Shown here one piece after another: positions 1 to 64,000 of a stretch of 64,000 nucleotides of DNA (positions within the stretch are counted from its first letter, which is position 1; every line of letters begins with the position of its first letter). The notes under the pieces are model-generated. The model made no database searches. It saw nothing but the letters and a program-made list of their open reading frames with translations, and had not been told where the DNA came from. The position numbers and the translations under genes were made by a program. Where the stretch lies: IMG/VR virus record IMGVR_UViG_3300042402_002641, positions 216,020 to 280,019 of that record; one strand, written 5' to 3'.

Positions 1-3000
1 CCGGGGGTTGGGCGATATTTGAAAAAATCAACAACGCAGGTACAACTTTTTCAGATAGGTTTAAATTAGTGGCTAGACAGGACGGAACTTTGCAATTAAA
101 ATCTTCTCTATATGATACCACGGTGGCAGGTATAGGATTTGATAACGCACAGAGTTTTGACAACACTACCTATGATATTTCAAATTCAATAGAATTAAGA
201 AATATTTTACAGGCTGTAAAAAAAGATATTTTTGTTGCAGATTATGCTATAGAATGGAATAAATTATTTTTCTCTAGCATAAGATATACTTTGTCAGAAC
301 AACAATATGTTGATTGGGTTTTTAAAACTAGTTTCTTAAACGCTACACACTCTGTAGGCAGTTTTGAACAAAAGCTAAATTATAAAAATGATAATCTTGA
401 AAGTTATCAACAATATATAGATGAAGTTAAACCTTTTAGAACTACAGTAAGAGAGTATGTGAGTCGTTACAATACTCCCGAGCCCTATCAATCAGCTATT
501 GCAGATTTTGACCTTGCTCCGAATTATTCAGTTATAGATGGTAAAGTAGTTCCTATAACCTTTGATCGTGCAGAATTAACACAGTACCCTTGGAAATGGT
601 GGACAGACAATAACGGTTACTCAGTTACGGAAATTTTATTATATGAGTACGGCACCCTATATACCACTGTGCCTAGGGTGGTCATAGAAGGTAACGGTTC
701 AGGAGCTACAGCGCAGGCCTATATATCTAACGGTCGTGTATCTGGTATTAAAATGTTGACCACAGGCAGCGGCTATACACAAACGCCCACAGTAACCTTA
801 GTAGGGGGAAATTCCAACGACGGAACACAGGCTAAGGCTACAGCGGTGTTAGGCAATACTAAGATTAGAACTTTTAATCTCACAGTGAAATTTGATCGTG
901 TTAGCAAAACAGGTGATTATCAATCATATACACAAAATCAAATATTTGTAGCTACAGGCAGCACAGCGGTATTTGAACTAGGGTACGCTCCTACTAGAGA
1001 CAAAACTAAAATATCAATATTTAAAAATAATCAATTAGTCTTAACCAGCGAATATACTATCAGCTTATATTATTTGGACACTGATAATTATTCTTTGTTG
1101 AGAGGAAAAATTATATTTAATATAGCTCCAGTTAACGGCGATGTGATCACTGTAAACTATGAAAAAAATATCGAATTATTATCTGCTATAAACAGAATAG
1201 ATCGATTCTACACTCCCGTTTCCGGTATGGTAGGCAAAGAACTTAACCAACTTATGACCGGAATAGATTTTGGAGGTGTACAGATACAAGGTACTACTTT
1301 TGAAGTTACTGGAGGATGGGATGCGCTGCCATGGTTTACAGACAACTGGGACAGCGTAGAAGCCGCCAGCGACTATTACGTAGTTCATGATGGTAGCACT
1401 AATACAGTAACTCTTCCGTACATTCCAGCGGCCGGACAAGAAATTAACATTTATATCAAGCGAGCAGGAGAAACACAGACTCGAAGAATAGACGATCCGG
1501 CATATAATGATCAGATAGATTCATCTACAAGTGCAAATCCTAATGCAGAAATGCCTACTTTTATAGGCGATGGCGTTAACAATATTGTAGAAATTGGAGA
1601 TTATCTATCAACACAAAGTGGGGATACATTAATTTTCCGTCCTTCAGAAAGCGATGGATCAGTAACAATCACCGATGATAATTTGCTAGATACCAAACTC
1701 AGCGGAGGCACATTATCGGCCATAGATAATATATATGTCACCGCCAGAGGGACCACAGCAGAAGAAATAGCTATAACCGGTGGTAAGTTTATTGAACCTG
1801 ATCACGTGCCTGCTCCGGAAGAAAATATTCCTGGACAGGTTATGGACAGTGTGTCTATTAAAGTGTTTCAATCGACCCCGACAGGGTCAGCGGCCCTGCA
1901 ATCTAAAATTGTCAAAGGTAACGGAATCGATACCGACTTTGATATTGGACAACCTATTGTTGAAAACAACTCAGTAATTGTGTATGTAAATAAAGTTAAA
2001 AAATACTTAGGTATAGACTATACTTTGGATCTAGTACAGAATAGAGTAGAATTTAATACAGCACCTATTAATAATTCAGTAATAGAACTTATCTCTATAG
2101 GTGTAGGCGGAATAGGTATATTATCTTCAGATATATTCGTTGCCGATGGAGCCACTAACCTATTCCTAACAGATGCTAACTACAACGACACAGCATTAAT
2201 ATTTGTTAGTGTAAATGGTGAGCCCGTAGATACTGGGTTTATAGACAGCACAGAAGTCACAGATATTCCGGGTAAAACTTTAGTAGAATTCGGAATAATT
2301 CCGTCGGCGGATGCAGTGATAAAAATAATAAGTCTTCAAGCCAGTGCCGATGTAGATAGTTCAGGAGTGTCTGTGGTGCAGGTCAATACTCAAACGGTGT
2401 ATTTTGAAGGTAGTACGAGAAGTTTTGATCTTGAAGGGTTTGTAGAGATATCGAGGGGGTCGGCACCTAATTCAATGTTGGTAGAAGTAGATGGCCAATA
2501 TCTCAGAGGTGCAGATACAATCTATGTTGAATATGACGGAACTAACAACACGTTTATTCTAGGTCAAGATCCGTTAGAAGTATCTGGATCTATTCTACCC
2601 AGCAATATTAGAGTATATGTTAATAATCGATTGAAAACTTTTATCACGGAATATACCTATAACGCTGCTACGAAGGAATTAGTAATTATCCCGGCTGTTC
2701 TCAATAACGGAGATCGAATAAAAATTGAAAATAATCGTAGGGCAGAATATTCTATAGTTGATTCTAATCTTGTAATAGATTCTGGTGTTTCTATGATTAC
2801 TACCAACGAAACAGATAATGTAGAAATAAATGTTACATGGTTTAGCGAATATGCTTCATTGGATATGATATCGGATGAAATTGTAGGCGGCAAGGTACAG
2901 TATCAATTACCCCGTGCTCCTATATCTGCTAGTTATGTTTGGGTGTATAAGAACGGAACCCGCCTTACTCAGGATCAAGATTACTATGTCAATATACCCA

Positions 3001-3857
3001 GAAATGTAGTTTATCTGGTTGCAGATTCAACCGTGAATGATCAGATCAAGATAGTGTTATTTTCATCAGACGTTTATCGATCACCTAGTGCTTTTGAAAT
3101 TCATAAAGATATGTTGAATGTATATCATTATAATAGATTTTCTAGAGGCGAAGTAACACTGGCCTCAACACTTAACTATTATGATACTACTATTACGGTT
3201 ACTGACGGTTCAAAACTAACCGAACCAATTACTTCAAGGAACATTCCGGGAATTATAAATGTAGAGGGAGAAAGAATAGAATATATGAGTAAAGTTGGGA
3301 ATGTTCTATCACAGCTAAGAAGAGGTTCTCAAGGCACAGCTATCGCAGAAATTTACTCTGCGGGAACCGCGGTTATTGATGTAGGATACGAAGAAGTGTT
3401 GCCTTACAATGAAACACAGCAAAGAACAGATTTCTATAGTGACGGTAGTTCACTATTAGTTGGGCCTTTAGATTTTGTGCCTATACAAGGTGTTAGAACT
3501 TCGTGGTACAGAGACACTGTGCCTAGTTCTTACAGTGCCTGTGATCAAATTGAAGTGTTTGCGGGAGGCCGTAGATTGCGCAAAGATCCTGTCGCAGTAT
3601 GGGTGGAAGACAACGGAGCCTACAGCCCCGAAGCCGATGAAAGACTAGAAGCAGAATTTGCGGTGGACGGTATCACTGCTTATATTAGGCTCACAGCGCC
3701 ATTGGCTGCAGGTACAAGGGTAACTGTAATTAAAAGAACAGGCAGAATCTGGTACGATAGAGGAGAAACCGCAGCGTCTAGTGGCCAAACATTGCTGGAT
3801 AATTCAACGGCTGTAGCAAGATTCATAGCGGAGAAGACTACGGTTTTACCTCGATAA
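1..3857 (+). CDS. Very large virion structural protein (baseplate wedge/tail-associated), 5'-truncated
   Basis: The frame is open from base 3 (GGWAIFEK...) through the GTG at 69, so the gene starts upstream of the window. It has repeated beta-rich 'V.VNG....G.DYT' modules and a 'GSGYT..PTV...GG' motif, and sits upstream of the tail-fibre genes. Confidence 0.7.
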   Translation, partial: GGWAIFEKINNAGTTFSDRFKLVARQDGTLQLKSSLYDTTVAGIGFDNAQSFDNTTYDISNSIELRNILQAVKKDIFVADYAIEWNKLFFSSIRYTLSEQQYVDWVFKTSFLNATHSVGSFEQKLNYKNDNLESYQQYIDEVKPFRTTVREYVSRYNTPEPYQSAIADFDLAPNYSVIDGKVVPITFDRAELTQYPWKWWTDNNGYSVTEILLYEYGTLYTTVPRVVIEGNGSGATAQAYISNGRVSGIKMLTTGSGYTQTPTVTLVGGNSNDGTQAKATAVLGNTKIRTFNLTVKFDRVSKTGDYQSYTQNQIFVATGSTAVFELGYAPTRDKTKISIFKNNQLVLTSEYTISLYYLDTDNYSLLRGKIIFNIAPVNGDVITVNYEKNIELLSAINRIDRFYTPVSGMVGKELNQLMTGIDFGGVQIQGTTFEVTGGWDALPWFTDNWDSVEAASDYYVVHDGSTNTVTLPYIPAAGQEINIYIKRAGETQTRRIDDPAYNDQIDSSTSANPNAEMPTFIGDGVNNIVEIGDYLSTQSGDTLIFRPSESDGSVTITDDNLLDTKLSGGTLSAIDNIYVTARGTTAEEIAITGGKFIEPDHVPAPEENIPGQVMDSVSIKVFQSTPTGSAALQSKIVKGNGIDTDFDIGQPIVENNSVIVYVNKVKKYLGIDYTLDLVQNRVEFNTAPINNSVIELISIGVGGIGILSSDIFVADGATNLFLTDANYNDTALIFVSVNGEPVDTGFIDSTEVTDIPGKTLVEFGIIPSADAVIKIISLQASADVDSSGVSVVQVNTQTVYFEGSTRSFDLEGFVEISRGSAPNSMLVEVDGQYLRGADTIYVEYDGTNNTFILGQDPLEVSGSILPSNIRVYVNNRLKTFITEYTYNAATKELVIIPAVLNNGDRIKIENNRRAEYSIVDSNLVIDSGVSMITTNETDNVEINVTWFSEYASLDMISDEIVGGKVQYQLPRAPISASYVWVYKNGTRLTQDQDYYVNIPRNVVYLVADSTVNDQIKIVLFSSDVYRSPSAFEIHKDMLNVYHYNRFSRGEVTLASTLNYYDTTITVTDGSKLTEPITSRNIPGIINVEGERIEYMSKVGNVLSQLRRGSQGTAIAEIYSAGTAVIDVGYEEVLPYNETQQRTDFYSDGSSLLVGPLDFVPIQGVRTSWYRDTVPSSYSACDQIEVFAGGRRLRKDPVAVWVEDNGAYSPEADERLEAEFAVDGITAYIRLTAPLAAGTRVTVIKRTGRIWYDRGETAASSGQTLLDNSTAVARFIAEKTTVLPR

Positions 3858-3860
3858 ATA
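3854..3860 (+). promoter_or_regulatory. T4-like late promoter (ATAAATA)
   Basis: ATAAATA overlaps the TAA stop of the upstream gene, immediately before the 3862 ORF. The motif recurs before many genes. Confidence 0.6.
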
Positions 3861-3861
3861 C

Positions 3862-4533
3862 ATGATGAATTCAACAGAGAACAAAATGTCAGAAAATCAA
3901 TCAAAAATCTCCGAGATCCCCCAGGCCCGACCAAATGAAACGGGCGGTTTCCATTTTGAAGGACACATTAAGATCTTTGATCCTAACACCAAAGAAGTGT
4001 TCATTGATAAACGTAACGCTATCCATTATGAAAATATGAGTGTGGCCATGGTGCAGAGTCTTAGCAATCAAGGTCAGGGAACAATTTATCAAATGGCGTT
4101 TGGTTCTGGAGGCACAATCGTTGATCCAACTGGCCTGATAACATATCTAACACCTAATACTATAGGAGTTAACTCTAGTTTATACAACCAAACCTATGTA
4201 AAAGTTGTAGATCAAAACGCTATTGAAAATACAGACCCTGCTAGAAATCTCATGCAGGTAAGACATATCAGTGGCGCTACTTACAGTGATATTCTAATCA
4301 GTTGTTTACTAGACTATGGAGAACCTCTAGAACAACAGGCCTTTGATAACTCAGTCGACATGAATGGAAATTTCGTTTTTGATGAATTAGGATTAATTAG
4401 CTACAATCCTAATGGCGCAGGAAAACTGCTGACGCATGTGATATTTCATCCGGTGCAAAAAAGTTTAAACAGACTGTTACAGATCGATTATACAATCCGT
4501 GTACAGAGCTTAACCGGTTTCACAGAGGTATAA
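3862..4533 (+). CDS. Baseplate/tail-associated structural protein
   Basis: 223-aa ORF between structural genes, with a C-terminal 'FDELGL...LLTHVIFHPVQKS' segment. The start may instead be 3865 or 3886. Confidence 0.55.
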   Translation: MMNSTENKMSENQSKISEIPQARPNETGGFHFEGHIKIFDPNTKEVFIDKRNAIHYENMSVAMVQSLSNQGQGTIYQMAFGSGGTIVDPTGLITYLTPNTIGVNSSLYNQTYVKVVDQNAIENTDPARNLMQVRHISGATYSDILISCLLDYGEPLEQQAFDNSVDMNGNFVFDELGLISYNPNGAGKLLTHVIFHPVQKSLNRLLQIDYTIRVQSLTGFTEV

Positions 4534-4536
4534 TAG

Positions 4537-6648
4537 ATGCCATATTCAGTTAATTTTACAGATAAAGAAAACAAAACACCAATAACGGTGTTTGATAATA
4601 CTTCCAGCACAGACACCAGTCTAAAATTTCCAGGCAGAAATGTAACAGGATACGGACAGATTATCGCAGAAAACTTTTTGGCTCTGTTAGAAAATTTCTC
4701 TTCTGCCGACGAACCAATTAATCCTATAGAAGGACAGTTGTGGTATAATAGCACAGACGGGGTTCTTCAGATTTGGGATAACACTGCATGGAAAGCAGCT
4801 TCCGGCATACAAAAAGGTGTAAGTGAACCCTCAGTACAAACTAGTAAAGTTGGTGAACTATGGGTCGACACTACAAATCAACAGCTACGCATTTTCACAG
4901 GTACACGCTGGATTTTAGTAGGACCAACAGAAAGCTCTGTCGACGGACTACGATATGGACCTGTAGTAGAAAGGATCGCCGACTCTGATAACATTGACAG
5001 ATTTGTTCTTACGTTTTACATTGCAGACATACCAGTAATTATTTTTAGTAAAGATAGTTTTACTCCCAAGACCATAATACCCGGATTTAATATTATTCGT
5101 TCCGGTATGAATATATCTGATCCCGGTACCGCACCTGAGATAGCAGCATTCGTTGGAGGTTTTGAGCCGATAATGTTTGGCACAGCTACTCGAGCTAACG
5201 CATTAAATGTCGGAGGTATTGAAATTGATTCAGGCAAGTTTTTGAGATCGGATACAATTAATACTACAGATTTTGCATTCAACGTTAGAAATAACAACGG
5301 AATTACTGTTGGCATTGATGGAACATTTAACATTGGTACTTCTGCTACCGCAGCAAAAATATATAACAGTGCTGCCGGTAGTTCGATTGACATACAAACC
5401 AGTCGCGACGGAATTCCATCTACGATTTTAAAAGTTGTAGATAACAGAGTGGGCATTAATCAGGCTACCCCTAGTCAGGCATTAGACATTGATGGTAGTC
5501 TTACACTTACAGGTTCTGTTATTGTAACAAACAATACTGCTAGCACCAATTTTAATAATGGAAGTTTAAGAACAGCAGGTGGTGCCGCAATCACAAAAAA
5601 TCTCATAGTAGGAGACGGTGTTGACATCACTGGCACTACACAGCTCAACAACCTGCAACCTAAAACGACTGATTTGTATGACTTAGGCACCGGCCTCAAA
5701 CGTTGGAAAACCGTCAGAGCCAAAACAGTTATAGCAGATACTATAGAAGGCGTATTATCCGGAAATATCAGCGGTAACGCTAATACCGCTTCTAGTCTCA
5801 CGAATGTAACTAGTTTTCAACTAACAGGCGATGTGTCAAGCCCCCCTGTGCAGTTTGATGGGCAGGTTGGCAGTTTCACCAAAATATTTAATACCACCTT
5901 AACTGCTAATATCATTGTAGACAAAAATCAACCTTTTCCAAATATATCTAAATCCACAGACTTTGTGCTAGTTTATAGAGCAAGTGATGCAGCCCTAGCA
6001 TCATCGGGATTATTAAAACAAACTAGAGACACCTTTGTAGGAGATTTAGGTATTCCTATTGGTGGCATAATTCCTTACGCCGGAGCAACTGCTCCTTATG
6101 GATTTTTATTCTGTGACGGTTCCGAGATTGAAAGACCAAAATTTTCTGTATTATATGACATTATAGGCAGTACATATAATGGAGCGACCCCATTGGTCGG
6201 TGTAAACACTTTTAGATTACCAGACTTACGAGGCAGATTTCCATTGGGTAGAGACAACATGGATAATGCAGGAACAGTTCCTATAAGTACGGGTGGATTT
6301 GTAGATTCGGGTGGCGGCACTGCGGGTAGGGTATCTGACATACAGGCTACCACCACAGGCGGTGCTGCAGGTTCAAGTTCGACTACGCTTACATTGGCAA
6401 ACTTACCAGAACACAGCCATACACTAAGTTCCGGAGCACAAGATTACTCAGCTATAGCAGTGACTACAACTATCGATCCAGCTGCAACTACAGGACTTGG
6501 ACCAACTGCACCTGGTCAAGCACAATATCTCAAAGATTCAGGAGGAATTAAAAAACCGGCTCTGACTACACTGAGTACTCCGGTAGGCATCATGAATCCA
6601 TTTCTAACAATAAATTATATTATTAGATCTGGACCACCGTTATTTTAA
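4537..6648 (+). CDS. Tail fibre protein with C-terminal tail-collar domain
   Basis: Contains the collar motif 'PIGGIIPYAG...GFLFCDG...LYDIIG..Y...FRLPDLRGRF' and ends in 'NPFLTINYII'. Shares an N-terminal domain with three downstream paralogs. Confidence 0.85.
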   Translation: MPYSVNFTDKENKTPITVFDNTSSTDTSLKFPGRNVTGYGQIIAENFLALLENFSSADEPINPIEGQLWYNSTDGVLQIWDNTAWKAASGIQKGVSEPSVQTSKVGELWVDTTNQQLRIFTGTRWILVGPTESSVDGLRYGPVVERIADSDNIDRFVLTFYIADIPVIIFSKDSFTPKTIIPGFNIIRSGMNISDPGTAPEIAAFVGGFEPIMFGTATRANALNVGGIEIDSGKFLRSDTINTTDFAFNVRNNNGITVGIDGTFNIGTSATAAKIYNSAAGSSIDIQTSRDGIPSTILKVVDNRVGINQATPSQALDIDGSLTLTGSVIVTNNTASTNFNNGSLRTAGGAAITKNLIVGDGVDITGTTQLNNLQPKTTDLYDLGTGLKRWKTVRAKTVIADTIEGVLSGNISGNANTASSLTNVTSFQLTGDVSSPPVQFDGQVGSFTKIFNTTLTANIIVDKNQPFPNISKSTDFVLVYRASDAALASSGLLKQTRDTFVGDLGIPIGGIIPYAGATAPYGFLFCDGSEIERPKFSVLYDIIGSTYNGATPLVGVNTFRLPDLRGRFPLGRDNMDNAGTVPISTGGFVDSGGGTAGRVSDIQATTTGGAAGSSSTTLTLANLPEHSHTLSSGAQDYSAIAVTTTIDPAATTGLGPTAPGQAQYLKDSGGIKKPALTTLSTPVGIMNPFLTINYIIRSGPPLF

Positions 6649-6661
6649 TTAGAGAACAAGA

Positions 6662-8512
6662 ATGGCATACCAAATAAACAAAACTGACGGAACTATTATA
6701 GCCACAGTGGCTGATGGGCAGATAGATACCCTATCCACAGACATCACACTGATAGGTAAAAATTACAGTGGGTTTGGAGAAGCATTTAATGAAAATCTAG
6801 TAAAAATGCTAGAAAATTTTGCCAGCACCACAGCACCTCTACATCCATTAAAAGGCCAGGTTTGGTTTGATAATGCAGAAAATAAGTTAAAAGTTTATAA
6901 TGGCTCAACATTTATTCCTGTGAGTTCCGCCACCATTTCTAGCACACAACCCGATACCTTATCTATAGGTGATTTATGGTTTGATGATGTAGGAGCTCAG
7001 TTGTATTTCTTCGACGGGAATCAACCTATATTAATCGGACCAGCATATTCAACAGCACAAGGTAAAAGCGGATTAGAGGTCGACAGCATATTAGATACTC
7101 TGAATCAAACCAAAGTAATAACATATCTTTATAACAATGGTATATTACTAGGAATTTTTTCTAAAGACAGTTTCACACCTAAAATTTCTATTATTGGATT
7201 TAGCGGTAGCATAGAGCCTGGATTTAACGCAGGTACATTGGCTAATATAAAGTTTCGAGTAACCTGTACTAATTCAGAACAATTAGGAGGTGCAGTAGCT
7301 ACCACATATGCTAGAAGAGATTCAGCTAACACGTTGAACGGACAATTAAGTATAAACGTAGATGCAGGTCTAGTGATAGGCTCGGGTAATCAGATGAATC
7401 TCTTGGTAAGCTCGGGAGATATAGAAGTATCCAATTTTGCCAGCGACAAAGATCTATTTCTTAAAGTTAGAAAAGGTATTGATCAAGAAACTGCGGTATC
7501 TATAGATTCAAGCACACGAACAGTTGGAATATATTCAGGATTTCCAACCAGTATGGTTAATATCGGGGGCAGTTTAATAGTAGCAGGTGACCTTACTGTT
7601 GAAGGAACCACTACTACTATTAATACCGCTAATGTAACTATCGAAGACAAAACACTGACATTGGCCAACGTAGCAGCGCCAACGGAAACCACTGCTACTG
7701 GTGCTGGTATAATAATTAGATCTACTGGTTCAGATTCATCTGCCTACGATAAAGAAATAGTTTATAGATCTACCAGCGAAGGACCTCCGCCTACCGGAGT
7801 ATTTGACGTTAGTGAAGATCTAAATCTAGCAGCAGGCAAACAGTTACAGATAGGCGGGGTTAAAGTCATTGACGGTAACAGTCTTGGAAGTTCAATTACC
7901 AGTATTCCGGGAGTTACAGCTTTTGGTACACAGAATGTTCTAAACATTGGTCCTGGAGTACCGCCAGTAACACAGATGCGTTTAGAAAACCATAGGATCA
8001 GCACAGTGTCAACTAATTTTGACATCGAACTTGAACCAGACGGCTCGGGAAATGTTGCGTTAATAGGCTTGCCGAGAATCACAGGAATGCAGAATCCTGT
8101 GGGTCAACAAGATGCAGCCACCAAAGAATATGTAGATAGCACAGTAGAGTCAAGATCATTGGTATTCAGCACGGATTTATCTGATGGAAAATCTAACACA
8201 TATATTATTGCTAACATTTTAAATAATTTAGCTCCGGTAGCTGAATTTAGAAATGGTACTTATGCAAGAATATTGTGTACACTAATCAATCCTTCCAGCA
8301 CCAGTTTAGCTATCAATACATTGCCTCCTGGTATCGGTACTAATCCTTTCTTGACCGATCTATCAGGAAGCAGTTCTTTAGCCATTACTAGTATTTCATT
8401 CCCCACAGCTACAATTCCTGCAGCGTCTATTTCAACAACTAGAATTATTAAAACGTTTCAAATTGTAGCTAACGTTTGGACATGGCAGTCAGATTTGAGT
8501 TTACCACCATAA
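6662..8512 (+). CDS. Tail fibre protein (paralog 2)
   Basis: Shared N-terminus (MAY...DG.ID...LIGKNY.GFGE..NEN...LENFA...P..GQVWFD) and a 'DAATKEYVD' stalk motif. Confidence 0.75.
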   Translation: MAYQINKTDGTIIATVADGQIDTLSTDITLIGKNYSGFGEAFNENLVKMLENFASTTAPLHPLKGQVWFDNAENKLKVYNGSTFIPVSSATISSTQPDTLSIGDLWFDDVGAQLYFFDGNQPILIGPAYSTAQGKSGLEVDSILDTLNQTKVITYLYNNGILLGIFSKDSFTPKISIIGFSGSIEPGFNAGTLANIKFRVTCTNSEQLGGAVATTYARRDSANTLNGQLSINVDAGLVIGSGNQMNLLVSSGDIEVSNFASDKDLFLKVRKGIDQETAVSIDSSTRTVGIYSGFPTSMVNIGGSLIVAGDLTVEGTTTTINTANVTIEDKTLTLANVAAPTETTATGAGIIIRSTGSDSSAYDKEIVYRSTSEGPPPTGVFDVSEDLNLAAGKQLQIGGVKVIDGNSLGSSITSIPGVTAFGTQNVLNIGPGVPPVTQMRLENHRISTVSTNFDIELEPDGSGNVALIGLPRITGMQNPVGQQDAATKEYVDSTVESRSLVFSTDLSDGKSNTYIIANILNNLAPVAEFRNGTYARILCTLINPSSTSLAINTLPPGIGTNPFLTDLSGSSSLAITSISFPTATIPAASISTTRIIKTFQIVANVWTWQSDLSLPP

Positions 8513-8532
8513 TGAATACAGGAGCGCAATAA

Positions 8533-10803
8533 ATGGCTTACATAGTCAATAAATTTAGCGGAGCACAGTTAATAGTTCTTGAAGATGGAACTATTGATAC
8601 CTCCACCAGTCTGGGCCTAGTTGGTAGAAACTATGTAGGCTACGGTGAAACACAGAACGAAAATTTTGTGTTTTTATTGGAAAATTTTGCTAACGAGTCT
8701 CCACCATCGAGACCCCTACAAGGACAAATTTGGTTCAACACCACTACCAACTTAACCTATGCCTACGACGGTGCAACTTGGAGCCCTATAGGTGCTGCTG
8801 TATTAAGTGCAACAGCTCCCGCCGATTCTAATGCAGGAGCTCTTTGGCTAGACATCACTGCTAATCAACTGAAAATTTACACAGGGTCTACTTGGACTTT
8901 AATTGGTCCGGAAGTGGTAGCTGGATTCGGATCGACTAGAGCCAGGGCTACTTCCCTAGATGATTCTGTGGGTAATCCTAGACCTGTAGTAATTTTAGAA
9001 ACTGACGGTGTCGCTTTCGCTATATGCACAGCACAGGCATTTACTATAAATTCCTCTAATTCAGTTGTCGGGTTTGAAAATAATTTGATAGCAGGTATCA
9101 ATCTTTCAGCAACTGCAAAAGTCAAAGGAGATTTAATAGGCAATGCCGGTAGCGCAGATAGACTCAGCACCGCTAGGACTATTAACGGTGTGCCTTTTGA
9201 TGGTCAACAAAATGTTACTATACAATCTTCTACCACAAGCAAACTGGTCAAGGGCACATATATTCAAGGATCAGACTTTGATGGCAGCACAGAGATCACA
9301 TGGAGTGTAGATGCTACATCTTCAAATACTATAGGTAAGATAGTAGCTAGAAATTCAGAAGGCGGATTTTCAGCTGGTACTATTTCGGCAAACCTCATAG
9401 GAAATGTCATAGGTAATGTAACTGCTGAATCCGGAACTAGCACATTTAATGTTATACAGGCCAACACATTTATCGGTGCAACACTAACTGGTAATGCTAA
9501 TTCTGCTACGCAGTTAGCTACTTCAAGACAGATCAATGGTATAAATTTTAATGGTACTAGTGACATCACTGTAACAGCAGCAGCTGATACACTAACCGGC
9601 AATACTTTAAACTCTACGATAATTCAAAGTAGTTTGCAACAATTAGGAACATTAGTTAATTTAAATGTTACTGATAGCGGAGTTAATATAGGTAGTTCTG
9701 GTCAGTTAAAAATGTTTGTAGATGCAAGTAGACCAACTATAAGATCCAGCACAGGAATACTTAATTTTGATATGGGAGTTAGTGGTCCTGATATTTCTTT
9801 CGTAGACTCTGCGACCGCACTATCATTAGGCGGTCCTAATGCACCTGCTGTGCTAGGAGATAATACCACAAACCTAGGTATCACAGGATATAAATTTAAT
9901 AACATCTATGCTAACAATTTCTTAGGTAATGCTACTACATCTACTCTAGCCACAACTGCAACTAACATATCAGGCGGTGGCGCAGGAGCTATACCTTTTC
10001 AAACTGCCGCCGGTATTACTTCAATGTTGGGCCTTGGCTTGCCGGGTACAGTTCTAACAGCACAGGTCGGTGGTCTGGCTTGGCAGCCAAATTCACAAGA
10101 ATCTCTGACCAAAGGTAGTTATTTGAATATGATAAACACCACCACTAGTGGCAGTTTAAGTGTATTCAACGGTAATCTTCCTGCGACAATTTCAGTAGAT
10201 GCTACAACAACTAACACCGCTAGCAAAGTTGTAGCACGTGATGCTAGCGGTAATTTTGCAGCAGGAACTATCACAGCTAATCTTGTGGGGGCAATCACAG
10301 GTAATGCTGCTACTGCAACACAGTTACAAACTGCAAGAACTATCAACGGTGTATCATTTAACGGTACACAAGATATAACAATCACAGCCACTGATACTAC
10401 CAAAGTAGCATTAGCAGGCAGCACTATGACAGGATATCTAACATTAGTAGGAGCTCCTGTTAATGCAGATCACGCTACTACCAAAAACTATGTAGACAGT
10501 AGATTACCTCAGTACACTATTATCTCTGGAGTCAGTTACAGCATAGCAGGATTTACCAACCAGGTAGGATCATTTAACGATGGTGCCAACTACTTTGATG
10601 TGTATCCGCCTGCAGGTAAATCTATGGGGAACCTAGTAGCGTTTATACCAAGTATACATGTGGTTCACTATGCTGGAGGAGTAGATGGCAATGACAGTAT
10701 CAGATGTACCTATTCGTATTTGGGTGATAGAATTAGGGTCTATGTGCAAAACACAGAACAGCGTTCTACTCCTGCAGCTAACTATTTGGTAATTTGGAGT
10801 TAA
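8533..10803 (+). CDS. Tail fibre protein (paralog 3) with internal repeats
   Basis: Shared N-terminus, three 'NAxxAxxLxTxRxINGxxFxGxxxxT' repeats and 'HATTKNYVD'. AGGAG SD upstream. Confidence 0.8.
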   Translation: MAYIVNKFSGAQLIVLEDGTIDTSTSLGLVGRNYVGYGETQNENFVFLLENFANESPPSRPLQGQIWFNTTTNLTYAYDGATWSPIGAAVLSATAPADSNAGALWLDITANQLKIYTGSTWTLIGPEVVAGFGSTRARATSLDDSVGNPRPVVILETDGVAFAICTAQAFTINSSNSVVGFENNLIAGINLSATAKVKGDLIGNAGSADRLSTARTINGVPFDGQQNVTIQSSTTSKLVKGTYIQGSDFDGSTEITWSVDATSSNTIGKIVARNSEGGFSAGTISANLIGNVIGNVTAESGTSTFNVIQANTFIGATLTGNANSATQLATSRQINGINFNGTSDITVTAAADTLTGNTLNSTIIQSSLQQLGTLVNLNVTDSGVNIGSSGQLKMFVDASRPTIRSSTGILNFDMGVSGPDISFVDSATALSLGGPNAPAVLGDNTTNLGITGYKFNNIYANNFLGNATTSTLATTATNISGGGAGAIPFQTAAGITSMLGLGLPGTVLTAQVGGLAWQPNSQESLTKGSYLNMINTTTSGSLSVFNGNLPATISVDATTTNTASKVVARDASGNFAAGTITANLVGAITGNAATATQLQTARTINGVSFNGTQDITITATDTTKVALAGSTMTGYLTLVGAPVNADHATTKNYVDSRLPQYTIISGVSYSIAGFTNQVGSFNDGANYFDVYPPAGKSMGNLVAFIPSIHVVHYAGGVDGNDSIRCTYSYLGDRIRVYVQNTEQRSTPAANYLVIWS

Positions 10804-10805
10804 TC

Positions 10806-11162
10806 ATGTACTATGTATGTATAGAAAATAATCAGATCACAGGCATACAGAGTTATGAACCTGCGGTGCCTAACACAGTGTCTGTGGTTACTATCACAGA
10901 TACTCAACACGCACAGATCATGGCGCAGACACACCGATTCGATGTGGCTTCTAGAACTATAGTTGCTGTAGATCAAGCTATTATTAGTCAAAGAGAACAG
11001 GACAGGTTAAACGGTATAGAACGTGAATTTTTAAATTCAACTGATTGGAAAGTTATGCGCCATATTAGGCAAAAAGCTCTGGGAATTGCTACTAGCCTTA
11101 CTGATGCAGAGTACACAGAATTAGAGCAGCAGCGGCAGACCGCGGCAGCTCGCATAGTTTGA
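10806..11162 (+). CDS. Tail fibre assembly chaperone-like protein
   Basis: Small ORF directly after a fibre gene, with an 'R.FL..TDWKV.R....' motif typical of fibre assembly chaperones. Confidence 0.6.
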   Translation: MYYVCIENNQITGIQSYEPAVPNTVSVVTITDTQHAQIMAQTHRFDVASRTIVAVDQAIISQREQDRLNGIEREFLNSTDWKVMRHIRQKALGIATSLTDAEYTELEQQRQTAAARIV

Positions 11163-11194
11163 TAAGTAATAATAATGACTAGCGGAGTATATCA

Positions 11195-13003
11195 ATGGCA
11201 TATCAAGTAGATAAATTTAACGGTGCTTTTTTTGTATCCGTAGAAGACGGTACGATCGATACCACCTCGGATCTTAGATTTGTAGGTAAAAACTATGCGG
11301 GATACGGCGAAGTACAAAATGAAAACTTTCTACATCTTTTAGAAAATTTCTCAAACACCACTGCTCCGCCCAAAGTGATCACTGGACAGATTTGGTTCGA
11401 TAGTGCCAATAAAAAGTTAAAATTCTATGATGGTTCAAGATTTAAACTGGCAGGTGGAGCAGAAGTCAGTACTACTGCGCCTAGCGGGCTGAGTACCGGA
11501 GATTTTTGGTGGGATTCTGCAGCCAAACAATTATATGCATGGACAGGCACTGAATTTGCACTCATTGGTCCAGAAGCCAGTCCAGATCTCGGATCGTCAA
11601 TCATTAGTGCTGCCGTAGTTAAAGGCACTATAAGCACCGCGGTAGGACCGCATACTATACTTAAAGTCATAGCTGATGATAAAACTATAGGCATTTTCAG
11701 TAAGACTGCATTCACTTTAGACAATGCACAGAATGCTATAGATGATTTCACGGTTATTAAGAAAGGTTTCACGCTAGCTAAGTCTCAATCCGGAATCAGC
11801 TCCGATGACTACATTCTATGGGGTACTGCAAATAACGCAAATCGTCTAGGCGGGTTTGCCGCAGATCAATATTTAAAATTAGGAGATAACTCATTTACTG
11901 GCGAAGTTAAATTCTTTGATCCAGGTTTAACAGTAGGTGACGGTAATGATTTTAGACTGCGTGTAGAAAACGGTGATGAAGTAATTGTTGAAAATCGTTT
12001 GGGAAATCCTATAACATTTAGAATCACAGTAGTTGATACCACAGATGAACGAGATGTTGCTGTAATAACTAGTACAGGAGTAGTACCCGGTGATGACGCT
12101 GCTTATGCACTAGGCTCCGCCGGATCGCGCTGGAGCAATGTGTATGCTGCTATCCATACCGGAAACTTAATAGGTAACGTTACAGGAAATTCCACCGGAG
12201 TCCATACAGGCAATGTATTAGCCTCAGACAACACGGTGATGATCAATGCCGCAACTAAACAGATTGGATTTGCAGGAGCTAACATAATTGGCACCCTAAC
12301 TGGTTCAGTAACAGGAACAGCTAGTTCAGCCACCAATGCTAGTAAACTAAATGATTTAGATCCTAGTGCAACAGTACCGGGATCTGCTGTTGCTACTATT
12401 GCTGTAAGAAATGCATCTGGAAACATTTTAGCAAATCAATTCGTTGGTACATCGGATAAGTCAGATAGACTGTTTCTCGACGATAGCATAAGTGCTGGAG
12501 TATCGGATCCGGCATGGGACCCTGCAACTACCAGCACAAAATATAGAACTGCAAAAGTAACAGCTACCGCTTACAGCATAGCAGCTAGAGATGCCAGCGG
12601 TAATATTGCAGCTAATATTTTCTCGGGTACTGCAACTGCTGCTAGATATGCAGACTTAGCAGAAAAATATTTGCCCGATACAGAATACCTACCAGGTACA
12701 GTTGTTATGATCGGCGGAGAAAAGGAAATTACTGCAAGTGTATTCGGCAAACGTGCTATAGGAGTTATCAGTGCAAATCCTGCATTTATGATGAATAAAG
12801 ATCTAGAAGGTGGTGTGTATGTTGCTTTGAAAGGTCGAGTACCTGTTATGGTAATTGGACCTATTATAAAAGGTCAAGAGCTAGTTCCAGCAGAAAATGG
12901 CCATGCTGTATATAACGGTGATAATCCGACTAGAGCATTTGCGGTTGCATTAGAATCTAATAACAGTATAGAAGTTAAATTAATAGAGGCATTGGTGCTG
13001 TAA
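11195..13003 (+). CDS. Tail fibre protein (paralog 4) with C-terminal intramolecular chaperone/autocleavage domain
   Basis: Shared N-terminus. C-terminal 'YADLAEKY...GTVV.IGG...IGVIS.NPAF.MN...VALKGRVPV'. Confidence 0.75.
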   Translation: MAYQVDKFNGAFFVSVEDGTIDTTSDLRFVGKNYAGYGEVQNENFLHLLENFSNTTAPPKVITGQIWFDSANKKLKFYDGSRFKLAGGAEVSTTAPSGLSTGDFWWDSAAKQLYAWTGTEFALIGPEASPDLGSSIISAAVVKGTISTAVGPHTILKVIADDKTIGIFSKTAFTLDNAQNAIDDFTVIKKGFTLAKSQSGISSDDYILWGTANNANRLGGFAADQYLKLGDNSFTGEVKFFDPGLTVGDGNDFRLRVENGDEVIVENRLGNPITFRITVVDTTDERDVAVITSTGVVPGDDAAYALGSAGSRWSNVYAAIHTGNLIGNVTGNSTGVHTGNVLASDNTVMINAATKQIGFAGANIIGTLTGSVTGTASSATNASKLNDLDPSATVPGSAVATIAVRNASGNILANQFVGTSDKSDRLFLDDSISAGVSDPAWDPATTSTKYRTAKVTATAYSIAARDASGNIAANIFSGTATAARYADLAEKYLPDTEYLPGTVVMIGGEKEITASVFGKRAIGVISANPAFMMNKDLEGGVYVALKGRVPVMVIGPIIKGQELVPAENGHAVYNGDNPTRAFAVALESNNSIEVKLIEALVL

Positions 13004-13004
13004 T

Positions 13005-13901
13005 ATGTCTTTGAACTCAGATATCACAGCCGCTGGATTTGTAACAATACAGAACAAAGCTGAGGGATTGTTAGGTACCGGTGCCGCCACTAGAGGATAC
13101 AATCAAACAGTATTATCGTCGGATGTGTTTTCTGGAAATCAAATTACTAGAGCACAGTGGGATCTATTAAAAACTGACATTGTTAACATATTGTATCATC
13201 AAAATGGAGAGCTGCCAAATATTGTATCTGTTAATGCCGGCGATGTAATTGGATTCGGTGCCAGTCATCCGAATACCAACTATGATACTCTGTTAACAAC
13301 AGCAGATCAAAATAGATTTCAGATAGCAGCTACTCAGTCTGCGGTTAGTTCTAAAGGTTCAGCAACCTACACCAGTGCTTGGAGTTCATCTGTAGAATTT
13401 ACACTAACTGTAACATTTGCGTCTGCAGACCAGGGACGATATTTTTTTAACAGCGGCGGAAAAGTTAGAATTAACACAACTATTACCGGCGGCACAAACA
13501 CTGCTCAGTATAACGCCTGGCTTAATGTTTTAAATGCAGTAGGAATCCGATCATTTGGCGCAGACACCGACCCATTAGTGAACTATTATACTCTTACTAG
13601 TTCTTTCCAAATATATTATCAAAATTCTCTTTCAACACCATATTCTGCTAATAATTATCGATTAGAAGCCAAAACTGATGTGGCTAACAATTCTACAGGC
13701 ACGGCAACTATTTTAACTTTAAGAGTAACGTTAACTGATGCATATGTTGACCCAGGACCAGCAGTTCCGCCAGGAGACTCGGTCGACGGAACGCTGACTA
13801 TATCAGTAGAAGAATTAAAAGCGTCAGGCTCACTTATACCGTCAGGAACTTTTACAATTGTTAGCCCTTCATACTCGCTCTCTGTGATCAGTGGCAGTTA
13901 A
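13005..13901 (+). CDS. Virion structural protein (paralog A)
   Basis: S/T/N-rich. 'RYFFNSGGKVR' and 'PGDSVDGT' motifs are shared with the next gene. Confidence 0.55.
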   Translation: MSLNSDITAAGFVTIQNKAEGLLGTGAATRGYNQTVLSSDVFSGNQITRAQWDLLKTDIVNILYHQNGELPNIVSVNAGDVIGFGASHPNTNYDTLLTTADQNRFQIAATQSAVSSKGSATYTSAWSSSVEFTLTVTFASADQGRYFFNSGGKVRINTTITGGTNTAQYNAWLNVLNAVGIRSFGADTDPLVNYYTLTSSFQIYYQNSLSTPYSANNYRLEAKTDVANNSTGTATILTLRVTLTDAYVDPGPAVPPGDSVDGTLTISVEELKASGSLIPSGTFTIVSPSYSLSVISGS

Positions 13902-13936
13902 TCGATTAAATATAAGACTTAATCAAAGACAAACGC

Positions 13937-14881
13937 ATGCCAGTAAATGACATTATCACCCAAGCAGAATACAACAATATCAGAAACAAAGTACTCGGAG
14001 TGCTCGGCACAGGATCGGGGAATTCTGGCTATGGACAACCCTTTGTCAGCACCGCGGTAGCAGAAGGAAATTCTATTACCATTAATGAGTATGCTAATCT
14101 AAGATACGATATTTTCAGTGCTTATGTACATCAGGTAGGATCTAATCCTTCTACAGTTACCGTAGTAGAAGGTAACACGGTAAGATTTAGTGCTATAGAT
14201 GCGCCAGTTACTACATACGATACACTAGCTAATACACTCATATCAAATAGATTTAATGTAGGAGCTGGACAATCAGCTATAAACATTCCCACCGCACCTT
14301 CAAGTACTACCTGGCCTGGAATATATGGTGCAGATTGGTCTAGCCTTATACAGTGTACAGTGACTGCTACATGGCCTGATAGTAATCAAGCTAGATATTT
14401 TTGGAACAGTGGTGGTCAGATTCGATTTACAGCATCTCGTACCGGCACTACTCCTACTACTCAGAACACACAATGGACGTCTATTCTCAGCACTGCTGGT
14501 ACACAGACCTATGGCGGTAATAATCCTGGCACTGGTACTAGTCCCAATGATGGCCAAAACTGGTACAGATGCACCAACACTCGACAGTTGTGGTACAGTC
14601 AAAGCGGATCTAGTCCTTACGGATCTAATACCTATAAAATATATGCTAGAACTTTAGATGCAAGCAATAACTCTACAGGCACCGCTCGCCAAGGTGAATG
14701 GCACATAGAGTTTGTTGATAACTATACAGATCCAGGTGGCCCTGCTCCAGGAGATTCAGTAGACGGAACATTCACAGTATCAGTTAGTTTACAATATGCT
14801 ACAGGTATTTTGGTACCGCCAAGTCAGGGTAGTTTTACAGTAACATTGCCTACAGTTACTATTTCAGCTATAACACCTTAA
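13937..14881 (+). CDS. Virion structural protein (paralog B)
   Basis: 'RYFWNSGGQIR' and 'PGDSVDGT' motifs. Preceded by TTAAATA at 13906-13912. Confidence 0.55.
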   Translation: MPVNDIITQAEYNNIRNKVLGVLGTGSGNSGYGQPFVSTAVAEGNSITINEYANLRYDIFSAYVHQVGSNPSTVTVVEGNTVRFSAIDAPVTTYDTLANTLISNRFNVGAGQSAINIPTAPSSTTWPGIYGADWSSLIQCTVTATWPDSNQARYFWNSGGQIRFTASRTGTTPTTQNTQWTSILSTAGTQTYGGNNPGTGTSPNDGQNWYRCTNTRQLWYSQSGSSPYGSNTYKIYARTLDASNNSTGTARQGEWHIEFVDNYTDPGGPAPGDSVDGTFTVSVSLQYATGILVPPSQGSFTVTLPTVTISAITP

Positions 14882-14904
14882 TTTTTCCTTGAATCTCTAA
14901 GCCG

Positions 14905-14911
14905 CTAAATA
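14905..14911 (+). promoter_or_regulatory. Late promoter (CTAAATA) heading the glycosyltransferase/radical SAM operon
   Basis: TAAATA core in the 57-bp gap. All genes from 14939 to 27769 overlap or abut. Confidence 0.5.
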
Positions 14912-14938
14912 AAGTGCGCAGATAATCAAGGAAAATAC

Positions 14939-15289
14939 ATGAAGGATCAACTCAAAAAAGCTTTGGAGTTTGCTAATTACAGGCAGACGTTTTCAATTCA
15001 ACGTAAGATTCTAAAAGAAAAAATCGCAGCCAAGTTAACACTAGGTTATAATGGTGGACTATTTCAAATTGACAGAACGCTTCTGACTTTTATAGAAATG
15101 TTGCTAGTCAAAGGAAGAAGCAGCGGAGTTGTATTATTAGATACAAACGAAACCCCTATAATGATCGAGGATTTAGTTGCGTTTCGAGATGAATGCTTTG
15201 ATAGGTATTTCGAAGCCACTAGTGAGTATTTTGAACAAGACCAAAATCTCAAAAAAAGTAGATCAGTAGAAAAATTGCTAGAACAATGA
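14939..15289 (+). CDS. Hypothetical protein (possibly tail-assembly related)
   Basis: 116-aa ORF with AAGGA SD and an ATGA overlap with the next gene. Confidence 0.55.
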   Translation: MKDQLKKALEFANYRQTFSIQRKILKEKIAAKLTLGYNGGLFQIDRTLLTFIEMLLVKGRSSGVVLLDTNETPIMIEDLVAFRDECFDRYFEATSEYFEQDQNLKKSRSVEKLLEQ

Positions 15290-16146
15290 ACAAAGGTATA
15301 TTGATCTACGCTCATAATAATCGCACTGTGGACTATGCATTAATGGCGATTATTTCTGGAGGATTAGCTAAAAAATATCTTGGACAGCCTGCGTCGTTGG
15401 TTACTGACCAAGCCACGTTAGATTGGATGATAGAATCTAAGATATACACTCGTGCTCAAACAATTTTTGAAAATATTTTTATAGTTTCTAGACCCGAGTC
15501 AACTAATTCTAGAGGGTTGTATGATGGCACAGAACGCAGTACAGTTCAATTTATGAACGGTAACAGAAATTCCGCCTACGACATTACTCCATATCAACGA
15601 ACACTTTTGATTGACGCAGACTTTCTGATATTTTCCAATAGACTGGCAGAATATTGGGACATAGATGATGATTTTATGATTGGCGAATCTATTAATGATA
15701 TCTATGACAATCAACGACTAGGATATCATGATAACTATGTTTCGGACGTAGGTATTAAATTGTATTGGGCTACTACTGTGATGTTCACAAAAAATGATAA
15801 TTCAAAAATGTTTTTTGATCTTGTGCGCCATGTTAAGGATAACTATCAATACTATGCCGACACATACAGATTTGATTCAAAACAATACAGAAATGATATT
15901 GCATTTAGCGTGGCCAAACACGTATTAGCAGGATTTGAACAGTCACCATTGGGATGTTTACCGCCTGTGTTAACATCATTAGACAGAGATATACTACACT
16001 CTGTAGATGCCGATAAATTAACGTTTCTGATATCCCCGAAATTAGATGAGAATTATTGTGCGGCTTCGATACAGAATATTGACATTCATATAATGAATAA
16101 ACAGAGTATAGTAAGACATAGCGATAAATTACTGGAGCTGATATGA
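15286..16146 (+). CDS. GT-A fold glycosyltransferase-like protein (GT8-like)
   Basis: 'TPYQRTLLIDADFL' DxD motif, N-terminal beta-alpha Rossmann-like start, and 'RNDIAFS'. Confidence 0.65.
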   Translation: MNKGILIYAHNNRTVDYALMAIISGGLAKKYLGQPASLVTDQATLDWMIESKIYTRAQTIFENIFIVSRPESTNSRGLYDGTERSTVQFMNGNRNSAYDITPYQRTLLIDADFLIFSNRLAEYWDIDDDFMIGESINDIYDNQRLGYHDNYVSDVGIKLYWATTVMFTKNDNSKMFFDLVRHVKDNYQYYADTYRFDSKQYRNDIAFSVAKHVLAGFEQSPLGCLPPVLTSLDRDILHSVDADKLTFLISPKLDENYCAASIQNIDIHIMNKQSIVRHSDKLLELI

Positions 16147-16982
16147 AATTCGGATATCTGTTAATAGTAGCAGAGAATGAATTTGTGGACTATCTACAGT
16201 TAGCCTATGCCTTGGCTATCAGTATTAAAAATACACAAAAACCTGGGTTTGATCAAGTGGCACTAGTGATCAATGACAAGCAAAAACTTAAAGATTTAAA
16301 CAGCAGTTGGGTCTTTGATCATGTTATAGAATGGAATCAAGAAACATTCTGGGATGGTCGTAGCTGGATGGATCAGTTGACACCTTTTGACCACACAGTA
16401 TGCTTAGATGTTGACATGCTGTTTATGCGTGACTACAGTCATTGGGTCGAATACTTTATTGAAAACAGCGAATTATATGTTGCTAACAAAAGCTACACCT
16501 ATCGAGGAGAGATAGCTGTTGATCATCATTATCGAAAGACATTTATAAAAAACGATCTCCCTAATCTTTACAGCATGTATACCTTTTTTAAAAAAGATAG
16601 CGAAGCGGTTAAAGAATTTTTTGATCTAGGAAGATATATTATAAAAAATCCTATAGAATTTTCAAATATTTTTTTATCGGATCATAAACCTCGAGTTGTA
16701 GGTACAGATGAATCCTTTGCCTTGGCAGCTAAAATATTAGATATTACCGATGATATTGCATATCCTTTAGAGTTTCCCCGAGTTGTACATATGAAACCTA
16801 TGATACAGAATTGGCCATGGCCTGCTGATTGCTGGAGTGATCATGTAGGATTTTATCTAAATCAAAAAGGAAAACTAAAGATAGGAAATTATCAACAACA
16901 TGATATTGTTCATTATGTGGAAAAAGATAAAATTAACAAGGAAATGATCAATATTCTCGAGGAAGTTTTATGGAAGAAATAA
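16143..16982 (+). CDS. GT-A fold glycosyltransferase-like protein (GT8-like, paralog)
   Basis: 'TPFDHTVCLDVDML' DxD motif, 'TDESFALA', and a C-terminal 'VHY' His motif. Confidence 0.65.
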   Translation: MKFGYLLIVAENEFVDYLQLAYALAISIKNTQKPGFDQVALVINDKQKLKDLNSSWVFDHVIEWNQETFWDGRSWMDQLTPFDHTVCLDVDMLFMRDYSHWVEYFIENSELYVANKSYTYRGEIAVDHHYRKTFIKNDLPNLYSMYTFFKKDSEAVKEFFDLGRYIIKNPIEFSNIFLSDHKPRVVGTDESFALAAKILDITDDIAYPLEFPRVVHMKPMIQNWPWPADCWSDHVGFYLNQKGKLKIGNYQQHDIVHYVEKDKINKEMINILEEVLWKK

Positions 16983-17587
16983 TTGATTTTGATAATTGGC
17001 TTGCAAATTTCAAATTACCTCCTGTAAAATTTGTTGCGGTTTTTAATCCCGACACCGGCGCAGTAGTTAGTGTAGGACCTAGTCATGCCTTTAAAGATCA
17101 AAAACACAAAATATCTATAGATAAAGAATTGGCAGAATCTATAATTAATGCAGAAATTAAAATTAACAACTGCATAGTTGATATAAATTCAAATACTTTA
17201 GAAGTAGCAGAAATAAAAAATACCTATAAGATAGACGATGTGCTGCATAGAATTATTTCTAAGAAAGATTCTGAAATAAAAAACCCAGATATCTATATTA
17301 AATATGATTCAAAACTTAATACTTTTAAAATAGAAATGTCTTCAGAATTTGGGGGAACACGTAAGGCTAGGGCTGGGATAAAGAAAAGAAATATTGTATG
17401 GGATGGTGACACTGAAATGCAATTTTTTATTACAGAATACAACGACCCAAACTTGCTTTTTGAAACAGTAAGTGTTACAATTAACGATCTTACTGGAAAC
17501 CATAAATTGATTACAGGTTTTAACTATCCTAAATTTAGTGTGTACACTAGACGCTTGTTTAAAAACTATATGATAGAATATAAATGA
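16970..17587 (+). CDS. Hypothetical protein in glycosyltransferase cluster
   Basis: 205-aa ORF overlapping both neighbours. Confidence 0.6.
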   Translation: MEEIIDFDNWLANFKLPPVKFVAVFNPDTGAVVSVGPSHAFKDQKHKISIDKELAESIINAEIKINNCIVDINSNTLEVAEIKNTYKIDDVLHRIISKKDSEIKNPDIYIKYDSKLNTFKIEMSSEFGGTRKARAGIKKRNIVWDGDTEMQFFITEYNDPNLLFETVSVTINDLTGNHKLITGFNYPKFSVYTRRLFKNYMIEYK

Positions 17588-18501
17588 AAATTATTGAATT
17601 TGATGTTGTATTTTTAAGCTACGATGAACCTAATGCAGATCTACATTATGCAGATTTATGCAACAAAGTTCCTTGGGCTAAACGTGTACACGGTGTCAAG
17701 GGATCTGATCATGCTCATAAAGCCGCAGCAGAAGCTAGCGAAACAGATTGGTTTATCACTGTTGATGCTGACAACATTGTAGATCCTAAGTTTTTTAATA
17801 TTGACCTAGATATGAGTGATCCTAAGATTCAAGTCTACGGATGGTGCGGTCGAAATGTTATCAACGGCCTTCGATACGGCAATGGCGGTCTAAAAATTTG
17901 GAAAAAAGACTTTGTGCTTAATATGAAAACGCATGAAAACTCAGACAGCGATCGTGGACAGGTAGATTTCTGTTGGGAAGATGGATATCGAAATTTTCCT
18001 TTGAGTTTTAGCGATAGTGTTATTACTGGAAGTCCTTTTCAGGCCTGGAGAGCAGGGTTCCGTGAAGGTGTTAAAATGACCTTACTCGACGGAGTTAGGG
18101 TTCCAGCCCAAGAAATACAACAGAGAATATGGTGGCATAATATTCATAGGTTACGTATGTGGTCCACAGTTGGTAGCCATGAAGAAAACGGAATCTTTGC
18201 AGTTTATGGTGCAAGATTGGGAACCTGGATGGCTAATTGCACCAACTGGAATTATGTTGACGTTAGAGATTTTGAAATACTTAGAGGTATATGGAATCAA
18301 TACGGAAGACCATATGAAGAAGTTAATGGCGAAGGTCTCGTAGACGCAATAAAAGATCTTGGAGACAAAATAAAAATTAATTTAGGATTAGATTGGCCTT
18401 GGTTAGATGAAAGTCAAAGTAAGTATACTTTAGATCTCTACAATGAAACTATGAATTTAAACGATACATATTTTAAAATGCCGGTACCTGCCAATGTATG
18501 A
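17584..18501 (+). CDS. GT-A (GT2-like) glycosyltransferase
   Basis: 'DVVFLSYDEPNA', 'RVHGVKG...AH', 'TVDADN' (DxD), 'YGNGGLK' and 'AWRAGFRE'. Confidence 0.7.
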   Translation: MKIIEFDVVFLSYDEPNADLHYADLCNKVPWAKRVHGVKGSDHAHKAAAEASETDWFITVDADNIVDPKFFNIDLDMSDPKIQVYGWCGRNVINGLRYGNGGLKIWKKDFVLNMKTHENSDSDRGQVDFCWEDGYRNFPLSFSDSVITGSPFQAWRAGFREGVKMTLLDGVRVPAQEIQQRIWWHNIHRLRMWSTVGSHEENGIFAVYGARLGTWMANCTNWNYVDVRDFEILRGIWNQYGRPYEEVNGEGLVDAIKDLGDKIKINLGLDWPWLDESQSKYTLDLYNETMNLNDTYFKMPVPANV

Positions 18502-20161
18502 TATTTTTTATGTTTCTAAAACTGCAGGTAATGACAGTGACTGGGAATATATCAAGTCTAAATATCCCCTTGCGCATCGGTTAACCAACATAAGATCTTT
18601 TGACGACATTAAAATTAATTCTTTCACTAAGATGTTTTGGGTCATCTGGGATGATATACATCTAATAGACACATTTGATCTAACAGAATATAAAGCCACT
18701 AAGTGGGACGACATGTATGTTCACGTTTTTAAAAACGGAGAACATCACGATGGAGTATGTTTATTTCCTAAAGTATTGAACATCTCGCAACGAGAGTTTT
18801 ATCATAGATTTTTTACAGAAAAAAAAGAAATAGATATTTTAGCGAGCGTTCCTAAGAAATACAATGTATACTCACCTTCAAATTATGACGAGTATTTGTC
18901 TATTGATGATGAAATGTTTTGGTTAGTTTGGCCAGAAGTTGAAATTATAGACGAATCAGTTTTTAAATTGTATTTTAGTCATCATAATACCTACGATCGT
19001 AGAGAAAATCATATTTTTAAAAACACATGTAATAACGATGAATCGTATATGAGTGGAGTTATTCTCTGTAGTAAGTATAAACAAATTTCATCTCGAGAGT
19101 TTGAAAAACAATATGTGATCGATAAAAAAGAACATGATATAATTGCGAGTAGATTTCGATATCCGACGTATGTTATTCACAGCTATGAACAATATCTAGA
19201 AATTCTTAAAAATTTAAAAAATAAAATGTTTTGGGGTATATGGCCCGAAGTTGAAATAATTGACACAGAAATCTTTGATTTTTACTTCGATCCCAACAAT
19301 GGAACATACGACCATGATAGAAAAGAAAATCATACATTTAAACATCTGTTTAACAACACCGAAATTTATATTAACGGTGTAGTATTATTTTCTAAAGAAA
19401 AACAAATTAGTCAAAGAGAGTTTATTCATAGATTTTTGATTAATAAAAAAGAACACGATAGAATAGTATCAAAACATCGACTATATGATGTTGTGTTTAT
19501 ATCTTACAACGAATCTAATGCAGATGAAAATTACAATAAGTTACTTAATAAGTGTCCTAGAGCAAAAAGAATACACGGGGTTGAAGGTATACATCAAGCA
19601 CACATTGAAGCAGCATCTATTTGTAATACAGATATGATTTGGATAGTTGACGGAGATGCAATTATTGAAGATAGTTTTGATTTTGATATAGTTATGTCTA
19701 GTTATGATATTAATTGTGTACATGTGTGGCGTAGTCGTAATCCTATTAATGATTTAGAATATGGCAATGGCGGTGTTAAGTTATTGCCTAGAAAGTTAAC
19801 ATTAGATATGGACAAAACTACTCCGGATATGACAACAAGCATATCTAAAAAGTTTAAAGTCATGAATACTGTGTCAAATATTAATTCTTTTAATACTGAC
19901 GAATTTACTACGTGGAGATCGGCATTTAGAGAATGCTGCAAATTAGCCAGTAGAGTAATTAAACGGCAATATGAAGACGAAACACAACAGCGATTAGATA
20001 TTTGGTGCAGTGTAGGGAAAGATAAACAATACGGCGATTTTGCAATAATGGGTGCTAAAATGGGTAGACAATACGGATTAGATAATAAAAATAATCCTGA
20101 AGCGTTGCAAAAGATTAATGATTTTAAATGGCTAAGGAATATATTTAATAATGCTTACTGA
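18494..20161 (+). CDS. GT2-like glycosyltransferase with N-terminal repeated domains
   Basis: The C-terminal domain is paralogous to 17584 ('IVDGDA', 'YGNGGVK', 'WRSAFRE'). Three N-terminal repeats of 'MFW..W...H.FK...GV.L..K..IS.REF...KKE.D'. Confidence 0.7.
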   Translation: MYDIFYVSKTAGNDSDWEYIKSKYPLAHRLTNIRSFDDIKINSFTKMFWVIWDDIHLIDTFDLTEYKATKWDDMYVHVFKNGEHHDGVCLFPKVLNISQREFYHRFFTEKKEIDILASVPKKYNVYSPSNYDEYLSIDDEMFWLVWPEVEIIDESVFKLYFSHHNTYDRRENHIFKNTCNNDESYMSGVILCSKYKQISSREFEKQYVIDKKEHDIIASRFRYPTYVIHSYEQYLEILKNLKNKMFWGIWPEVEIIDTEIFDFYFDPNNGTYDHDRKENHTFKHLFNNTEIYINGVVLFSKEKQISQREFIHRFLINKKEHDRIVSKHRLYDVVFISYNESNADENYNKLLNKCPRAKRIHGVEGIHQAHIEAASICNTDMIWIVDGDAIIEDSFDFDIVMSSYDINCVHVWRSRNPINDLEYGNGGVKLLPRKLTLDMDKTTPDMTTSISKKFKVMNTVSNINSFNTDEFTTWRSAFRECCKLASRVIKRQYEDETQQRLDIWCSVGKDKQYGDFAIMGAKMGRQYGLDNKNNPEALQKINDFKWLRNIFNNAY

Positions 20162-21512
20162 AGAAAAAAAATACAAAAAAGTTATTGAAATTTTAGATTC
20201 TGTTAGTCCGAGTTTTTGTCTAGCAAAATGGCATCAATTAACATTGTATCTACAAAATGGATTTAATCATAGCTGTCACCATCCTAGTCCTCATCAGGTG
20301 CCGTTGGAGGAACTAGCTGTAAATCATAAAGCGTTGCATAACACACAATTTAAAAAAAAGCAGATGCAAAAAATGTTAGATGGCGAGCGTCCTAGTGAAT
20401 GTGATTATTGCTGGAAAGCAGAAGATGCAGGCAGAATAAGTGATCGTGTTTATAAGAGTGCATCGTCATGGGCAAAAATTAATTTTGATTCTGTAATAGA
20501 AAATAAAACAGCAGATGTTAATCCCGCTTATCTAGAAATTAGTTTTAGCAATGTTTGCAATTTTAAATGTGCTTATTGTAGTCCAGATTTAAGCAGCCAA
20601 TGGTTTGAAGAAATTAAAACTCACGGCCCGTATCCAACATCATACAAATACAATAATTTTGATTGGTTTGAAAAAACAGGAAAAATGCCTATTAAACATA
20701 GTGACTATAATCCTTATGTTGAAGCTTTTTGGAAATGGTGGCCTGAGTTATATAGAGATCTACATACCTTAAGATTGACCGGAGGTGAACCATTATTAAG
20801 CAAAGATGCTTGGAAAATGATAGATTATATTGAGGACAATCCTAATAAAAATTTAGTGTTTGCTATCAATACTAACTTATGTGTACCTGATGAGTTAGTT
20901 GATAAAATAATATCGAAGATACAAAATATTTCTATAGATACTAAAGAATTTCAGTTTTTTACCAGTGGTGAAGCACTAGGAGCTCCTGCTGAATATATCA
21001 GATATGGTCTTGATTACAACAAATGGTCTGCTAATCTAGAAAAAGTTTTAGATAACACAAATGTTATTGTTGCAATTATGACTACAGTTAACTTAACCAG
21101 TGTAACTACCTATGCCGACTTTTTGAGATACATTTTAGATCTCAGAGGAAAATATAATAAAAACGCCGATTTTAATAAAGTTCAGTTCATGACAAACTTT
21201 TTAAGATACCCTGAATTTTTATCTTTGACACTACTAGATCGAGAAACTAAAGCAACATTTACTCAAGATATCGAAACTCTAATAGCAGAGAGAGGTGTCT
21301 GGGACGGCTTTGCTACATTAACTTTTTCTGAAGTCGATCAACTACGGCGCATGCTAGATTATATGAATTCTTCAATAGATGATGACAAATTAACATTATT
21401 AAGAACGGATTTTAAATCGTTTGTTGACGAATATGACCGTAGACGAAATACTAATTTTAATCAAGTATTTCCTGAATTAACTAACTTTTACAACCTATGC
21501 AACAAGACATAA
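20151..21512 (+). CDS. Radical SAM protein with N-terminal twitch/SPASM-like Cys cluster
   Basis: CNFKCAYC (CxxxCxxC) and GGEP motifs. N-terminal C...C...CxxC. Confidence 0.85.
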   Translation: MLTEEKKYKKVIEILDSVSPSFCLAKWHQLTLYLQNGFNHSCHHPSPHQVPLEELAVNHKALHNTQFKKKQMQKMLDGERPSECDYCWKAEDAGRISDRVYKSASSWAKINFDSVIENKTADVNPAYLEISFSNVCNFKCAYCSPDLSSQWFEEIKTHGPYPTSYKYNNFDWFEKTGKMPIKHSDYNPYVEAFWKWWPELYRDLHTLRLTGGEPLLSKDAWKMIDYIEDNPNKNLVFAINTNLCVPDELVDKIISKIQNISIDTKEFQFFTSGEALGAPAEYIRYGLDYNKWSANLEKVLDNTNVIVAIMTTVNLTSVTTYADFLRYILDLRGKYNKNADFNKVQFMTNFLRYPEFLSLTLLDRETKATFTQDIETLIAERGVWDGFATLTFSEVDQLRRMLDYMNSSIDDDKLTLLRTDFKSFVDEYDRRRNTNFNQVFPELTNFYNLCNKT

Positions 21513-22825
21513 GAAAAACAATAGAGCTCATCAACGATATCAGTCCTAGTTTTTGTGCGGCCAAATGGTATAATGCCACTATCTGGTTAGGGAATGGTCG
21601 CACCGCCAGTTGCCATTTGCCTCCGGCGCACAGTATTCCCTTAGAAGAAATTAAAAATAATCCAAGTGCTTTACATAATACGACATTTAAAAAACATCGA
21701 AGACTAGAAATGATTCAAGGCAAAAGATGCAAAGAATGTGCATACTGCTGGACTGTAGAAGATAATGCTTCTCCTGATGTATACAGTGATCGTGTCTATA
21801 AGACCAGGATTTATCAAGAAAACGAAATATTGCAATTAGCCAGACTTGATCCTCAAGCAGATATTGATCCTAAAACATTAGAAATTAGTTTTGATAATTT
21901 ATGTAATTTAAGTTGCAGTTATTGTAATTCAGAATTCAGCACAACCTGGGCCAGCGATATTAAACTTAATGGCCCGTATACTGAATTAAAGACTCAGGGC
22001 GGTGGTGCATTTCAAAATTCAGGTGAACATGCATTGCCCTATGGCATTAAGAATGAAAATAATCCCTATATAGAAGCTTTTTTTAAATGGTTTCATGCTA
22101 GCCTTAAAAACAATTTACAAGAGCTTAGAATTACCGGAGGGGAACCTACACGAAGTCCTTGGTTTTGGAAATTATTAGACGAATGCAAAGATACAAAATT
22201 TGATTTTGCAGTTAACAGTAATCTTATAATGGACCAAAATAAACTTGCACAACTCATTGATGCTAGTAAAAAATTTAAAAAGTTTGATTTATACACCAGC
22301 GGAGAGGGCTATGGCGCTCACGGTGAGTTTATTAGATGGGGATTAGATTATAGTTTATGGAGAAAAAATTTAATTCAGTTTGCTCAAGAAGGCAAATACA
22401 GTATGATCCATGTAATGATGACTATTAGTGCTTTGAGCATTTGGTCAATAACTGAATTCATGACAGATATGCTAGAATTAAGAAAACAATTTGGTGGTCA
22501 TCAATTCCACATGAGTCTTAATTTAGTGAGATTTCCTAGCTTTCAAAATTTGAATGTGTTGCCGATAGATCTAAAACAAATCCAGGTAAATAAAATCGAA
22601 ACGTGGCTCAGTGATGCTGTTGGGTTAAGTTCATCCGAACAAAATCAAATAGAAAGAATCGTTGAGTATCTTAAAAATGTTGATCGCAGTCAAGAAGACA
22701 CAGATAGCCAAGAAAATAAACAGCATGATTTAAAAAAATTTACACAACAATATGCTGATAGAAAAAATGTTGATCTCTCAACAGTATTTCCAAAAGAATT
22801 CACACAATGGTTTAACACAATATGA
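21497..22825 (+). CDS. Radical SAM protein (twitch-like N-terminus)
   Basis: CNLSCSYC and GGEP motifs. Close paralog of the preceding gene. Confidence 0.85.
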   Translation: MQQDIRKTIELINDISPSFCAAKWYNATIWLGNGRTASCHLPPAHSIPLEEIKNNPSALHNTTFKKHRRLEMIQGKRCKECAYCWTVEDNASPDVYSDRVYKTRIYQENEILQLARLDPQADIDPKTLEISFDNLCNLSCSYCNSEFSTTWASDIKLNGPYTELKTQGGGAFQNSGEHALPYGIKNENNPYIEAFFKWFHASLKNNLQELRITGGEPTRSPWFWKLLDECKDTKFDFAVNSNLIMDQNKLAQLIDASKKFKKFDLYTSGEGYGAHGEFIRWGLDYSLWRKNLIQFAQEGKYSMIHVMMTISALSIWSITEFMTDMLELRKQFGGHQFHMSLNLVRFPSFQNLNVLPIDLKQIQVNKIETWLSDAVGLSSSEQNQIERIVEYLKNVDRSQEDTDSQENKQHDLKKFTQQYADRKNVDLSTVFPKEFTQWFNTI

Positions 22826-24036
22826 ACGAAGATAAATTCTGTATAATACCTTGGATACACCTTAACACAGAACCCAATGGGCGTGTTAAACCGTGTTGTG
22901 CATATTTTGGAGAAGAGTCGGGAAATTTAAAAAATACTACACTAGAAGAAATATGGAATAACGAACATACTAAATCTATGCGTAGAAGCTTTTTAGAAAA
23001 TAAAATCCCAGAAGGATGTCTAACCTGTACTAAAAAAGAAAGCAGTGGCGGAGTAAGCTACCGGATGGCAGTCACTGAAAGATTCAGTCATCATATCGAA
23101 AAAGCTAAAAGTAATACATTGCCCGATGGTACCTATGAAACATTTGAAATAATTTTTTGGGATTTTAGATTTAGTAATATCTGTAACTTTAAATGCCGTA
23201 TGTGTGGCCCCGGCGCAAGCAGTTCTTGGTACGACGATTTTAGTCCGGAAGAAAAGAAAACTAACATAAAATTCTTAGACAGTTCTTACTATGGAACTGA
23301 TTTAATGAAATATGTTGACCAGTTTATCGATAGTGTTGAAGAAATTTATTTTGCAGGCGGTGAACCGTTGCTTATGGCTGAACATTATCAAATATTAGAT
23401 AAGTTAATTTCTAAAGAACGCTATGATGTATTTTTAAGATACAACACCAACATGAGTACTATTAAGTATAAAGACTATGACTTAATCAACATATGGAAAA
23501 GATTTAAGAGCGTGAAAATATTTGCCAGTATTGACGGTATAGAAGAAAACGCAGAATACAGCAGATCAGGCACGGACTGGCCAAAGGTAGAAGAAAATTT
23601 AAAAAAACTGGTAAACTCTAAAGTTGACTACGTTGTATCTAGTACTATAAACATCTTTAATGTTTTTAATTTTACACACTTAGTAGACAGACTAATAGAA
23701 TTAAAAATGTCAACTAGAAAGATGTTAGTAAGTCATGTTAACTGGCCTCATTACTACATGACTTCAATTCTGCCGGAAGATATAAAGGATAAAATAAGAT
23801 TACAGTTAGACGAACACCTAGAAAAAATAACCCCAACAATTACAGAAGAAGAAAGTAGGTGGCTTGGTAACTTATACAACGAGATTAAATTTTATCTAAT
23901 ACCTACAACTTCACCAGAAGAAACTGTTAAATTGCGGAAAAAATTTAAGTATGATACTGTTAAATTAGATAGTATCAGAAAAGAAGATATTAGAATCGCT
24001 GCGCCCGAATTAGCTGAATGGTTTGATACATTATGA
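22822..24036 (+). CDS. Radical SAM protein (twitch/SPASM-like N-terminus)
   Basis: CNFKCRMC and GGEP motifs. N-terminal 'C..PW......G.V.PCC...GNL...TLEEIWN...C..C'. Confidence 0.85.
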   Translation: MNEDKFCIIPWIHLNTEPNGRVKPCCAYFGEESGNLKNTTLEEIWNNEHTKSMRRSFLENKIPEGCLTCTKKESSGGVSYRMAVTERFSHHIEKAKSNTLPDGTYETFEIIFWDFRFSNICNFKCRMCGPGASSSWYDDFSPEEKKTNIKFLDSSYYGTDLMKYVDQFIDSVEEIYFAGGEPLLMAEHYQILDKLISKERYDVFLRYNTNMSTIKYKDYDLINIWKRFKSVKIFASIDGIEENAEYSRSGTDWPKVEENLKKLVNSKVDYVVSSTINIFNVFNFTHLVDRLIELKMSTRKMLVSHVNWPHYYMTSILPEDIKDKIRLQLDEHLEKITPTITEEESRWLGNLYNEIKFYLIPTTSPEETVKLRKKFKYDTVKLDSIRKEDIRIAAPELAEWFDTL

Positions 24037-25241
24037 ACGATAAATTTATTTGCGACTTTCCCTGGGTGCATCTAAGTGTGTTTCCACAAGGTAATTGTAC
24101 AATTTGTTGTGTAGCCAAACATTCCGGAAAAGGTAACGGGCATTCATGGAATCGTATTAGCGAAGATAAAACTAAAACTGTTACAGTAATGAATAGCACA
24201 GTTTCAGAAATCATTAACTGTGATAATTACAGGGCAATTAGATTAGATATGCTTGCTGGAAAAGTTCCGACAGCATGCGAAGGATGTCACCAGGTAGAGC
24301 AAGCAGGCGGCAGAAGTAAGCGACAATTAGAAACTAATCGAAATTTAGATCATGCGGCATTAACTGCCGATGATGGAGCTATCAAATCAGACTTACGACA
24401 CATAGAACTACGCCTAGGCAACTTTTGTAATCTGAAATGTCGAAGCTGCAATGCAGATTCTAGCACAAGTTGGATTCAAGACTATTATAAACTTAAAGAT
24501 ACAGTAAAGTTAGCCAGCGGTTATCATTGGATTAAAAGCAATCCCGAATTTAGCTTTGACTGGGTCGATGATGAATCGTTTTACGACCAGTTAACAGAGC
24601 TAGCACCTAATCTTGAACAAATACATATCAGTGGCGGCGAACCATTTTTAGTGCCTACGCATTTTAAATTGTTAGAAAAACTTGTTCGCGAAGGCAAGAC
24701 TGATATTGCTATACACTATCATACCAATTTGAATTACAAGTGGGAGAAAATTACTCCGGCATTAGACCTGCTTACACAATTCAAAGAAGTACATATTAAT
24801 TTTAGTATCGACGATGTAGAAGAACGAAATACTTATATTAGAAGTTTAAGTGATTGGAATTTAACTATAAGTAATTTAAAATTATTTCTAACACACTACA
24901 ATTTCATTTTTGCTGTTACTCAAACTGTAAGTGTATATAACTTTATGTATGTAGAAGAATTAACACAATATCTTAAAGAAAACAATATTTACATTAAAGT
25001 GCGTTTGAATCATGTGCAGAGTCCGGATTACTTAGATGCTAATGTATTGCCTAAGCAAGTACGCCAAGATAAGATTAATTCGTTACAAGGAATTGTCATT
25101 CCCCGTATATGGGAAGATTTATACGGTCATTATTACAATCCGGAAGCTAACGGCCAGTGGGATTATTTTAAATACTTTACTGAAAAAATCGACGCAGTAC
25201 GTAACGAAAACTTAAATGATATTTTTCCAAAACTTGCATGA
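24033..25241 (+). CDS. Radical SAM protein (twitch-like N-terminus)
   Basis: CNLKCRSC and GGEP motifs. N-terminal 'CDFPW...CC...CEGC'. Confidence 0.85.
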   Translation: MNDKFICDFPWVHLSVFPQGNCTICCVAKHSGKGNGHSWNRISEDKTKTVTVMNSTVSEIINCDNYRAIRLDMLAGKVPTACEGCHQVEQAGGRSKRQLETNRNLDHAALTADDGAIKSDLRHIELRLGNFCNLKCRSCNADSSTSWIQDYYKLKDTVKLASGYHWIKSNPEFSFDWVDDESFYDQLTELAPNLEQIHISGGEPFLVPTHFKLLEKLVREGKTDIAIHYHTNLNYKWEKITPALDLLTQFKEVHINFSIDDVEERNTYIRSLSDWNLTISNLKLFLTHYNFIFAVTQTVSVYNFMYVEELTQYLKENNIYIKVRLNHVQSPDYLDANVLPKQVRQDKINSLQGIVIPRIWEDLYGHYYNPEANGQWDYFKYFTEKIDAVRNENLNDIFPKLA

Positions 25242-26038
25242 AATTTATTTTTTTAAAAACTGGTGATTATTTAGACCTAGAGCCTAATAATACTCCTATT
25301 GCGTCTGCGTGGTTTGATTATATTTTTTCTAAGCAGATGAATATGAGTTATTTTGCTAGAGATGCATTGTTTGTAACTCGAACTAATGACACTATTAAAG
25401 ATCTAAATTCCGCAATCGATATTGTACATCAATTTGCTATAGAAAAGAACTTGCCCCAACTTATTTTTAATAAAATTATTGACCTTGACCAATCATGGCT
25501 TAATGCTTCTCATAAAAAGTGGGTAAAATACACACACGAATTAAAAAACATTGTTAACGGCGACGATACAAAACAACACTATCCTGCCGTTGTAAAATCT
25601 TGGCAAAACATTAATCTGTTTATCCATTCGTTAGAAAACTATTACTCGGCTTATTTTACTAATACTAAAGGCGCATATCTAGAAGACGTCAAAGTCAATA
25701 TAAGACCAGAAGATTGCGAGTACGCACAACATGACTTAATTCTAAGATTTGACGATTTAGGTAAACACCAATACGATCAATGGTTGACAGGCAGTAGTGT
25801 TGACTGGGAAACTAGTAACTACAAGACAATATCGGCGAGATTTGAATACGCATATAATCCGCAAACAATTAAAGGATTACAGCCAAATCAAGATTATATT
25901 AACTGGTGTTCTAAAAACAACTTACAAGCAATGCCGCCGTTTATTATTTTAGGAAATTTTAAAAAGAATAGATGGGACGTTAAACAACTTATGCATCAAA
26001 ATCTATCGAAAGGATTAGAAGTAGGATTTGAGTTATGA
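25238..26038 (+). CDS. Hypothetical protein
   Basis: 266-aa ORF with ATGA overlaps at both ends. Confidence 0.6.
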   Translation: MKFIFLKTGDYLDLEPNNTPIASAWFDYIFSKQMNMSYFARDALFVTRTNDTIKDLNSAIDIVHQFAIEKNLPQLIFNKIIDLDQSWLNASHKKWVKYTHELKNIVNGDDTKQHYPAVVKSWQNINLFIHSLENYYSAYFTNTKGAYLEDVKVNIRPEDCEYAQHDLILRFDDLGKHQYDQWLTGSSVDWETSNYKTISARFEYAYNPQTIKGLQPNQDYINWCSKNNLQAMPPFIILGNFKKNRWDVKQLMHQNLSKGLEVGFEL

Positions 26039-26880
26039 AGATATATGTAAACGGTGATAGTTTCACCGACGGTGACGGTCTAGCTGATGCAGAAACATTC
26101 CCGGGCATGTACCCGGGACATCATCATGCAGATGGAAATCTAATTGTAGATCGCCGGTGGTCAAATGCTCGGCACGATATACTGTCAAATGACTTGTCAT
26201 TATGGGACACATATCGTAATAATAATCGGAAATATGTTTGGGCAACAATATTAGGAGAGCTTGTTGGTGCTAGTGTGGTTAATAATGCCGTTGGTGGTTC
26301 TTGTATGATGGGAATTGCAACTAGGACTATTGCAGATCTTAGCTCAATACACCTACGTGCAAATTTGCCAGACTACGTCTTTATAGGATTAACAATGTCT
26401 GATCGTCTAGGATGGTACGATAAAGAACATACAGAAAACAATCATACAGGAAGTTGGGTTAAAACAGCTATACCCGCATTCAGCGAAAGAATGTTACCCG
26501 AACACTATAAAAAGATGTTCATGGCTACATGGGCAACACTGTCTGACGAAGAATTGCTTATAAATTATCTAAAAGAATGTTTACAAATTAAAAATTATGT
26601 TAAGCGAAGAATTGGCCGAGATCCTATTTTTTTAAATACCTCATACCAATTTTGGGAGTATAAAAATATAGTTCAATCATCTAAAAATCAATGGCTTAGA
26701 ATGCTTTGGTTCGAGTTATTAGAATTTGATAAGATTAACCCCCAATGGTTTAATTCTGGATCGTTTGACATTGTAACAGCTTGTGGACATGCTATTCCGG
26801 AAGTTCATTCTCAATTTGCAAGAGATATAGCTAGAGAACACTTTGGTTGGGGCAAAAGTCCGGTTGACAAAGATGCCTAG
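26035..26880 (+). CDS. SGNH/GDSL-family protein (acyl hydrolase or acyltransferase)
   Basis: Block I 'YVNGDSFT', block II 'NNAVGGS', and C-terminal catalytic His 'CGHA'. Confidence 0.7.
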   Translation: MKIYVNGDSFTDGDGLADAETFPGMYPGHHHADGNLIVDRRWSNARHDILSNDLSLWDTYRNNNRKYVWATILGELVGASVVNNAVGGSCMMGIATRTIADLSSIHLRANLPDYVFIGLTMSDRLGWYDKEHTENNHTGSWVKTAIPAFSERMLPEHYKKMFMATWATLSDEELLINYLKECLQIKNYVKRRIGRDPIFLNTSYQFWEYKNIVQSSKNQWLRMLWFELLEFDKINPQWFNSGSFDIVTACGHAIPEVHSQFARDIAREHFGWGKSPVDKDA

Positions 26881-27778
26881 AATTTTTCTTCCAACAGTTA
26901 ACGAATATCGAGAAATAAATCGCATTGTAGCATTTGGGTGTAGCCAAACCGCAGGCTCAGAACTTCTTGATTCAAAAAGATATCCAAACATTCCTGATGT
27001 AGAATTAAAAAAACACAGCCTAGGAATAGAAGGATGGCACAAATATTCAGAGAATGAATCAAATCTGCCGTTACATTTTAAAATACAAGACGAAGAACGT
27101 ATGTTAGCGTGGCCTGCACAACTAGCAAAACTTTATAACATTCCTATTCATAACTATGCCGAGCCAGCAACTGGCAATGAGCAACAGATGGCACAATTCT
27201 TAAAAGCAAAATCTGAAGGTGTTATTAGTAACGACACACTAGTGCTCTGGGGATTTACTAGTATGAATCGAGGCTTTTGGATTGACCAAGAACAAGGATG
27301 TTCATATTATCTGCTCGGTAATAACAAGATCTTTAAACAACCCGTTGACATAAACATGTTTAATGAAAAACTGTGGTATAACGGTATAAATTCAGATTAT
27401 ATGTTAGCATGGAGATATTATCAAAGTTTATCTACTATCTTCCATTGGGCTAACGAAATATGTAACGAACAGTTTTTATTCATTCAGGCATTACATTATT
27501 CACCAAGTTACGAACAATGGTCTGCTAAAATAGAAGGTCCAGTAAATCCAACGGTCGAGCTGTTAATGCAAAGATTTTGGGATACTATAAAATACAATTA
27601 CGAAATAAAATACCCAATTTTTAAAGATTTTGAGCAGACAAATCTGTTCACTTGGAGTAAAAGTATTGGCGGTCGACTAGGGTGCGGGCATCCAACATTA
27701 GATGCACATGAAAAATATGCACTTTTAATTAAAAATGAGCTTGACCGGTTAGAACAAGAGTCCAGTTGACAAAGACGC
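26853..27778 (+). repeat. 24-bp direct repeat pair (21/24 identical) flanking the second SGNH gene
   Basis: CAAAAGTCCGGTTGACAAAGATGC (26853-26876) versus CAAGAGTCCAGTTGACAAAGACGC (27755-27778). Confidence 0.75.
26873..27769 (+). CDS. SGNH/GDSL-family protein (paralog)
   Basis: 'VAFGCSQTAG', 'NYAEPATGN' and 'CGHP'. The ATG at 26873 is preferred as the start. Confidence 0.65.
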   Translation: MPRIFLPTVNEYREINRIVAFGCSQTAGSELLDSKRYPNIPDVELKKHSLGIEGWHKYSENESNLPLHFKIQDEERMLAWPAQLAKLYNIPIHNYAEPATGNEQQMAQFLKAKSEGVISNDTLVLWGFTSMNRGFWIDQEQGCSYYLLGNNKIFKQPVDINMFNEKLWYNGINSDYMLAWRYYQSLSTIFHWANEICNEQFLFIQALHYSPSYEQWSAKIEGPVNPTVELLMQRFWDTIKYNYEIKYPIFKDFEQTNLFTWSKSIGGRLGCGHPTLDAHEKYALLIKNELDRLEQESS

Positions 27779-27858
27779 AGAATGATTACAAATGCGTATC
27801 ATTTTCCGTTGGATGAAGTCAATTACTTACATGAGACTGAATTTTAATTGCAAATACG

Positions 27859-28164
27859 TTAGAAAATATTCTTAGAGGAATCAGTAATATCCTTCTTTAA
27901 TCTTTCTACATCGACTTTAAAATCTATTTTTGTAATTTCGTTTTTGTATTCTTGAAGAGTGTTAAGTAGGATATCGGCAATATCCTCCGGTCTTTGTTTT
28001 TCTAATTCGGTATGAACATCTATTTCCCATACCCTGCCATCTTTGAATTCTAGATGTACTAGATCCAAATAGGCCACAGGCATGGTATTCATATAGAGAT
28101 CTTCAAAAACTTCCGGCCACTCTTTGACAAGATGTCGAGGTGGCCTAAACAACGGATTAGGCAT
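27859..28164 (-). CDS. Hypothetical protein
   Basis: 101-aa ORF, last gene of the minus-strand block. Confidence 0.65.
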   Translation of the reverse strand: MPNPLFRPPRHLVKEWPEVFEDLYMNTMPVAYLDLVHLEFKDGRVWEIDVHTELEKQRPEDIADILLNTLQEYKNEITKIDFKVDVERLKKDITDSSKNIF

Positions 28165-28792
28165 CTACTGTATCTTTTGCCTTTGTGGTTTTCTTCACTG
28201 TGGGATCTAGTTCTTCAGCTTCTTTACGCAATCTTGCTGCTTCTTTGTACATGGCGTCTGCTTGACTGCGATAGCTCTTAGCGATATCCTTGTCTGTGAG
28301 TACAGCATCGGTAGCAGCCTGCGCCCTAACTGGTGCAGGAACATCTGTGTCTATCGCAGGCGCTAGATCTTTAACTTCCGCCTTGACTTTAGGAGCACCT
28401 TTGACAAATGTGTAAAGATCGTCCACTGCGCAGTTTTTCTGTTCTGCAATCAGCGTGTTTAGACTACTTAACAGCACAGTATCATTGGTGGTAGGAGTCA
28501 TAGTTACAGCATCGGTGGCCACTTTCTGCAATCTACCATCAGCCTGCATGGCCTGTAACATGGGCCTGCCGTCTGGGAATGTGCGGATAAACATCATTTC
28601 GCCTAGTTCATAGGCTTCCTGACATTGATCAGTTTCAACCATGGTCATGATTGAATCGTGATAGGAATCGCTTAATTGTGTTACTGGTAATACCAGCGCC
28701 ATGTTTGATTCGCCTGGCAGAGTTCTAAACACCACAAGAACCTTAACTCCTGTGTTGTTGATCCTGCCGATGTGTTTTAGTGGTCGTGCCAT
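28157..28792 (-). CDS. Hypothetical protein with C-terminal coiled coil
   Basis: 211 aa with GGAGG SD. Confidence 0.7.
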   Translation of the reverse strand: MARPLKHIGRINNTGVKVLVVFRTLPGESNMALVLPVTQLSDSYHDSIMTMVETDQCQEAYELGEMMFIRTFPDGRPMLQAMQADGRLQKVATDAVTMTPTTNDTVLLSSLNTLIAEQKNCAVDDLYTFVKGAPKVKAEVKDLAPAIDTDVPAPVRAQAATDAVLTDKDIAKSYRSQADAMYKEAARLRKEAEELDPTVKKTTKAKDTVDA

Positions 28793-28793
28793 T

Positions 28794-29021
28794 TTAGGCC
28801 TCCTTTTTAGCCACAGCTTCTAAGAAGGTGTTTAGCTTGTTGAAAGCTTTGCCCACGGCTTCTAGTTCTGCTGCTTTGAACGCTCCTCGTTGTGTAGCAA
28901 CTTCGATGATGCTTCTCAGCGCAGCAAGATCGCTGACATTGAGATCTGGACCCTGTGCAGGGGCCGTTTCTGGTACTTGTGCCACAGCTTCGGGTGCTTG
29001 GTCTTTGACTTCTTCTGACAT
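28794..29021 (-). CDS. Hypothetical protein
   Basis: 75 aa with AGGAG SD. Contains 'IIEVATQRGAFKAAEL..VG'. Confidence 0.7.
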   Translation of the reverse strand: MSEEVKDQAPEAVAQVPETAPAQGPDLNVSDLAALRSIIEVATQRGAFKAAELEAVGKAFNKLNTFLEAVAKKEA

Positions 29022-29290
29022 TAGGTTCTCCTTAAATGGTTACATGCAAGCATGAAATACGTTAATTCTTTTTGATCTTCAAATCCTAGATAATGAGTAG
29101 AACGCAGATTTCCAGATTTATCAATACCTGGTTGTTTGGCCAAGCAGTAGCGGCCTTTCAATTTGGTCTTGACCCATTCTTCTACGCCTTCAAAAATTTC
29201 GTTATCTGAGATAGCAATTTTGCTGAAGTGGGGAGGAATGGTCTTAAGCCTGCGCTGTTTTAGTACATCAATAGGATTTAAATCAAACAT
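29021..29290 (-). CDS. Hypothetical protein
   Basis: 89 aa. A perfect TATAAATA lies 8 nt upstream. Confidence 0.65.
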   Translation of the reverse strand: MFDLNPIDVLKQRRLKTIPPHFSKIAISDNEIFEGVEEWVKTKLKGRYCLAKQPGIDKSGNLRSTHYLGFEDQKELTYFMLACNHLRRT

Positions 29291-29298
29291 CGTGAAAA

Positions 29299-29306
29299 TA
29301 TTTATA
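29299..29306 (-). promoter_or_regulatory. T4 late promoter consensus TATAAATA
   Basis: Exact match in the intergenic gap. Confidence 0.7.
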
Positions 29307-29308
29307 AG

Positions 29309-29716
29309 TCAATTAGATTCGAGGGTGGATTCTTGGCTTAGTCTTTTAGACATAGCCTTGGTGTGACCCAGCTTGGCAACATCACCAGAAAAAAGGTACA
29401 GTTCAAAAGCGGATTTTTCTTTCATAACTATGATATGTTTTTTATTGATGTAAAAAGGAGAATCAATAAAATGATCTAACCAAACTAAAACCTGCGGAGT
29501 GAACGCAAATTCTTTTGGAAAATCTATTTTATAAGTTTTGATTTTAGCATATTCTTCAATGAACTGCAAGGCCTGTTCTGTCAATCTAAGCCCACCTTGA
29601 GACTTTTCTCTGAAACTCCACCACCATACAGATCTATACTGTTTTACTGTGTCAGCATCTATAGGTAGTCCTGCTACCTGCAAGAACACCCTAGTATAGG
29701 CATCCTTAGAGTCCAT
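29309..29716 (-). CDS. Hypothetical protein
   Basis: Start refined to MDSKDAY. Contains 'GGLRLT..A'. Confidence 0.65.
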   Translation of the reverse strand: MDSKDAYTRVFLQVAGLPIDADTVKQYRSVWWWSFREKSQGGLRLTEQALQFIEEYAKIKTYKIDFPKEFAFTPQVLVWLDHFIDSPFYINKKHIIVMKEKSAFELYLFSGDVAKLGHTKAMSKRLSQESTLESN

Positions 29717-29717
29717 G

Positions 29718-30002
29718 TTATGCAACCTCTTCGCCGGCAGTGAGTTTAACCACAGCAAAGTCTGTGGTTTTAAAAAGTTTGTTTAATTTTTTAGCCAGAT
29801 TGTGTGCATGGCCAGGATTTGAGAATGATACTTTCTTATATTTAGGACCAGGATAGCTGGCTACTAGGCTACCACTCTTTAGATTAAACGGTTGGTGTCG
29901 ATAGAAAACAGCCCAAATGGCTTCCGAGTCCAGTATCTGCTCGACTTTGAAAGTTTCTTTGTTGGCATATTCTAAAAGTATCTTTGGTTTTGGTCTCGAC
30001 AT
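29718..30002 (-). CDS. Conserved phage hypothetical protein
   Basis: 94 aa with AGGA SD. Late promoter ATAAATA at 30033-30039. Confidence 0.7.
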   Translation of the reverse strand: MSRPKPKILLEYANKETFKVEQILDSEAIWAVFYRHQPFNLKSGSLVASYPGPKYKKVSFSNPGHAHNLAKKLNKLFKTTDFAVVKLTAGEEVA

Positions 30003-30043
30003 TTTATACGGGTTCCTAATTAACCACGTATATATTTATCTTT

Positions 30044-30292
30044 TTAGAATGAGCCGCCGTCGAACTTAACGTCTATACTTTGACTGGATTCTTTGATCTG
30101 AGCCAGCATTGCATGTATCTGCTGCACAGTGCTACCGAGTTTTGCGGAAAAAATAGCCAGCTCGGCGGTGAGATCTCTGGCTTCCTGTATAGTGATCCTT
30201 ATTTCTTTCTGCTGACTTTTTTCTGCCATTGTTATTCGTTGAAGTAGTTTCTCAACTGTAGGCAACACAGCAGGCATGTTATTTTGAGACAT
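30044..30292 (-). CDS. Hypothetical protein
   Basis: 82 aa, overlapping the upstream gene. Confidence 0.6.
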   Translation of the reverse strand: MSQNNMPAVLPTVEKLLQRITMAEKSQQKEIRITIQEARDLTAELAIFSAKLGSTVQQIHAMLAQIKESSQSIDVKFDGGSF

Positions 30293-30755
30293 TAGCTAAC
30301 ACCTGTTTCATTTCCATTTCTGTTTTAAACGGACCACGGTAGGGATATCTTTCTAAGGTGATCTTTTTAGGACAGAAACTCTTGACCCAACCTTTTTCAA
30401 ATTTAATAGTGTAGTAACCTGCACAATACAAACTTTTTGAATCTAGACTTTTGGTAAACAGTGGAAGTTTTTTGCGTATGTCGAACATGGCATTGTGAGG
30501 TGCTGTGCTGGTTGGATAACCGTGAACCTCATTAGGTAAGGCGTTTTCACTTTCTTTTACAATCTTAACAGTAAAGAATTTTTTACCGAATGTTCTGGTA
30601 ACGTGTTCTTTGGTTTCGTAGATTTTTATTCCATCTTGATTACTCATTACAAATCTATTGTCTTCGTTTTTTCTTAGAGTAGCAATCTTCTCGCCATTCT
30701 CTTCAACGATCCAAAACTTGTTATCTATTATAGGTTTGGCGTGTAAATCAGTCAT
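30279..30755 (-). CDS. Hypothetical protein
   Basis: Start refined to MTDLHAK with GGAG SD. Confidence 0.65.
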   Translation of the reverse strand: MTDLHAKPIIDNKFWIVEENGEKIATLRKNEDNRFVMSNQDGIKIYETKEHVTRTFGKKFFTVKIVKESENALPNEVHGYPTSTAPHNAMFDIRKKLPLFTKSLDSKSLYCAGYYTIKFEKGWVKSFCPKKITLERYPYRGPFKTEMEMKQVLANVSK

Positions 30756-31749
30756 TTCGTTCTCCAATTAGATACCTCGCATTCAATGGCTCCGAATAAC
30801 TTGCAGCTTGATCAGATATCTTCTTGAGATCATACAGTCCGCAGAATTTCATTAATCTAAGACCAACCTGACTGATATTTTTATCTGCACTGGTAGCCTT
30901 GGCAATGGTCTCTGAAATTATGGCCTTGATGTCATCGGGCTGATGACTGAGGTCAATCAATCTACGATTGCGTTCATAATCTTCTAGGACTCTGTGTTCT
31001 TTGCCTTCGTGATCAGTCCATCTCTGTAGCATGAGATTGTTCCACGCATATCCTTTGCTGCCACGATCTTCGAACGCTTCACTGAGACCCACTTTTTTGC
31101 TTGTGCCTTTAGTACGCACACCTGGATACGCTGAGAAGACATTATCACTGGTATCACCACGCATACATTTTTCGAATAAGAGCCATTCTGGATTCGGTGC
31201 TGGCTTGGGCTCTTGTGTTTTCTTGTCAATGATTCTTTTGCCTTTGTCATCGAAGATTCCTTCATGTGTGATTACATGTTCCATAACGCCGTTGTACTGT
31301 GTGACATTGGGTGCGATCAATTGTACAAAATCTGTGTCAGTACTGATAATCACATGTTTATCATTTGGATGACTCTGTATCCAGCCTGCGATTAAATCAT
31401 CTGCTTCTAGCTGTGGGTTCTGCATAACCGTGCAGTTTGTTTTGTCTGTGATAAACTCTTTGAACGTGTCAAAGGCTTCCCAAAACACACGATCTTCTTC
31501 TGCTTCTTTTTCTGTGTGAGCTGCACGAGCATCTGAACGATTACGCTTGTAGGGTGCATAATAATCTTTGCGCCATGATCTACCTTCTAAACAGAAAATG
31601 ACATGACTGCCGTTGAACTGCTGCCATGCTTTGCGAATTGAATTAAGGGTGATATGAAAGGCCATGCCTAGTTTGATATCAGCATCACCGTTGATCACGT
31701 GACGAGCACGGAAAAATGTATTTGCTGTATCAACTAAAATATAGGTCAT
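30748..31749 (-). CDS. rnh: T4-type RNase H / 5'-3' flap exonuclease
   Basis: 'ILVDTAN', 'EADDLIA', 'ISTDTDFVQL' and 'GDTSDNV...PGV' acidic PIN/FEN motifs. Confidence 0.85.
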   Translation of the reverse strand: MTYILVDTANTFFRARHVINGDADIKLGMAFHITLNSIRKAWQQFNGSHVIFCLEGRSWRKDYYAPYKRNRSDARAAHTEKEAEEDRVFWEAFDTFKEFITDKTNCTVMQNPQLEADDLIAGWIQSHPNDKHVIISTDTDFVQLIAPNVTQYNGVMEHVITHEGIFDDKGKRIIDKKTQEPKPAPNPEWLLFEKCMRGDTSDNVFSAYPGVRTKGTSKKVGLSEAFEDRGSKGYAWNNLMLQRWTDHEGKEHRVLEDYERNRRLIDLSHQPDDIKAIISETIAKATSADKNISQVGLRLMKFCGLYDLKKISDQAASYSEPLNARYLIGERND

Positions 31750-32183
31750 TGATTTGTCTTCTTCACTGTTTTAATGTCTATAACACCTGTGTTTACAGGG
31801 CCGCCAAAATCACCATCTACCACAACATTTGCACAAAGTTCACGGAACCAACGATCTACAATTTCTTCTTCTTTGTCACCATCTTCACCGTATCCCTCTT
31901 GCTTTAATTGTAGCACAAATTGGTCATTCCAGTCAAGCTCAAAAAAGCCATTTCGTATGTTATCTTTATTGACATGGGTGTTTATCACACCAACCCATGC
32001 TTCTTTGCGTCTAGTAGCACGTTCTTTCGGCGAGAGTTTAGCAGTTTCTTCTGCTTGTTCGGCAGTTTTAGATGCAGCCTCAGCCGCAGCCAACCTGTTG
32101 TTGGCTTCTGCCAAATCCAGTTCAGCTTTTTGGATAGAAGCTTCTAGTTTATCCAGCCCAAATAGTTTTTTAATTATTTTCAT
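31746..32183 (-). CDS. Hypothetical protein
   Basis: Start MKIIKKLFG overlaps the queE stop (TAATG). Contains 'GFFELDWN'. Confidence 0.65.
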   Translation of the reverse strand: MKIIKKLFGLDKLEASIQKAELDLAEANNRLAAAEAASKTAEQAEETAKLSPKERATRRKEAWVGVINTHVNKDNIRNGFFELDWNDQFVLQLKQEGYGEDGDKEEEIVDRWFRELCANVVVDGDFGGPVNTGVIDIKTVKKTNQ

Positions 32184-33037
32184 TAAGTACCCCATTCATT
32201 CTTAAACAGTGGCACCTGTAATCTGTCTGAATATCTCAGTCCATGTTTCATTGCCAGTTCTGCTACTCTGCGGTTATTCAGTGTGTATACACTTTCAACT
32301 CCGCCCACAGGCATGAGATAAACATTACCGGTGAAACCTTCTGCACGATAGATATCCACAGCTTCTAGAGCTTCTTCTGCATCATCCTCAGTGGCCACTA
32401 CTAGTTTGAGATATACATGACCAGCTTCTTGATATTCACAGACTATGTCTGGGCGTATGGCTTCACTGGGTTGTTCTCCTGAACAACTGAGTTTGGCACT
32501 GACTGAGAATGTGATTTCTCTACTGGCAAAAGGAGGGTTCTGTGACCATTCTTGCAGATATTTTTTAAACTCCGGAGTTAGATTTTGAGTGCCGTTGGTC
32601 TCAAAAGTAATTTCTTTAAGACCTGTCATACTCGGATGATTCAACAGATCCGGATAAGCACGTTGCCAACCTAACAACGGTTCGCCACCAGTGATTACAA
32701 GATGTTCATCTTCCCATTTATTATATGGCAAGATCTCACATATTCTTTCTGCGATGGCGTCTGATGTAAGCATTGGTGAAAGGTCTTTAAAACGTGGATC
32801 CCAACTAGCATAACTGTCGCAGCCAGTAGAAACCAATGGTAATTCTTCGTAAGTTTTAAAAGAATGTATCTGAGCCGCAATCGTTTCAACCTCATTGCTA
32901 GATTCACCTTTGGGCATACCAAACCCTGCACATTTGAAATTACAGCCAAATGTACGAAGGAATACACTGGGCACACCCATATATCTGCCTTCACCTTGTA
33001 TGCTGTAAAAAAGTTCTGCTATTTTTAATTTACTCAT
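32183..33037 (-). CDS. queE: 7-carboxy-7-deazaguanine synthase (radical SAM)
   Basis: 'ELFYSIQGEG..MG.PSVFLRTFGCNFKC...CDS', 'ITGGEPL', 'ETNG' and 'SAKL'. Confidence 0.9.
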   Translation of the reverse strand: MSKLKIAELFYSIQGEGRYMGVPSVFLRTFGCNFKCAGFGMPKGESSNEVETIAAQIHSFKTYEELPLVSTGCDSYASWDPRFKDLSPMLTSDAIAERICEILPYNKWEDEHLVITGGEPLLGWQRAYPDLLNHPSMTGLKEITFETNGTQNLTPEFKKYLQEWSQNPPFASREITFSVSAKLSCSGEQPSEAIRPDIVCEYQEAGHVYLKLVVATEDDAEEALEAVDIYRAEGFTGNVYLMPVGGVESVYTLNNRRVAELAMKHGLRYSDRLQVPLFKNEWGT

Positions 33038-33215
33038 CGTTTATTATACCACTTTTTATAAATGTTGTCAAGTCTTCCTTGACCAATTGCCAAGATCCAT
33101 CGTGTCGATCAATCCAATGTAGGCAATCACCTTCTCGCCATCCTGCAGCATCTAAAAGATCCTGCGGCAACGATATTATACCGCCTTCTTCCACTGTTAG
33201 TGTCCATGTTTGCAT
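33030..33215 (-). CDS. AbrB/MazE/SpoVT-family DNA-binding protein
   Basis: 'ISLPQDLLDAAGWREGD.L.W' swapped-hairpin signature. Confidence 0.7.
   Translation of the reverse strand: MQTWTLTVEEGGIISLPQDLLDAAGWREGDCLHWIDRHDGSWQLVKEDLTTFIKSGIINDE
33043..33071 (-). promoter_or_regulatory. Sigma70 promoter TTGACA-N17-TATAAT (queE, leaderless)
   Basis: Perfect consensus. The -10 element ends 5 nt before the ATG. Confidence 0.8.
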
Positions 33216-33216
33216 T

Positions 33217-33423
33217 TTATATATACCTATCTTTGGATTCTGTTTCTTGATTCAATCTACGCCATTCTTCTATTCTTAGTCTAGCACATTCTTGTTTGAC
33301 TTCTATGGGATAGTCTGGATGCCAATGCGCATCTCTGCAGTCGTAGACTCTGCCTTCGGGTCGATATCGCACCAGCACTACAATCAACACAATCATGATA
33401 CAGATATAGACAAAATGTTTCAT
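33217..33423 (-). CDS. Small membrane-anchored hypothetical protein
   Basis: N-terminal hydrophobic helix and an ATGA overlap. Confidence 0.6.
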   Translation of the reverse strand: MKHFVYICIMIVLIVVLVRYRPEGRVYDCRDAHWHPDYPIEVKQECARLRIEEWRRLNQETESKDRYI

Positions 33424-33614
33424 ATTTTATCGCTGATCATTATTTTACACATCAATGCATCTCGATCATCAGTGAAATCAAAATGCATGTGATCCGCAGT
33501 GATCTCAGTGACATACTTATCCCCTGGCAGACCGAAATGCTCTAAAATATTCGCACAGGTTTCATTCCACCATGTGTTGGATTGATTTTTCCAAGGCACA
33601 GTGATCCTAGTCAT
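33420..33614 (-). CDS. Hypothetical protein
   Basis: 64 aa with ATGA overlaps. Confidence 0.6.
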   Translation of the reverse strand: MTRITVPWKNQSNTWWNETCANILEHFGLPGDKYVTEITADHMHFDFTDDRDALMCKIMISDKI

Positions 33615-34003
33615 TTGCGATAGTTGCCCTTTTCCGGTATCACATGTCGCACACCGCCTGTAGGATCTGGCATGTCGCCCTTGCGTCTAGGGATCAAATG
33701 CACATGTGGCCAGCTACAGGTCTGTCCAGCGGCTTCACCTACATTCATTCCAAGATTAAACCCATCCCATTCGTGATCGAGTAGTTTTCTTTCTCCGTGT
33801 CTGATAGCACTGGCCACAGCATCATTCATCACAGCAATGGTATTATATTTAGGCACGAATAATAAATGTCCTTCAGTCACGGGATACATATCACGAAATA
33901 TTTTAACATGATAATCTTCGTCGACAAGTTCAGTCCAAGGAGCACCTTTTGAATCTTCGATACAGTCAGTTTCCCAAGGTATCATTTTTGCTAGGTCGTT
34001 CAC
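33611..34003 (-). CDS. HIT-family nucleotide hydrolase
   Basis: 'D.YPVTEGHLLFVPK' and 'N.GEAAGQT..WPHVHLIPRR.GD'. Confidence 0.85.
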   Translation of the reverse strand: MNDLAKMIPWETDCIEDSKGAPWTELVDEDYHVKIFRDMYPVTEGHLLFVPKYNTIAVMNDAVASAIRHGERKLLDHEWDGFNLGMNVGEAAGQTCSWPHVHLIPRRKGDMPDPTGGVRHVIPEKGNYRK

Positions 34004-34227
34004 CTTTTAAACTCCTTGCGTTCTTGAGGTAAATCATCTTCTTTGATAACAAATTCTCTACCGCCTATACTACCAGCAAATGCTCGTGTTCGTTCTAAGT
34101 ACGACAATCTAATTTTCACTGTCTGAAAAGCCACTTCTAAAAACGCCTTGGGTTTATACCCTATTACATGCATGTCAAAACTCTTACCTGCGTCTGTGCA
34201 GTGTACTTTCACCAGCGCATCAATCAT
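34000..34227 (-). CDS. Hypothetical protein
   Basis: Start refined to MIDALVK (ATGA overlap). Confidence 0.55.
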   Translation of the reverse strand: MIDALVKVHCTDAGKSFDMHVIGYKPKAFLEVAFQTVKIRLSYLERTRAFAGSIGGREFVIKEDDLPQERKEFKR

Positions 34228-34811
34228 TTCGTCCACCAATCTTCCCAGGGAAAGTCCACCCAAACAGGATCTTCGGCCTTGTTTATTTCCATCCCTACGT
34301 AATCCATTTTGACGTCACAGGCACTGGCTAAGTTATCTACTAGCACAGCAAATCGAACATTGTTGTTCCAGACTTCGTCCCAGCTAGGATCGTCCGGAAA
34401 ACACCCACTCTTCCAATCGTTCATGATCCAATTTAATGTTGTGCCTTGGTCATTGATATCGTCAACTATAAGTATATTCTTATACGTACCACCGTTTTCT
34501 AGTAGATCACTAGCAGCTGATAGTATTCCTGCTATATCATTTTCATCATTGACAAATCTATTTCTAGAATTAGGACCTAGAGCATCCTCGGCCATCCAAA
34601 GATTACTTTCTCCACTTTCACTATCACGTAGGCTTACGTTAAGAGTATGCATGGGCACATTGAGATAATGACTGAGATACAGTGCTGGTACTAGTCCTCC
34701 TCTCACTATGCCCACTATGTAATCAGGTTTCCAACCGCTGATAAAGATAGTGCGGCCAATATTAGCTATTAGTGACTGAATTTCATGCTGACTGATTTTG
34801 AGTTTTTTCAT
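34224..34811 (-). CDS. Type I phosphoribosyltransferase (purine/xanthine-guanine PRT-like)
   Basis: 'IVGIVRGGLVPA', PRPP loop 'ILIVDDINDQGTT', and 'WVDFPWE'. AGGAG SD. Confidence 0.85.
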   Translation of the reverse strand: MKKLKISQHEIQSLIANIGRTIFISGWKPDYIVGIVRGGLVPALYLSHYLNVPMHTLNVSLRDSESGESNLWMAEDALGPNSRNRFVNDENDIAGILSAASDLLENGGTYKNILIVDDINDQGTTLNWIMNDWKSGCFPDDPSWDEVWNNNVRFAVLVDNLASACDVKMDYVGMEINKAEDPVWVDFPWEDWWTK

Positions 34812-35253
34812 ATCTCTCCTTGAGGTACTGCTCATGTTGTATCCATTGATCGTTGACTAGAAATCCCCATTCACGACGATGAGGACCAGGCATAAACAGA
34901 GTCCAGGCCGTAACGCCTGGTTTTAATTCAATCCGGTGATAACTATTAGAACCACAAATACGAAAATGACCTGGACCTCGCCACTTCTGTATCTCGCCAA
35001 GCATTTTACCGTCTTTACCAAATTCCGGAACCCATTCATAATATCCGCCCTTCAAAATCAATGTGGCATAGGACCAAGGATGATCATGCACATCATCCGG
35101 ATCACCTTTGAGAAATTTGTGTAAAAATATATTAAAAGGAAAATGCTCACGTTCTTTCAAAAAGAGATAATACCTTACAAGGTAAGGTTCGTTGTGAACA
35201 CGATCATAAATGATGCGTTTACGACCTAATCTCTCAAGCAGTTTCAAAAACAT
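34783..35253 (-). CDS. Cupin-like protein
   Basis: 'HDHPW...ILKGGY.E ... YHRIEL' metal-binding cupin pattern. Confidence 0.6.
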   Translation of the reverse strand: MFLKLLERLGRKRIIYDRVHNEPYLVRYYLFLKEREHFPFNIFLHKFLKGDPDDVHDHPWSYATLILKGGYYEWVPEFGKDGKMLGEIQKWRGPGHFRICGSNSYHRIELKPGVTAWTLFMPGPHRREWGFLVNDQWIQHEQYLKERYEKTQNQSA

Positions 35254-35659
35254 CTCTTACCTCTTGGTCTAAATAACGGATTAATTCTTTATCAGTGGGT
35301 TCTACTGTGTAATTATGTTTAAAAAAGATCTCATAACTATCTGAACCATACTTACCAATGCCATATAACATTGTAGCATCATTTCCGTCCCAAGTCAAGT
35401 AGTCTTGACTCATTCCAATTAGTCTCTTGTAACGGACATTAACCATGCCTAGGGGCTGTATGATGCTTTTAACAAATTCTTCGTCGGCATTCAACAATGC
35501 ATGAGCATCAGGAAACCAATATAGAAATTCTGGCAGGCAGGTCTTTACAGGTTTTCGACTGGTTTGGTTAAGCATTATGACACCTACAAAGTGTTCCCAT
35601 GAATTTGAGATCTGTTGTTGCACCATTAGGTCATCACGCAAAGCTTTGAACCACATCAT
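35234..35659 (-). CDS. HhH-GPD base-excision DNA glycosylase-like protein (MBD4/EndoIII-like, no Fe-S cluster)
   Basis: 'W...VGVIMLNQT', 'IQPLGM...R..RL' and HhH 'LYGIGKYGSDSY.IF'. Confidence 0.75.
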   Translation of the reverse strand: MMWFKALRDDLMVQQQISNSWEHFVGVIMLNQTSRKPVKTCLPEFLYWFPDAHALLNADEEFVKSIIQPLGMVNVRYKRLIGMSQDYLTWDGNDATMLYGIGKYGSDSYEIFFKHNYTVEPTDKELIRYLDQEVRDVFETA

Positions 35660-35730
35660 CGTTTCCTTATTAGGATCCATAAGACTATGCCGATACCTAT
35701 GCCAACTATCATGCCTAGAGCAAATAACAT
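35656..35730 (-). CDS. 24-aa single-TM peptide (not in ORF track)
   Basis: MLFALGMIVGIGIGIVLWILIRKR*. Fills the gap exactly, with TAATG and ATGA overlaps. Confidence 0.55.
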   Translation of the reverse strand: MLFALGMIVGIGIGIVLWILIRKR

Positions 35731-35948
35731 TATTCTACCGCCTCACCGAACCAATCGTCGACCTGACGTTCAGCTTCTTGTTGTGTCATAGCATGTACAA
35801 ATATTCTTGCAGGCTTACCTACAGTGTGTTGAATGTTGAATTTGATGATACCTGCAGGAATAAGATTCCAATCTCGTTCTACAACAAACTCTTGTAGATG
35901 TTTCATTCTATGTATGAGGTTGTCAGATATATCTTTGGCTGTGTTCAT
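35730..35948 (-). CDS. Hypothetical protein
   Basis: Start refined to MNTAKD with GAGG SD. Confidence 0.6.
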   Translation of the reverse strand: MNTAKDISDNLIHRMKHLQEFVVERDWNLIPAGIIKFNIQHTVGKPARIFVHAMTQQEAERQVDDWFGEAVE

Positions 35949-36244
35949 TTTGACCTCTCGCTGGTGCACGAATCGTTCCATAGTGACTGTGCCTGTTTTT
36001 TATATTCGGATAATTCCCATTCATTTTTTTTAATTAAATAGTCATCTTCACTGAGTCCGTGCCATCCAATACATTTTCCGGTAGGCGATCGACCACAGCC
36101 GCATGTGCCAAATTCTGTTGGATCTTCTTTAACTCTTATCTGCATGTCTTTATCCTTTTTAAAAATTAAGTTCCACCGGTTATCAAATTCGTCCTGACTA
36201 ACACTGAATGGTCTTGCTTTAGATCCTTTTCCGCCGTCTCCCAT
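35945..36244 (-). CDS. CDGSH-like Fe-S/Zn-binding protein
   Basis: 'CGCGRSPTGKCIGWH' resembles the CDGSH CxCxxSxxxxCDGSH motif. Possible internal start at MQIRV. Confidence 0.6.
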   Translation of the reverse strand: MGDGGKGSKARPFSVSQDEFDNRWNLIFKKDKDMQIRVKEDPTEFGTCGCGRSPTGKCIGWHGLSEDDYLIKKNEWELSEYKKQAQSLWNDSCTSERSK

Positions 36245-36246
36245 AA

Positions 36247-36996
36247 TTACCTCGGCGAAAACTCTTGTTGCATCTTAATGTTGTCAAAGAATTCTTTCTT
36301 TGTGCTTTGGTCGTTTTTAAACGCACCTTTCAATACTGTAGTCTGTGTTAGACTAGAGTGTGCCATAATGCCACGATTTTCACAGCACCCGTGGGTGGCT
36401 TGAATATACACGCCTAGGTCTTTGGCTCCTGTGGCTTTTTCGATTTCTCTAGCAATGTCATTGCAAAGTTCCTCCTGGAGAGTACCTCGTCTTGCACACC
36501 ACTGGGCGATGCGTGTGTATTTGCTAAGTCCGATAAGTTTCTCAGCGGCAATAAGACCAATATAAGCAACGCCAGTAACGGGTTGGTGATGATGGCTACA
36601 CATACTGCGAAGCTCACTGCGAACAACCAGCATACCTTCGTAACGGTCCTCCGTATCATTTGGAAACGCTGTACAATCTGGTGCTGGTTCATATCTTCCC
36701 GCCATTATTTCATTAAAGTACATCTTAGCAAGCCTGCGGGCTGTGCCTTTGCTGTTAGGATCGTTTTCTCTATCAATCAACAGGGTGTCTAGCACTTGTT
36801 CAAATGCCTCTGTTGCTTCGTCGATTAGTTTTTCTATATCACCTTCGTGTAAATAGTCGCTGATATTATCACCTGCCCAGAAACGCTTGCCTTCACGTTT
36901 CATTTTAAAGCGAATGTGATCACCCAAGTAAGCTTCTTGATACCCACCATCGCCTGCCATTGCGTCTAGTGCTGTTTCTTGTTTTTTTAATTTCAA
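36247..36996 (-). CDS. folE: GTP cyclohydrolase I
   Basis: 'SMCSHH', 'IGLSK..RI.....RR..LQEEL' and 'H.C...RG'. TTG start with GGAG SD. Confidence 0.92.
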   Translation of the reverse strand: MKLKKQETALDAMAGDGGYQEAYLGDHIRFKMKREGKRFWAGDNISDYLHEGDIEKLIDEATEAFEQVLDTLLIDRENDPNSKGTARRLAKMYFNEIMAGRYEPAPDCTAFPNDTEDRYEGMLVVRSELRSMCSHHHQPVTGVAYIGLIAAEKLIGLSKYTRIAQWCARRGTLQEELCNDIAREIEKATGAKDLGVYIQATHGCCENRGIMAHSSLTQTTVLKGAFKNDQSTKKEFFDNIKMQQEFSPR

Positions 36997-37034
36997 TTAT
37001 ATTCTCCGAGTTAATGTCGTGGATGACATATGTA

Positions 37035-38111
37035 TTATTTTAACTTCTCTAGCAGGTTATTGCAACTAAAAAAGTTTCCTGTTAATGTATCTACTTGTTT
37101 ATTTAGGCTAGGTAGTCGAGTTCTGTAATTTTCCATATGTTCTATAATTGTTTTACAGATGTTCGGGCGATACACAGTATAAGCCTCAAATGATTCAGTC
37201 CACTCACTAGGGTACTTAAAGGTATCAAAAGCCATCTCACTGTAGCTTAAACGATCTGGCACCATAGGAATAGCATCTACTAATGCACCTTCGTACCAAC
37301 TGATGCCAAGTGTTTCTTGTAGGTTGGCACTGAACACCATCTTTGCTTCGCCTAATAAGTTGTGATATTCATTCTTTGTGAGTTGTTGATCTTGACAAAC
37401 AACAAATTCATATTGTGGCAAATGATGTTTTAAATCTCTAAAAATTTCAACCTGCTTCTCAGGAGCGATACGATGCGGAAAAAGAATAAGATCACGCTTG
37501 GACATATTCTTGTACATTGCTAGAGTATCAGGCATATACTCCATTGGCCAGCCTGAGCGTACTATTTTGCCTTTATTAATATATGAAAGTTTTGCTGTTT
37601 CATAATCTATACTTAACAAATTGTGAACAAACATATCAATATGAAAGTCTGTAGCAAAGTAGTTGTGATCAAATGCGTGAAAGAATGACTTCTCGGCATT
37701 TCTAACCCAGGGCTTATCACCTACAAGACGTCCTAGAAAGTCTTGTGGATCATATGAACCGGCATGCCAAAGTCCATGTGTGACTACTGGAATGCCCAGC
37801 AACTCACTCATGTACTTTAAGTTTATAATGCCCGGATGCCAAGCGTCAGTAAAAATAAAGTGGTCGCCAGGATGAACGGACCCGTTACAAAACAGTCGAC
37901 CTAGTTGTTCTACTTGACTGGCTTTGTATATGTTAGTGCCACCGAAGTTAAGAAAAGCGCCAGGAGTAGTGGCTGTAGGAATATCCGTAGGACCAGAAAT
38001 AACATGAACGTCATGTCCTGCCTTTCGTAAGAGACTAGGTACATGAGCCTTCCACTGGCCCGTGTACCTTGTTTCTACAGCTTCTAGATCAACGAGAAAA
38101 ACGCGGCTCAT
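37035..38111 (-). CDS. GT-B (GT4-like) glycosyltransferase
   Basis: 'FPHRIAPEKQ' and 'ETLGISWYEG' (EX7E) motifs, with two Rossmann-like halves. Confidence 0.75.
   Translation of the reverse strand: MSRVFLVDLEAVETRYTGQWKAHVPSLLRKAGHDVHVISGPTDIPTATTPGAFLNFGGTNIYKASQVEQLGRLFCNGSVHPGDHFIFTDAWHPGIINLKYMSELLGIPVVTHGLWHAGSYDPQDFLGRLVGDKPWVRNAEKSFFHAFDHNYFATDFHIDMFVHNLLSIDYETAKLSYINKGKIVRSGWPMEYMPDTLAMYKNMSKRDLILFPHRIAPEKQVEIFRDLKHHLPQYEFVVCQDQQLTKNEYHNLLGEAKMVFSANLQETLGISWYEGALVDAIPMVPDRLSYSEMAFDTFKYPSEWTESFEAYTVYRPNICKTIIEHMENYRTRLPSLNKQVDTLTGNFFSCNNLLEKLK
37037..37065 (-). promoter_or_regulatory. Sigma70 promoter TTGCAA-N17-TAAAAT (folE)
   Basis: 17-nt spacer. Embedded in the 3' end of the upstream GT gene. 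Confidence 0.6.
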
Positions 38112-38346
38112 TGTTGTGTCTAGGCCTGTTGTTATCCCACCGAGGTTTATTGCCTTGATATGGTTTTCTAGGACGCTTGCTGGCTAAGAAAGCACCGTAG
38201 TTTACAGAATCTTTGCGATAAAGATCTGCTGGATTAAAATCACACAGCTCTAGTCTGCACCAATCGTGGTAGGCTTCAAGATCCTCCCACACCTTTACGA
38301 CATCAGGACGACTTTCGAAGTACTTATAGTCCTTGTAGTTTTTCAT
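38089..38346 (-). CDS. Hypothetical protein
   Basis: Start MKNYKDY with AAGGA SD. Basic C-terminal tail. Confidence 0.6.
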   Translation of the reverse strand: MKNYKDYKYFESRPDVVKVWEDLEAYHDWCRLELCDFNPADLYRKDSVNYGAFLASKRPRKPYQGNKPRWDNNRPRHNNEPRFSR

Positions 38347-38356
38347 CTTTGTTCCT

Positions 38357-38752
38357 TTAATATTTGATGAACGACCCGTTTTCTCCGTCTTCGGAGACCT
38401 CAATCCAGATCTCACGACCTGGATACTTCAGTGCGATGATGTTGTGTAATTCATCAGACATCATCTCACAGCTCTTATGATCAAGACTCAAAACTGAACC
38501 TTGACCCATATACAACGCTTCAAGCCATCGCTTGAATTGGATGAATTCAATGTCCCTGTCATTGTGGAGCACAGAGATCCACACCCTGAAATGAAAGATG
38601 TGACGATGAGGATTGGCCAAAAACGAAACATCATATTCATCTCCTGTGGCTAGATTAGGGTCTGTGGCAGCTGCTGGGTAGCAGTGAATGCCTTCTTTAC
38701 GGAATGTGACCCAGATCATTTTATTAGGTCGTTGGTCTTGACGGATAATCAT
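38357..38752 (-). CDS. QueD-like T-fold protein with LxxxHRHxF motif (DpdL-like)
   Basis: 'EGIH', 'LANPHRHIFHF', 'KSCEMM' and 'IEVSED'. Lacks the QueD CxxxHGH cysteine. Confidence 0.65.
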   Translation of the reverse strand: MIIRQDQRPNKMIWVTFRKEGIHCYPAAATDPNLATGDEYDVSFLANPHRHIFHFRVWISVLHNDRDIEFIQFKRWLEALYMGQGSVLSLDHKSCEMMSDELHNIIALKYPGREIWIEVSEDGENGSFIKY

Positions 38753-38976
38753 ATTGACATTAATCCTTGGCAAAGAGTTTTGATTTCATCTCTAGTCATA
38801 TGAAAATTATATGAACTGGAGTCTGTGACAGAGCCTTTGTCATCGAGACATTCTTGAATTATATCTACTGCCAACAGTCCTTTAGGACTCACTGATTCCC
38901 AGGATTCTACACGAACTTTGAAAGCCGGAGTTTGTTTCACAGTGATATGTTTTACATTTAAACTGGAGTGTTTCAT
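38749..38976 (-). CDS. Hypothetical protein
   Basis: 75 aa, overlapping its neighbours. Confidence 0.55.
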   Translation of the reverse strand: MKHSSLNVKHITVKQTPAFKVRVESWESVSPKGLLAVDIIQECLDDKGSVTDSSSYNFHMTRDEIKTLCQGLMSI

Positions 38977-39350
38977 CTTAGTTGTTCCATTGTTATAATT
39001 TTTGCTAATTCTTCACCTAGATCTTTGTCTTCAGTAACTACATGAAGACTGTGTCGATTCTCATCGCTCTTACGATCGTACTTGGTGGTTTCTACAATAG
39101 TACCGCCGCTGGCACTAAAAACTTGTAAGCGGAAACCTCGGGAATGGAGGTCAACACTTTCACTGTCCTCAGCGTATGCTAGCTCGCAGTCGTCATTGTC
39201 TTTCATTAGCCAGTTTCGAATTCGTTCTTTAATTGATAATTTCATAGTTGTTGTCTGAATTGGCCTTGCACGTTTAATTTGATTTGCACCGGTAATTCTA
39301 GGAAGTCGTCTTTGACTAGCTGTCGATGCTACTGCGTATCCACCACTCAT
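38973..39350 (-). CDS. Hypothetical protein
   Basis: 125 aa, overlapping its neighbours. Confidence 0.6.
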   Translation of the reverse strand: MSGGYAVASTASQRRLPRITGANQIKRARPIQTTTMKLSIKERIRNWLMKDNDDCELAYAEDSESVDLHSRGFRLQVFSASGGTIVETTKYDRKSDENRHSLHVVTEDKDLGEELAKIITMEQLR

Positions 39351-39880
39351 TTTATAATCTCATCTTTGCCATATTGATCCCAATTAGTGAAGCGATCTCT
39401 TCCTAATAGGTCCTGCAGGTTATGGCACCACACCCCGGGATTAGTTGCTTTAAAATCTTTGTCATCTATCTTTAGTGTAGCGTTATAACCTAATTGATTT
39501 AGATAAGGTAATTTTACACTAATTTGCGGAATAAATCTACGCTTTTCGGTAAGACCGCTTTCAAGCAATCCTTCCGTTTCACTAACATCAAAGTCTAGAG
39601 TACACCAGAATCCATCTTCAGCATCAAGGCATACATAAATCATATTCTCCCATGGACGCCAGGTTTCTGTATCGTTGATGCCCTTAGTTTTGAAACTTTG
39701 ATTAGCTCCAAAATAGATATGTTCGCATTTATGATTTCGAGCCAGTTCCATGATTACATAGGGATCATGCTCTCCGACCACAAATAGAGTTCGCATTCCG
39801 TATGCAGGTGTGCGTTCGATTTCTACGCCTACAAAGAATGTAATGGTATCAGCGACACCAGATTCGTAATTTCTTTTCAT
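39347..39880 (-). CDS. Conserved hypothetical protein in deazaguanine locus
   Basis: Start MKRNYE. Contains 'FFVGVEIERTPA.GMRTLFV', 'HIYFGANQSF' and 'KIDDKDF.ATNPGVW'. Confidence 0.65.
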   Translation of the reverse strand: MKRNYESGVADTITFFVGVEIERTPAYGMRTLFVVGEHDPYVIMELARNHKCEHIYFGANQSFKTKGINDTETWRPWENMIYVCLDAEDGFWCTLDFDVSETEGLLESGLTEKRRFIPQISVKLPYLNQLGYNATLKIDDKDFKATNPGVWCHNLQDLLGRDRFTNWDQYGKDEIIK

Positions 39881-40023
39881 CGTTGGAACCATTTCTTGAT
39901 AGTATTGAGCAAGTTGAGATATCTATAATGATAATCAGTTAACATCGAGGGATGATGAGGACAGCGGCCTTGATGATAGTCACACTGCGGACTGTACTCT
40001 CGATGGCACAATTCACACTTCAT
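39877..40023 (-). CDS. 48-aa Cys/His-rich peptide (not in ORF track)
   Basis: MKCELCHREYSPQCDYHQGRCPHHPSMLTDYHYRYLNLLNTIKKWFQR*. ATGA overlaps at both ends. Confidence 0.6.
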   Translation of the reverse strand: MKCELCHREYSPQCDYHQGRCPHHPSMLTDYHYRYLNLLNTIKKWFQR

Positions 40024-40472
40024 TGTTCGAATCCTTGTTTAATTAATTGTCGTTCTTCACGAGCAGTTCTGTGAGTTTCGCACAATGTCACTAGCCATCC
40101 TTGTCCACCTGTTGTGCCAGAGTTACCACACTCTTCACAAGTGACTCCGCTCATGCTTTCTGCCATACGTACCATACCGTCAATAACATCATCTCCACCT
40201 GTGTAGTAGAAACGCAGTGTGCCAAACTTTTCTTTGACTTGATCCAGCGTTACTTGCGGTACTTGTTTGTACTGTGTATAACCTTTTTCAAAGTTCTTAT
40301 TGTTCCAATCAATGTGATGCTGAATATTACCCATGAGCTGATCTAGTACATTGAACCAGCCATCACCACATTCAAATCCCCAGCACATACAAGTTTCCTG
40401 CATGCTTTTGTTGCGATTAATCATCATCTTGGGATATTTTTCGCACAACAACTTATCTAGTTCTTGTTTCAT
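40020..40472 (-). CDS. Conserved phage protein with Zn-ribbon
   Basis: 'CGDGWF', 'QVKEKFGTLRFY' and 'CEECG...LC..H'. Confidence 0.7.
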   Translation of the reverse strand: MKQELDKLLCEKYPKMMINRNKSMQETCMCWGFECGDGWFNVLDQLMGNIQHHIDWNNKNFEKGYTQYKQVPQVTLDQVKEKFGTLRFYYTGGDDVIDGMVRMAESMSGVTCEECGNSGTTGGQGWLVTLCETHRTAREERQLIKQGFEQ

Positions 40473-40480
40473 ATATTTTC

Positions 40481-40648
40481 CTAATGAACTGCTTCTTTAG
40501 AGTCGCACTCACATTCGACGACCCAGTTGTTAAACTGAGTAAATTTATCAACCTCTACACCTAGACCAACTGCTTCATTTACAAAGTGCTGAAGCAATGA
40601 ATTATACAGTTCATCCGGCATAGTGTGTTTGTCAAATTTGATTTTCAT
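40481..40648 (-). CDS. 55-aa hypothetical protein (not in ORF track)
   Basis: MKIKFDKHTMPDELYNSLLQHF...EAVH*. TAATG overlap with the upstream gene. Confidence 0.55.
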   Translation of the reverse strand: MKIKFDKHTMPDELYNSLLQHFVNEAVGLGVEVDKFTQFNNWVVECECDSKEAVH

Positions 40649-40857
40649 TACCAAGTGCTCACATCAGTGATGTCGATGGTGGTATCTTCATCCTTGTCAT
40701 GATCACCGAAAAGATTAAACTTCACGGAAACTGTAGGACCGATACCACTTGAGCTGTTTGATTCTAGGGTGAACCATTCTACTTCTTTGAAGTGATCTGC
40801 CATCTTAGCGAGTTTTTCAACCTGTGTGCGATTGAGACTAAAAGTATGCGCTGCCAT
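40648..40857 (-). CDS. Hypothetical protein
   Basis: 69 aa with 'SSSGIG' and C-terminal 'DITDVSTW'. Confidence 0.6.
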   Translation of the reverse strand: MAAHTFSLNRTQVEKLAKMADHFKEVEWFTLESNSSSGIGPTVSVKFNLFGDHDKDEDTTIDITDVSTW

Positions 40858-40859
40858 CG

Positions 40860-41045
40860 TTATGCCTGTGTGTGAAGTTGTTGTTTATGTTTAAGTATAG
40901 CAATATTGTCTTTGAGATGCAACCTCTGTTTCTTCATTTCTTCCAGTTTTAGGTCCTGAAACACTCCTGTTTTTTCCAAAGTGTCAATCTGTTTGTCCAA
41001 AGCACGGTGAGCTTCTTCCAAATGTTTAATACGCTGTTCGTACAT
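40860..41045 (-). CDS. YdcH/DUF465-like coiled-coil protein
   Basis: 'L.E.H..LDKQI..LE.....L..MKKQRL.LKD.I'. AGGAG SD. Confidence 0.7.
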   Translation of the reverse strand: MYEQRIKHLEEAHRALDKQIDTLEKTGVFQDLKLEEMKKQRLHLKDNIAILKHKQQLHTQA

Positions 41046-41054
41046 ACGGTCTCC

Positions 41055-42593
41055 TTATACAATTACACTTTCTTCCAAAGCACGTAGTTCATCATCATCG
41101 GGATTTGAGAAATCTATCTCATCAGTTTTCTTACCATCTTCAAATGTCAAGATGTTTGGTACAGCATAGGCCACTGGGCCACCCTGCAGTCGGGCACCTT
41201 CTAGACTGGTCAAGAATCTCGAAGCAGTTTCGATCATGTCAAACGCTTCTTGTTTGGTAGACTTAGAGAACAGTTCTTTTACAAAGTTACTGAAGTATAG
41301 TATCTTGTTAGGCACCCATTCGCTGTAGTCTTTTTCTTTCTTGCCTTCAATACCCCACATACGCCAATCTGGATCAAACTTAGCACACTCAATATCCATT
41401 AAGTTGTTGGCACGTTGCACAGCACGAATATGACATTCAACATTATGACCCATCATCAATGCATAGGCAAATGAATCCCATGATGTCTTGCCTTCTTTCT
41501 TGATCTTGTTCAACATGCCTGGTGCGTAATGGCATATATCTGCGATCGTAAGTCTTCGACCAAAATCGCTTTCGAAAGGAAAAGGTATATCGTGCCGTCC
41601 GGAAAGATTCTTAGTGTCCGGGGCTTTATCCATGATAACACTGAATCGTTTATTGGAATGTTGGGCATTAGTATATACCAATCCGTGAGCTGTTGCGATG
41701 AAAGGTGATGCGCAGTCAAAGGAAATAGTGAAGTTTTCATTTATTTTTTTGATCTCCCGTTGGATCAGTGTGAGATAACAGGCCCAGTCTAGTTGAGCTG
41801 TACCTAAGAAGTGCATCCAGTCCTTGCCTTCTAACATACCTTCAAACTTTAATGTGATCAGTCTGCGTAAGGTAATAGGCATCTTGCACATGTTAGCGCC
41901 ACCCATAGCCCAGCCTTCTGCTTCCTTACCAGCATACTTGCCTTTGGGATCTGAAAACTCTTTGACACCTTCGTACCAACGTTCAGCTGTGTCCCAGTCG
42001 CTGCCTTGTAGTACGTTTAACCACTTGGTCTGACCTAGACGATTCTGTAAAAAGTAGTCGTTGTTAAATTTGGTCTTTTCTAGGCAGTCTTCAAACGTCT
42101 TTAGACCAGTCTTAGGTGAATGAATATGATCACAGGCCCATGTAGGAACGTCAAGCATCATGGACCAATCTGCAGTAACTTCTAGCCATTCCAGTATCTT
42201 TTGACGAGTCTTGTTGGCTTCTGCACCTTCAAAATTTAACCAATCGAACTTGAGTACACCTTTACCAATCTGGTATCCACCAGAGTCGCCTAGGATCATA
42301 GTTTTCGATCGATCACGGTCCTGTATCATGGATTCCTGTACGAGACTCTTGTTGAGATCCAGTTGTGCGTGACCTGCTGAATATAGACCATACTTGTAAT
42401 AGAAATAGCCCTGTTCGGGATTTAGAAAGTTCATGCCTTCAATGCCGCGATCAAACTCTTTAGGAATTCGATCTTTAGGAATAAATTCTTCTACTCTCTG
42501 CTTGGCTATGTATGTGGAATAAAAACTGCTGATAGCAGGCAAATATACCGCATAGTCTTTTTGTAGGGGTGTTAGGTCAATTGGTTGTTTCAT
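41055..42593 (-). CDS. tRNA-guanine transglycosylase-fold protein, probable DNA 7-deazaguanine transglycosylase (DpdA-like)
   Basis: TGT motifs 'DSGGYQ', 'LDVP', 'VLQG', 'AMGG', 'HFLG' and 'SFD'. Sits downstream of pol/clamp and upstream of folE/queE. Confidence 0.75.
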   Translation of the reverse strand: MKQPIDLTPLQKDYAVYLPAISSFYSTYIAKQRVEEFIPKDRIPKEFDRGIEGMNFLNPEQGYFYYKYGLYSAGHAQLDLNKSLVQESMIQDRDRSKTMILGDSGGYQIGKGVLKFDWLNFEGAEANKTRQKILEWLEVTADWSMMLDVPTWACDHIHSPKTGLKTFEDCLEKTKFNNDYFLQNRLGQTKWLNVLQGSDWDTAERWYEGVKEFSDPKGKYAGKEAEGWAMGGANMCKMPITLRRLITLKFEGMLEGKDWMHFLGTAQLDWACYLTLIQREIKKINENFTISFDCASPFIATAHGLVYTNAQHSNKRFSVIMDKAPDTKNLSGRHDIPFPFESDFGRRLTIADICHYAPGMLNKIKKEGKTSWDSFAYALMMGHNVECHIRAVQRANNLMDIECAKFDPDWRMWGIEGKKEKDYSEWVPNKILYFSNFVKELFSKSTKQEAFDMIETASRFLTSLEGARLQGGPVAYAVPNILTFEDGKKTDEIDFSNPDDDELRALEESVIV

Positions 42594-42942
42594 ATTCTCT
42601 CGATAGGTGTGCTATTATTGTTAGTTGGTCTTGTGCCTCTTTTACATTTTCTAGCGCAATGCGAACTGCTTCATTTTTCATAGCTTTTTCTAAAATCTCA
42701 ATCTCTTGGCGTTGTTTACTTTTTGCCCAAGACAATAAATTTTGTGTTTCTTGATCTAGTCCTACAGTGGCATAACTGGTAGTTAGGTTCATCCACGTAC
42801 TACCATCAAATACCTGCATGTCTGATCCCCATACACGGACCATACCTTGCATTGGATTGGTAATATTCATATTAATATATGGCACACTGGTGTTACCACC
42901 AGATACTGTTAGTCCGCTAACACCCTGTAGACCTTTAATCAT
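42577..42942 (-). CDS. Hypothetical protein
   Basis: 121 aa, containing 'MQVFDGSTW'. Confidence 0.6.
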   Translation of the reverse strand: MIKGLQGVSGLTVSGGNTSVPYINMNITNPMQGMVRVWGSDMQVFDGSTWMNLTTSYATVGLDQETQNLLSWAKSKQRQEIEILEKAMKNEAVRIALENVKEAQDQLTIIAHLSREYETTN

Positions 42943-42944
42943 AT

Positions 42945-43682
42945 TTAGGCAGCTTGTGCAGGAACAATATATTTGTAAGTGGCTAATCCACTGTCGAGTG
43001 TGATCTGAATAGCACCTTCATTGCTCAGAGACATCTTGGTGTTATTAACATCAGCGATCTTAAGGATACTTAAGATTGGAAGCACTGGCCAAGTCCAACC
43101 ACGATCCAGTTTACCTGCTACGTTCTGTGCAAAAATAAACTCACCACCGTGTGTGCTTGCATCACCAAAGATAAACTTGAGATTACCGCCGTCTGTCTTG
43201 GCCAAGAATGTTGGATGCTCGTTGTTAGCACCTGCCTGGAAGTTGAAACGCTGTACCGCGGCCACGCTAGGTTCCAGTTCCACATCCCACTTGACACCAC
43301 GGAACTTGACAGTTTTCATCTTTTCGTTGATGATTTCTGCATTCATAAAACGATAATCGTTTTTAAAATCGCTGTCTTTGTTTTCAAAGTGAATGCCTAC
43401 AGGAATAACGTCACCGTTGCGTTCTGCAGTAGTGATTGAAATCTTTGCATCATCCTTGTATTCTGCCCCGTCTAACAGATACTTTAGTTTGTTGAGCTGC
43501 GGCATACCAAACACACCCAACATGTCTGGATAAGGGTTAACAGTTTCTGCTTCCATGATCACTGAACGGTCATCAGCCATTGAGTTGATTGTGGTTTTTT
43601 CTTCTGTGCCTGTGACCTTGACCGTGGTCAAGAAGCCTAGGTTCTGTGTGTGGCTTACGATGTCTTGTAGTATATCTTTCAT
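42945..43682 (-). CDS. DNA polymerase sliding clamp (gp45/PCNA-like)
   Basis: 245 aa with a two-domain alpha/beta pattern, adjacent to the polymerase. The polymerase ends in a clamp-binding-like 'FSKLFDF'. Confidence 0.6.
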   Translation of the reverse strand: MKDILQDIVSHTQNLGFLTTVKVTGTEEKTTINSMADDRSVIMEAETVNPYPDMLGVFGMPQLNKLKYLLDGAEYKDDAKISITTAERNGDVIPVGIHFENKDSDFKNDYRFMNAEIINEKMKTVKFRGVKWDVELEPSVAAVQRFNFQAGANNEHPTFLAKTDGGNLKFIFGDASTHGGEFIFAQNVAGKLDRGWTWPVLPILSILKIADVNNTKMSLSNEGAIQITLDSGLATYKYIVPAQAA

Positions 43683-43707
43683 TTAGAGATTCTCCATGTA
43701 TATTAAG

Positions 43708-43736
43708 ATTATATTTAGATCTTGAGAAAAAATCAA
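43708..43736 (-). promoter_or_regulatory. Sigma70 promoter TTGATT-N17-TATAAT overlapping late CTAAATA
   Basis: Both motifs are readable upstream of the clamp gene. Confidence 0.6.
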
Positions 43737-43744
43737 CCTAGAAA

Positions 43745-46408
43745 TCACTCAAAATCAAACAGTTTGCTGAATGTGTTATCCGACCTTGTTGAACTGATGT
43801 CCCATTCCAAAACACCAATAAGGTTTTCTAGCTTTTCGTCAATGACAGTGGTTTCCATTTCGCCATCGTCGAAAGGCAGATCTTTGAACCATTGCGGCAG
43901 TCTCAGTTCATCCACAGGATATGCCACTGAGGTATAGCCCATAGGATTGTCTTTGACCTTGCAGACAATGACTTTAGCACCATCTACGATGTTCATAGAA
44001 TATTTGTCATCCATCATTCGCTTAAGAGTGTTCCAGTTTAGACTAGCTCGAACATGACCGGGCATGTTGGTTTTGCCGGCTTTCTTTTCTTTGTCACGAT
44101 AGTCAGTGATGTTATTGGCACGTTTAGGTGAACCTTTTTCCCAGCCTGGCCGTGTCTTGAATTCTGTGCGAAAGTTAGTGATGTATTCCAACACTGATTC
44201 CTTAGTCTCGCCGTTTAGCACTCGGGTCAGTACCGCACTCAAGAAGTCTTGGATAACAACCGGGGTATCTGACCGCTTGAGGTCAAGCCCCATGGCTTTG
44301 ATTTTGCCTGGACCGTCGACATCAGCACGTTTGCCTTCTTTGTCGTAGTAGAGAACTGCGTATCGTTTTTTGGTGATAAACAGTCCTTTGCTTGCAACAA
44401 TCTCGCGACCTGCTTTGATGACGTCCCCTCGAGTCTTTGGACAGTGGAAGGCGTCCTGCATGAATTTGACAAATGTTCCATTGACTGTTTCTCCTATGGT
44501 ATCGTAAAGTTCAACCACTGATTCTCTGTTCCAGGGAATCAGTCCTTTCTCAATGTCTTTCTTCAGCGTAGAATACGCAGAGAAATAACAAGAGTCTGTG
44601 TCACCGTAGATAATAGCACGACCAACATGATCTGCTTCTCCGGTAATGATTTCATTGACTTTTGACGCCATATGGCGAGCAATAGCTCTGCCAGTGAGTG
44701 TAGTCGATTGACCGATTCTGTTATCAAAGAATCTGCAGCCTGGATTTAAGATAGCACCATACAGGCTGTTCAAGTTAATCTTCTTAACCAGCTGTCGCTT
44801 GTCCCAGTATTCTTCTTCGATCTTGTTGCCAGCGGCAATACATTCTTTGAGTTTGGCCTGCATTTCTTTGCGTTCTGCATACCAACGTTTCAGCAGTCCG
44901 GGAATGATACCTTCTTTCTCATAGGTAAAGATAGTGCCGTTGGCGCTCAGCATCCAAGGTTGATTTGATTCAAAAATTAAATCGTAGATCTGTGCTGCGC
45001 TTAAAGTATCAGATCCACCATCTTCCCAGTCAATGGTGATTTCACGCCCTACCTTTCTTTCAAGTACGTCAGTGTATTCGATACTGCCAAACATTCCTTC
45101 CCAGGCTGAGGCAAAGGATTTATTTTTAGCCATTTGACCGTCGATATATTCCTTGGTGCCATCTTGGCGCAGTTGTCCCACGATGGTTTCCGGTCCCATG
45201 TTCAGCGCACGAATCGCACTAGGATACAGTGAATTAATATCTAGTGAGCCAATCCATTCGTGTATGCCCTTCTTGGGATAGGCCACATAAGCACCTGCAG
45301 CCTGTGTATCTATGCCATCACGATTCACACGATTAGGAACGATCATACCACGCTTGTGTGCTTCGTTGATGATGGCCTGTTCTGTAACCGCCACGGCACC
45401 CATAGTGGTAGCCAACAGCACTGTGCATTCGTGCGCCAGTGTGTTAGCCAGAGCCAAGAATTTTAATTTCTTGTCTAACTTGTCCAGTAGAGCAGTGTCT
45501 TGCCTGTTGTATTCTATGAATCTACGGAAGTCATTGTTGTACAATTGGTCTAAGGTGCCTTCATAGACAGTCTTGTTTTCCCCAATTTCCATTTCACCAA
45601 TGGCATCCAGTCGATAGGTATGTCGTTCTTCATAGGTATATTTGCGATACAGTTCAAGACTGTCGAGGTGTACACGACCGATGAAGTCATAGGTCACGGC
45701 AGTTTTGCCATACTTTTCGTATTCTCGCTTTTTAGGAAACTGATTCCACAGACAGAAACGGCGTGTGTCCTCTTTGCTTAGGACCTTGGTCACACGATTC
45801 ACTGTATAGGGAATATCAAAACCTTCTGAGTTCCAACCGCTGAGAACATCAACATCTTGTATGATATCTAAAAATGTGTCCAGCATTTCTGATTCAGTTT
45901 CGAACAGCATAGTATTGGGGATGTCTTCGATCTGACGCTTGGCTTCGGCCATGCTGAGTGTTTTAGGAGGGATGGCCAAACATATCATGGTCTCCATCCA
46001 TTGTAGATACACAGCAATAGCGGTGATAGGCATGAATGCATCTTCTGGTGATGCATAACCGCGTTCTGGATCAAAGTCTACTTCGATGTCGAAGAATGCT
46101 ACATTAAGTTTAGGAGCGTCGGTGTTAAGATAATGATCTTCGAGGCAACGATATATGGGATTGATATCGCTTTCGTAGAGTTTTTTGTTGCTGTGTATGG
46201 CTAGTTCTTTGCGATGTTCTTTGACATTTTTTGAACTAACACGGCTTAATGGTTCGCCTTTGATTGATTGGAACTTGCCGCGGGGATCGATGTAATAAAA
46301 AACATGCCTAGCTGGATATTCTTTGAAATGTCTCTGACCTTTGTCATCGCGTTCAACCACACGGATGATATCATTGTCGCGATCATAGAAAGCGTCTACG
46401 TAACTCAT
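43745..46408 (-). CDS. Family B DNA polymerase (T4 gp43-like)
   Basis: Exonuclease motifs 'FFDIEVD', 'GWNSEGFDIPY' and 'YNRQD'. Polymerase motifs 'LDINSLYPS', 'KINLNSLYG', 'YGDTDS' and 'KKRYA'. Confidence 0.95.
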   Translation of the reverse strand: MSYVDAFYDRDNDIIRVVERDDKGQRHFKEYPARHVFYYIDPRGKFQSIKGEPLSRVSSKNVKEHRKELAIHSNKKLYESDINPIYRCLEDHYLNTDAPKLNVAFFDIEVDFDPERGYASPEDAFMPITAIAVYLQWMETMICLAIPPKTLSMAEAKRQIEDIPNTMLFETESEMLDTFLDIIQDVDVLSGWNSEGFDIPYTVNRVTKVLSKEDTRRFCLWNQFPKKREYEKYGKTAVTYDFIGRVHLDSLELYRKYTYEERHTYRLDAIGEMEIGENKTVYEGTLDQLYNNDFRRFIEYNRQDTALLDKLDKKLKFLALANTLAHECTVLLATTMGAVAVTEQAIINEAHKRGMIVPNRVNRDGIDTQAAGAYVAYPKKGIHEWIGSLDINSLYPSAIRALNMGPETIVGQLRQDGTKEYIDGQMAKNKSFASAWEGMFGSIEYTDVLERKVGREITIDWEDGGSDTLSAAQIYDLIFESNQPWMLSANGTIFTYEKEGIIPGLLKRWYAERKEMQAKLKECIAAGNKIEEEYWDKRQLVKKINLNSLYGAILNPGCRFFDNRIGQSTTLTGRAIARHMASKVNEIITGEADHVGRAIIYGDTDSCYFSAYSTLKKDIEKGLIPWNRESVVELYDTIGETVNGTFVKFMQDAFHCPKTRGDVIKAGREIVASKGLFITKKRYAVLYYDKEGKRADVDGPGKIKAMGLDLKRSDTPVVIQDFLSAVLTRVLNGETKESVLEYITNFRTEFKTRPGWEKGSPKRANNITDYRDKEKKAGKTNMPGHVRASLNWNTLKRMMDDKYSMNIVDGAKVIVCKVKDNPMGYTSVAYPVDELRLPQWFKDLPFDDGEMETTVIDEKLENLIGVLEWDISSTRSDNTFSKLFDFE

Positions 46409-46487
46409 TTATTCTCCTATGCAATTTTTAGGCTTGCAAATACCAATGTGCGGTTTATGGCCACGCCTACCATCTACTTTTATTTAA
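46409..46487 (-). promoter_or_regulatory. Structured leader of the polymerase gene (candidate translational operator) with TTAAATA
   Basis: Hairpin TGCAA/TTGCA abuts the AGGAG SD. A second hairpin ATGG/CCAT has a complementary loop (TAGGC/GCCTA). Confidence 0.5.
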
Positions 46488-46774
46488 CTACTTAGCATCC
46501 TTACTAGGCCAACGCTGTCAATACTGACTAGCAAGAGGTAGTTAGCCAACATGCCAAACGATTTCCTAGTATAAGCAGCCCAAGCATACATGGCACAACC
46601 AGAAATCCATATAGGATAAAGAGCCAGTAAAGGCGGAGTGGGGACGGTGACTGCCATAGTGATCGCACAGCCAATACTAATAGCCCAAGCAAGCAGCTCA
46701 ACACCAAAGCGAAACTTATTAGACTTCCAATCATCATGTATCCAATCGAATGTAGGTTTTAATAAATCATTCAT
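46484..46774 (-). CDS. Small multi-TM membrane protein
   Basis: Three hydrophobic segments. Confidence 0.65.
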   Translation of the reverse strand: MNDLLKPTFDWIHDDWKSNKFRFGVELLAWAISIGCAITMAVTVPTPPLLALYPIWISGCAMYAWAAYTRKSFGMLANYLLLVSIDSVGLVRMLSS

Positions 46775-46780
46775 GCATTA

Positions 46781-46809
46781 ATTATACTATTATTGTTTGA
46801 CATTGTCAA
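46781..46809 (-). promoter_or_regulatory. Sigma70 promoter TTGACA-N17-TATAAT (leaderless)
   Basis: Perfect consensus, 6 nt from the -10 element to the ATG at 46774. Confidence 0.8.
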
Positions 46810-46818
46810 ATTTTAATA

Positions 46819-47922
46819 TCATTTTATCAATCTAGATAGTTCTGGAAACACTTCGGCCCAGTTTAATCTACGTCTATAGTCTATGGCATCGAGTGCGTCA
46901 ATCCAGTTGAAGTTGTCACCATTTGTACTCGTTTGAATAAACCGTCTAAGACGTTCAAACTGAGGACCCATGGGTATAATTTCTAGCATGGCCGCTTTAA
47001 CATCGGCAGATACTGTGTCAAATGATAACTTCCCTATTGTTAGTTCTGGAGCTAGTATATAGGTAGTATTATCCTGTCTAAGCCCATTGAACCAATCAAC
47101 TAGCTTAGAAAACTCTAGGGCATTATGTACGCCGAGATTAGGGGCTATATTAATTACTAGCTGTTTATCAAATAGTTTGCCAAAGCTAGCTACATTGTTG
47201 GCTACTTCAGTCCAGTTTAATGGATAGCGTATGTATTCAAACTGTGGGCCTACAGCTTCTACACTACATATCAACATTATGCTCCTACATTCGTTCCAAA
47301 GAGCTACATCTTCCTTAGTAGGCATGATGCTACAATTGGTGTTGACCACCAGACTCAACTTATCTAACGAGCCCTGCTGCTCTTTAACTTTGGTTAGTAT
47401 CTTGTTAATATCTGTGCTTAGGAACGGCTCCCCCCCGTTGAAGTAAATCTGTGTTAACTTGCTAAAGTCCACGTTAAATTCCGGATCAGATTTACGTATT
47501 TGATTAAAACTGCGAAAGCCAACGCCTACAGTATTAAACTTTTCGTCCTCTGCGGCCCAAGCACTGCTCCAATTACTTCCACAGGTAATACATTTGGCAT
47601 TGCATAACGGAGCAACATTATAATGCATTGTTAATAACTCAACTTCATATGGATCTTCTGCCGGGTTAGCGATTCTTCTTTCTCTACTACTAGGCACACC
47701 TGCATCTTCTTTGCGCCAACAGAAGTTGCAGCTACTAGGTCTATTGCCTTTATTAAACTCTTCACGTTGGTTGGTTAGATATACATCTTTATGAAAATCA
47801 ATTACAGATATTGCTGGCCCTGTTTGGTTAACACAACAGGCGCTTATTTTAGCTTGATTATCAGGTTCGGCAGAAACATACAGTCCCTTATAAATTGCCG
47901 CACAATAGTTAGATTGAGTCAA
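46819..47922 (-). CDS. Radical SAM protein (twitch-like N-terminus), paralog of the 20-25 kb family
   Basis: 'CNAKCITC' and 'NGGEPF' motifs, N-terminal C...CC...CNFC, and C-terminal 'D.RR...W.EVFPEL'. Confidence 0.8.
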   Translation of the reverse strand: MTQSNYCAAIYKGLYVSAEPDNQAKISACCVNQTGPAISVIDFHKDVYLTNQREEFNKGNRPSSCNFCWRKEDAGVPSSRERRIANPAEDPYEVELLTMHYNVAPLCNAKCITCGSNWSSAWAAEDEKFNTVGVGFRSFNQIRKSDPEFNVDFSKLTQIYFNGGEPFLSTDINKILTKVKEQQGSLDKLSLVVNTNCSIMPTKEDVALWNECRSIMLICSVEAVGPQFEYIRYPLNWTEVANNVASFGKLFDKQLVINIAPNLGVHNALEFSKLVDWFNGLRQDNTTYILAPELTIGKLSFDTVSADVKAAMLEIIPMGPQFERLRRFIQTSTNGDNFNWIDALDAIDYRRRLNWAEVFPELSRLIK

Positions 47923-47936
47923 GATATGCTGAATAA

Positions 47937-48665
47937 TTAATTATTCTTTTTATTAGCTAACAAGTTTAACAGATTTTTAATTTTTGTCAAGTTTTTGTAT
48001 TCCAATATATTGTCAGTCATGCTATTAACGCTGTCTAATATTCGCTTATGGTACACGGATTTTAGAGGAACAACATCCATCTTAACAAAGAACAAACTGG
48101 TTTCGGAATCTATTTTGGCAGTGGTTTGTGTTTCAGATCTAAAATATAAATCTTCCAGGCCAACGGGGTCAATTTCTTTTTTGTTGTTAGGATGATTACT
48201 TAAATCAGGATTGGTAGTTATAGTCCAAACCCACCTGCGAAAACTCGCTTGTTCACACATTACTCTACTGATACCAGGACTGGCTTTTACCAACAGTTCA
48301 CTATCTGCTACCGGTCGATGAATATCTTCTAAAGTCATACCCAATCGTTGTGATGGGATAAAGCCGCTGGGAAAGCAAAAACAAATAGCTGTTAGTTTGC
48401 CTTGATGCATGACAGCAACATCTTCCTCCAGTCGTAGTGCTAGATCTTGGATTTGATTAGAGTATACACCGCAATATCTTGCAGCACGTTCTACGGTAGC
48501 TTCTGATCCTGCTATCTGACCAAATAAATCTGTGTTATACTTTGCTAATTCTTCTTTTTTCTTTTGTATTATGTCTAGATCAGGAGAAGAAATAAAAACA
48601 GGTCCGGTATTACGAATCATATTAGGACCTGTGGTATACGGTGTTTTTACAAAATCAATCTGCAT
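47937..48665 (-). CDS. DUF3445 / heme-dependent oxidative N-demethylase alpha-like protein
   Basis: 'EED..V...L.A..FCFPSG......LG..L..IH.PV', 'R.VWTI' and 'FRSETQT'. Confidence 0.65.
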   Translation of the reverse strand: MQIDFVKTPYTTGPNMIRNTGPVFISSPDLDIIQKKKEELAKYNTDLFGQIAGSEATVERAARYCGVYSNQIQDLALRLEEDVAVMHQGKLTAICFCFPSGFIPSQRLGMTLEDIHRPVADSELLVKASPGISRVMCEQASFRRWVWTITTNPDLSNHPNNKKEIDPVGLEDLYFRSETQTTAKIDSETSLFFVKMDVVPLKSVYHKRILDSVNSMTDNILEYKNLTKIKNLLNLLANKKNN

Positions 48666-49014
48666 GCCTAGTCAAAAAGTTAACCCGCATTTTCTTAGGA
48701 TGAAAATATTCATTGACTACCTGTTTTGCAACTTCAAGATCAAATTCTTTACAACTGAAAATATCAAAGTAGGCTGTGCCATCTAATTCCATAAAATGAC
48801 CACTGATGTTACTAGTAGTAATTAATTGCATGAGACTATATCCCTGTTTGGGATCGCCTGGTAGAAGATATTCGATGATAGGTTCTCCGTGTGCAGTCAT
48901 ATCGATACGTGCCACTAACTCTTTTACGAACTTGTATATGTTATCACGATCTTTTACGGCAGCTATGTCACAGCCGCTGCAATCTAATAATAAATGATAT
49001 CCCCAGTAGCTCAT
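48655..49014 (-). CDS. S-adenosylmethionine decarboxylase-like pyruvoyl proenzyme (SpeD family)
   Basis: 'GYHLLLDCSGC', 'GYS..QLITTSNISGHF' and 'YFDIFSCKEFD'. Confidence 0.75.
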   Translation of the reverse strand: MSYWGYHLLLDCSGCDIAAVKDRDNIYKFVKELVARIDMTAHGEPIIEYLLPGDPKQGYSLMQLITTSNISGHFMELDGTAYFDIFSCKEFDLEVAKQVVNEYFHPKKMRVNFLTRHAD

Positions 49015-49274
49015 TATTCAGGCAACCTTTTAGTGACACCCAGAATCATTTCAATCTCGTTCCATTCTTGTTCGTGGTCTTTCCAATTATCTTTGTGTGC
49101 TATGCGTATGGCCTTGTTGATGATTGAGGGTTTGATCTGTAGTTCTTCTGCGACAGCTTTAACAGTTTCTTTGAGACCTTCTTGCAGATCTTCAAGCTCA
49201 CGTAGTACATTTGAGCCTTCAGTGATTAATCTTTCTAGTTTGGCTTTTTCTTCGGGACCGTACATTTTTGTCAT
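49014..49274 (-). CDS. DsbA(T4)/GapR-like dsDNA-binding protein
   Basis: Helical 'L..LI.EG..V..E...LQEGLKETVKAVAEEL..KP.IINKAI.IA'. Confidence 0.6.
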   Translation of the reverse strand: MTKMYGPEEKAKLERLITEGSNVLRELEDLQEGLKETVKAVAEELQIKPSIINKAIRIAHKDNWKDHEQEWNEIEMILGVTKRLPE

Positions 49275-49300
49275 GTATATTGACTCCAGTTTATGTATTA

Positions 49301-49329
49301 ATTATACAGGAATAAAAAAAGCCAGTCAA
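49301..49329 (-). promoter_or_regulatory. Sigma70 promoter TTGACT-N17-TATAAT
   Basis: Near-consensus with a 17-nt spacer. Confidence 0.75.
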
Positions 49330-49341
49330 TGAATGACTGGC
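49314..49341 (-). terminator. Rho-independent terminator
   Basis: GCCAGTCA-N5-TGACTGGC followed by T7 on the minus strand. Confidence 0.8.
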
Positions 49342-49363
49342 TTAGGTTTACCAAACGGTTGAA

Positions 49364-50236
49364 TTATTTTTGAGCTTCACTGAGCACGTCGTACATTTCA
49401 AATACACCGCCGTTGCGCTCATAGATTAGACCAGCATAAAGTTCTGCTTTCATGCCTTCGCCCAGTTTGCTGGCAGCTACACGAGTAGCCCAGTTGAACA
49501 ATGACTTGTCTAGAGGATCGATCTGTTGTTGTCCGCCGCTTTCTTGAACCAGTTGTACCATCTGCTTGAAACTTAGTTTTTGTTCTATTGATTCTTTCAC
49601 CGGACGCTTTTTGCCTGTTGGCATCATCTTTGATTCATTCTTTTTGCCGAAGTATTTTGCTTGAGCAGCACTCATACCTTTCTTAGCGCCGTCTTTTTTA
49701 TCTTCGCCTTTCTCTCCAGCAGCTTTCTTCATTGGTTCTTTCTTGTCACCATCTTTGTCGATGTCTAGAAAGTCTGGCTTAGATCCTTCAGCCATCTTTT
49801 CTTTCTTGGCCATCTTCTTTTTCTTATCTGTTTCTTCTTTCTTGGCCTCAACCATCTTCATGAATTTGCTTTTGAATTCGGGTTCTACACTTTCTTTCTT
49901 AGCTTTCTTTTTGGACTTAGGAGCATCTTCATCATCATCTTCAGGTTCTGCCTTGCTGCCACCATAGTTCTTGCCAGCATGGTGTTTGACGCCTGTAGCA
50001 GTCTTTTCTATTGTGCCACCTGTAGAACTAGGTTTTTTATCGCCAGTTTTCATTTCTTCTTTGACATCTTCTTCTTTCTTTTTCTTGGCTTCAGCTACAT
50101 AGGTGCTTTGTCCTGCTAGCACACGCAGAGCAGCATCTTCGTTGAGCTGCACAGCTTTGTCTAGTACGGGAGCAGCTACCGTGGAGATCTGATCATCCAT
50201 TGAGCTGATTTTAGTGATAAGTGATTTAAAGTCCAT
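49364..50236 (-). CDS. K/E-rich putative prohead core/internal head protein
   Basis: Many LNE/VAE/VKE/MAE/KNE sites and a DxDxDG loop 'DIDKDGD'. Late promoter at 50269-50275. Confidence 0.55.
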   Translation of the reverse strand: MDFKSLITKISSMDDQISTVAAPVLDKAVQLNEDAALRVLAGQSTYVAEAKKKKEEDVKEEMKTGDKKPSSTGGTIEKTATGVKHHAGKNYGGSKAEPEDDDEDAPKSKKKAKKESVEPEFKSKFMKMVEAKKEETDKKKKMAKKEKMAEGSKPDFLDIDKDGDKKEPMKKAAGEKGEDKKDGAKKGMSAAQAKYFGKKNESKMMPTGKKRPVKESIEQKLSFKQMVQLVQESGGQQQIDPLDKSLFNWATRVAASKLGEGMKAELYAGLIYERNGGVFEMYDVLSEAQK

Positions 50237-50271
50237 AATCGATTCCTTGTTCCTAACAGTTGGTAATGTAT

Positions 50272-50532
50272 TTATCTTTTTACTGCAGAGCCAGCACCAA
50301 ACAAACTAGTGCTTTGATCTAGGGCATTTTTGGCCGTGCCGTCCTTGTTTTTAGGCTGGTGAACCTTGGGTTGTGGGGGTGATTTAGTACCTCCAGGGCC
50401 CCCCGGCTTGCCTAAATAGCTGGTCTTTCCTCGAGCTTTTCCTGGGCTAATATGCGGATTTACCACAGTACCTATGCTAGCAGCTGAAGTAGCACCGGCA
50501 GTAGCTGATTCTATGATTTCTTGTATTTTCAT
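50272..50532 (-). CDS. Small putative internal head protein
   Basis: N-terminal 'MKIQEIIE'. ATAAATA 5 nt upstream. Confidence 0.55.
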   Translation of the reverse strand: MKIQEIIESATAGATSAASIGTVVNPHISPGKARGKTSYLGKPGGPGGTKSPPQPKVHQPKNKDGTAKNALDQSTSLFGAGSAVKR

Positions 50533-50536
50533 AGTA

Positions 50537-51580
50537 TTATTTATTTTTTTTGGCTCTACCGGCTTTCATGTTAGCTAGCCAGTGTGCCATACGTGCTTTT
50601 TCACCTGATGAATTTTTAGCTGTTTTTCTTAGGCTGCTAACGCTGGCTTTGGTATTAACACCACTGCGTTTGGCAAGACCTTTGCGTCCTGGCTTCTTTC
50701 CATCTGCGAAATTTTCGTTGGCTTGCCGGCTCTGTGGCATGTGATCTTTGCCGTAACTGATACGACTGCCTGTGATAGTTTCTATAGCAACGTGCAGTGC
50801 TGTTCCGGATAGATGTTTACGCAGCCATTTCTCCGCTAGATTGTTGATGATCTTTTCATTGGCATGCACACGGCCGCTACCTTTGGTACGATCATGTACA
50901 TAAGCGTGGCATGCTTCGTGTGCTGCAATGGCAACATCTTTAGCGGCCTTACTTTCTAAATTTGGAATATTGATACTGCCACCGGGCCCCGAATCTTCAG
51001 TGTCTGTAAACATAGGAGAAGCACTGCTCTGATATACATAGTACATACCTGGCTCGATTTCTTCTTCATCGTCCGTTACACGATTTTTGCCTAATATACT
51101 TTGGATAGTCTCGTATGCAGTCCACAGTGTAGGAGCAGGTGCACCACCCACTCTTGTAGTTGGCAACATGGGTTTATCTTCGGAATCAAAATCGCCATAA
51201 CGCTGACGCAACTCGTCGTCACTGGCTTCAGCTTCTTTAACATCGTCGAACTCTTGCCCCTGAAGTTTTACCCCTACTATATCCTGTACCAGTTTCCATG
51301 CCAATCCCTTCTTACCTCGTTCTAGCAGTTGTTTGAACAGAGTTTTTTGTTCTTCATCAGCCATGCTGAAGAACTTGGCCAACTCCATCATGCCTATGTT
51401 ACCGGGATAAGATGCTTCGTGCTTAATGCTTTCTCCGCCACCACCGTCACCACCTGATGACCCACCGTCTCCGCTGTAGCCGGTATAGTAGCCATAGCCC
51501 CCATAGGGACCTGGACCGTATGCAGCCCAACGTGGTCTGCGCTTACGTTTTCTTTCAACAACAAATTCATGAGATTTCAT
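50537..51580 (-). CDS. Modular putative internal head polyprotein with HExxH module
   Basis: 'MKSHEFVVE', a Gly/Tyr-rich segment, 'AHEACHAY', and a basic C-terminal module after 'ANE'. Confidence 0.55.
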   Translation of the reverse strand: MKSHEFVVERKRKRRPRWAAYGPGPYGGYGYYTGYSGDGGSSGGDGGGGESIKHEASYPGNIGMMELAKFFSMADEEQKTLFKQLLERGKKGLAWKLVQDIVGVKLQGQEFDDVKEAEASDDELRQRYGDFDSEDKPMLPTTRVGGAPAPTLWTAYETIQSILGKNRVTDDEEEIEPGMYYVYQSSASPMFTDTEDSGPGGSINIPNLESKAAKDVAIAAHEACHAYVHDRTKGSGRVHANEKIINNLAEKWLRKHLSGTALHVAIETITGSRISYGKDHMPQSRQANENFADGKKPGRKGLAKRSGVNTKASVSSLRKTAKNSSGEKARMAHWLANMKAGRAKKNK

Positions 51581-51648
51581 ACAGGTGAATAAGGATTGCG
51601 TGGACGATCTGTACCGTCATCTTCTGGGTATACTGGATAGGGGTTCAT
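51577..51648 (-). CDS. 23-aa peptide (not in ORF track)
   Basis: MNPYPVYPEDDGTDRPRNPYSPV*. ATGA overlaps at both ends. Confidence 0.5.
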   Translation of the reverse strand: MNPYPVYPEDDGTDRPRNPYSPV

Positions 51649-51851
51649 ACAGGACGTTCTCCTGTGAGATACGGTAAACTGAACCATAATTGGAACCATT
51701 CTGGGGTACCTGGCTTTATGTTGTGTTTTTTCATAAGCTCACCTTTTTCATTGCCAGTAATTGAGATATTGCTCCCTTCGTAAGGTTGATAACCTTTGAA
51801 TTCTGTAATACCAGCTAACTTTTTGAGTTCGTTAATCTGCAGATCCGGCAT
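51645..51851 (-). CDS. Small hypothetical protein
   Basis: 'ELKKLAGITE' and 'IKPGTPEWFQLWF'. Confidence 0.65.
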   Translation of the reverse strand: MPDLQINELKKLAGITEFKGYQPYEGSNISITGNEKGELMKKHNIKPGTPEWFQLWFSLPYLTGERPV

Positions 51852-52881
51852 AATATTTTCCGTCTTTTCCTAGAGTTACGGTAACTGCGCTTAACCCTCT
51901 AACACCAACTAGTGTTGCTGGTACTTTAATTTCTTTTCCGCCCTTTGGAGCTGCCTCAGTTCTTCCAGCAAATTTATAAGTTTCGCCTTCGTATTCTATA
52001 GTATATGCTGCTGGCCACTGTGCTCCTGAGGTATATCTACTGCTTAAAGGAACTGCATCTTGTTTTGGTATATCGGATTGAGACACCTGAGTTGCGATTG
52101 GTTTACCAGTTAACCGGTTAATACTAGGATCTCCATCACCCGACACTCTAGCCGCAGCATTCCCTGCGCCTAAAGCCATAGCGCCTGCTAAACCTGCTGC
52201 CGCTAATTTTTCTTTCCAACCCTCATCTATACTTTCAGTGGCTTTCTCACCAGTTTTATAAACTTCCCACTTCTTACCAGTCTGTTCTGATTTTCTGCGA
52301 GCCATGTCTTTGAGTCTATAGTATTCGCGTTCTTCTTCCGGACTGTCGGCATAGGCACCATATGGTCCAGGAAACACTTTCCATTTCTTACCATTGATAT
52401 AGATAGCGAAATTATTACCAGGCTCTGTGTTGCCTTCATCCCAATCTTCTGGATCGCGAATTCTTTCTGTAGTTTTTCTCATACTTGGTGATACAGCAAT
52501 AATAGAATCAGGATCGACTCTAGGTTCAACCGTTAAAAACTTCCAACCCGGATCAACTACGATTTCAATATCGCCTCCGCTGTTAGGGAACGGTTTATTA
52601 TTTGCGTTCTTAATTTTAACCGCATCTTCGTCAAAGTCAACAGCAGTGACTATAGAAGGAAACTTTTCTCCTCTGCCCGTAGTATAGACTACTCGTTGGC
52701 CTACACGGAAATCATTGCCGGTTGCCTCCGCCACACCTTGATCATAGGGCTTCTTATGCTTAACATCGCCCTGTTTCTCAGCTCGCTTCTTGTCTTTGTG
52801 GACCCCAGCACCAGCAGTCTTAGAATTCTTAGCCACAAAGTTACGTGGTTTTGATGCGGGTATAAAATCTTTTGCTCTCAT
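51832..52881 (-). CDS. Modular putative internal head polyprotein
   Basis: Segments are delimited by QGVAE, TTE and ATE/IDE. Confidence 0.55.
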   Translation of the reverse strand: MRAKDFIPASKPRNFVAKNSKTAGAGVHKDKKRAEKQGDVKHKKPYDQGVAEATGNDFRVGQRVVYTTGRGEKFPSIVTAVDFDEDAVKIKNANNKPFPNSGGDIEIVVDPGWKFLTVEPRVDPDSIIAVSPSMRKTTERIRDPEDWDEGNTEPGNNFAIYINGKKWKVFPGPYGAYADSPEEEREYYRLKDMARRKSEQTGKKWEVYKTGEKATESIDEGWKEKLAAAGLAGAMALGAGNAAARVSGDGDPSINRLTGKPIATQVSQSDIPKQDAVPLSSRYTSGAQWPAAYTIEYEGETYKFAGRTEAAPKGGKEIKVPATLVGVRGLSAVTVTLGKDGKYYAGSAD

Positions 52882-53924
52882 ACAGTGATTCCTCTAGACC
52901 GAGTTCCGCCTTTGCGTTTGATTCTACTGAGTTCATCTAAAGCATGGCGAATCTGTTCCATGTTCATTTTTAATTCTTCAAACTGACGAGCCATTATTTG
53001 CCACTCGCTAGGACTAGCGCCATCAGCACGACTAGCAAGATCCTTTAATTGGCCAGCAGCACGTAGCATGCGATATTTTAATTTTGCAGGATTGGCTTTG
53101 TCATGGCTGTGAATCATGGGATCCATGGGATCTGCGGGATCCATCTCAATAGGAGCTTCTTTAATTGTGCCTTCATTTTTTTTGTACAGTGGAGATATAG
53201 ACCTTACAACGTCTTTTTTCATTTGATATGATTTGAAGAATTCTTTTTCTTTTTGACTCAACGGTCTATCGGTTTTAATTTTAGTCAGAATAAATTTAAA
53301 ATAAGCATCGTCATCTGCCAATTCGTTGATTGTGCTTTCGTTGATGCCCATACCGTTACGTACCGCTGAAAACAAAGGTTTAGCAAGTTCTCCTGCACCT
53401 GTAGCTTCTTTGAATCCTTCAAAGTCGTTGTTGGCAGCAGCAGCTCTAGCACCGCTGGCACTGACACCCGCTACACCTTCAGCTCCATCTTCACGTTCCC
53501 CACTGCTGACGAAATCCAGCACTTCGAAATCGTAGAATCCGTGTGCCTTGCCTTCAACACCGTTGTACTGTGTGAGAAGACTTTTCATATCTTCTAATCT
53601 ATCACTGCCTGCCACAAAGGTAGCACTGTTATATCCCTGCTCATGTAGGTATGAAGCCACCTTGCCTATGGTGTTAATGCCAGCATTATCGACCACATCA
53701 CCGGCGTATTCAGGAAACATTTCTTTGATAAATTTGATTTTAGTGGCATAGTCTAGAGGATTTTTCTTTTTATCCTGAGTCTGGCTGACAAATATCCTCA
53801 TGTCGCCACCTTGCTGCTTCATGGTGTCCAGTACCTGTTTGTGTCCAATGGTAGGAGGATTCATCCTGCCGAAACAGAACGTCACATGTTTTGCACCAGC
53901 TTCAAATAATTCTAACAGCAGCAT
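52878..53924 (-). CDS. Cytidylyltransferase-like (HxGH nucleotidyltransferase) with appended modules
   Basis: 'FGRMNPPTIGH', 'VAGSDR' and 'GVSASGAR'. N-terminal 'MLLLELFE'. Confidence 0.75.
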   Translation of the reverse strand: MLLLELFEAGAKHVTFCFGRMNPPTIGHKQVLDTMKQQGGDMRIFVSQTQDKKKNPLDYATKIKFIKEMFPEYAGDVVDNAGINTIGKVASYLHEQGYNSATFVAGSDRLEDMKSLLTQYNGVEGKAHGFYDFEVLDFVSSGEREDGAEGVAGVSASGARAAAANNDFEGFKEATGAGELAKPLFSAVRNGMGINESTINELADDDAYFKFILTKIKTDRPLSQKEKEFFKSYQMKKDVVRSISPLYKKNEGTIKEAPIEMDPADPMDPMIHSHDKANPAKLKYRMLRAAGQLKDLASRADGASPSEWQIMARQFEELKMNMEQIRHALDELSRIKRKGGTRSRGITV

Positions 53925-54259
53925 TAGTCGTAGTCGCCTTTTTCAAGATATTTTTCCTGCTCATCAGCAATGCGTTTTGCTAGGTCTATGAGTTTTTCTT
54001 TGGGAAACTTTTTTTCTCTATCATCGATGTCGTATTTTTCGCAGTAATGATCCAAACAGGTTTCGATAGGTCGTATATAAACTTTGAATACTCGTGGATT
54101 ACCTTGATGTTCTTTGTGTCTTTTCACAGCAGGAAAGAAATATTGGTTCAACATAGCATCGTCGTTGTCTATGAAGAACTTGAGATCGTCTAACCAATCA
54201 ATTTCTTGTTGATCATCTTTAGGTGCACCAATAGCACTCCACATTTCTCTTAACAGCAT
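53924..54259 (-). CDS. Hypothetical protein (putative head-associated)
   Basis: N-terminal 'MLLREMW'. 111 aa. Confidence 0.6.
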   Translation of the reverse strand: MLLREMWSAIGAPKDDQQEIDWLDDLKFFIDNDDAMLNQYFFPAVKRHKEHQGNPRVFKVYIRPIETCLDHYCEKYDIDDREKKFPKEKLIDLAKRIADEQEKYLEKGDYD

Positions 54260-55503
54260 TACCAGCTCCTACATGACCAATAACGTGCTTTCCAACGTGG
54301 ACCTGGATTTTTGCAGTTATGACGAGCACGGAAACTTTTTCTACGTGCTGGATTACTTTTCTTAATACGCATTTTCTTATCGCCGAAGTTTACCTTGACA
54401 ATATTGCCGTTAGGCTTGCGTACATATACTTTGGATTTCTTAACATCGCCAGCCATTTTCTTGCCCAGCGGAACTTCACGTCCTTGATACTTGGCTTCAT
54501 CTACATCACCTTCTTCCACGCCTTGCGATCTATAAACTCCGTCTACATTCTGTTTTGGTGTGCCACCGGTGGCCTGTACAACAGCAGTTAATAAATCGTT
54601 GAATTTTAATTTAGGATTAATTAACGCATTAGGAACAATAGTTTGGTCGCCATGTACTAGATCAACATCATCAAAGTAAAGTGGAGCATTTTTTTCTAAT
54701 CCCGCTTCTTTACGTAGCCAGTTTGTGAGTTTCTTTTGGTCGCCATTTTTTTCGTACCATTTAGCAACATTATAACCGTGTGCCGAACCTTCCGTCACGC
54801 CTTCTTCGTACTTCTGTGCTTTCATGTAATCACGGGCTGTGTCGATGTAGTCTACGGCTTTGGTGATCTTGCTCTGTACCCATTCTGGAAGATTGTCATC
54901 TGCTTGTAGAATGCTGTACAATTCTTCAGCGGCACTGTCTATAGTACGTAGATCATCCTTGGCCATGTCGCCTTCACGATCATACTCTCCGTAGTTTACA
55001 GGATCTTTGGGATCTTCAGGACCGTGGTCCTCCATTTTAACGCAGTTGTCTACGGTCTTGCCGCCTTTCTGTTTGGTGCCCATGCGCTTGTAACCTTTCC
55101 AACAGGCTTTGCCATCGACACCTTTTTGTTTGTCTTCTACTAATTCGCCCTCTAAAAACTCTAAACCCTCATTGGTCAGCATATCTATGGCAGTGTCATC
55201 CAATTCGATTACAATACCATCTTCTAGAATGTCTACAATTTCTGTGGCGATTTCGTGATCTTCAGAAAAACTAATGCCAAATGCATCACCTATCTGAAAT
55301 GATTCTGAAAATCCTTTGGCTTTGGCTTCTTTTTCGAGATCAGCCTTGCGTTGTATAATTGCTTGGGAAATTTCTGGATCTTTGTTGGCTGTGGGATCTG
55401 ATTCTAGATCGTCTAGTGCCTGTCTTTTGGCTTTGAGATCGTCCTGATCTTTAAGAGCTGTTTCGTTGACGATAGCGTCTAGTTTGGATATAAGGTCTCT
55501 CAT
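54259..55503 (-). CDS. Modular putative internal head polyprotein
   Basis: Modules include 'ACWKGYK..GTK.KGGKTV.NCV', 'EGDMAK..L...LPEWVQSKI' and 'AKYQGREV.L.K...ARYWSCR.W', separated by xxE linkers. Confidence 0.6.
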   Translation of the reverse strand: MRDLISKLDAIVNETALKDQDDLKAKRQALDDLESDPTANKDPEISQAIIQRKADLEKEAKAKGFSESFQIGDAFGISFSEDHEIATEIVDILEDGIVIELDDTAIDMLTNEGLEFLEGELVEDKQKGVDGKACWKGYKRMGTKQKGGKTVDNCVKMEDHGPEDPKDPVNYGEYDREGDMAKDDLRTIDSAAEELYSILQADDNLPEWVQSKITKAVDYIDTARDYMKAQKYEEGVTEGSAHGYNVAKWYEKNGDQKKLTNWLRKEAGLEKNAPLYFDDVDLVHGDQTIVPNALINPKLKFNDLLTAVVQATGGTPKQNVDGVYRSQGVEEGDVDEAKYQGREVPLGKKMAGDVKKSKVYVRKPNGNIVKVNFGDKKMRIKKSNPARRKSFRARHNCKNPGPRWKARYWSCRSW

Positions 55504-55534
55504 AGTATGTTCCGTAAGGTCATACTATATTTAT
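55502..55534 (-). promoter_or_regulatory. Late promoter ATAAATA plus start-codon-sequestering hairpin
   Basis: The ATAGTATG...CATACTAT 8-bp stem covers the ATG, and the promoter abuts the 5' arm. Confidence 0.6.
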
Positions 55535-55547
55535 CGAAACTCTATCT

Positions 55548-55913
55548 CTAATAACTATAACGGATTTCTGTGATCGTGCCTTCTTCCAGCTGGTAAGCAG
55601 CACGGATATACACGAATTTGCCTGTGAATGTACACGCAGCGTTATTTGTTAGGGGGGTACTATCAATAGCGGTCAATGTTACATCAGCACTATCATAGAC
55701 TATATCAAACCAATCCGCATCACCAGGATACAGTTCTAGAGTAGCCTGTATCTTGACGGATCCTTTGAAATTATCAAACTCAAATACCGCGGTATGGACT
55801 CCGTTGTTGTTTCGGTAGTAACCTGCAGCTGGACTTTTGGCAGAATATTGATAGTTGGGATACTGACTGTTATCAGCAGTAGCGGCCAGCAGTACACGAG
55901 TTTGATTGGACAT
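55548..55913 (-). CDS. Beta-rich late protein (possible virion protein)
   Basis: 'FKGSVKIQATL...W...FTGKFVYIRA'. ATAAATA 4 nt upstream (55918-55924). Confidence 0.55.
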   Translation of the reverse strand: MSNQTRVLLAATADNSQYPNYQYSAKSPAAGYYRNNNGVHTAVFEFDNFKGSVKIQATLELYPGDADWFDIVYDSADVTLTAIDSTPLTNNAACTFTGKFVYIRAAYQLEEGTITEIRYSY

Positions 55914-55916
55914 CAG

Positions 55917-56597
55917 TTATTTATCGGAGATAACAAAGTTGTAGATCTTGCCCACCACTTCGGCATTACGCAGCTTCATCATTAACAGGGTCTGATCATC
56001 TTCTACCAACACATATCTGCGATCCCAGTTCCAGTCTGTGGCCAAAAACCATTTTTCCACAGCAGGTGTGCAGGTCACATGTGGTATCTGTGTTTTTAAC
56101 CAGTCGATATAGCGTTTTTTGCCTGGACGATCGTTGGCCATTTTATGTGGTAATAGATATACCCTGTAGTTGAATCTATCTTTGGGTAGTTTTTTTACAG
56201 TAATAGAGTTTTTATTTTCGTTAAGTATGTCTATAGAATCTGTTGAAGGCTCGAAACAGTGTTTTAACTGAGATCCAAATTTAATAATTGCACCGTTATA
56301 AAAATCTACATCATTGGTGTACAGATCGATAGTGTTACGTTCTATTCTTGTGGCGTATTGTGTCTTATCATAAACTTCTAAAAACTCACATAGGACTAGA
56401 ATTTCCTCACGATTATTCCAATATTCTAGTTTGTATCGATATCGGTCAATTTCGGGTTCAGGACCTTTACAGAAATCTTTGATTGCATCAATGGTATGCA
56501 ATCTCAGCATTGTGCAACCTCTGAGATTTACAGTAACCTTGTACAGCCATTTGCCGTAGAATTTATGATTGGTGTATTTGATTTTCTGGTTCTGCAT
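55917..56597 (-). CDS. Hypothetical protein
   Basis: 226 aa, overlapping the clpA 3' end. Confidence 0.65.
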   Translation of the reverse strand: MQNQKIKYTNHKFYGKWLYKVTVNLRGCTMLRLHTIDAIKDFCKGPEPEIDRYRYKLEYWNNREEILVLCEFLEVYDKTQYATRIERNTIDLYTNDVDFYNGAIIKFGSQLKHCFEPSTDSIDILNENKNSITVKKLPKDRFNYRVYLLPHKMANDRPGKKRYIDWLKTQIPHVTCTPAVEKWFLATDWNWDRRYVLVEDDQTLLMMKLRNAEVVGKIYNFVISDK

Positions 56598-58917
56598 TTT
56601 TTCCAGCCTCTTCTAGACTCTGTTGTGCTTTCAGCAATTTGCGTTCAGCTTTGGTCAAAGGTTTAGGCAATTCAGTTACAACAAAATCTAGTTTATCATC
56701 TACGATATCTACAGTAACACGACCACCGTTAACTAGATCTCCAAACAGCACTCTGCGACTCAGGGGTGATTTAACTTCATTGTCTATCAATCTTGCCAAC
56801 GGTCTAGCACCCATCTTGGAATCATAGCCACGCTCTGCTAGATATTTTGCTGCCTTGGCGGTCAACACTATCTCTATGCCTTTGTCTTTGAGTTGTGAAT
56901 TGAGATCTCCCACAAACTTCTTAACAATCTGTTCAACCACTTTGTGGTCTAGCTTACCAAATTTGATAACAGCATCTAGTCGATTGCGGAATTCAGGCGC
57001 AAAGAATTTCTTAATGGCTTTGTCATCTTCGTCGTCACGCTCTAGTGTACCAAAACCTATCGAGTTACGTTCGTTGTCTGCGGCTCCTAGGTTACTGGTC
57101 ATAATAAGGATGCAGTTGCGGCCATCTGCTTGCTTACCATTTGAACCTGTGACAAATCCATTGTCCATGAATGCCAACAAGATGTTCATGACATCCGGGT
57201 GTGCTTTTTCTACCTCATCTAATAATAGAATGCTGTTAGCATGCTCTTGCAGTTTGGTAATCAGCTGTCCGGCATTGTCTTCGTAGCCCACGTATCCCGG
57301 AGGAGCTCCGATCAACCGTGCTACAGAATGTTTCTCCTGATATTCACCCATATCAAATCGAATCAACTGCATGCCCATCTTGTCTGCTAGTTGTTTGGCA
57401 GTTTCTGTTTTACCTGTGCCTGTTGGACCAGAGAATAAAAAACTACCAATGGGTTTGTTAGGAGCTTTCATGCCTGCCTGACTAACAAAGATTTTATCCA
57501 GCAGTGTTTCTACTGCACGATCCTGTCCATAGACTACACCCTTCATCTGAGAATCTAAATCACTGAGATTCTTTGATTCTTTTTGTGCCACGGTTTCTAA
57601 AGGCATGTTAATCATTTTACTCAACTCGTAAGTGACCTGTTCAATGTCTACAATCTGTGGTACACCTTCCATACCTTCATCATCTTTTAGTTTATATCTG
57701 GCGCTGGCACAATCTATAATGTCAATAGCCTTATCTGGCAGTTTTTTATCTGCCATGTATTTGACACTGAGTTTAACTGCCTGTTCTATAGCAGCATCTG
57801 ATATTTTTACATTGTGATGACTTTCGTAGTATTTTTTAAGTCCTTTTAGAATCTTTATAGACATTTCTTCAGACGGTTCTTCGATAGTCACACGTTGGAA
57901 TCTACGCATCAGAGCACGATCACTTTCAAAGTGTTTGCGATATTCTTCCCAGGTAGTAGATGCTATCAGCTTAATTACACCCTTGGTCAGTATGGGTTTC
58001 AGCATGTTGCTCATGTCGTTGGAACTTTGATTAGCTGCTCCTGCTCCCTGCATCATATGTGCTTCATCTATGAATAGAATAATTTTGCCTTTCTTTTCCA
58101 ACGCTGCTAACACTGCCTTGACACGTTCTTCAAAATCACCTCTATACTTAGACCCTGCCAACATGGCAGAAATATCTAAGGTATAGACCTGATGATCTTG
58201 TATGAATTTAGGAACCTTCTTTTCATGTATCTTGCGAGCGATACCTTCGGCGATGGCAGTTTTACCTACTCCGGGATCTCCTACCATCAACACATTGGCT
58301 TTGTTTCTACGAGCCAACACCAATTGTATTTTTTCAATTTCTTCATCGCGGCCAATTACTGGATCGAGTTTGCGTTGTTTGGCTTTGAGGCTGAGATTGG
58401 TGCAGAATTGATTGAGAATCCTATCGATCTGATTACTAGACACCTGTTTGATTTCTCCTTCAACATCCACAGACTCTGGTTGTACTATGTTTTCTTGGAA
58501 AAATTTAACAAACTTTTCTTTAGTGACTCCGCCTTTTTGTAGAAAGTAAAAACCAAAACTGTTCTTCTCACTGAGCACACTGATAATCACGTCAGCCACT
58601 TCCATGCGTTGACGTCCACTAAACAACACCTGAGTAAAACAGCGATTCAGCACACGCTCTACTGAATTAGTTTTTTTAGGTTTATAGTTTTTTTCTGCGG
58701 TCTTAATGTCGTTGAGATTGTTTTTTAGATAATGATCGAGATTGGTTTTAACAAAGGCAGCGTCTGCCCCAAAACTTTCTAACAGAGTGTAGGTTTCTTG
58801 ATCACTGATCATAGCATATACAATATGTTCTATGGTAATGTACTCATGTCCAAGACCTTTAGCCAAATTGATAGAGTTTTCAAAAATGTCTTGTAGGTGT
58901 TTGCTGGGTTCTATCAC
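56563..58917 (-). CDS. clpA: ClpA-like ATP-dependent Clp protease ATP-binding subunit
   Basis: Clp N domain, Walker A motifs GDPGVGKT and GPTGTGKT, pore loop GYVG and IGF ClpP-docking loop. No M domain. Confidence 0.88.
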   Translation of the reverse strand: MIEPSKHLQDIFENSINLAKGLGHEYITIEHIVYAMISDQETYTLLESFGADAAFVKTNLDHYLKNNLNDIKTAEKNYKPKKTNSVERVLNRCFTQVLFSGRQRMEVADVIISVLSEKNSFGFYFLQKGGVTKEKFVKFFQENIVQPESVDVEGEIKQVSSNQIDRILNQFCTNLSLKAKQRKLDPVIGRDEEIEKIQLVLARRNKANVLMVGDPGVGKTAIAEGIARKIHEKKVPKFIQDHQVYTLDISAMLAGSKYRGDFEERVKAVLAALEKKGKIILFIDEAHMMQGAGAANQSSNDMSNMLKPILTKGVIKLIASTTWEEYRKHFESDRALMRRFQRVTIEEPSEEMSIKILKGLKKYYESHHNVKISDAAIEQAVKLSVKYMADKKLPDKAIDIIDCASARYKLKDDEGMEGVPQIVDIEQVTYELSKMINMPLETVAQKESKNLSDLDSQMKGVVYGQDRAVETLLDKIFVSQAGMKAPNKPIGSFLFSGPTGTGKTETAKQLADKMGMQLIRFDMGEYQEKHSVARLIGAPPGYVGYEDNAGQLITKLQEHANSILLLDEVEKAHPDVMNILLAFMDNGFVTGSNGKQADGRNCILIMTSNLGAADNERNSIGFGTLERDDEDDKAIKKFFAPEFRNRLDAVIKFGKLDHKVVEQIVKKFVGDLNSQLKDKGIEIVLTAKAAKYLAERGYDSKMGARPLARLIDNEVKSPLSRRVLFGDLVNGGRVTVDIVDDKLDFVVTELPKPLTKAERKLLKAQQSLEEAGKNAEPENQIHQS

Positions 58918-58920
58918 TGT

Positions 58921-59766
58921 TTATATTCCCTGTTGTTGTAATTGTTTAATCTGTGCTCGTTGATTTTCGCTGAGATTCTGTGGCACATGCACTTTTAGTT
59001 TAACCAAAAGGTTTCCTCGCTGTCTATTTCTCATGTTAGGTAAACCTTCTCCTCTGCAACTCAATACCGTTTCTGGCTGTGTGCCAGCTGGCACAGTGAT
59101 GTTGAGTGTTTTATTGTCCAGAGTCTCTATAGTTAACGAGGTACCTAACATAGCATCCCAAACAGAAATCTGCTGTTCTAAGATCAAAGATGTATGATCT
59201 CTGTGAAATCGAGCATGCTGTTTGACTAACACATTTACTATGAGGTCTCCAGGTCTAAGACCCTGTATGGAATTATCTCCCATACCTTCGTAGCGTATCT
59301 GCTGACCATGTTCTATACCAGCGGGAATCACAATGTTGATCATCTTGTTCTTACCGCCAGGTATAGAAATCTCTGCATTGAGTTCCTTGCCCTGTAACAC
59401 ATCCTCTAACGTAATTTCTATAGTGATATTCAGTGTTTTATTTTTCCTTAGAGGTTCTCGACCAAATCCACCTCCGAAGCCAAAGTTTCCGAACAGATCA
59501 TTTAGATTGCCTGTGCCAAAGTGAAACTCAAATGGATTCTGTTGGCCTTGATGGTGAAAGCCCTGTTGATTGGGATCCATACCAGCATCAATCATTCTGC
59601 GTTTGTCCGGATCGCTGAGTGATTCATAAGCCGTAGAAATTTCTTTGAATTTGGCCTGATCACCTCCTCGATCGGGATGATGTTTCATAGCCATCGATCG
59701 ATAGGCTTTTTTGATTTCGGCGTCTGTGGCGCCTCTTTTTAATCCTAGGGTAGCGTAATAATCCAT
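58921..59766 (-). CDS. DnaJ class II (CbpA-like) co-chaperone
   Basis: J domain 'MDYY..LG...KKAYR...HHPD', G/F region and C-terminal domain. No CxxCxGxG Zn finger. Confidence 0.88.
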   Translation of the reverse strand: MDYYATLGLKRGATDAEIKKAYRSMAMKHHPDRGGDQAKFKEISTAYESLSDPDKRRMIDAGMDPNQQGFHHQGQQNPFEFHFGTGNLNDLFGNFGFGGGFGREPLRKNKTLNITIEITLEDVLQGKELNAEISIPGGKNKMINIVIPAGIEHGQQIRYEGMGDNSIQGLRPGDLIVNVLVKQHARFHRDHTSLILEQQISVWDAMLGTSLTIETLDNKTLNITVPAGTQPETVLSCRGEGLPNMRNRQRGNLLVKLKVHVPQNLSENQRAQIKQLQQQGI

Positions 59767-59772
59767 GTTTAT

Positions 59773-59801
59773 AGTATACAATAAAAATAGGACTACGTCA
59801 A
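59773..59801 (-). promoter_or_regulatory. Sigma70 promoter TTGACG-N17-TATACT (dnaJ, leaderless)
   Basis: 17-nt spacer, 6 nt to the ATG. Confidence 0.7.
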
Positions 59802-59810
59802 GTAGTCCTA
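59781..59810 (-). terminator. Rho-independent terminator
   Basis: TAGGACTAC-N5-GTAGTCCTA followed by TTTTTATT. Confidence 0.75.
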
Positions 59811-59840
59811 AGTATTTACTACAGATTTACTGAACAAGAA

Positions 59841-60062
59841 TTATTTTTTTACTGGTACTGCTGTGCCTTCATGCTTTTTATGCACTTTGACTTCTTTGCA
59901 GTTCTGCTTGGGTTTTTTAGTTTTCGGATCTATCACCGGTTTTCCATCTTTGCCCTGTTGATCCACACAGACTTTTTTAGTTTCTGGTTTTGCATCTTCG
60001 GCACCATACACAGGCATAGCCACGGTAAGTGCGAGACCTAGTGCTAGAATAATATTTTTCAT
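59841..60062 (-). CDS. Small secreted Lys-rich protein
   Basis: Signal peptide 'MKNIILALGLALTVAMPVYGA' and two Cys. Confidence 0.65.
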   Translation of the reverse strand: MKNIILALGLALTVAMPVYGAEDAKPETKKVCVDQQGKDGKPVIDPKTKKPKQNCKEVKVHKKHEGTAVPVKK

Positions 60063-60071
60063 ATGTGTTCC

Positions 60072-60575
60072 TTATAGTTCTGGTTGATCTGGTTGCATAG
60101 GCATCGGCTTACCTGTGCTACTTGTCATTGGCCTTGCTGGCGCAACTGGTGTTGTACCCCAACTCGGTGCTGGTGCAAAACTTGTGCTTGAGGCTGGTGC
60201 TGCAGAACCGAAGCCTCCTGGTGTTGCGCCAAATCCTGGCGACGGTGCACCAAATGTTGTAGTAACGCTTTGGGATACCGGTGCGAGCCCGCCATTGTTT
60301 GCTCCGTTTAATTTTTCTTGTGTACGGCCAAATGCTGCAATGCCTAATACAGCTCCCATGGCGATGTGGAACAATCCTGCACCTTGCAGTGTTAATGGAT
60401 TCCATTGTGTAAGACCTGTTCCTACAGTAGTTTGCAATAAACTCCACAATACTGGAAATACAACCATGTCCATGGTACAGACCAGCATGTACATCCACCC
60501 CATCATTGGACGCCATTTACTGTTCATCCAATCTTCTTTTTTCTTTTCTGATTCGCTTTTAACTTCCTCGCTCAT
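60072..60575 (-). CDS. Holin (3TM GTA-holin-like)
   Basis: 'KWRPMMGWMY' TM segment and 'GAVLGIAAFGRTQEK'. Lies in the lysis cassette. Confidence 0.65.
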   Translation of the reverse strand: MSEEVKSESEKKKEDWMNSKWRPMMGWMYMLVCTMDMVVFPVLWSLLQTTVGTGLTQWNPLTLQGAGLFHIAMGAVLGIAAFGRTQEKLNGANNGGLAPVSQSVTTTFGAPSPGFGATPGGFGSAAPASSTSFAPAPSWGTTPVAPARPMTSSTGKPMPMQPDQPEL

Positions 60576-60592
60576 ATCTTATTCCTTTTCCG

Positions 60593-60712
60593 TTATTGCT
60601 TTTTAGCCAGCATTGCTTGAATCTTTTCTTGCATGGCCTTAGCCCAAAACGGTTGTGGAAAGTTCCAACCTACAAATGCTCCAACCGCTATCCATAATAA
60701 AATATCTAACAT
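60593..60712 (-). CDS. 39-aa membrane peptide (not in ORF track)
   Basis: MLDILLWIAVGAFVGWNFPQPFWAKAMQEKIQAMLAKKQ*. AGGAG SD. Confidence 0.65.
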   Translation of the reverse strand: MLDILLWIAVGAFVGWNFPQPFWAKAMQEKIQAMLAKKQ

Positions 60713-60731
60713 AATCTGCTCCTAGTTGTTG

Positions 60732-61295
60732 TTAAAACCAAAGGTATAGGCCGTTCATACTCAGCACTATACCTAGTCCTGCTACGACAAAACTACCCCA
60801 GAACATTGACATACTAACTGCAAGAATACTTGCGGTCAACACAACAATGGCTAACTGATATGCTGTATTGGCATATGCAATCCAAGGACTAGATTTCTTA
60901 GCCACTTCTCGCTCTGCTTCCATGGCTCTTGCTTTGATAGCAATTTCTTTCTTGTCAGCATCCATGCGTTCTGCTTCTGCTTTGAATTCTTTCTTTAACA
61001 CAGGATCACTAGTTGTTTTACTGGCAATTTCAAAACTTACTAGACGATTGTTCTTGGCTTGATACTGTGCCCAGGCATTGTTGGCACCTAGAGTATTACT
61101 TAATACTGTGCTGGACAGTTTACCACCATACCAACTGTTGACTGCTAAGAATAGTGCAAATATAGAAATAACCATACCTGCCTTGTCTTTGATTTTGGCT
61201 TCTCTTTCACTGCGAGAACCCGGCGCTGGCTTTGGCGCATCGGGATCTTTAGCTTCTTTTGTGAATATTTTTAAAACTGAATCTGTTACACTCAT
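60732..61295 (-). CDS. DUF4337-like membrane protein
   Basis: N-terminal TM, 'NAWAQYQAK', and C-terminal TMs 'YQLAIVVLTASIL'. Confidence 0.6.
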   Translation of the reverse strand: MSVTDSVLKIFTKEAKDPDAPKPAPGSRSEREAKIKDKAGMVISIFALFLAVNSWYGGKLSSTVLSNTLGANNAWAQYQAKNNRLVSFEIASKTTSDPVLKKEFKAEAERMDADKKEIAIKARAMEAEREVAKKSSPWIAYANTAYQLAIVVLTASILAVSMSMFWGSFVVAGLGIVLSMNGLYLWF

Positions 61296-61320
61296 TACTG
61301 CGCTCCTGCTTCATATACTA

Positions 61321-61941
61321 TTATTTAACTGATTCGAAGATTTTCTTCTGGTCTCGGTACCATTCCTGCCAGGCCCTTAGTTTTTCTGCGTTTTCGTGGC
61401 AGGCTCCGTAGTTTTCGACGACGGTGTCGAGGAGCCTACTGGCTTCAACTCCACTGGGGGTTCCATCAGTTGCGGCGGCACGCTCGGGAATTTCATTACG
61501 ACTGGCGCTGTCGTGCAAGCTGACAGTAGACTTAGGCAAAGTACACTGAGCATCCAGTTGCTTACCCGCAACTTCTTTGATAATTTCTCTATTGACATAT
61601 ACATTTTCCTTGACGACTTTAATCTTTGTAACAACTCGTGTTTCTATCACTGTGTTAACCTGCTGACTTTTTTCTTCTGCGATTTTAACTTTTGCTTCTA
61701 GTTCTCTTACACGGTCGCGCCATAGCATTTCTGTGCCATAGCTGCCAAACATATATACTCCTACCATTAATACACCTACTCCGATCAGTTCTGATGGTAA
61801 CTTGTACTGCGACATCAAAGGAATCCATGCCACTAGTTTGCTGGCCACATACAGTCCTGCTCCTAGGATCATCAATACATAGGTGATCCATACGAAAAAA
61901 CTATCCGGGATAAGACTTAACATCCATCCTAGTTGAGCCAT
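61321..61941 (-). CDS. Inner-membrane spanin (Rz-like)
   Basis: Start refined to MAQLGW. N-terminal TMs, a coiled coil, and 'CTLP...LHD.A...VVENYGACHENAEKL'. Follows the endolysin. Confidence 0.7.
   Translation of the reverse strand: MAQLGWMLSLIPDSFFVWITYVLMILGAGLYVASKLVAWIPLMSQYKLPSELIGVGVLMVGVYMFGSYGTEMLWRDRVRELEAKVKIAEEKSQQVNTVIETRVVTKIKVVKENVYVNREIIKEVAGKQLDAQCTLPKSTVSLHDSASRNEIPERAAATDGTPSGVEASRLLDTVVENYGACHENAEKLRAWQEWYRDQKKIFESVK
61377..61571 (-). CDS. Outer-membrane spanin lipoprotein (Rz1-like), nested in another frame
   Basis: Lipobox LSAC followed by Pro-rich 'PVVMKFPSVPPQLMEPP'. The start is uncertain (TTG 61571 or ATG 61553). Confidence 0.65.
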   Translation of the reverse strand: MRVSNWMLSVLCLSLLSACTTAPVVMKFPSVPPQLMEPPVELKPVGSSTPSSKTTEPATKTQKN

Positions 61942-62570
61942 TAGTGTGCTCCGAAGATATGCAGTGCGTGTTCGTAATGTTTGATGCGATCTTCTAGACC
62001 AATAGTACCACCGTTGATGCGTTTGGTCAGCGTGAGGATATCTCCTGAGTCTGCCCACTTGTTGAGATTGTTCTGTTCCCAAAAGAAACAAGCACTCTGT
62101 ACAGCACCTTCAAATGTCTGTAGGTATTCGGATGCTTCCTCTACAGGTACATCTATACTGGCTGCAAAGAATGTATAGTTGTCTTTGCCGGTAAGCTGGA
62201 TCAGCCCACGACCGCAGTAGCGCCAACCATCGCCGGAATCTTCCGGACCATTGCCCATCCTATTGGCATAGACTCTGTTGGCTATGCGTTCTGGTTTGTT
62301 GGCATATGCGGCTGCGGTGGCATCGTCTGGAAAGTATTTAGGAAACACCTTGCGCAGACTGGCGGCCTTGTAGTTGAGGTTCTCTTTGAGAAAAACAAAT
62401 CCACCGCTTTCATGAGCGCATTGCGCTAGGAAAGCTGCCACACGCTGAGGAGTGTTGATTTCATATTCTGGAAGAATGCTAGAGATAGCTTCATACCATT
62501 GTGACACATAGGAATTCCGTGGAATCATTTCTTTCAACTGTTCTTGAGTAAAGTTAAATGTAAAGCTCAT
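61941..62570 (-). CDS. Glycoside hydrolase family 19 endolysin
   Basis: 'AAFLAQCAHESGGF...ENLNY', 'YCGRGLIQLTGKDNY' and 'TKRINGG..GLEDR'. Confidence 0.9.
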   Translation of the reverse strand: MSFTFNFTQEQLKEMIPRNSYVSQWYEAISSILPEYEINTPQRVAAFLAQCAHESGGFVFLKENLNYKAASLRKVFPKYFPDDATAAAYANKPERIANRVYANRMGNGPEDSGDGWRYCGRGLIQLTGKDNYTFFAASIDVPVEEASEYLQTFEGAVQSACFFWEQNNLNKWADSGDILTLTKRINGGTIGLEDRIKHYEHALHIFGAH

Positions 62571-63319
62571 TGTTCTGTCCTTTTTAATAGCATAGACCTT
62601 GCGCCGTTGTTGAAAACAAAATTTTCGCCAACTTTATTTATATGGTAGTCACCTAATACTTTAGTAAGCCAAAACATTTCACTGCTGGCTGCCTCGTCTA
62701 CGGTATAGCCATCGTCTATGCCTTCTAGTATAGATTCTGTGGCACCGTCTTTGACTATCTGTAACTTGATAGAACGATCAAATGGTTTGTGGATGGTAAT
62801 GATGTCACCATCTAGAGTGAGATCATCCATTAAAGTTTTTGTGAAAAAGTCACGCACACTTTCTGTGCGCATGCGATCCATTAGTCCTTGATAAGCAGAA
62901 GAATTGTCAGGAATCTTTTTCTTTAGATTTTCTTCAGTGGCTTCGTGTACTTGATTTTCTTTATAATATTTAAATTTTAGATCATCTAGTCCTGTGAGTT
63001 TTTTCACACCGTAGGTGAGTTCTTTGATCTGCTCAGACAGTTTAGCTGTGCGAGCTATTTCTACAAACACAGAGTACTCGCCGCGGTTGTCTTCGCCGCT
63101 GCTGACATCTGCGTCTAACACAAAAGCATATCCCTTCTCGATAAATTCCATTAGATCCTTGGCCGGTGAACGATCGTTGACCTTGAAACTGATCACACAT
63201 ACGTCTTGATCTTCACCCATCTTGGATCTAAATGAATCTACCTCAAAGGTTGGATGAACCATTTCTTTGAGATCGTCGGCTCTGAGACCTTCGTTAAGCT
63301 GCTGGTGCTGGTTGTGCAT
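62567..63319 (-). CDS. Hypothetical protein (possible head-associated)
   Basis: Start refined to MHNQHQQLNEGL. Confidence 0.65.
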   Translation of the reverse strand: MHNQHQQLNEGLRADDLKEMVHPTFEVDSFRSKMGEDQDVCVISFKVNDRSPAKDLMEFIEKGYAFVLDADVSSGEDNRGEYSVFVEIARTAKLSEQIKELTYGVKKLTGLDDLKFKYYKENQVHEATEENLKKKIPDNSSAYQGLMDRMRTESVRDFFTKTLMDDLTLDGDIITIHKPFDRSIKLQIVKDGATESILEGIDDGYTVDEAASSEMFWLTKVLGDYHINKVGENFVFNNGARSMLLKRTEQ

Positions 63320-63827
63320 TTGCCATTTCCTGTGCTTGTTGTTCTGCAGGATCAATCTGTGCATTAACTCCTGATGCACTGACTATGTCCTCTATTTTGT
63401 TCTTGTCTAGTTCTGTGTAGCCTCGATTGATATCGTTCATTAACTTCTTAGGCATAGTGATTTTGATCATCCACACAGGTTCCTGATCGATCTTACCTTT
63501 GCGTGTGCCCGGGCGAATGTCATCCGGAGTCTTGATCTTGCGCACTTTTGATATAGCGGTTTCAGCTACCTGTACCTTGCAGCCGTACTCCAACAGTCTT
63601 TTTCCGCCTGCAGGCTCCGGCATGTCTTTTTCGGGCCACATAAATGTACATTCCACGAAATATCTGGATTCTTTAGGACCAGACACCAGTTCTCCGTCTA
63701 GCCAGTTGTCGTAGACATAGACATCTAGTTCGTCGATCACACGTTCAAAATCCTTGAGTAAATTCAAGCTGTTATTAGAACCGTAAACCTGTTCTATGTT
63801 AGCTATCACGTCTTTAATATCTGCCAT
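63294..63827 (-). CDS. Conserved hypothetical late protein
   Basis: Start MADIKD with GGGAG SD. ATAAATA at 63842-63848. Confidence 0.7.
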   Translation of the reverse strand: MADIKDVIANIEQVYGSNNSLNLLKDFERVIDELDVYVYDNWLDGELVSGPKESRYFVECTFMWPEKDMPEPAGGKRLLEYGCKVQVAETAISKVRKIKTPDDIRPGTRKGKIDQEPVWMIKITMPKKLMNDINRGYTELDKNKIEDIVSASGVNAQIDPAEQQAQEMANAQPAPAA

Positions 63828-63890
63828 AGTATCTCCCTTTGTATTTATCGCCAAAAATCAAACATAACACTTTACTTTTCCCACCATTGG

Positions 63891-63967
63891 TTAAATACAC
63901 ATGTGTTCGGCTACGGACACTACGGTTAGAGGTCCGTGCCTAACACTTACAGGAGGGCTAACCTTAT
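63891..63967 (+). promoter_or_regulatory. Late promoter TTAAATA and pseudoknotted 5' leader
   Basis: Stem 63903-63918/63932-63946. Loop GGTTAG (63924-29) is complementary to CTAACC (63958-63) just 3' of AGGAGG. Confidence 0.55.
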
Positions 63968-64000
63968 ATGAAGCGAAAAAGAGCGCAAGTACAGCAAAAA
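63968..64000 (+). CDS. Start of divergent gene, 3'-truncated
   Basis: AGGAGG SD followed by MKRKRAQVQQK. Confidence 0.6.
   Translation, partial: MKRKRAQVQQK

Follow-up and report, generated by a model that had tools for sequence, protein, structure and literature searches.

Short conserved sequences that border exchangeable units have been described in several systems. In T4-type phages, PeSL cassettes (Arbiol et al. 2010, PMC2839356; Comeau et al. 2014, PMC4122927) rely on an intergenic early promoter plus stem-loop motif, which is repeated through the plastic regions of the genome, brackets variable units and moves whole ORFs. One genome has motif-unit-motif where its relative has a single motif, the exchange being attributed to homologous recombination between motif copies, with no integrase, and mini-circles were shown. 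Within genes, the glycine-rich motifs of T-even gp38 adhesins and the conserved motifs of tail-fibre genes separate variable segments, and exchanges that create chimeras occur in frame within or near those motifs (Trojet et al. 2011, PMC3157838, citing Tetart et al. 1996, 1998). In lambdoid phages, short shared sequences at module borders have been proposed to direct homologous recombination and so produce mosaics, as in Botstein's modular theory, although such sequences lie at gene boundaries and are rare, and most mosaic joints lack them (summarised in PMC3029335). Integrons follow a related cassette logic, with discrete units bounded by a recurring site, arrays of several units and empty sites.

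Here we show that three short look-alike stretches in two neighbouring genes of a giant lake phage are worn copies of an 18-base in-frame connector found in more than 150 different phage gene contexts, at which small protein modules are gained, lost and swapped without breaking the reading frame. The window analysed is a 64,000-nt stretch of the 280,019-nt IMG/VR record IMGVR_UViG_3300042402_002641.

The linker copies and the genes that carry them

A sequence-only reading had proposed that a GVxE linker recurs as a DNA repeat and doubles as a recombination site for in-frame module exchange. The three copies are confirmed on the minus strand, within the following cluster:

54259..55503, minus strand: gene for a 414-aa multi-module protein, consisting of an N-terminal helical part, a beta domain, the CWKGY module (55027-55140), a helical module (54805-55026), cassette A and a C-terminal module.
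54787..54804, minus strand: linker copy 1, GAA GGC GTG ACG GAA GGT (EGVTEG, E234-G239 of the 414-aa protein), left boundary of cassette A, with 2 core mismatches to the canonical 18-mer.
54526..54786, minus strand: cassette A, the 87 codons enclosed by copies 1 and 2 (SAHGYNVAKWYEK...DGVYRS).
54508..54525, minus strand: linker copy 2, CAA GGC GTG GAA GAA GGT (QGVEEG, Q327-G332 of the same protein), right boundary of cassette A, with 3 core mismatches.
54262..54507, minus strand: C-terminal module (KYQGR...FRARHNC...YWSC), a free-standing small protein in pelagiphages and other phages.
52878..53924, minus strand: gene for a 348-aa protein, a cytidylyltransferase domain followed by a variable insert (53154-53342, GC 0.29).
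51832..52881, minus strand: gene for a 349-aa protein, with a DUF7230-like N-terminus (52744-52851), linker copy 3, then variable modules.
52723..52740, minus strand: linker copy 3, CAA GGT GTG GCG GAG GCA (QGVAEA, Q48-A53 of the 349-aa protein, two genes downstream of the 414-aa protein), whose first 14 nt are canonical.
50537..51580, minus strand: gene for a 347-aa protein of the same cluster, with an N-terminus (MKSHEFVVE) resembling the T4 capsid-targeting sequence, a Gly-rich stretch ending in GGGGES, where orthologues have GGVGE[AGD] followed by different modules, and an HEACH motif at 50906-50920.

Copies 1 and 2 are 279 nt (93 codons) apart. The degenerate pattern built from the three copies matches nowhere else in the window or in the whole record, and no other ORF of the genome carries [EQ]GVxE[GA]; however, the zero expected from shuffles is circular, because the pattern was derived from these same copies. 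Three copies alone prove little, and that the repeat is more than chance is shown by other phages rather than by the window itself. The modules of the 414-aa protein match different PHROGs and different phage proteins. Its AF2 model is of low confidence overall (mean pLDDT 52.7), and both linkers fall in low-confidence, probably disordered stretches. In lake runs, contig depth over the C-terminal module is 3-20 times that of neighbouring bins.

The claim that the copies are GC-rich and use similar codons holds. Val is GTG in all three copies (17% background in related loci), and the x codons of copies 1 and 3 are ACG and GCG (GCG is 6% of Ala codons), whereas copy 2 has the common Glu codon GAA. 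The accompanying claim of AT-rich modules holds only in part. The GC of the enclosed module, 0.383, is at the 26th percentile of same-size genome windows, which is ordinary, while the stretch 53175-53325, inside the insert of the cytidylyltransferase gene, has a GC of 0.291, at the 2.6th percentile, which is unusual.

Alleles, codons and breakpoints in related phages

Orthologues show that the junction bracketed in the window exists in several states. Among 62 orthologous loci typed (loci being numbered here with the prefix L), 30 have a short linker-free joint, 11 have one linker (KYEEGVAEGDVDEAKY), and 21 carry about 14 different inserts of 47-172 aa. Unrelated inserts in L008-11, L012, L059 and L050 carry the linker at both ends as a direct DNA repeat. 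The position of copy 1 holds canonical GAA GGT GTG GCG GAA GGY in L012, L040 and L059, and that of copy 2 reads QGVAEG, KGVAEG or KGMAEG after unrelated inserts in L050, L012 and L059. Cassette A is absent from most orthologues but occurs in unrelated proteins of other phages with near-canonical linkers: in L349-L351 it is 77% identical at the protein level and 76% at the nucleotide level to L349, flanked there by CAA TAT GTG GCG GAA GGC and by QGVEED or QGLQES. In the same lake runs, a contig of a relative about 87% identical joins 54507 to 54787, skipping exactly the repeat-to-repeat 279 nt, with 6 shared letters at the joint.

The junctions in the two neighbouring genes behave in the same way. 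In orthologues of the 349-aa protein, the same N-terminal module is followed by more than 20 different continuations, nine of them after a bracketed [EQ]GVAE[GAD] linker and the others after related hydrophobic-x-Glu peptides. The insert of the cytidylyltransferase gene is bounded in this genome by degenerate hydrophobic-x-Glu peptides (NESTINE... and ...EGTIKEA), while orthologues have 7-aa empty alleles or 63-204-aa inserts that begin with KGVEEG, EGIGEA or NEGIEEG and end with EGVTEA, NGVSEA or ESVTEA.

The canonical form, CAA GGT GTG GCG GAA GGY, occurs in at least 120 IMG/VR stretches, against 16 for a reversed control, and gives 157 unique contexts, 151 of them open in the [QE]GVAEG frame. 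In 154 of these contexts both flanks are distinct and show no conservation outside about -3 to +17. The consensus of the 18-21-nt linker is (R)AG CAA GGT GTG GCG GAA GGY, which encodes [EK][QEK]GVAEG. Of the copies examined, 180 of 184 lie in ORFs of at least 100 aa, 59 of 64 adjacent copies are spaced by multiples of 3, and no locus has copies on both strands. The exact 18-mer gives 56 hits in 596 Gb of genomes, nearly all in high-GC DNA, and only one lake MAG contig is of linker type. No paper in the library searched contains the peptide string or the Pfam name of the leading module.

Across unrelated contexts, synonymous positions are far more alike than codon usage allows. In a sample chosen by protein homology rather than by DNA, Ala is GCG in 11 of 12 sites (background 6.4%, p = 9e-13), Val is GTG in 13 of 32 (background 17%), and the exact 14-mer occurs in 7 of 12 GVAE[GA] sites, against 0.37% expected. 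The x-position variants ACG and TCG are one base from GCG. By contrast, at the orthologous position the synonymous sites of the linker drift as fast as those of neighbouring codons, with a fourfold third-position diversity of 0.385 in the linker and 0.389 in the flanks, albeit from only 9 distinct sequences.

We found 19 left modules joined to 2-4 different right modules, and 19 right modules joined to 2-6 left modules. In 26 pairs, one flank is shared at 85-100% nucleotide identity and the other is unrelated, with identity ending 0-4 nt beyond the linker edge. Shared blocks of 135-483 nt at 86-100% identity often end at the next linker-like motif.

A crossover point for in-frame cassettes and its alternatives

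Based on the above data, we propose, with good though not complete confidence, that the three repeats are decayed copies of a widespread coding linker that separates small protein cassettes, typically of 47-83 codons, in beads-on-a-string genes of giant phages, the window's DNA being found in lake-water metagenomes. The linker is the place where crossovers occur: cassettes bounded by it are inserted, deleted and exchanged in frame, both within one gene and between unrelated genes and phage lineages, and single-linker alleles mark empty sites. All of this evidence is comparative and comes from assembled contigs; no event was seen happening, and the closest alleles that differ at the junction still differ by 5-10% in their flanks. 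We infer that the exchange runs on sequence identity within the linker, using general phage recombination, annealing or template-switch functions rather than an integrase. It is worth noting that 18-21 nt is below the minimal efficient pairing segments quoted for Red-beta (23-27 bp) and RecA (31-34 bp) (PMC3945230), so that general recombination would be inefficient there and a dedicated factor is not excluded. The canonical DNA form would predominate because every new junction is made from matching copies, a turnover or drive effect, after which resident copies drift, as those of the window have. Copies 1 and 2 share only 8 and 6 contiguous bases and may no longer recombine. The peptide, hydrophobic-x-Glu followed by Gly or Ala, is probably tolerated, or useful, because it is a flexible inter-domain spacer, and it may be a cutting site for a T4-type prohead protease, which would make each cassette independent of its neighbours.

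Other readings appear less likely. GVxEG could be conserved only because the protein needs it, as a protease site or flexible spacer, with the DNA likeness a by-product and module differences arising by ordinary illegitimate recombination filtered by selection. This would fit the many junctions that keep only the looser peptide pattern with quite different DNA (NESISEA, KEEVEEG, GGVGEA, EEVKEA), its resemblance to the T4 gp21 motif L/I-X-E (PMC9026906), the Peptidase_S77 prohead protease encoded by the genome (87 bits) and the synonymous drift of resident copies. As a sole explanation it is nevertheless largely refuted, given the preference for rare codons and the exact ends of nucleotide homology; moreover, the four commoner-codon versions (GTW GCW) mostly hit conserved non-linker proteins, and only 3 of 120 such loci have two copies, against 32 of 120 for the canonical form. 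A nucleotide-level function in the mRNA, whereby a G-rich, rare-codon stretch slows or structures translation between independently folding units, is improbable. The linker does carry the rare codons GTG and GCG and four GG runs on the sense strand, and is always on the coding strand and in frame, but a pause would be served by any rare codons, yet one exact sequence dominates, resident copies lose it at the neutral rate, and predicted single-stranded DNA folding is no better than shuffles. Nor would this reading explain exact breakpoints or single-linker empty sites. We consider an assembly artefact very improbable, although the repeat is shared by many co-occurring phages in the same lakes and depth changes sharply at module borders. 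The same junction alleles recur in independent samples (L031-38, L013-14, L017-19, L052-53, L054-58), an insert bracketed by two linkers inside an otherwise collinear gene would need two compensating misjoins, Logan contigs from separate runs span both window linkers without a difference, and the repeat is probably shorter than the k-mers of the usual assemblers.

A dedicated site-specific system, in which a phage-encoded nuclease, annealing protein or recombinase recognises the 18-21-bp sequence in the manner of an att site or a homing target, is doubtful but possible. The conserved core has sharp edges, the breakpoints are exact, the identity is shorter than quoted pairing segments, and the sequence is identical in at least two phage lineages, one T4-like and one lacking gp23 and S77. 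On the other hand, a search for PF00589 gave no match in the window's genome or in four other linker-bearing giant-phage records, two of the five genomes being at least 97% complete, while the control was detected in 14 of 14 genomes. No integrase or homing-endonuclease family was found among the Pfam hits of the window's neighbouring genes, recombinase and nuclease families beyond these not having been surveyed, and the site has no inverted repeat or hairpin. It remains conceivable, though unlikely, that the linker is a dual-purpose standard part, being at the DNA level the recognised site of such an unidentified function, acting across genes and even unrelated giant-phage lineages, and at the protein level the prohead-protease cutting site. 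Each polyprotein would then work as an operon written in protein, whose members can be added or removed without harm, and together these would form a natural combinatorial system for evolving small injected host-takeover or anti-defence proteins.

Comparison with described systems

Phage mosaicism is usually described at the level of genes, and most mosaic joints show no shared sequence (PMC3029335). Here one short coding sequence marks more than 150 joints inside genes and preserves the frame, making domain shuffling directly visible and countable. The linker cuts hundreds of dark-matter phage ORFs into their natural units, small modules of about 50-80 residues, many of which also exist as free-standing genes in other phages. 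It also offers a concrete case in which a sequence may persist because it promotes its own spread through recombination.

The peptide V-A-E followed by G resembles the T4 gp21 site, cut after Glu in L/I-X-E (PMC9026906), but its P3 residue is Val, not Leu or Ile. A gp21-type protease is encoded by the window's phage, and the N-terminus of the 347-aa protein is close to the T4 capsid-targeting sequence MKTYQEFIAE (PMC8442874). A Peptidase_S77 is also present in 3 of 5 other linker-bearing records, but is absent from a 99%-complete 343-kb record with four canonical linkers; two linker-bearing giant phages lack a detectable gp21 or gp23, and one carrier protein is an enzyme, a cytidylyltransferase. 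The sequence-only reading's term "cleavage linker" is plausible, but nothing here shows cutting, and a complex prediction of protease with linker peptide gave no answer. If the peptide is also a protease site, this would explain why such insertions are tolerated and point to a large pool of candidate injected proteins. Polyvalent proteins of phages and conjugative elements (Iyer et al. 2017, as cited in PMC7824862) likewise string together many unrelated domains and are thought to be delivered and then processed, but they were described without a universal linker conserved at the DNA level, and their domains are mostly recognisable enzymes, whereas most modules here are small and unknown.

The same reading's description of the scheme as integron-like fails as a mechanism. 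Beyond the absence of a detected tyrosine recombinase in the five genomes examined, single-strand folds of the three window copies and one canonical copy are no better than shuffles (z from -0.25 to -1.26), with no attC-like hairpin. The site is an 18-21-nt, purine-rich direct repeat, and the cassettes are in-frame segments of 47-170 codons inside long ORFs rather than whole, mostly promoterless genes. Compared with the gp38 motifs, which belong to one protein family, form its structural core and keep a fixed order, exchange points likewise coincide with a conserved in-frame motif, but the linker joins unrelated modules in many unrelated genes and lineages and is conserved at the nucleotide level against codon usage. 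The resemblance to PeSL shuffling lies in a repeated motif that brackets a variable unit where other loci have a single motif, in a phage that is itself T4-like, with a gp43-type polymerase, gp23 and a gp21-type protease; however, the motif here is coding sequence without a stem-loop, and it moves pieces of proteins rather than whole ORFs.

Modular genes and the three linker copies

The 280,019-nt IMG/VR virus record, whose last 64 kb are analyzed here, is that of a T4-like phage with a gp43-type DNA polymerase, a gp23-type capsid protein and a gp21-type prohead protease, Peptidase_S77, and its DNA occurs in many lake-water metagenome runs. The repeats lie in a minus-strand cluster of genes with no assigned function:

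54259-55503 (minus strand), a 414-aa protein
a 111-aa protein (minus strand)
52878-53924 (minus strand), a 348-aa protein with a cytidylyltransferase domain and a long tail
51832-52881 (minus strand), a 349-aa protein with a DUF7230-like N-terminus
50537-51580 (minus strand), a 347-aa protein

The three repeats are exactly where the sequence-only reading had placed them, and they encode EGVTEG and QGVEEG in the first gene and QGVAEA in the fourth. The first two are 279 nt apart and enclose 87 codons (cassette A). Nothing else in the 280 kb matches the pattern derived from these copies or the peptide. However, because the pattern was built from the three copies, its comparison with shuffled sequence is circular, and the window alone cannot show that the repeat is more than chance. 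The suggestion that the enclosed module and an insert are AT-rich is borne out only in part, cassette A being ordinary in GC, and only the insert in the cytidylyltransferase gene is low.

The proteins are strings of small modules, and the 414-aa protein matches different PHROGs and different phage proteins piece by piece. A 38-residue CWKGY module is shared with cyanophages at up to 86% nucleotide identity over 88 nt, a helical module ends exactly where a cyanophage S-WAM2 protein ends, and the C-terminal 80 residues form a free-standing small protein in pelagiphages and other phages. The two linkers in this gene sit precisely at those module borders, and the third sits right after the DUF7230-like module. 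Two very short stretches, 55041-55128 (88 nt, the CWKGY module) and 49711-49781 (71 nt), are 86% and 83% identical in DNA to distant marine cyanophages (Synechococcus phage Sf-CH11, Prochlorococcus phage P-TIM68), while nothing around them matches; module-sized DNA islands are thus shared across very distant phages. In four lake runs the summed contig depth over the C-terminal module and the CWKGY module (54249-54442 and 55025-55121) is 3-20 times that of neighbouring bins (for example 346 against 12 in one run, X14), and many co-occurring phages therefore carry these modules at 85% identity or more. The AF2 model of the 414-aa protein (mean pLDDT 52.7) is too poor for a fold search, although both linkers fall in its low-confidence stretches, 231-248 and 273-353. 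PDB sequence searches of the three proteins gave nothing useful.

Other genes of the window are also of note. Four consecutive large tail-fibre-like genes (4537-13003, plus strand; 703, 616, 756 and 602 aa) share the same N-terminal region of about 80 residues (phrog_14394 and phrog_15511) and differ downstream, which is a second, conventional case of module swapping. At 56563-59781 (minus strand), a ClpA/ClpB-type double AAA+ chaperone (784 aa) lies directly upstream of a full DnaJ (J domain plus C-terminal domain, 286 aa), an unusual chaperone pair for a phage. Auxiliary metabolic genes, at 47937-49274 (minus strand) and 20151-21512 (plus strand), 46819-47922 (minus strand), comprise a haem-dependent oxidative N-demethylase alpha-like protein, an S-adenosylmethionine decarboxylase, a T4 DsbA-like regulator (24.6 bits, just under the 25-bit cut-off) and two radical-SAM-like proteins.

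Empty, single-linker and occupied alleles at the same junctions

A scan of IMG/VR found 314 stretches encoding relatives of the 414-aa protein, of which 80 loci, ranging from 243 to 539 residues, were kept. At the junction between the helical module and the C-terminal module, 62 loci could be typed: 30 have a short joint without the motif, for example KYAEDTQTDEAKY, 11 have exactly one linker (KYEEGVAEGDVDEAKY), and 21 carry about 14 different inserts of 47-172 residues. The window's cassette (loci L008-11) and the unrelated inserts in loci L012, L059 and L050 carry the linker at both ends, while L015 and L013 have weaker versions. At the DNA level this is a direct repeat, RAA GGT GTG GCG GAA GGY, on both sides of the insert, with one copy at single-linker sites.

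The same holds in the neighbouring genes. After the DUF7230-like module, orthologues continue with more than 20 different sequences, nine of them directly after [EQ]GVAE[GAD]. In the cytidylyltransferase gene, 7-residue empty alleles alternate with inserts of 63-204 residues bounded by KGVEEG, EGIGEA, EGVTEA, NGVSEA and similar peptides. A second polymorphic junction exists in the 414-aa gene (the 55027-55140 junction, after ...DNCVKM), where orthologues insert 40-80-residue cassettes between the CWKGY module and EDHGPE, bounded by GEDVTME, GEDLEES or GENLDEY peptides rather than the canonical linker. In the lake runs themselves, a contig of a relative about 87% identical joins 54507 to 54787, skipping exactly 279 nt with six shared letters at the joint, and other contigs carry the linker-free joint.

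Conservation of the linker as DNA and position of the breakpoints

The linker is conserved as DNA, against codon usage. In the loci found by protein homology, which are therefore not chosen by DNA, Val in the motif is GTG in 25 of 52 cases and Ala is GCG in 19 of 24, compared with background frequencies of 17% and 6%. The x-position variants ACG and TCG are single-base neighbours of GCG. After allowing each left and each right context only once, GCG is 11 of 12 (p = 9e-13), GTG is 13 of 32 (p = 0.0015), and the exact 14-mer GGTGTGGCGGAAGG is present in 7 of 12 GVAE[GA] sites, against 0.37% expected.

The canonical pattern occurs in at least 120 IMG/VR stretches, whereas the same letters read backwards give 16. 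The 120 loci hold 157 unique contexts, 151 of them open in the [QE]GVAEG frame, and 32 loci have 2-4 copies. In 154 contexts both flanks are distinct and carry no information, and the conserved core runs from about -3 to +17, giving (R)AG CAA GGT GTG GCG GAA GGC. Adjacent copies are spaced by multiples of three in 59 of 64 cases, mostly 141-250 nt, and never lie on both strands of one locus. The carrier ORFs read as beads on a string, with up to seven bracketed linker-like peptides in one protein of more than 1,500 residues. Giant-phage records hold one to four exact copies each. A 99%-complete giant phage with no detectable gp23 or gp21 (IMGVR_UViG_3300032268_000986, 342,865 nt) carries four canonical linkers within 8 kb (173493-181230), and the linker therefore crosses phage lineages.

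In 596 Gb of bacterial and archaeal genomes the exact 18-mer occurs 56 times, nearly all in high-GC DNA. The only linker-type hit is CAILDT010000116.1, an 8,950-nt contig of a lake 'Bacteroidetes' MAG with three in-frame canonical copies and GC 0.39; it is probably a phage contig binned with a bacterium and might hint at a host. Four isolate phages that share modules with the window (Pelagibacter phage Aegir, Phage C48C1, S-WAM2 and DSL-LC02) lack the 14-mer even with one mismatch, so the DNA linker is not a property of the modules themselves.

The decisive evidence is that breakpoints fall on the linker. Among 188 linker contexts, 19 left modules are joined to two to four different right modules, and 19 right modules to two to six different left modules. 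Twenty-six pairs share one flank at 85-100% nucleotide identity over 90 nt and are unrelated on the other side, the run of identity ending 0-4 nt beyond the edge of the 18-nt linker. Followed outward, many shared blocks end at the next linker-like motif, for example 135-147 nt at 97-98% in the pair of linker-bearing loci L094/L160, 447 nt at 99% in L175/L182 and 483 nt in L147/L171. The unit of exchange is therefore a cassette bounded by linkers on both sides. One contig (L160, 3461-4785) carries the same 141-nt module twice at 100% identity, each copy followed by a canonical linker and then by a different module, an intragenomic duplication with different partners. Cassette A itself occurs at 76% nucleotide identity inside unrelated proteins of other phages, where it is preceded by CAA TAT GTG GCG GAA GGC and followed by QGVEED or QGLQES.

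Alternative explanations for these patterns were considered. Chance is rejected by the reversed-pattern control and by frame and ORF status, and codon usage does not account for the likeness at the DNA level. Chimeric assembly at a shared short word is unlikely, as the same alleles recur in independent samples, a bracketed insert in a collinear gene would need two compensating misjoins, and contigs from separate runs span both window linkers without a difference. Extra purifying selection on resident copies is not seen either: at the orthologous position in the 414-aa gene, fourfold third-position diversity is 0.385 in the linker and 0.389 in the flanking conserved codons, albeit from only nine distinct sequences. 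Resident copies therefore drift like their neighbours, and the window's three copies, each with two or three core mismatches, are examples. Yet across unrelated contexts the canonical form dominates. The simplest reading is turnover, in which new junctions can only be made between matching copies, so that the commonest version keeps being copied into new places while old junctions decay. This remains an inference.

Proposed mechanism and relation to known systems

Based on the above data, all of them comparative, the linker is where crossovers have occurred, repeatedly and recently, and cassettes move as in-frame units. The core proposal of the sequence-only reading, that the linker serves as a recombination site for in-frame module exchange, is thus supported by evidence from outside the window. 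We infer that exchange depends on identity within the linker and uses general phage recombination, annealing or template switching. No tyrosine recombinase is found in five linker-bearing genomes, no hairpin is predicted, and no integrase or homing-endonuclease family appears among the neighbouring genes. It is worth noting, however, that 18-21 nt is below the minimal efficient pairing segments quoted for Red-beta (23-27 bp) and RecA (31-34 bp) (PMC3945230), and a dedicated factor cannot be excluded.

The peptide could have a role of its own, as the same reading had implied by calling it a cleavage linker. All junctions, canonical or not, keep a hydrophobic-x-Glu pattern followed by Gly or Ala, which may fit the T4 gp21 rule of cutting after Glu in L/I-X-E (PMC9026906), and the phage encodes that protease. 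The neighbouring 347-aa protein begins MKSHEFVVE, close to the T4 capsid-targeting sequence MKTYQEFIAE (PMC8442874), followed by an Arg/Lys-rich stretch, a Gly/Tyr-rich stretch and an HEACH motif (50906-50920) that could be a minimal zinc-peptidase site; it has no Pfam, PHROG or PDB match. If the linkers are cut in the prohead, each cassette would be independent of its neighbours, which would explain why insertions are tolerated. Nevertheless, we regard this possibility as tentative and less likely than not, since the P3 residue is Val rather than Leu or Ile, one carrier protein is an enzyme, and the 99%-complete 343-kb phage with four canonical linkers has no detectable gp21 or gp23. Prediction of a protease-peptide complex gave no answer (score 0.00) and counts as evidence neither way.

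No description of this linker was found in the literature searched. It is not an integron, as three defining features were looked for and not found, and the integron analogy of the sequence-only reading fails as a mechanism. The logic matches that of the PeSL cassettes of T4-type phages, where motif-ORF-motif in one phage corresponds to a single motif in its relative and mini-circles were detected (PMC2839356), and that of the conserved motifs of T-even adhesin genes, at which chimeras form (PMC3157838). It also works like the 'boundary sequence' idea for lambdoid phages (PMC3029335). It differs in that the site is coding, in frame and inside genes, in that it joins unrelated modules in many genes and at least two phage lineages, and in that it is conserved at the nucleotide level against codon usage.

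What the first reader, a model, noticed from the sequence alone, without database searches (positions are those of the whole stretch)
63891..63970. H-type pseudoknot enclosing the Shine-Dalgarno of the divergent gene
Seen: starting at the predicted late TSS, stem 1 is GUGUU-c-GGC-u-ACGGAC / GUCCGU-GCC-u-AACAC (14 bp). Its loop GGUUAG pairs perfectly with CUAACC located between AGGAGG and the AUG, so the SD is trapped in the pseudoknot connector. Inference: a riboswitch-like or protein-bound translational switch, possibly an undescribed cis-regulatory RNA. The downstream gene is cut off and cannot be identified here.
Basis: partly seen in the sequence, partly recalled or inferred. Interest (0 to 1): 0.62.

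Follow-up and report, generated by a model that had tools for sequence, protein, structure and literature searches.

The report
5' hairpin on phage phoH mRNA
The hairpin is real and conserved: it sits at the very 5' end of a late mRNA for a PhoH-like ATPase in a freshwater jumbo phage. The proposed pseudoknot around the ribosome-binding site is a chance-level feature of this phage's closest relatives only, so this is most likely an ordinary mRNA-protecting leader.

Summary
Stem 1 (63903-63946) is a genuine RNA hairpin.
- It folds in all 47 distinct related leaders, with 95.7% of cells paired and 5 pairs changed on both sides.
- G.U pairs outnumber A.C pairs 49 to 5, so the + strand RNA is what folds.
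- It starts exactly at the transcription start inferred from a T4-type late promoter (TAAATA-N5).
- Pseudomonas phage PA5oct has an unrelated hairpin in the same position.

The cut-off downstream gene is a PhoH-like ATPase.

Stem 2 (GGUUAG/CUAACC) is not supported.
- All six pairs exist in only 5 of 48 distinct leaders. Most keep 3-4 pairs.
- Ten leaders with a changed loop or spacer, at least five changes on the best tree, never compensate.
- The spacer stays invariant while its supposed partners vary.
- Shuffles produce such a 6-bp match about 3% of the time.

A local hairpin, GAGG-GCUAA-CCUU (-4.1 kcal/mol), explains the pairing of the Shine-Dalgarno sequence (SD) better. It ranks in the most structured 4% of this genome's ribosome-binding sites and recurs in divergent relatives.

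The best reading is a 5'-terminal stabiliser stem-loop plus a mildly masked SD. No Rfam family matches. Strong conservation of the loop's 5' half and of the spacer is unexplained and leaves room for a protein-bound operator.

The parts
63892..63897 (+). TAAATA, the -10-like element of a T4-type late promoter for the phoH-like gene
   Evidence: TAAATA is 11-fold enriched in intergenic DNA of the 280-kb genome, and 14 genes have TAAATA-N5-ATG. The motif and its 5-nt spacing to the hairpin are invariant in all 47 distinct related leaders, while the 5 nt themselves vary.
63903..63903 (+). Inferred transcription start (+1, G), the first paired base of the hairpin
   Evidence: Inferred from the TAAATA-N5-ATG leaderless genes. 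It has not been measured. Metatranscriptome contigs could not confirm it.
63903..63946 (+).
   Evidence: Across 44 aligned sequences 95.7% of cells pair, 5 pairs have changes on both sides, and 0 of 500 shuffles reach the observed covariation. RNAalifold predicts it independently. G.U 49 against A.C 5.
63919..63931 (+). Hairpin loop. The 5' half (ACUACGGU) is conserved; the 3' half varies in sequence and length.
   Evidence: Column identities are 0.85-0.98 for the 5' half and 0.45-0.60 for loop columns 32-34.
63951..63956 (+). Shine-Dalgarno AGGAGG, 11 nt before the AUG
   Evidence: The spacing is longer than the 6-8 nt seen at other genes listed.
63953..63965 (+). Local SD hairpin: GAGG, pentaloop GCUAA, CCUU
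   Evidence: It appears in the minimum-free-energy and centroid folds. Energy is -4.1 kcal/mol, within the most structured 4.3% of 345 ribosome-binding-site windows of the genome. 97.7% of cells pair but the pairs are nearly invariant. RNAalifold does not call it.
63958..63963 (+).
63968..64000 (+). Start of the PhoH-like ATPase gene (MKRKRAQVQQK...), cut by the end of the contig
   Evidence: The window ends at the end of the 280,019-bp contig. The full 246-aa gene is in L003:3120-3860(-), with Pfam PF02562 at E 8e-69.
63842..63847 (-). TAAATA of the divergent partner promoter. Inferred +1 is at 63836, giving a 9-nt leader
   Evidence: Read. It is conserved as TGTATTTAT on the + strand in all relatives.
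63294..63827 (-). Divergent gene: virion structural protein (P0001), used to fetch relatives
   Evidence: phrog_12928, E 9e-28. 43% identical to the PA5oct virion structural protein.

Best explanation
The element is the 5' leader of a late mRNA for a PhoH-like ATPase in a freshwater jumbo phage related to Pseudomonas phage PA5oct.

Transcription from a T4-type late promoter (TAAATA-N5) starts at G63903. The first 44 nt fold at once into a stable stem-loop of about -22 kcal/mol that leaves no unpaired 5' nucleotide.

The most likely role of that flush hairpin is to protect the mRNA from 5'-end-dependent decay. In that pathway RppH removes pyrophosphate and RNase E then enters from the 5' end. 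The ompA and papA 5' stem-loops protect their mRNAs in this way.

Four or five nucleotides downstream, the SD pairs weakly with a CCUU tract just before the AUG. This small hairpin would damp translation initiation rather than switch it.

The loop-spacer complementarity that would make a pseudoknot is incidental in this lineage.

Shown here: the structure, its conservation, which strand folds, its position relative to the promoter, and the gene identity. Inferred: the exact transcription start, the stabilising function, and the damping of translation.
For: - The hairpin folds in every one of 47 distinct related leaders, at -17 to -25 kcal/mol.
- 95.7% of cells are paired, 5 pairs have changes on both sides, and 0 of 500 shuffles reach the observed covariation.
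- RNAalifold predicts the stem independently.
- G.U 49 against A.C 5 shows that the + strand RNA is the folding species.
- The promoter-to-hairpin spacing is an invariant 5 nt while those 5 nt vary in sequence.
- Fourteen genes with TAAATA-N5-ATG calibrate +1 to the first base of the hairpin.
- Divergent alleles (L056, L079, L055, L073) keep a 5' hairpin built on different inner stems.
- PA5oct shows the same synteny, with ATAAATA-N5-G followed by an unrelated 8-bp hairpin that is flush with +1.
- The SD hairpin is -4.1 kcal/mol, in the lowest 4.3% of the genome's ribosome-binding sites. Analogues occur in L055, L079, L056 and PA5oct.
- Base-paired 5' ends slow RNase E, and RppH needs unpaired 5' nucleotides (review PMC3997798, which lists the Belasco laboratory's ompA and papA papers).
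- The motif occurs once in the genome, which fits a gene-specific leader.
Against: - The transcription start is inferred, not measured. Some metatranscriptome contigs run 13-19 nt past it, although contigs cannot show RNA ends.
- A pure stabiliser should tolerate any loop sequence. Here the loop's 5' half and the SD-AUG spacer are as conserved as codon positions 1-2 of the neighbouring gene (0.9 or more, against 0.65 at position 3).
- The loop motif and the spacer motif are always present together or absent together (37 with both, 10 with neither, 0 discordant). This hints at an extra, sequence-specific partner.
- The SD mini-hairpin is nearly invariant, so it has little covariation support. 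It is lost in L074, and RNAalifold does not call it.
- Only some other long-leader late transcripts in this genome start with a hairpin.
Confidence: 0.58

Rival explanations
1. Protein-bound translational operator. The hairpin loop (ACNACGGU) and the invariant SD-AUG spacer (GCUAACCUU) together form a binding site for a phage or host RNA-binding protein that represses or times PhoH translation. That protein could be the PhoH-like ATPase itself, which has a basic N-terminal tail, MKRKRAQ.
For: - The loop's 5' half and the spacer have column identities of 0.85-1.0, against 0.65 at synonymous sites.
- The two motifs co-occur in 37 of 37 canonical leaders and are jointly absent in all 10 others, with 5 coincident changes on the best tree.
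- The spacer of the partner gene's ribosome-binding site varies freely in the same genomes.
- The ribosome-binding site is unusually structured.
Against: - No second copy of the motif exists in the genome, so it is not a regulon operator.
- The two motifs lie 40 nt apart, so one recombination event can swap both. Only 1 of the 5 coincident changes is forced by well-supported branches.
- No protein partner has been identified, and protein-RNA binding cannot be tested with these tools.
- Divergent alleles and PA5oct keep the hairpin but not these sequences.
Confidence: 0.2
2. An H-type pseudoknot, in which the loop GGUUAG pairs with CUAACC, traps the SD in the connecting strand and acts as a riboswitch-like or protein-stabilised translational switch.
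For: - The six Watson-Crick pairs are present in the window, with a duplex energy of -8.4 kcal/mol.
- A minimal GGU(U)/(A)ACC match persists in about 85% of distinct leaders.
- The spacer is the only place in the phoH mRNA complementary to the loop.
- The loop motif and spacer motif co-occur.
Against: - All 6 bp exist in only 5 of 48 distinct leaders. Most have 4 bp, and many have 3 because the fourth U becomes C, A or G with no change in the spacer.
- The inner four pairs are paired in only 56% of cells.
- Ten leaders with altered loops or spacers (L022, L033, L037, L046, L055, L056, L073, L074, L079, L080), at least five changes on the best tree, show no compensation. Their duplex energies run from +1.3 to -2.5 kcal/mol, apart from an unrelated A/U match in L073 and L080.
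- L056, L079 and PA5oct have loops of 3-5 nt that cannot form a pseudoknot.
- Spacer bases C, U and A stay invariant while their supposed partners vary.
- About 3% of shuffles give 6 bp.
- The pseudoknot competes for the same CC with a local hairpin of -4.1 kcal/mol.
- No Rfam match.
Confidence: 0.07
3. DNA-level element. The dyad ACGGAC-N13-GTCCGT next to the promoter is an operator for a dimeric DNA-binding regulator of late transcription, not an RNA structure.
For: It is an inverted repeat directly downstream of a promoter, with high sequence conservation in both arms.
Against: - G.U outnumbers A.C 49 to 5 in the stem, so pairing is kept on the + strand only.
- Compensatory double changes occur, and the inner stems are completely different in L056, L079 and PA5oct while the hairpin is kept.
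- The arms carry bulges and are not a symmetric dyad.
Confidence: 0.04

Closest known systems
5'-terminal stabiliser stem-loops of bacterial mRNAs (ompA and papA 5' UTRs; Emory, Bouvet and Belasco 1992, listed in PMC3997798)
   Same: A stable hairpin at or within a couple of nucleotides of the 5' end, followed by a single-stranded linker and the ribosome-binding site. It is located in the 5' UTR of a protein-coding mRNA. The expected effect is a block on RppH and RNase E entry from the 5' end.
   Different: This one sits on a phage late transcript from a TAAATA promoter. Its sequence, and not only its structure, is strongly conserved, including half of the loop. Its effect on half-life has not been measured.
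SD-sequestering hairpins such as fourU and ROSE RNA thermometers, and structured phage ribosome-binding sites
   Same: The SD purines pair with a short pyrimidine tract in cis (GAGG with CCUU, and AGGAG with CUUUU in PA5oct).
   Different: The hairpin has only 4 bp at -4.1 kcal/mol. The anti-SD lies downstream, between the SD and the AUG. There is no evidence of temperature or ligand control, and covariation support is minimal.
H-type pseudoknot translational operators (T4 gene 32 leader; ribosomal protein S15 and S4 operators)
   Same: A 5' leader hairpin whose loop is complementary to a segment near the ribosome-binding site of an autoregulated gene.
   Different: In those systems both stems are conserved and necessary. 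Here stem 2 fails the comparative test, and no binding protein is known.
phoH leader of Pseudomonas phage PA5oct (gp190; NC_071039.1)
   Same: The synteny is the same: phoH divergent from a virion protein, followed by DnaJ and a Clp ATPase. The architecture is also the same: ATAAATA-N5-G, a hairpin flush with +1, and an SD hairpin at the start codon.
   Different: The hairpin sequence is unrelated and A/U-rich, with 8 bp and a 3-nt loop. The leader is longer and the start codon is UUG. The PA5oct paper does not describe the feature.

Membership tests
H-type pseudoknot / riboswitch-like cis-regulator | Both helices are conserved and supported by compensatory changes across relatives | tested here: not met
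   Stem 1 meets this. In stem 2 the inner four pairs are 56% paired, the two GC pairs never covary, and ten leaders with a changed loop or spacer (at least five changes on the best tree) do not compensate.
H-type pseudoknot / riboswitch-like cis-regulator | Complementarity exceeds the chance expectation | tested here: not met
   A run of 6 or more Watson-Crick pairs appears in 2.7-3.4% of shuffles, and in 20-41% if G.U is allowed. This is not remarkable for one hairpin picked from a 64-kb scan.
H-type pseudoknot / riboswitch-like cis-regulator | Match to a curated RNA family | tested here: not met
   There is no Rfam 15 hit at E up to 10 on the window's end or on the complete leader in L003.
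5'-terminal stabiliser stem-loop (ompA type) | A stable hairpin within 0-2 unpaired nucleotides of the mRNA 5' end | tested here: inconclusive
   The hairpin starts at the inferred +1, based on the TAAATA-N5 rule from 14 leaderless genes. The same holds in relatives and PA5oct. The 5' end itself was not measured, and RNA contigs are uninformative.
5'-terminal stabiliser stem-loop (ompA type) | The structure, rather than the sequence, is what is maintained | tested here: met
   Double changes and many G.U intermediates occur. Inner stems are unrelated in L056, L079, L055, L073 and PA5oct. Added sequence conservation in the main clade goes beyond this feature.
5'-terminal stabiliser stem-loop (ompA type) | Removing the hairpin shortens the mRNA half-life in an RNase E / RppH-dependent way | not testable with these tools
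   This needs reporter and half-life experiments.
T4-type late promoter | A TATAAATA-like -10 element alone, with no -35 element, and a start about 6 nt downstream | tested here: met
   TAAATA is 11-fold enriched in intergenic DNA. It occurs in the gene-sense orientation, with a sharp peak of 14 genes at N5-ATG.
T4-type late promoter | The phage encodes gp55/gp33-like late transcription factors | not tested
   These were not searched for. The contig is estimated to be 79% complete.
PhoH-like ATPase (downstream gene) | PF02562 domain with a Walker A motif | tested here: met
   L003 has a 246-aa protein with PF02562 at E 8e-69. Five divergent relatives score E 1e-68 to 1e-71. The GPAGTGKT motif is visible.

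The most novel reading that the evidence does not exclude
The canonical leader is an autogenous translational operator for the phage PhoH-like ATPase. Its conserved loop (CUACGGUU) and spacer (UAACC) together form a composite, possibly transiently paired, site that resembles the base of 16S rRNA helix 45. PhoH/YbeZ-type proteins are suspected to act near that helix together with YbeY (PMC5101352). Excess PhoH would then bind its own mRNA, as ribosomal proteins do with rRNA mimics.
Probability: 0.04. Interest if true: 0.75.

Novelty: new member of a known kind. Interest (0 to 1): 0.3.

Why it matters
phoH is one of the commonest auxiliary genes in aquatic phages, and its function and regulation are unknown.
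- A conserved leader shows that, in PA5oct-like jumbo phages, phoH is expressed from a late promoter and is under post-transcriptional constraint.
- The TAAATA-N5 rule, the set of leaderless late genes and the flush 5' hairpin give concrete, testable features of late gene expression. PA5oct is a cultured member of the group in which to test them.
- For the scan itself, the result is a caution. A perfect 6-bp loop-to-tail match next to a real hairpin is expected by chance at the percent level and needs comparative support.

Tried and rejected
- **Rfam.** Searching the window's end and the complete leader in L003 found nothing relevant.
- **Phage DNA searches.** Near and distant DNA searches of the phage collection found no match. 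Relatives came from a protein-anchored search instead.
- **Loose hairpin patterns.** Scans of viral contigs and genome contigs returned mostly chance G+C-rich matches. After filtering, they added 8 leader variants of the same clade and one contig binned in a MAG.
- **Metatranscriptome contigs.** They cover phoH and the leader, and depth falls between L003 3916 and 3966. Some contigs extend 13-19 nt past the predicted start, and contigs cannot show RNA ends, so this gives no verdict on the transcription start.
- **16S rRNA mimicry.**
  - The loop's best match in E. coli 16S is helix 45 (9 of 13 identical at position 1520, and a 9-nt exact complement to 1506-1514).
  - 83% of shuffled loops do as well somewhere in 16S, and the spacer's best match is elsewhere.
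  - The idea is kept only as a low-probability speculation.
- **Long-range partner for the loop.** None was found elsewhere in the phoH mRNA.
- **Intrinsic terminator, or RNase III site.** No U-run follows the hairpin on either strand, the flanking genes diverge, and 14 bp is short for RNase III. These points were read.
- **Repeated regulatory site.** Rejected, because the covariance model and word searches find a single copy in the genome.
- **Alternative pairing of loop ACGG with the 3' strand CCGU.** This is not conserved (inspection).

Full report
**What is in the window**

- The 5' strand GTGTT-c-GGC-t-ACGGAC is at 63903-63918, and the 3' strand GTCCGT-GCC-t-AACAC is at 63932-63946. Between them is a 13-nt loop.
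- The loop contains GGTTAG at 63924-63929. AGGAGG is at 63951-63956, CTAACC at 63958-63963 and the ATG at 63968.
- Folded as RNA, 63891-64000 gives the hairpin with a minimum free energy of -29 kcal/mol, z = -2.5.
- The same fold also contains a small hairpin that pairs GAGG of the SD with CCUU.
- The window ends at the end of a 280,019-bp linear IMG/VR contig. That is why the gene is cut after 11 codons.

**Context and the downstream gene**

- The neighbouring genes on the minus strand are virion proteins, an endolysin, a holin-like protein, DnaJ and a ClpB-like ATPase.
- The divergent gene (P0001, 63294-63827, minus strand) is 43% identical to a virion structural protein of Pseudomonas jumbo phage PA5oct.
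- PA5oct has the same gene order: phoH divergent from the virion protein, then DnaJ and a Clp ATPase.
- A locus search anchored on P0001 returned 80 related viral contigs.
- In L003, where P0001 is 100% identical, the cut gene is complete. It is a 246-aa PhoH-like ATPase, PF02562 at E 8e-69.
- The five most divergent relatives tested also encode PhoH behind their leaders.
- Sequencing runs that hold this DNA are mainly lake-water metagenomes.

**Transcription start**

- In the whole genome TAAATA is 11-fold enriched in intergenic DNA.
- The distance from the motif to the start codon has a sharp peak. Fourteen genes have exactly TAAATA-N5-ATG and four have N4.
- That pattern is what a T4-type late promoter produces when it drives leaderless mRNAs. 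It places +1 on the sixth base after the motif.
- For phoH, TAAATA is at 63892-63897, so +1 is G63903, the first paired base of the hairpin.
- In all 47 distinct related leaders the spacing is exactly 5 nt, although those 5 nt differ in sequence.
- Contigs from four metatranscriptomes cover phoH and the leader. Depth falls between L003 3916 and 3966, around the predicted start at 3925. Some contigs run 13-19 nt further, and contigs cannot show RNA ends.

**Stem 1 is real**

- Every one of the 47 distinct leaders folds into the hairpin, at -17 to -25 kcal/mol.
- On a 44-sequence alignment 95.7% of cells pair and five pairs show changes on both sides. All covariation measures exceed the shuffles, and sliding the partners abolishes the pairing.
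- RNAalifold predicts the stem without guidance.
- G.U cells outnumber A.C cells 49 to 5, so the + strand RNA is what folds. A DNA dyad or the opposite strand would not show that asymmetry.
- The outgroup alleles keep a hairpin at the same place with different inner stems. L056 and L079 have short loops, and L055 and L073 have long hairpins.
- PA5oct has ATAAATA-N5-G followed by an unrelated A/U-rich 8-bp hairpin that is flush with +1.
- A covariance model of the leader finds a single copy in the phage genome. Exact words of the stem are also unique.

**Stem 2 is not supported**

- The full six pairs occur only in the window, L003, L005, L025 and L029.
- Most leaders keep four pairs (GGUU/AACC).
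- Many keep three, because the fourth U is C, A or G while the spacer stays CUAACC.
- In the alignment the inner four pairs are paired in 56% of cells, and the two GC pairs never covary.
- Ten leaders in which the loop or the spacer has changed (L022, L033, L037, L046, L055, L056, L073, L074, L079, L080) show no compensation. On the best tree they amount to at least five changes.
- L056, L079 and PA5oct have loops too short to reach the spacer.
- The conservation pattern contradicts pairing. Spacer bases C, U and A are about 0.9 conserved, while their supposed partners in the loop are 0.45-0.60.
- Shuffling the loop or the downstream 24 nt gives a Watson-Crick run of 6 or more in about 3% of trials, and in 20-41% with G.U. 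For one hairpin selected from a 64-kb scan this is within chance.

**What holds the SD**

- The local hairpin GAGG-GCUAA-CCUU has -4.1 kcal/mol.
- Among 345 ribosome-binding-site windows of this genome, only 4.3% are as structured, and the median is -0.1.
- Comparable SD hairpins form in L055 (-3.8), L079 (-4.0), L056 (-2.0) and PA5oct (-4.4). In PA5oct the SD pairs with CUUUUG, which includes the start codon. The hairpin is lost in L074.
- Its pairs are 97.7% kept but almost invariant, and RNAalifold does not call it. It is therefore a plausible but weakly supported feature.
- It uses the same CC as the proposed stem 2, so the two structures exclude each other.

**What remains unexplained**

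- In the main clade the loop's 5' half (ACNACGGU) and the spacer (GCUAACCUUA) are as conserved as codon positions 1-2 of the neighbouring gene (0.91 and 0.97). Position 3 there is 0.65.
- The two motifs are present together in 37 leaders and absent together in 10, with none discordant. There are five coincident changes on the best tree of the flanking proteins, of which only one is forced by well-supported branches.
- The motifs are 40 nt apart, so whole-leader allele replacement can explain the co-occurrence. A shared sequence-specific partner, such as a protein, is the main rival explanation.
- No other complementary partner for the loop exists in the phoH mRNA.
- The loop resembles the 3' strand of E. 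coli 16S helix 45. This is intriguing because YbeZ, a PhoH-type protein, interacts with the 16S 3'-end maturation factor YbeY (PMC5101352). It is not statistically significant, because 83% of shuffled loops do as well somewhere in 16S.

**Mechanism and verdict**

- The best-supported reading is a 5'-terminal stem-loop that begins at +1 of a late phoH mRNA.
- By analogy with the ompA and papA 5' hairpins, and given that RNase E and RppH need an accessible 5' end (PMC3997798), it most likely stabilises the transcript.
- A weak local hairpin then moderates SD access.
- The pseudoknot is incidental.
- The element is not in Rfam. The PA5oct omics paper, searched for 'promoter', 'PhoH', 'late' and 'ncRNA', does not mention phoH at all and reports only TATAATA/TTGAC-type promoters.
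- It is a new member of a known kind of leader element, of modest interest.

- Read laying was given 1,501 letters.
- No alternative genetic code was used.
- The large protein searches were not needed.

Noticed in passing
whole genome G000; in the window e.g. 50272-50532(-) and 55548-55913(-): Fourteen genes have TAAATA-N5-ATG and four have N4. That puts the inferred late transcription start on or next to the A of the start codon, so a sizeable set of late genes appears to be leaderless.
   Followed up: partly
window 63828-63847 (-): The divergent virion-protein gene has its own TAAATA (63847-63842 on the minus strand). The inferred +1 is at 63836, and the 9-nt leader starts directly with GGAG. 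The two back-to-back late promoters are only about 45 bp apart, and both are conserved in all relatives.
   Followed up: partly
L216 (JBDNIA010000082.1, 3.4-kb contig): The only true hit for the leader among 185,579 species genomes is a short contig binned in a Crocinitomicaceae (Bacteroidota) MAG. This is either a host hint or a binning artefact.
   Followed up: no
L003 3100-4600 (equivalent to the window's end plus the missing phoH gene): Relatives of this locus occur in contigs of six metatranscriptome runs (lake, river, freshwater and one marine), four of which were laid on it. Many RNA contigs break at L003 3844, where the PhoH N-terminal region becomes hypervariable, while the leader upstream of it stays alignable.
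   Followed up: partly
window 63968-64000 and L003:3120-3860(-): The PhoH-like proteins all begin with a short basic tail (MKRKRAQ, MKRKKQ or MKRKHK). A stretch variable in length and sequence follows, before the conserved ATPase core.
   Followed up: no
window 56563-59781 (-): A ClpB-like double-AAA ATPase (784 aa) and a DnaJ homologue (286 aa) lie next to the lysis and virion genes, as in PA5oct.
   Followed up: no
window 63920-63928 compared with E. coli rrsH 1506-1514 (L305): The loop CUACGGUUA is an exact 9-nt complement of the 5' strand of 16S helix 45, and is 9 of 13 identical to the 3' strand. This is not significant by shuffling.
   Followed up: yes
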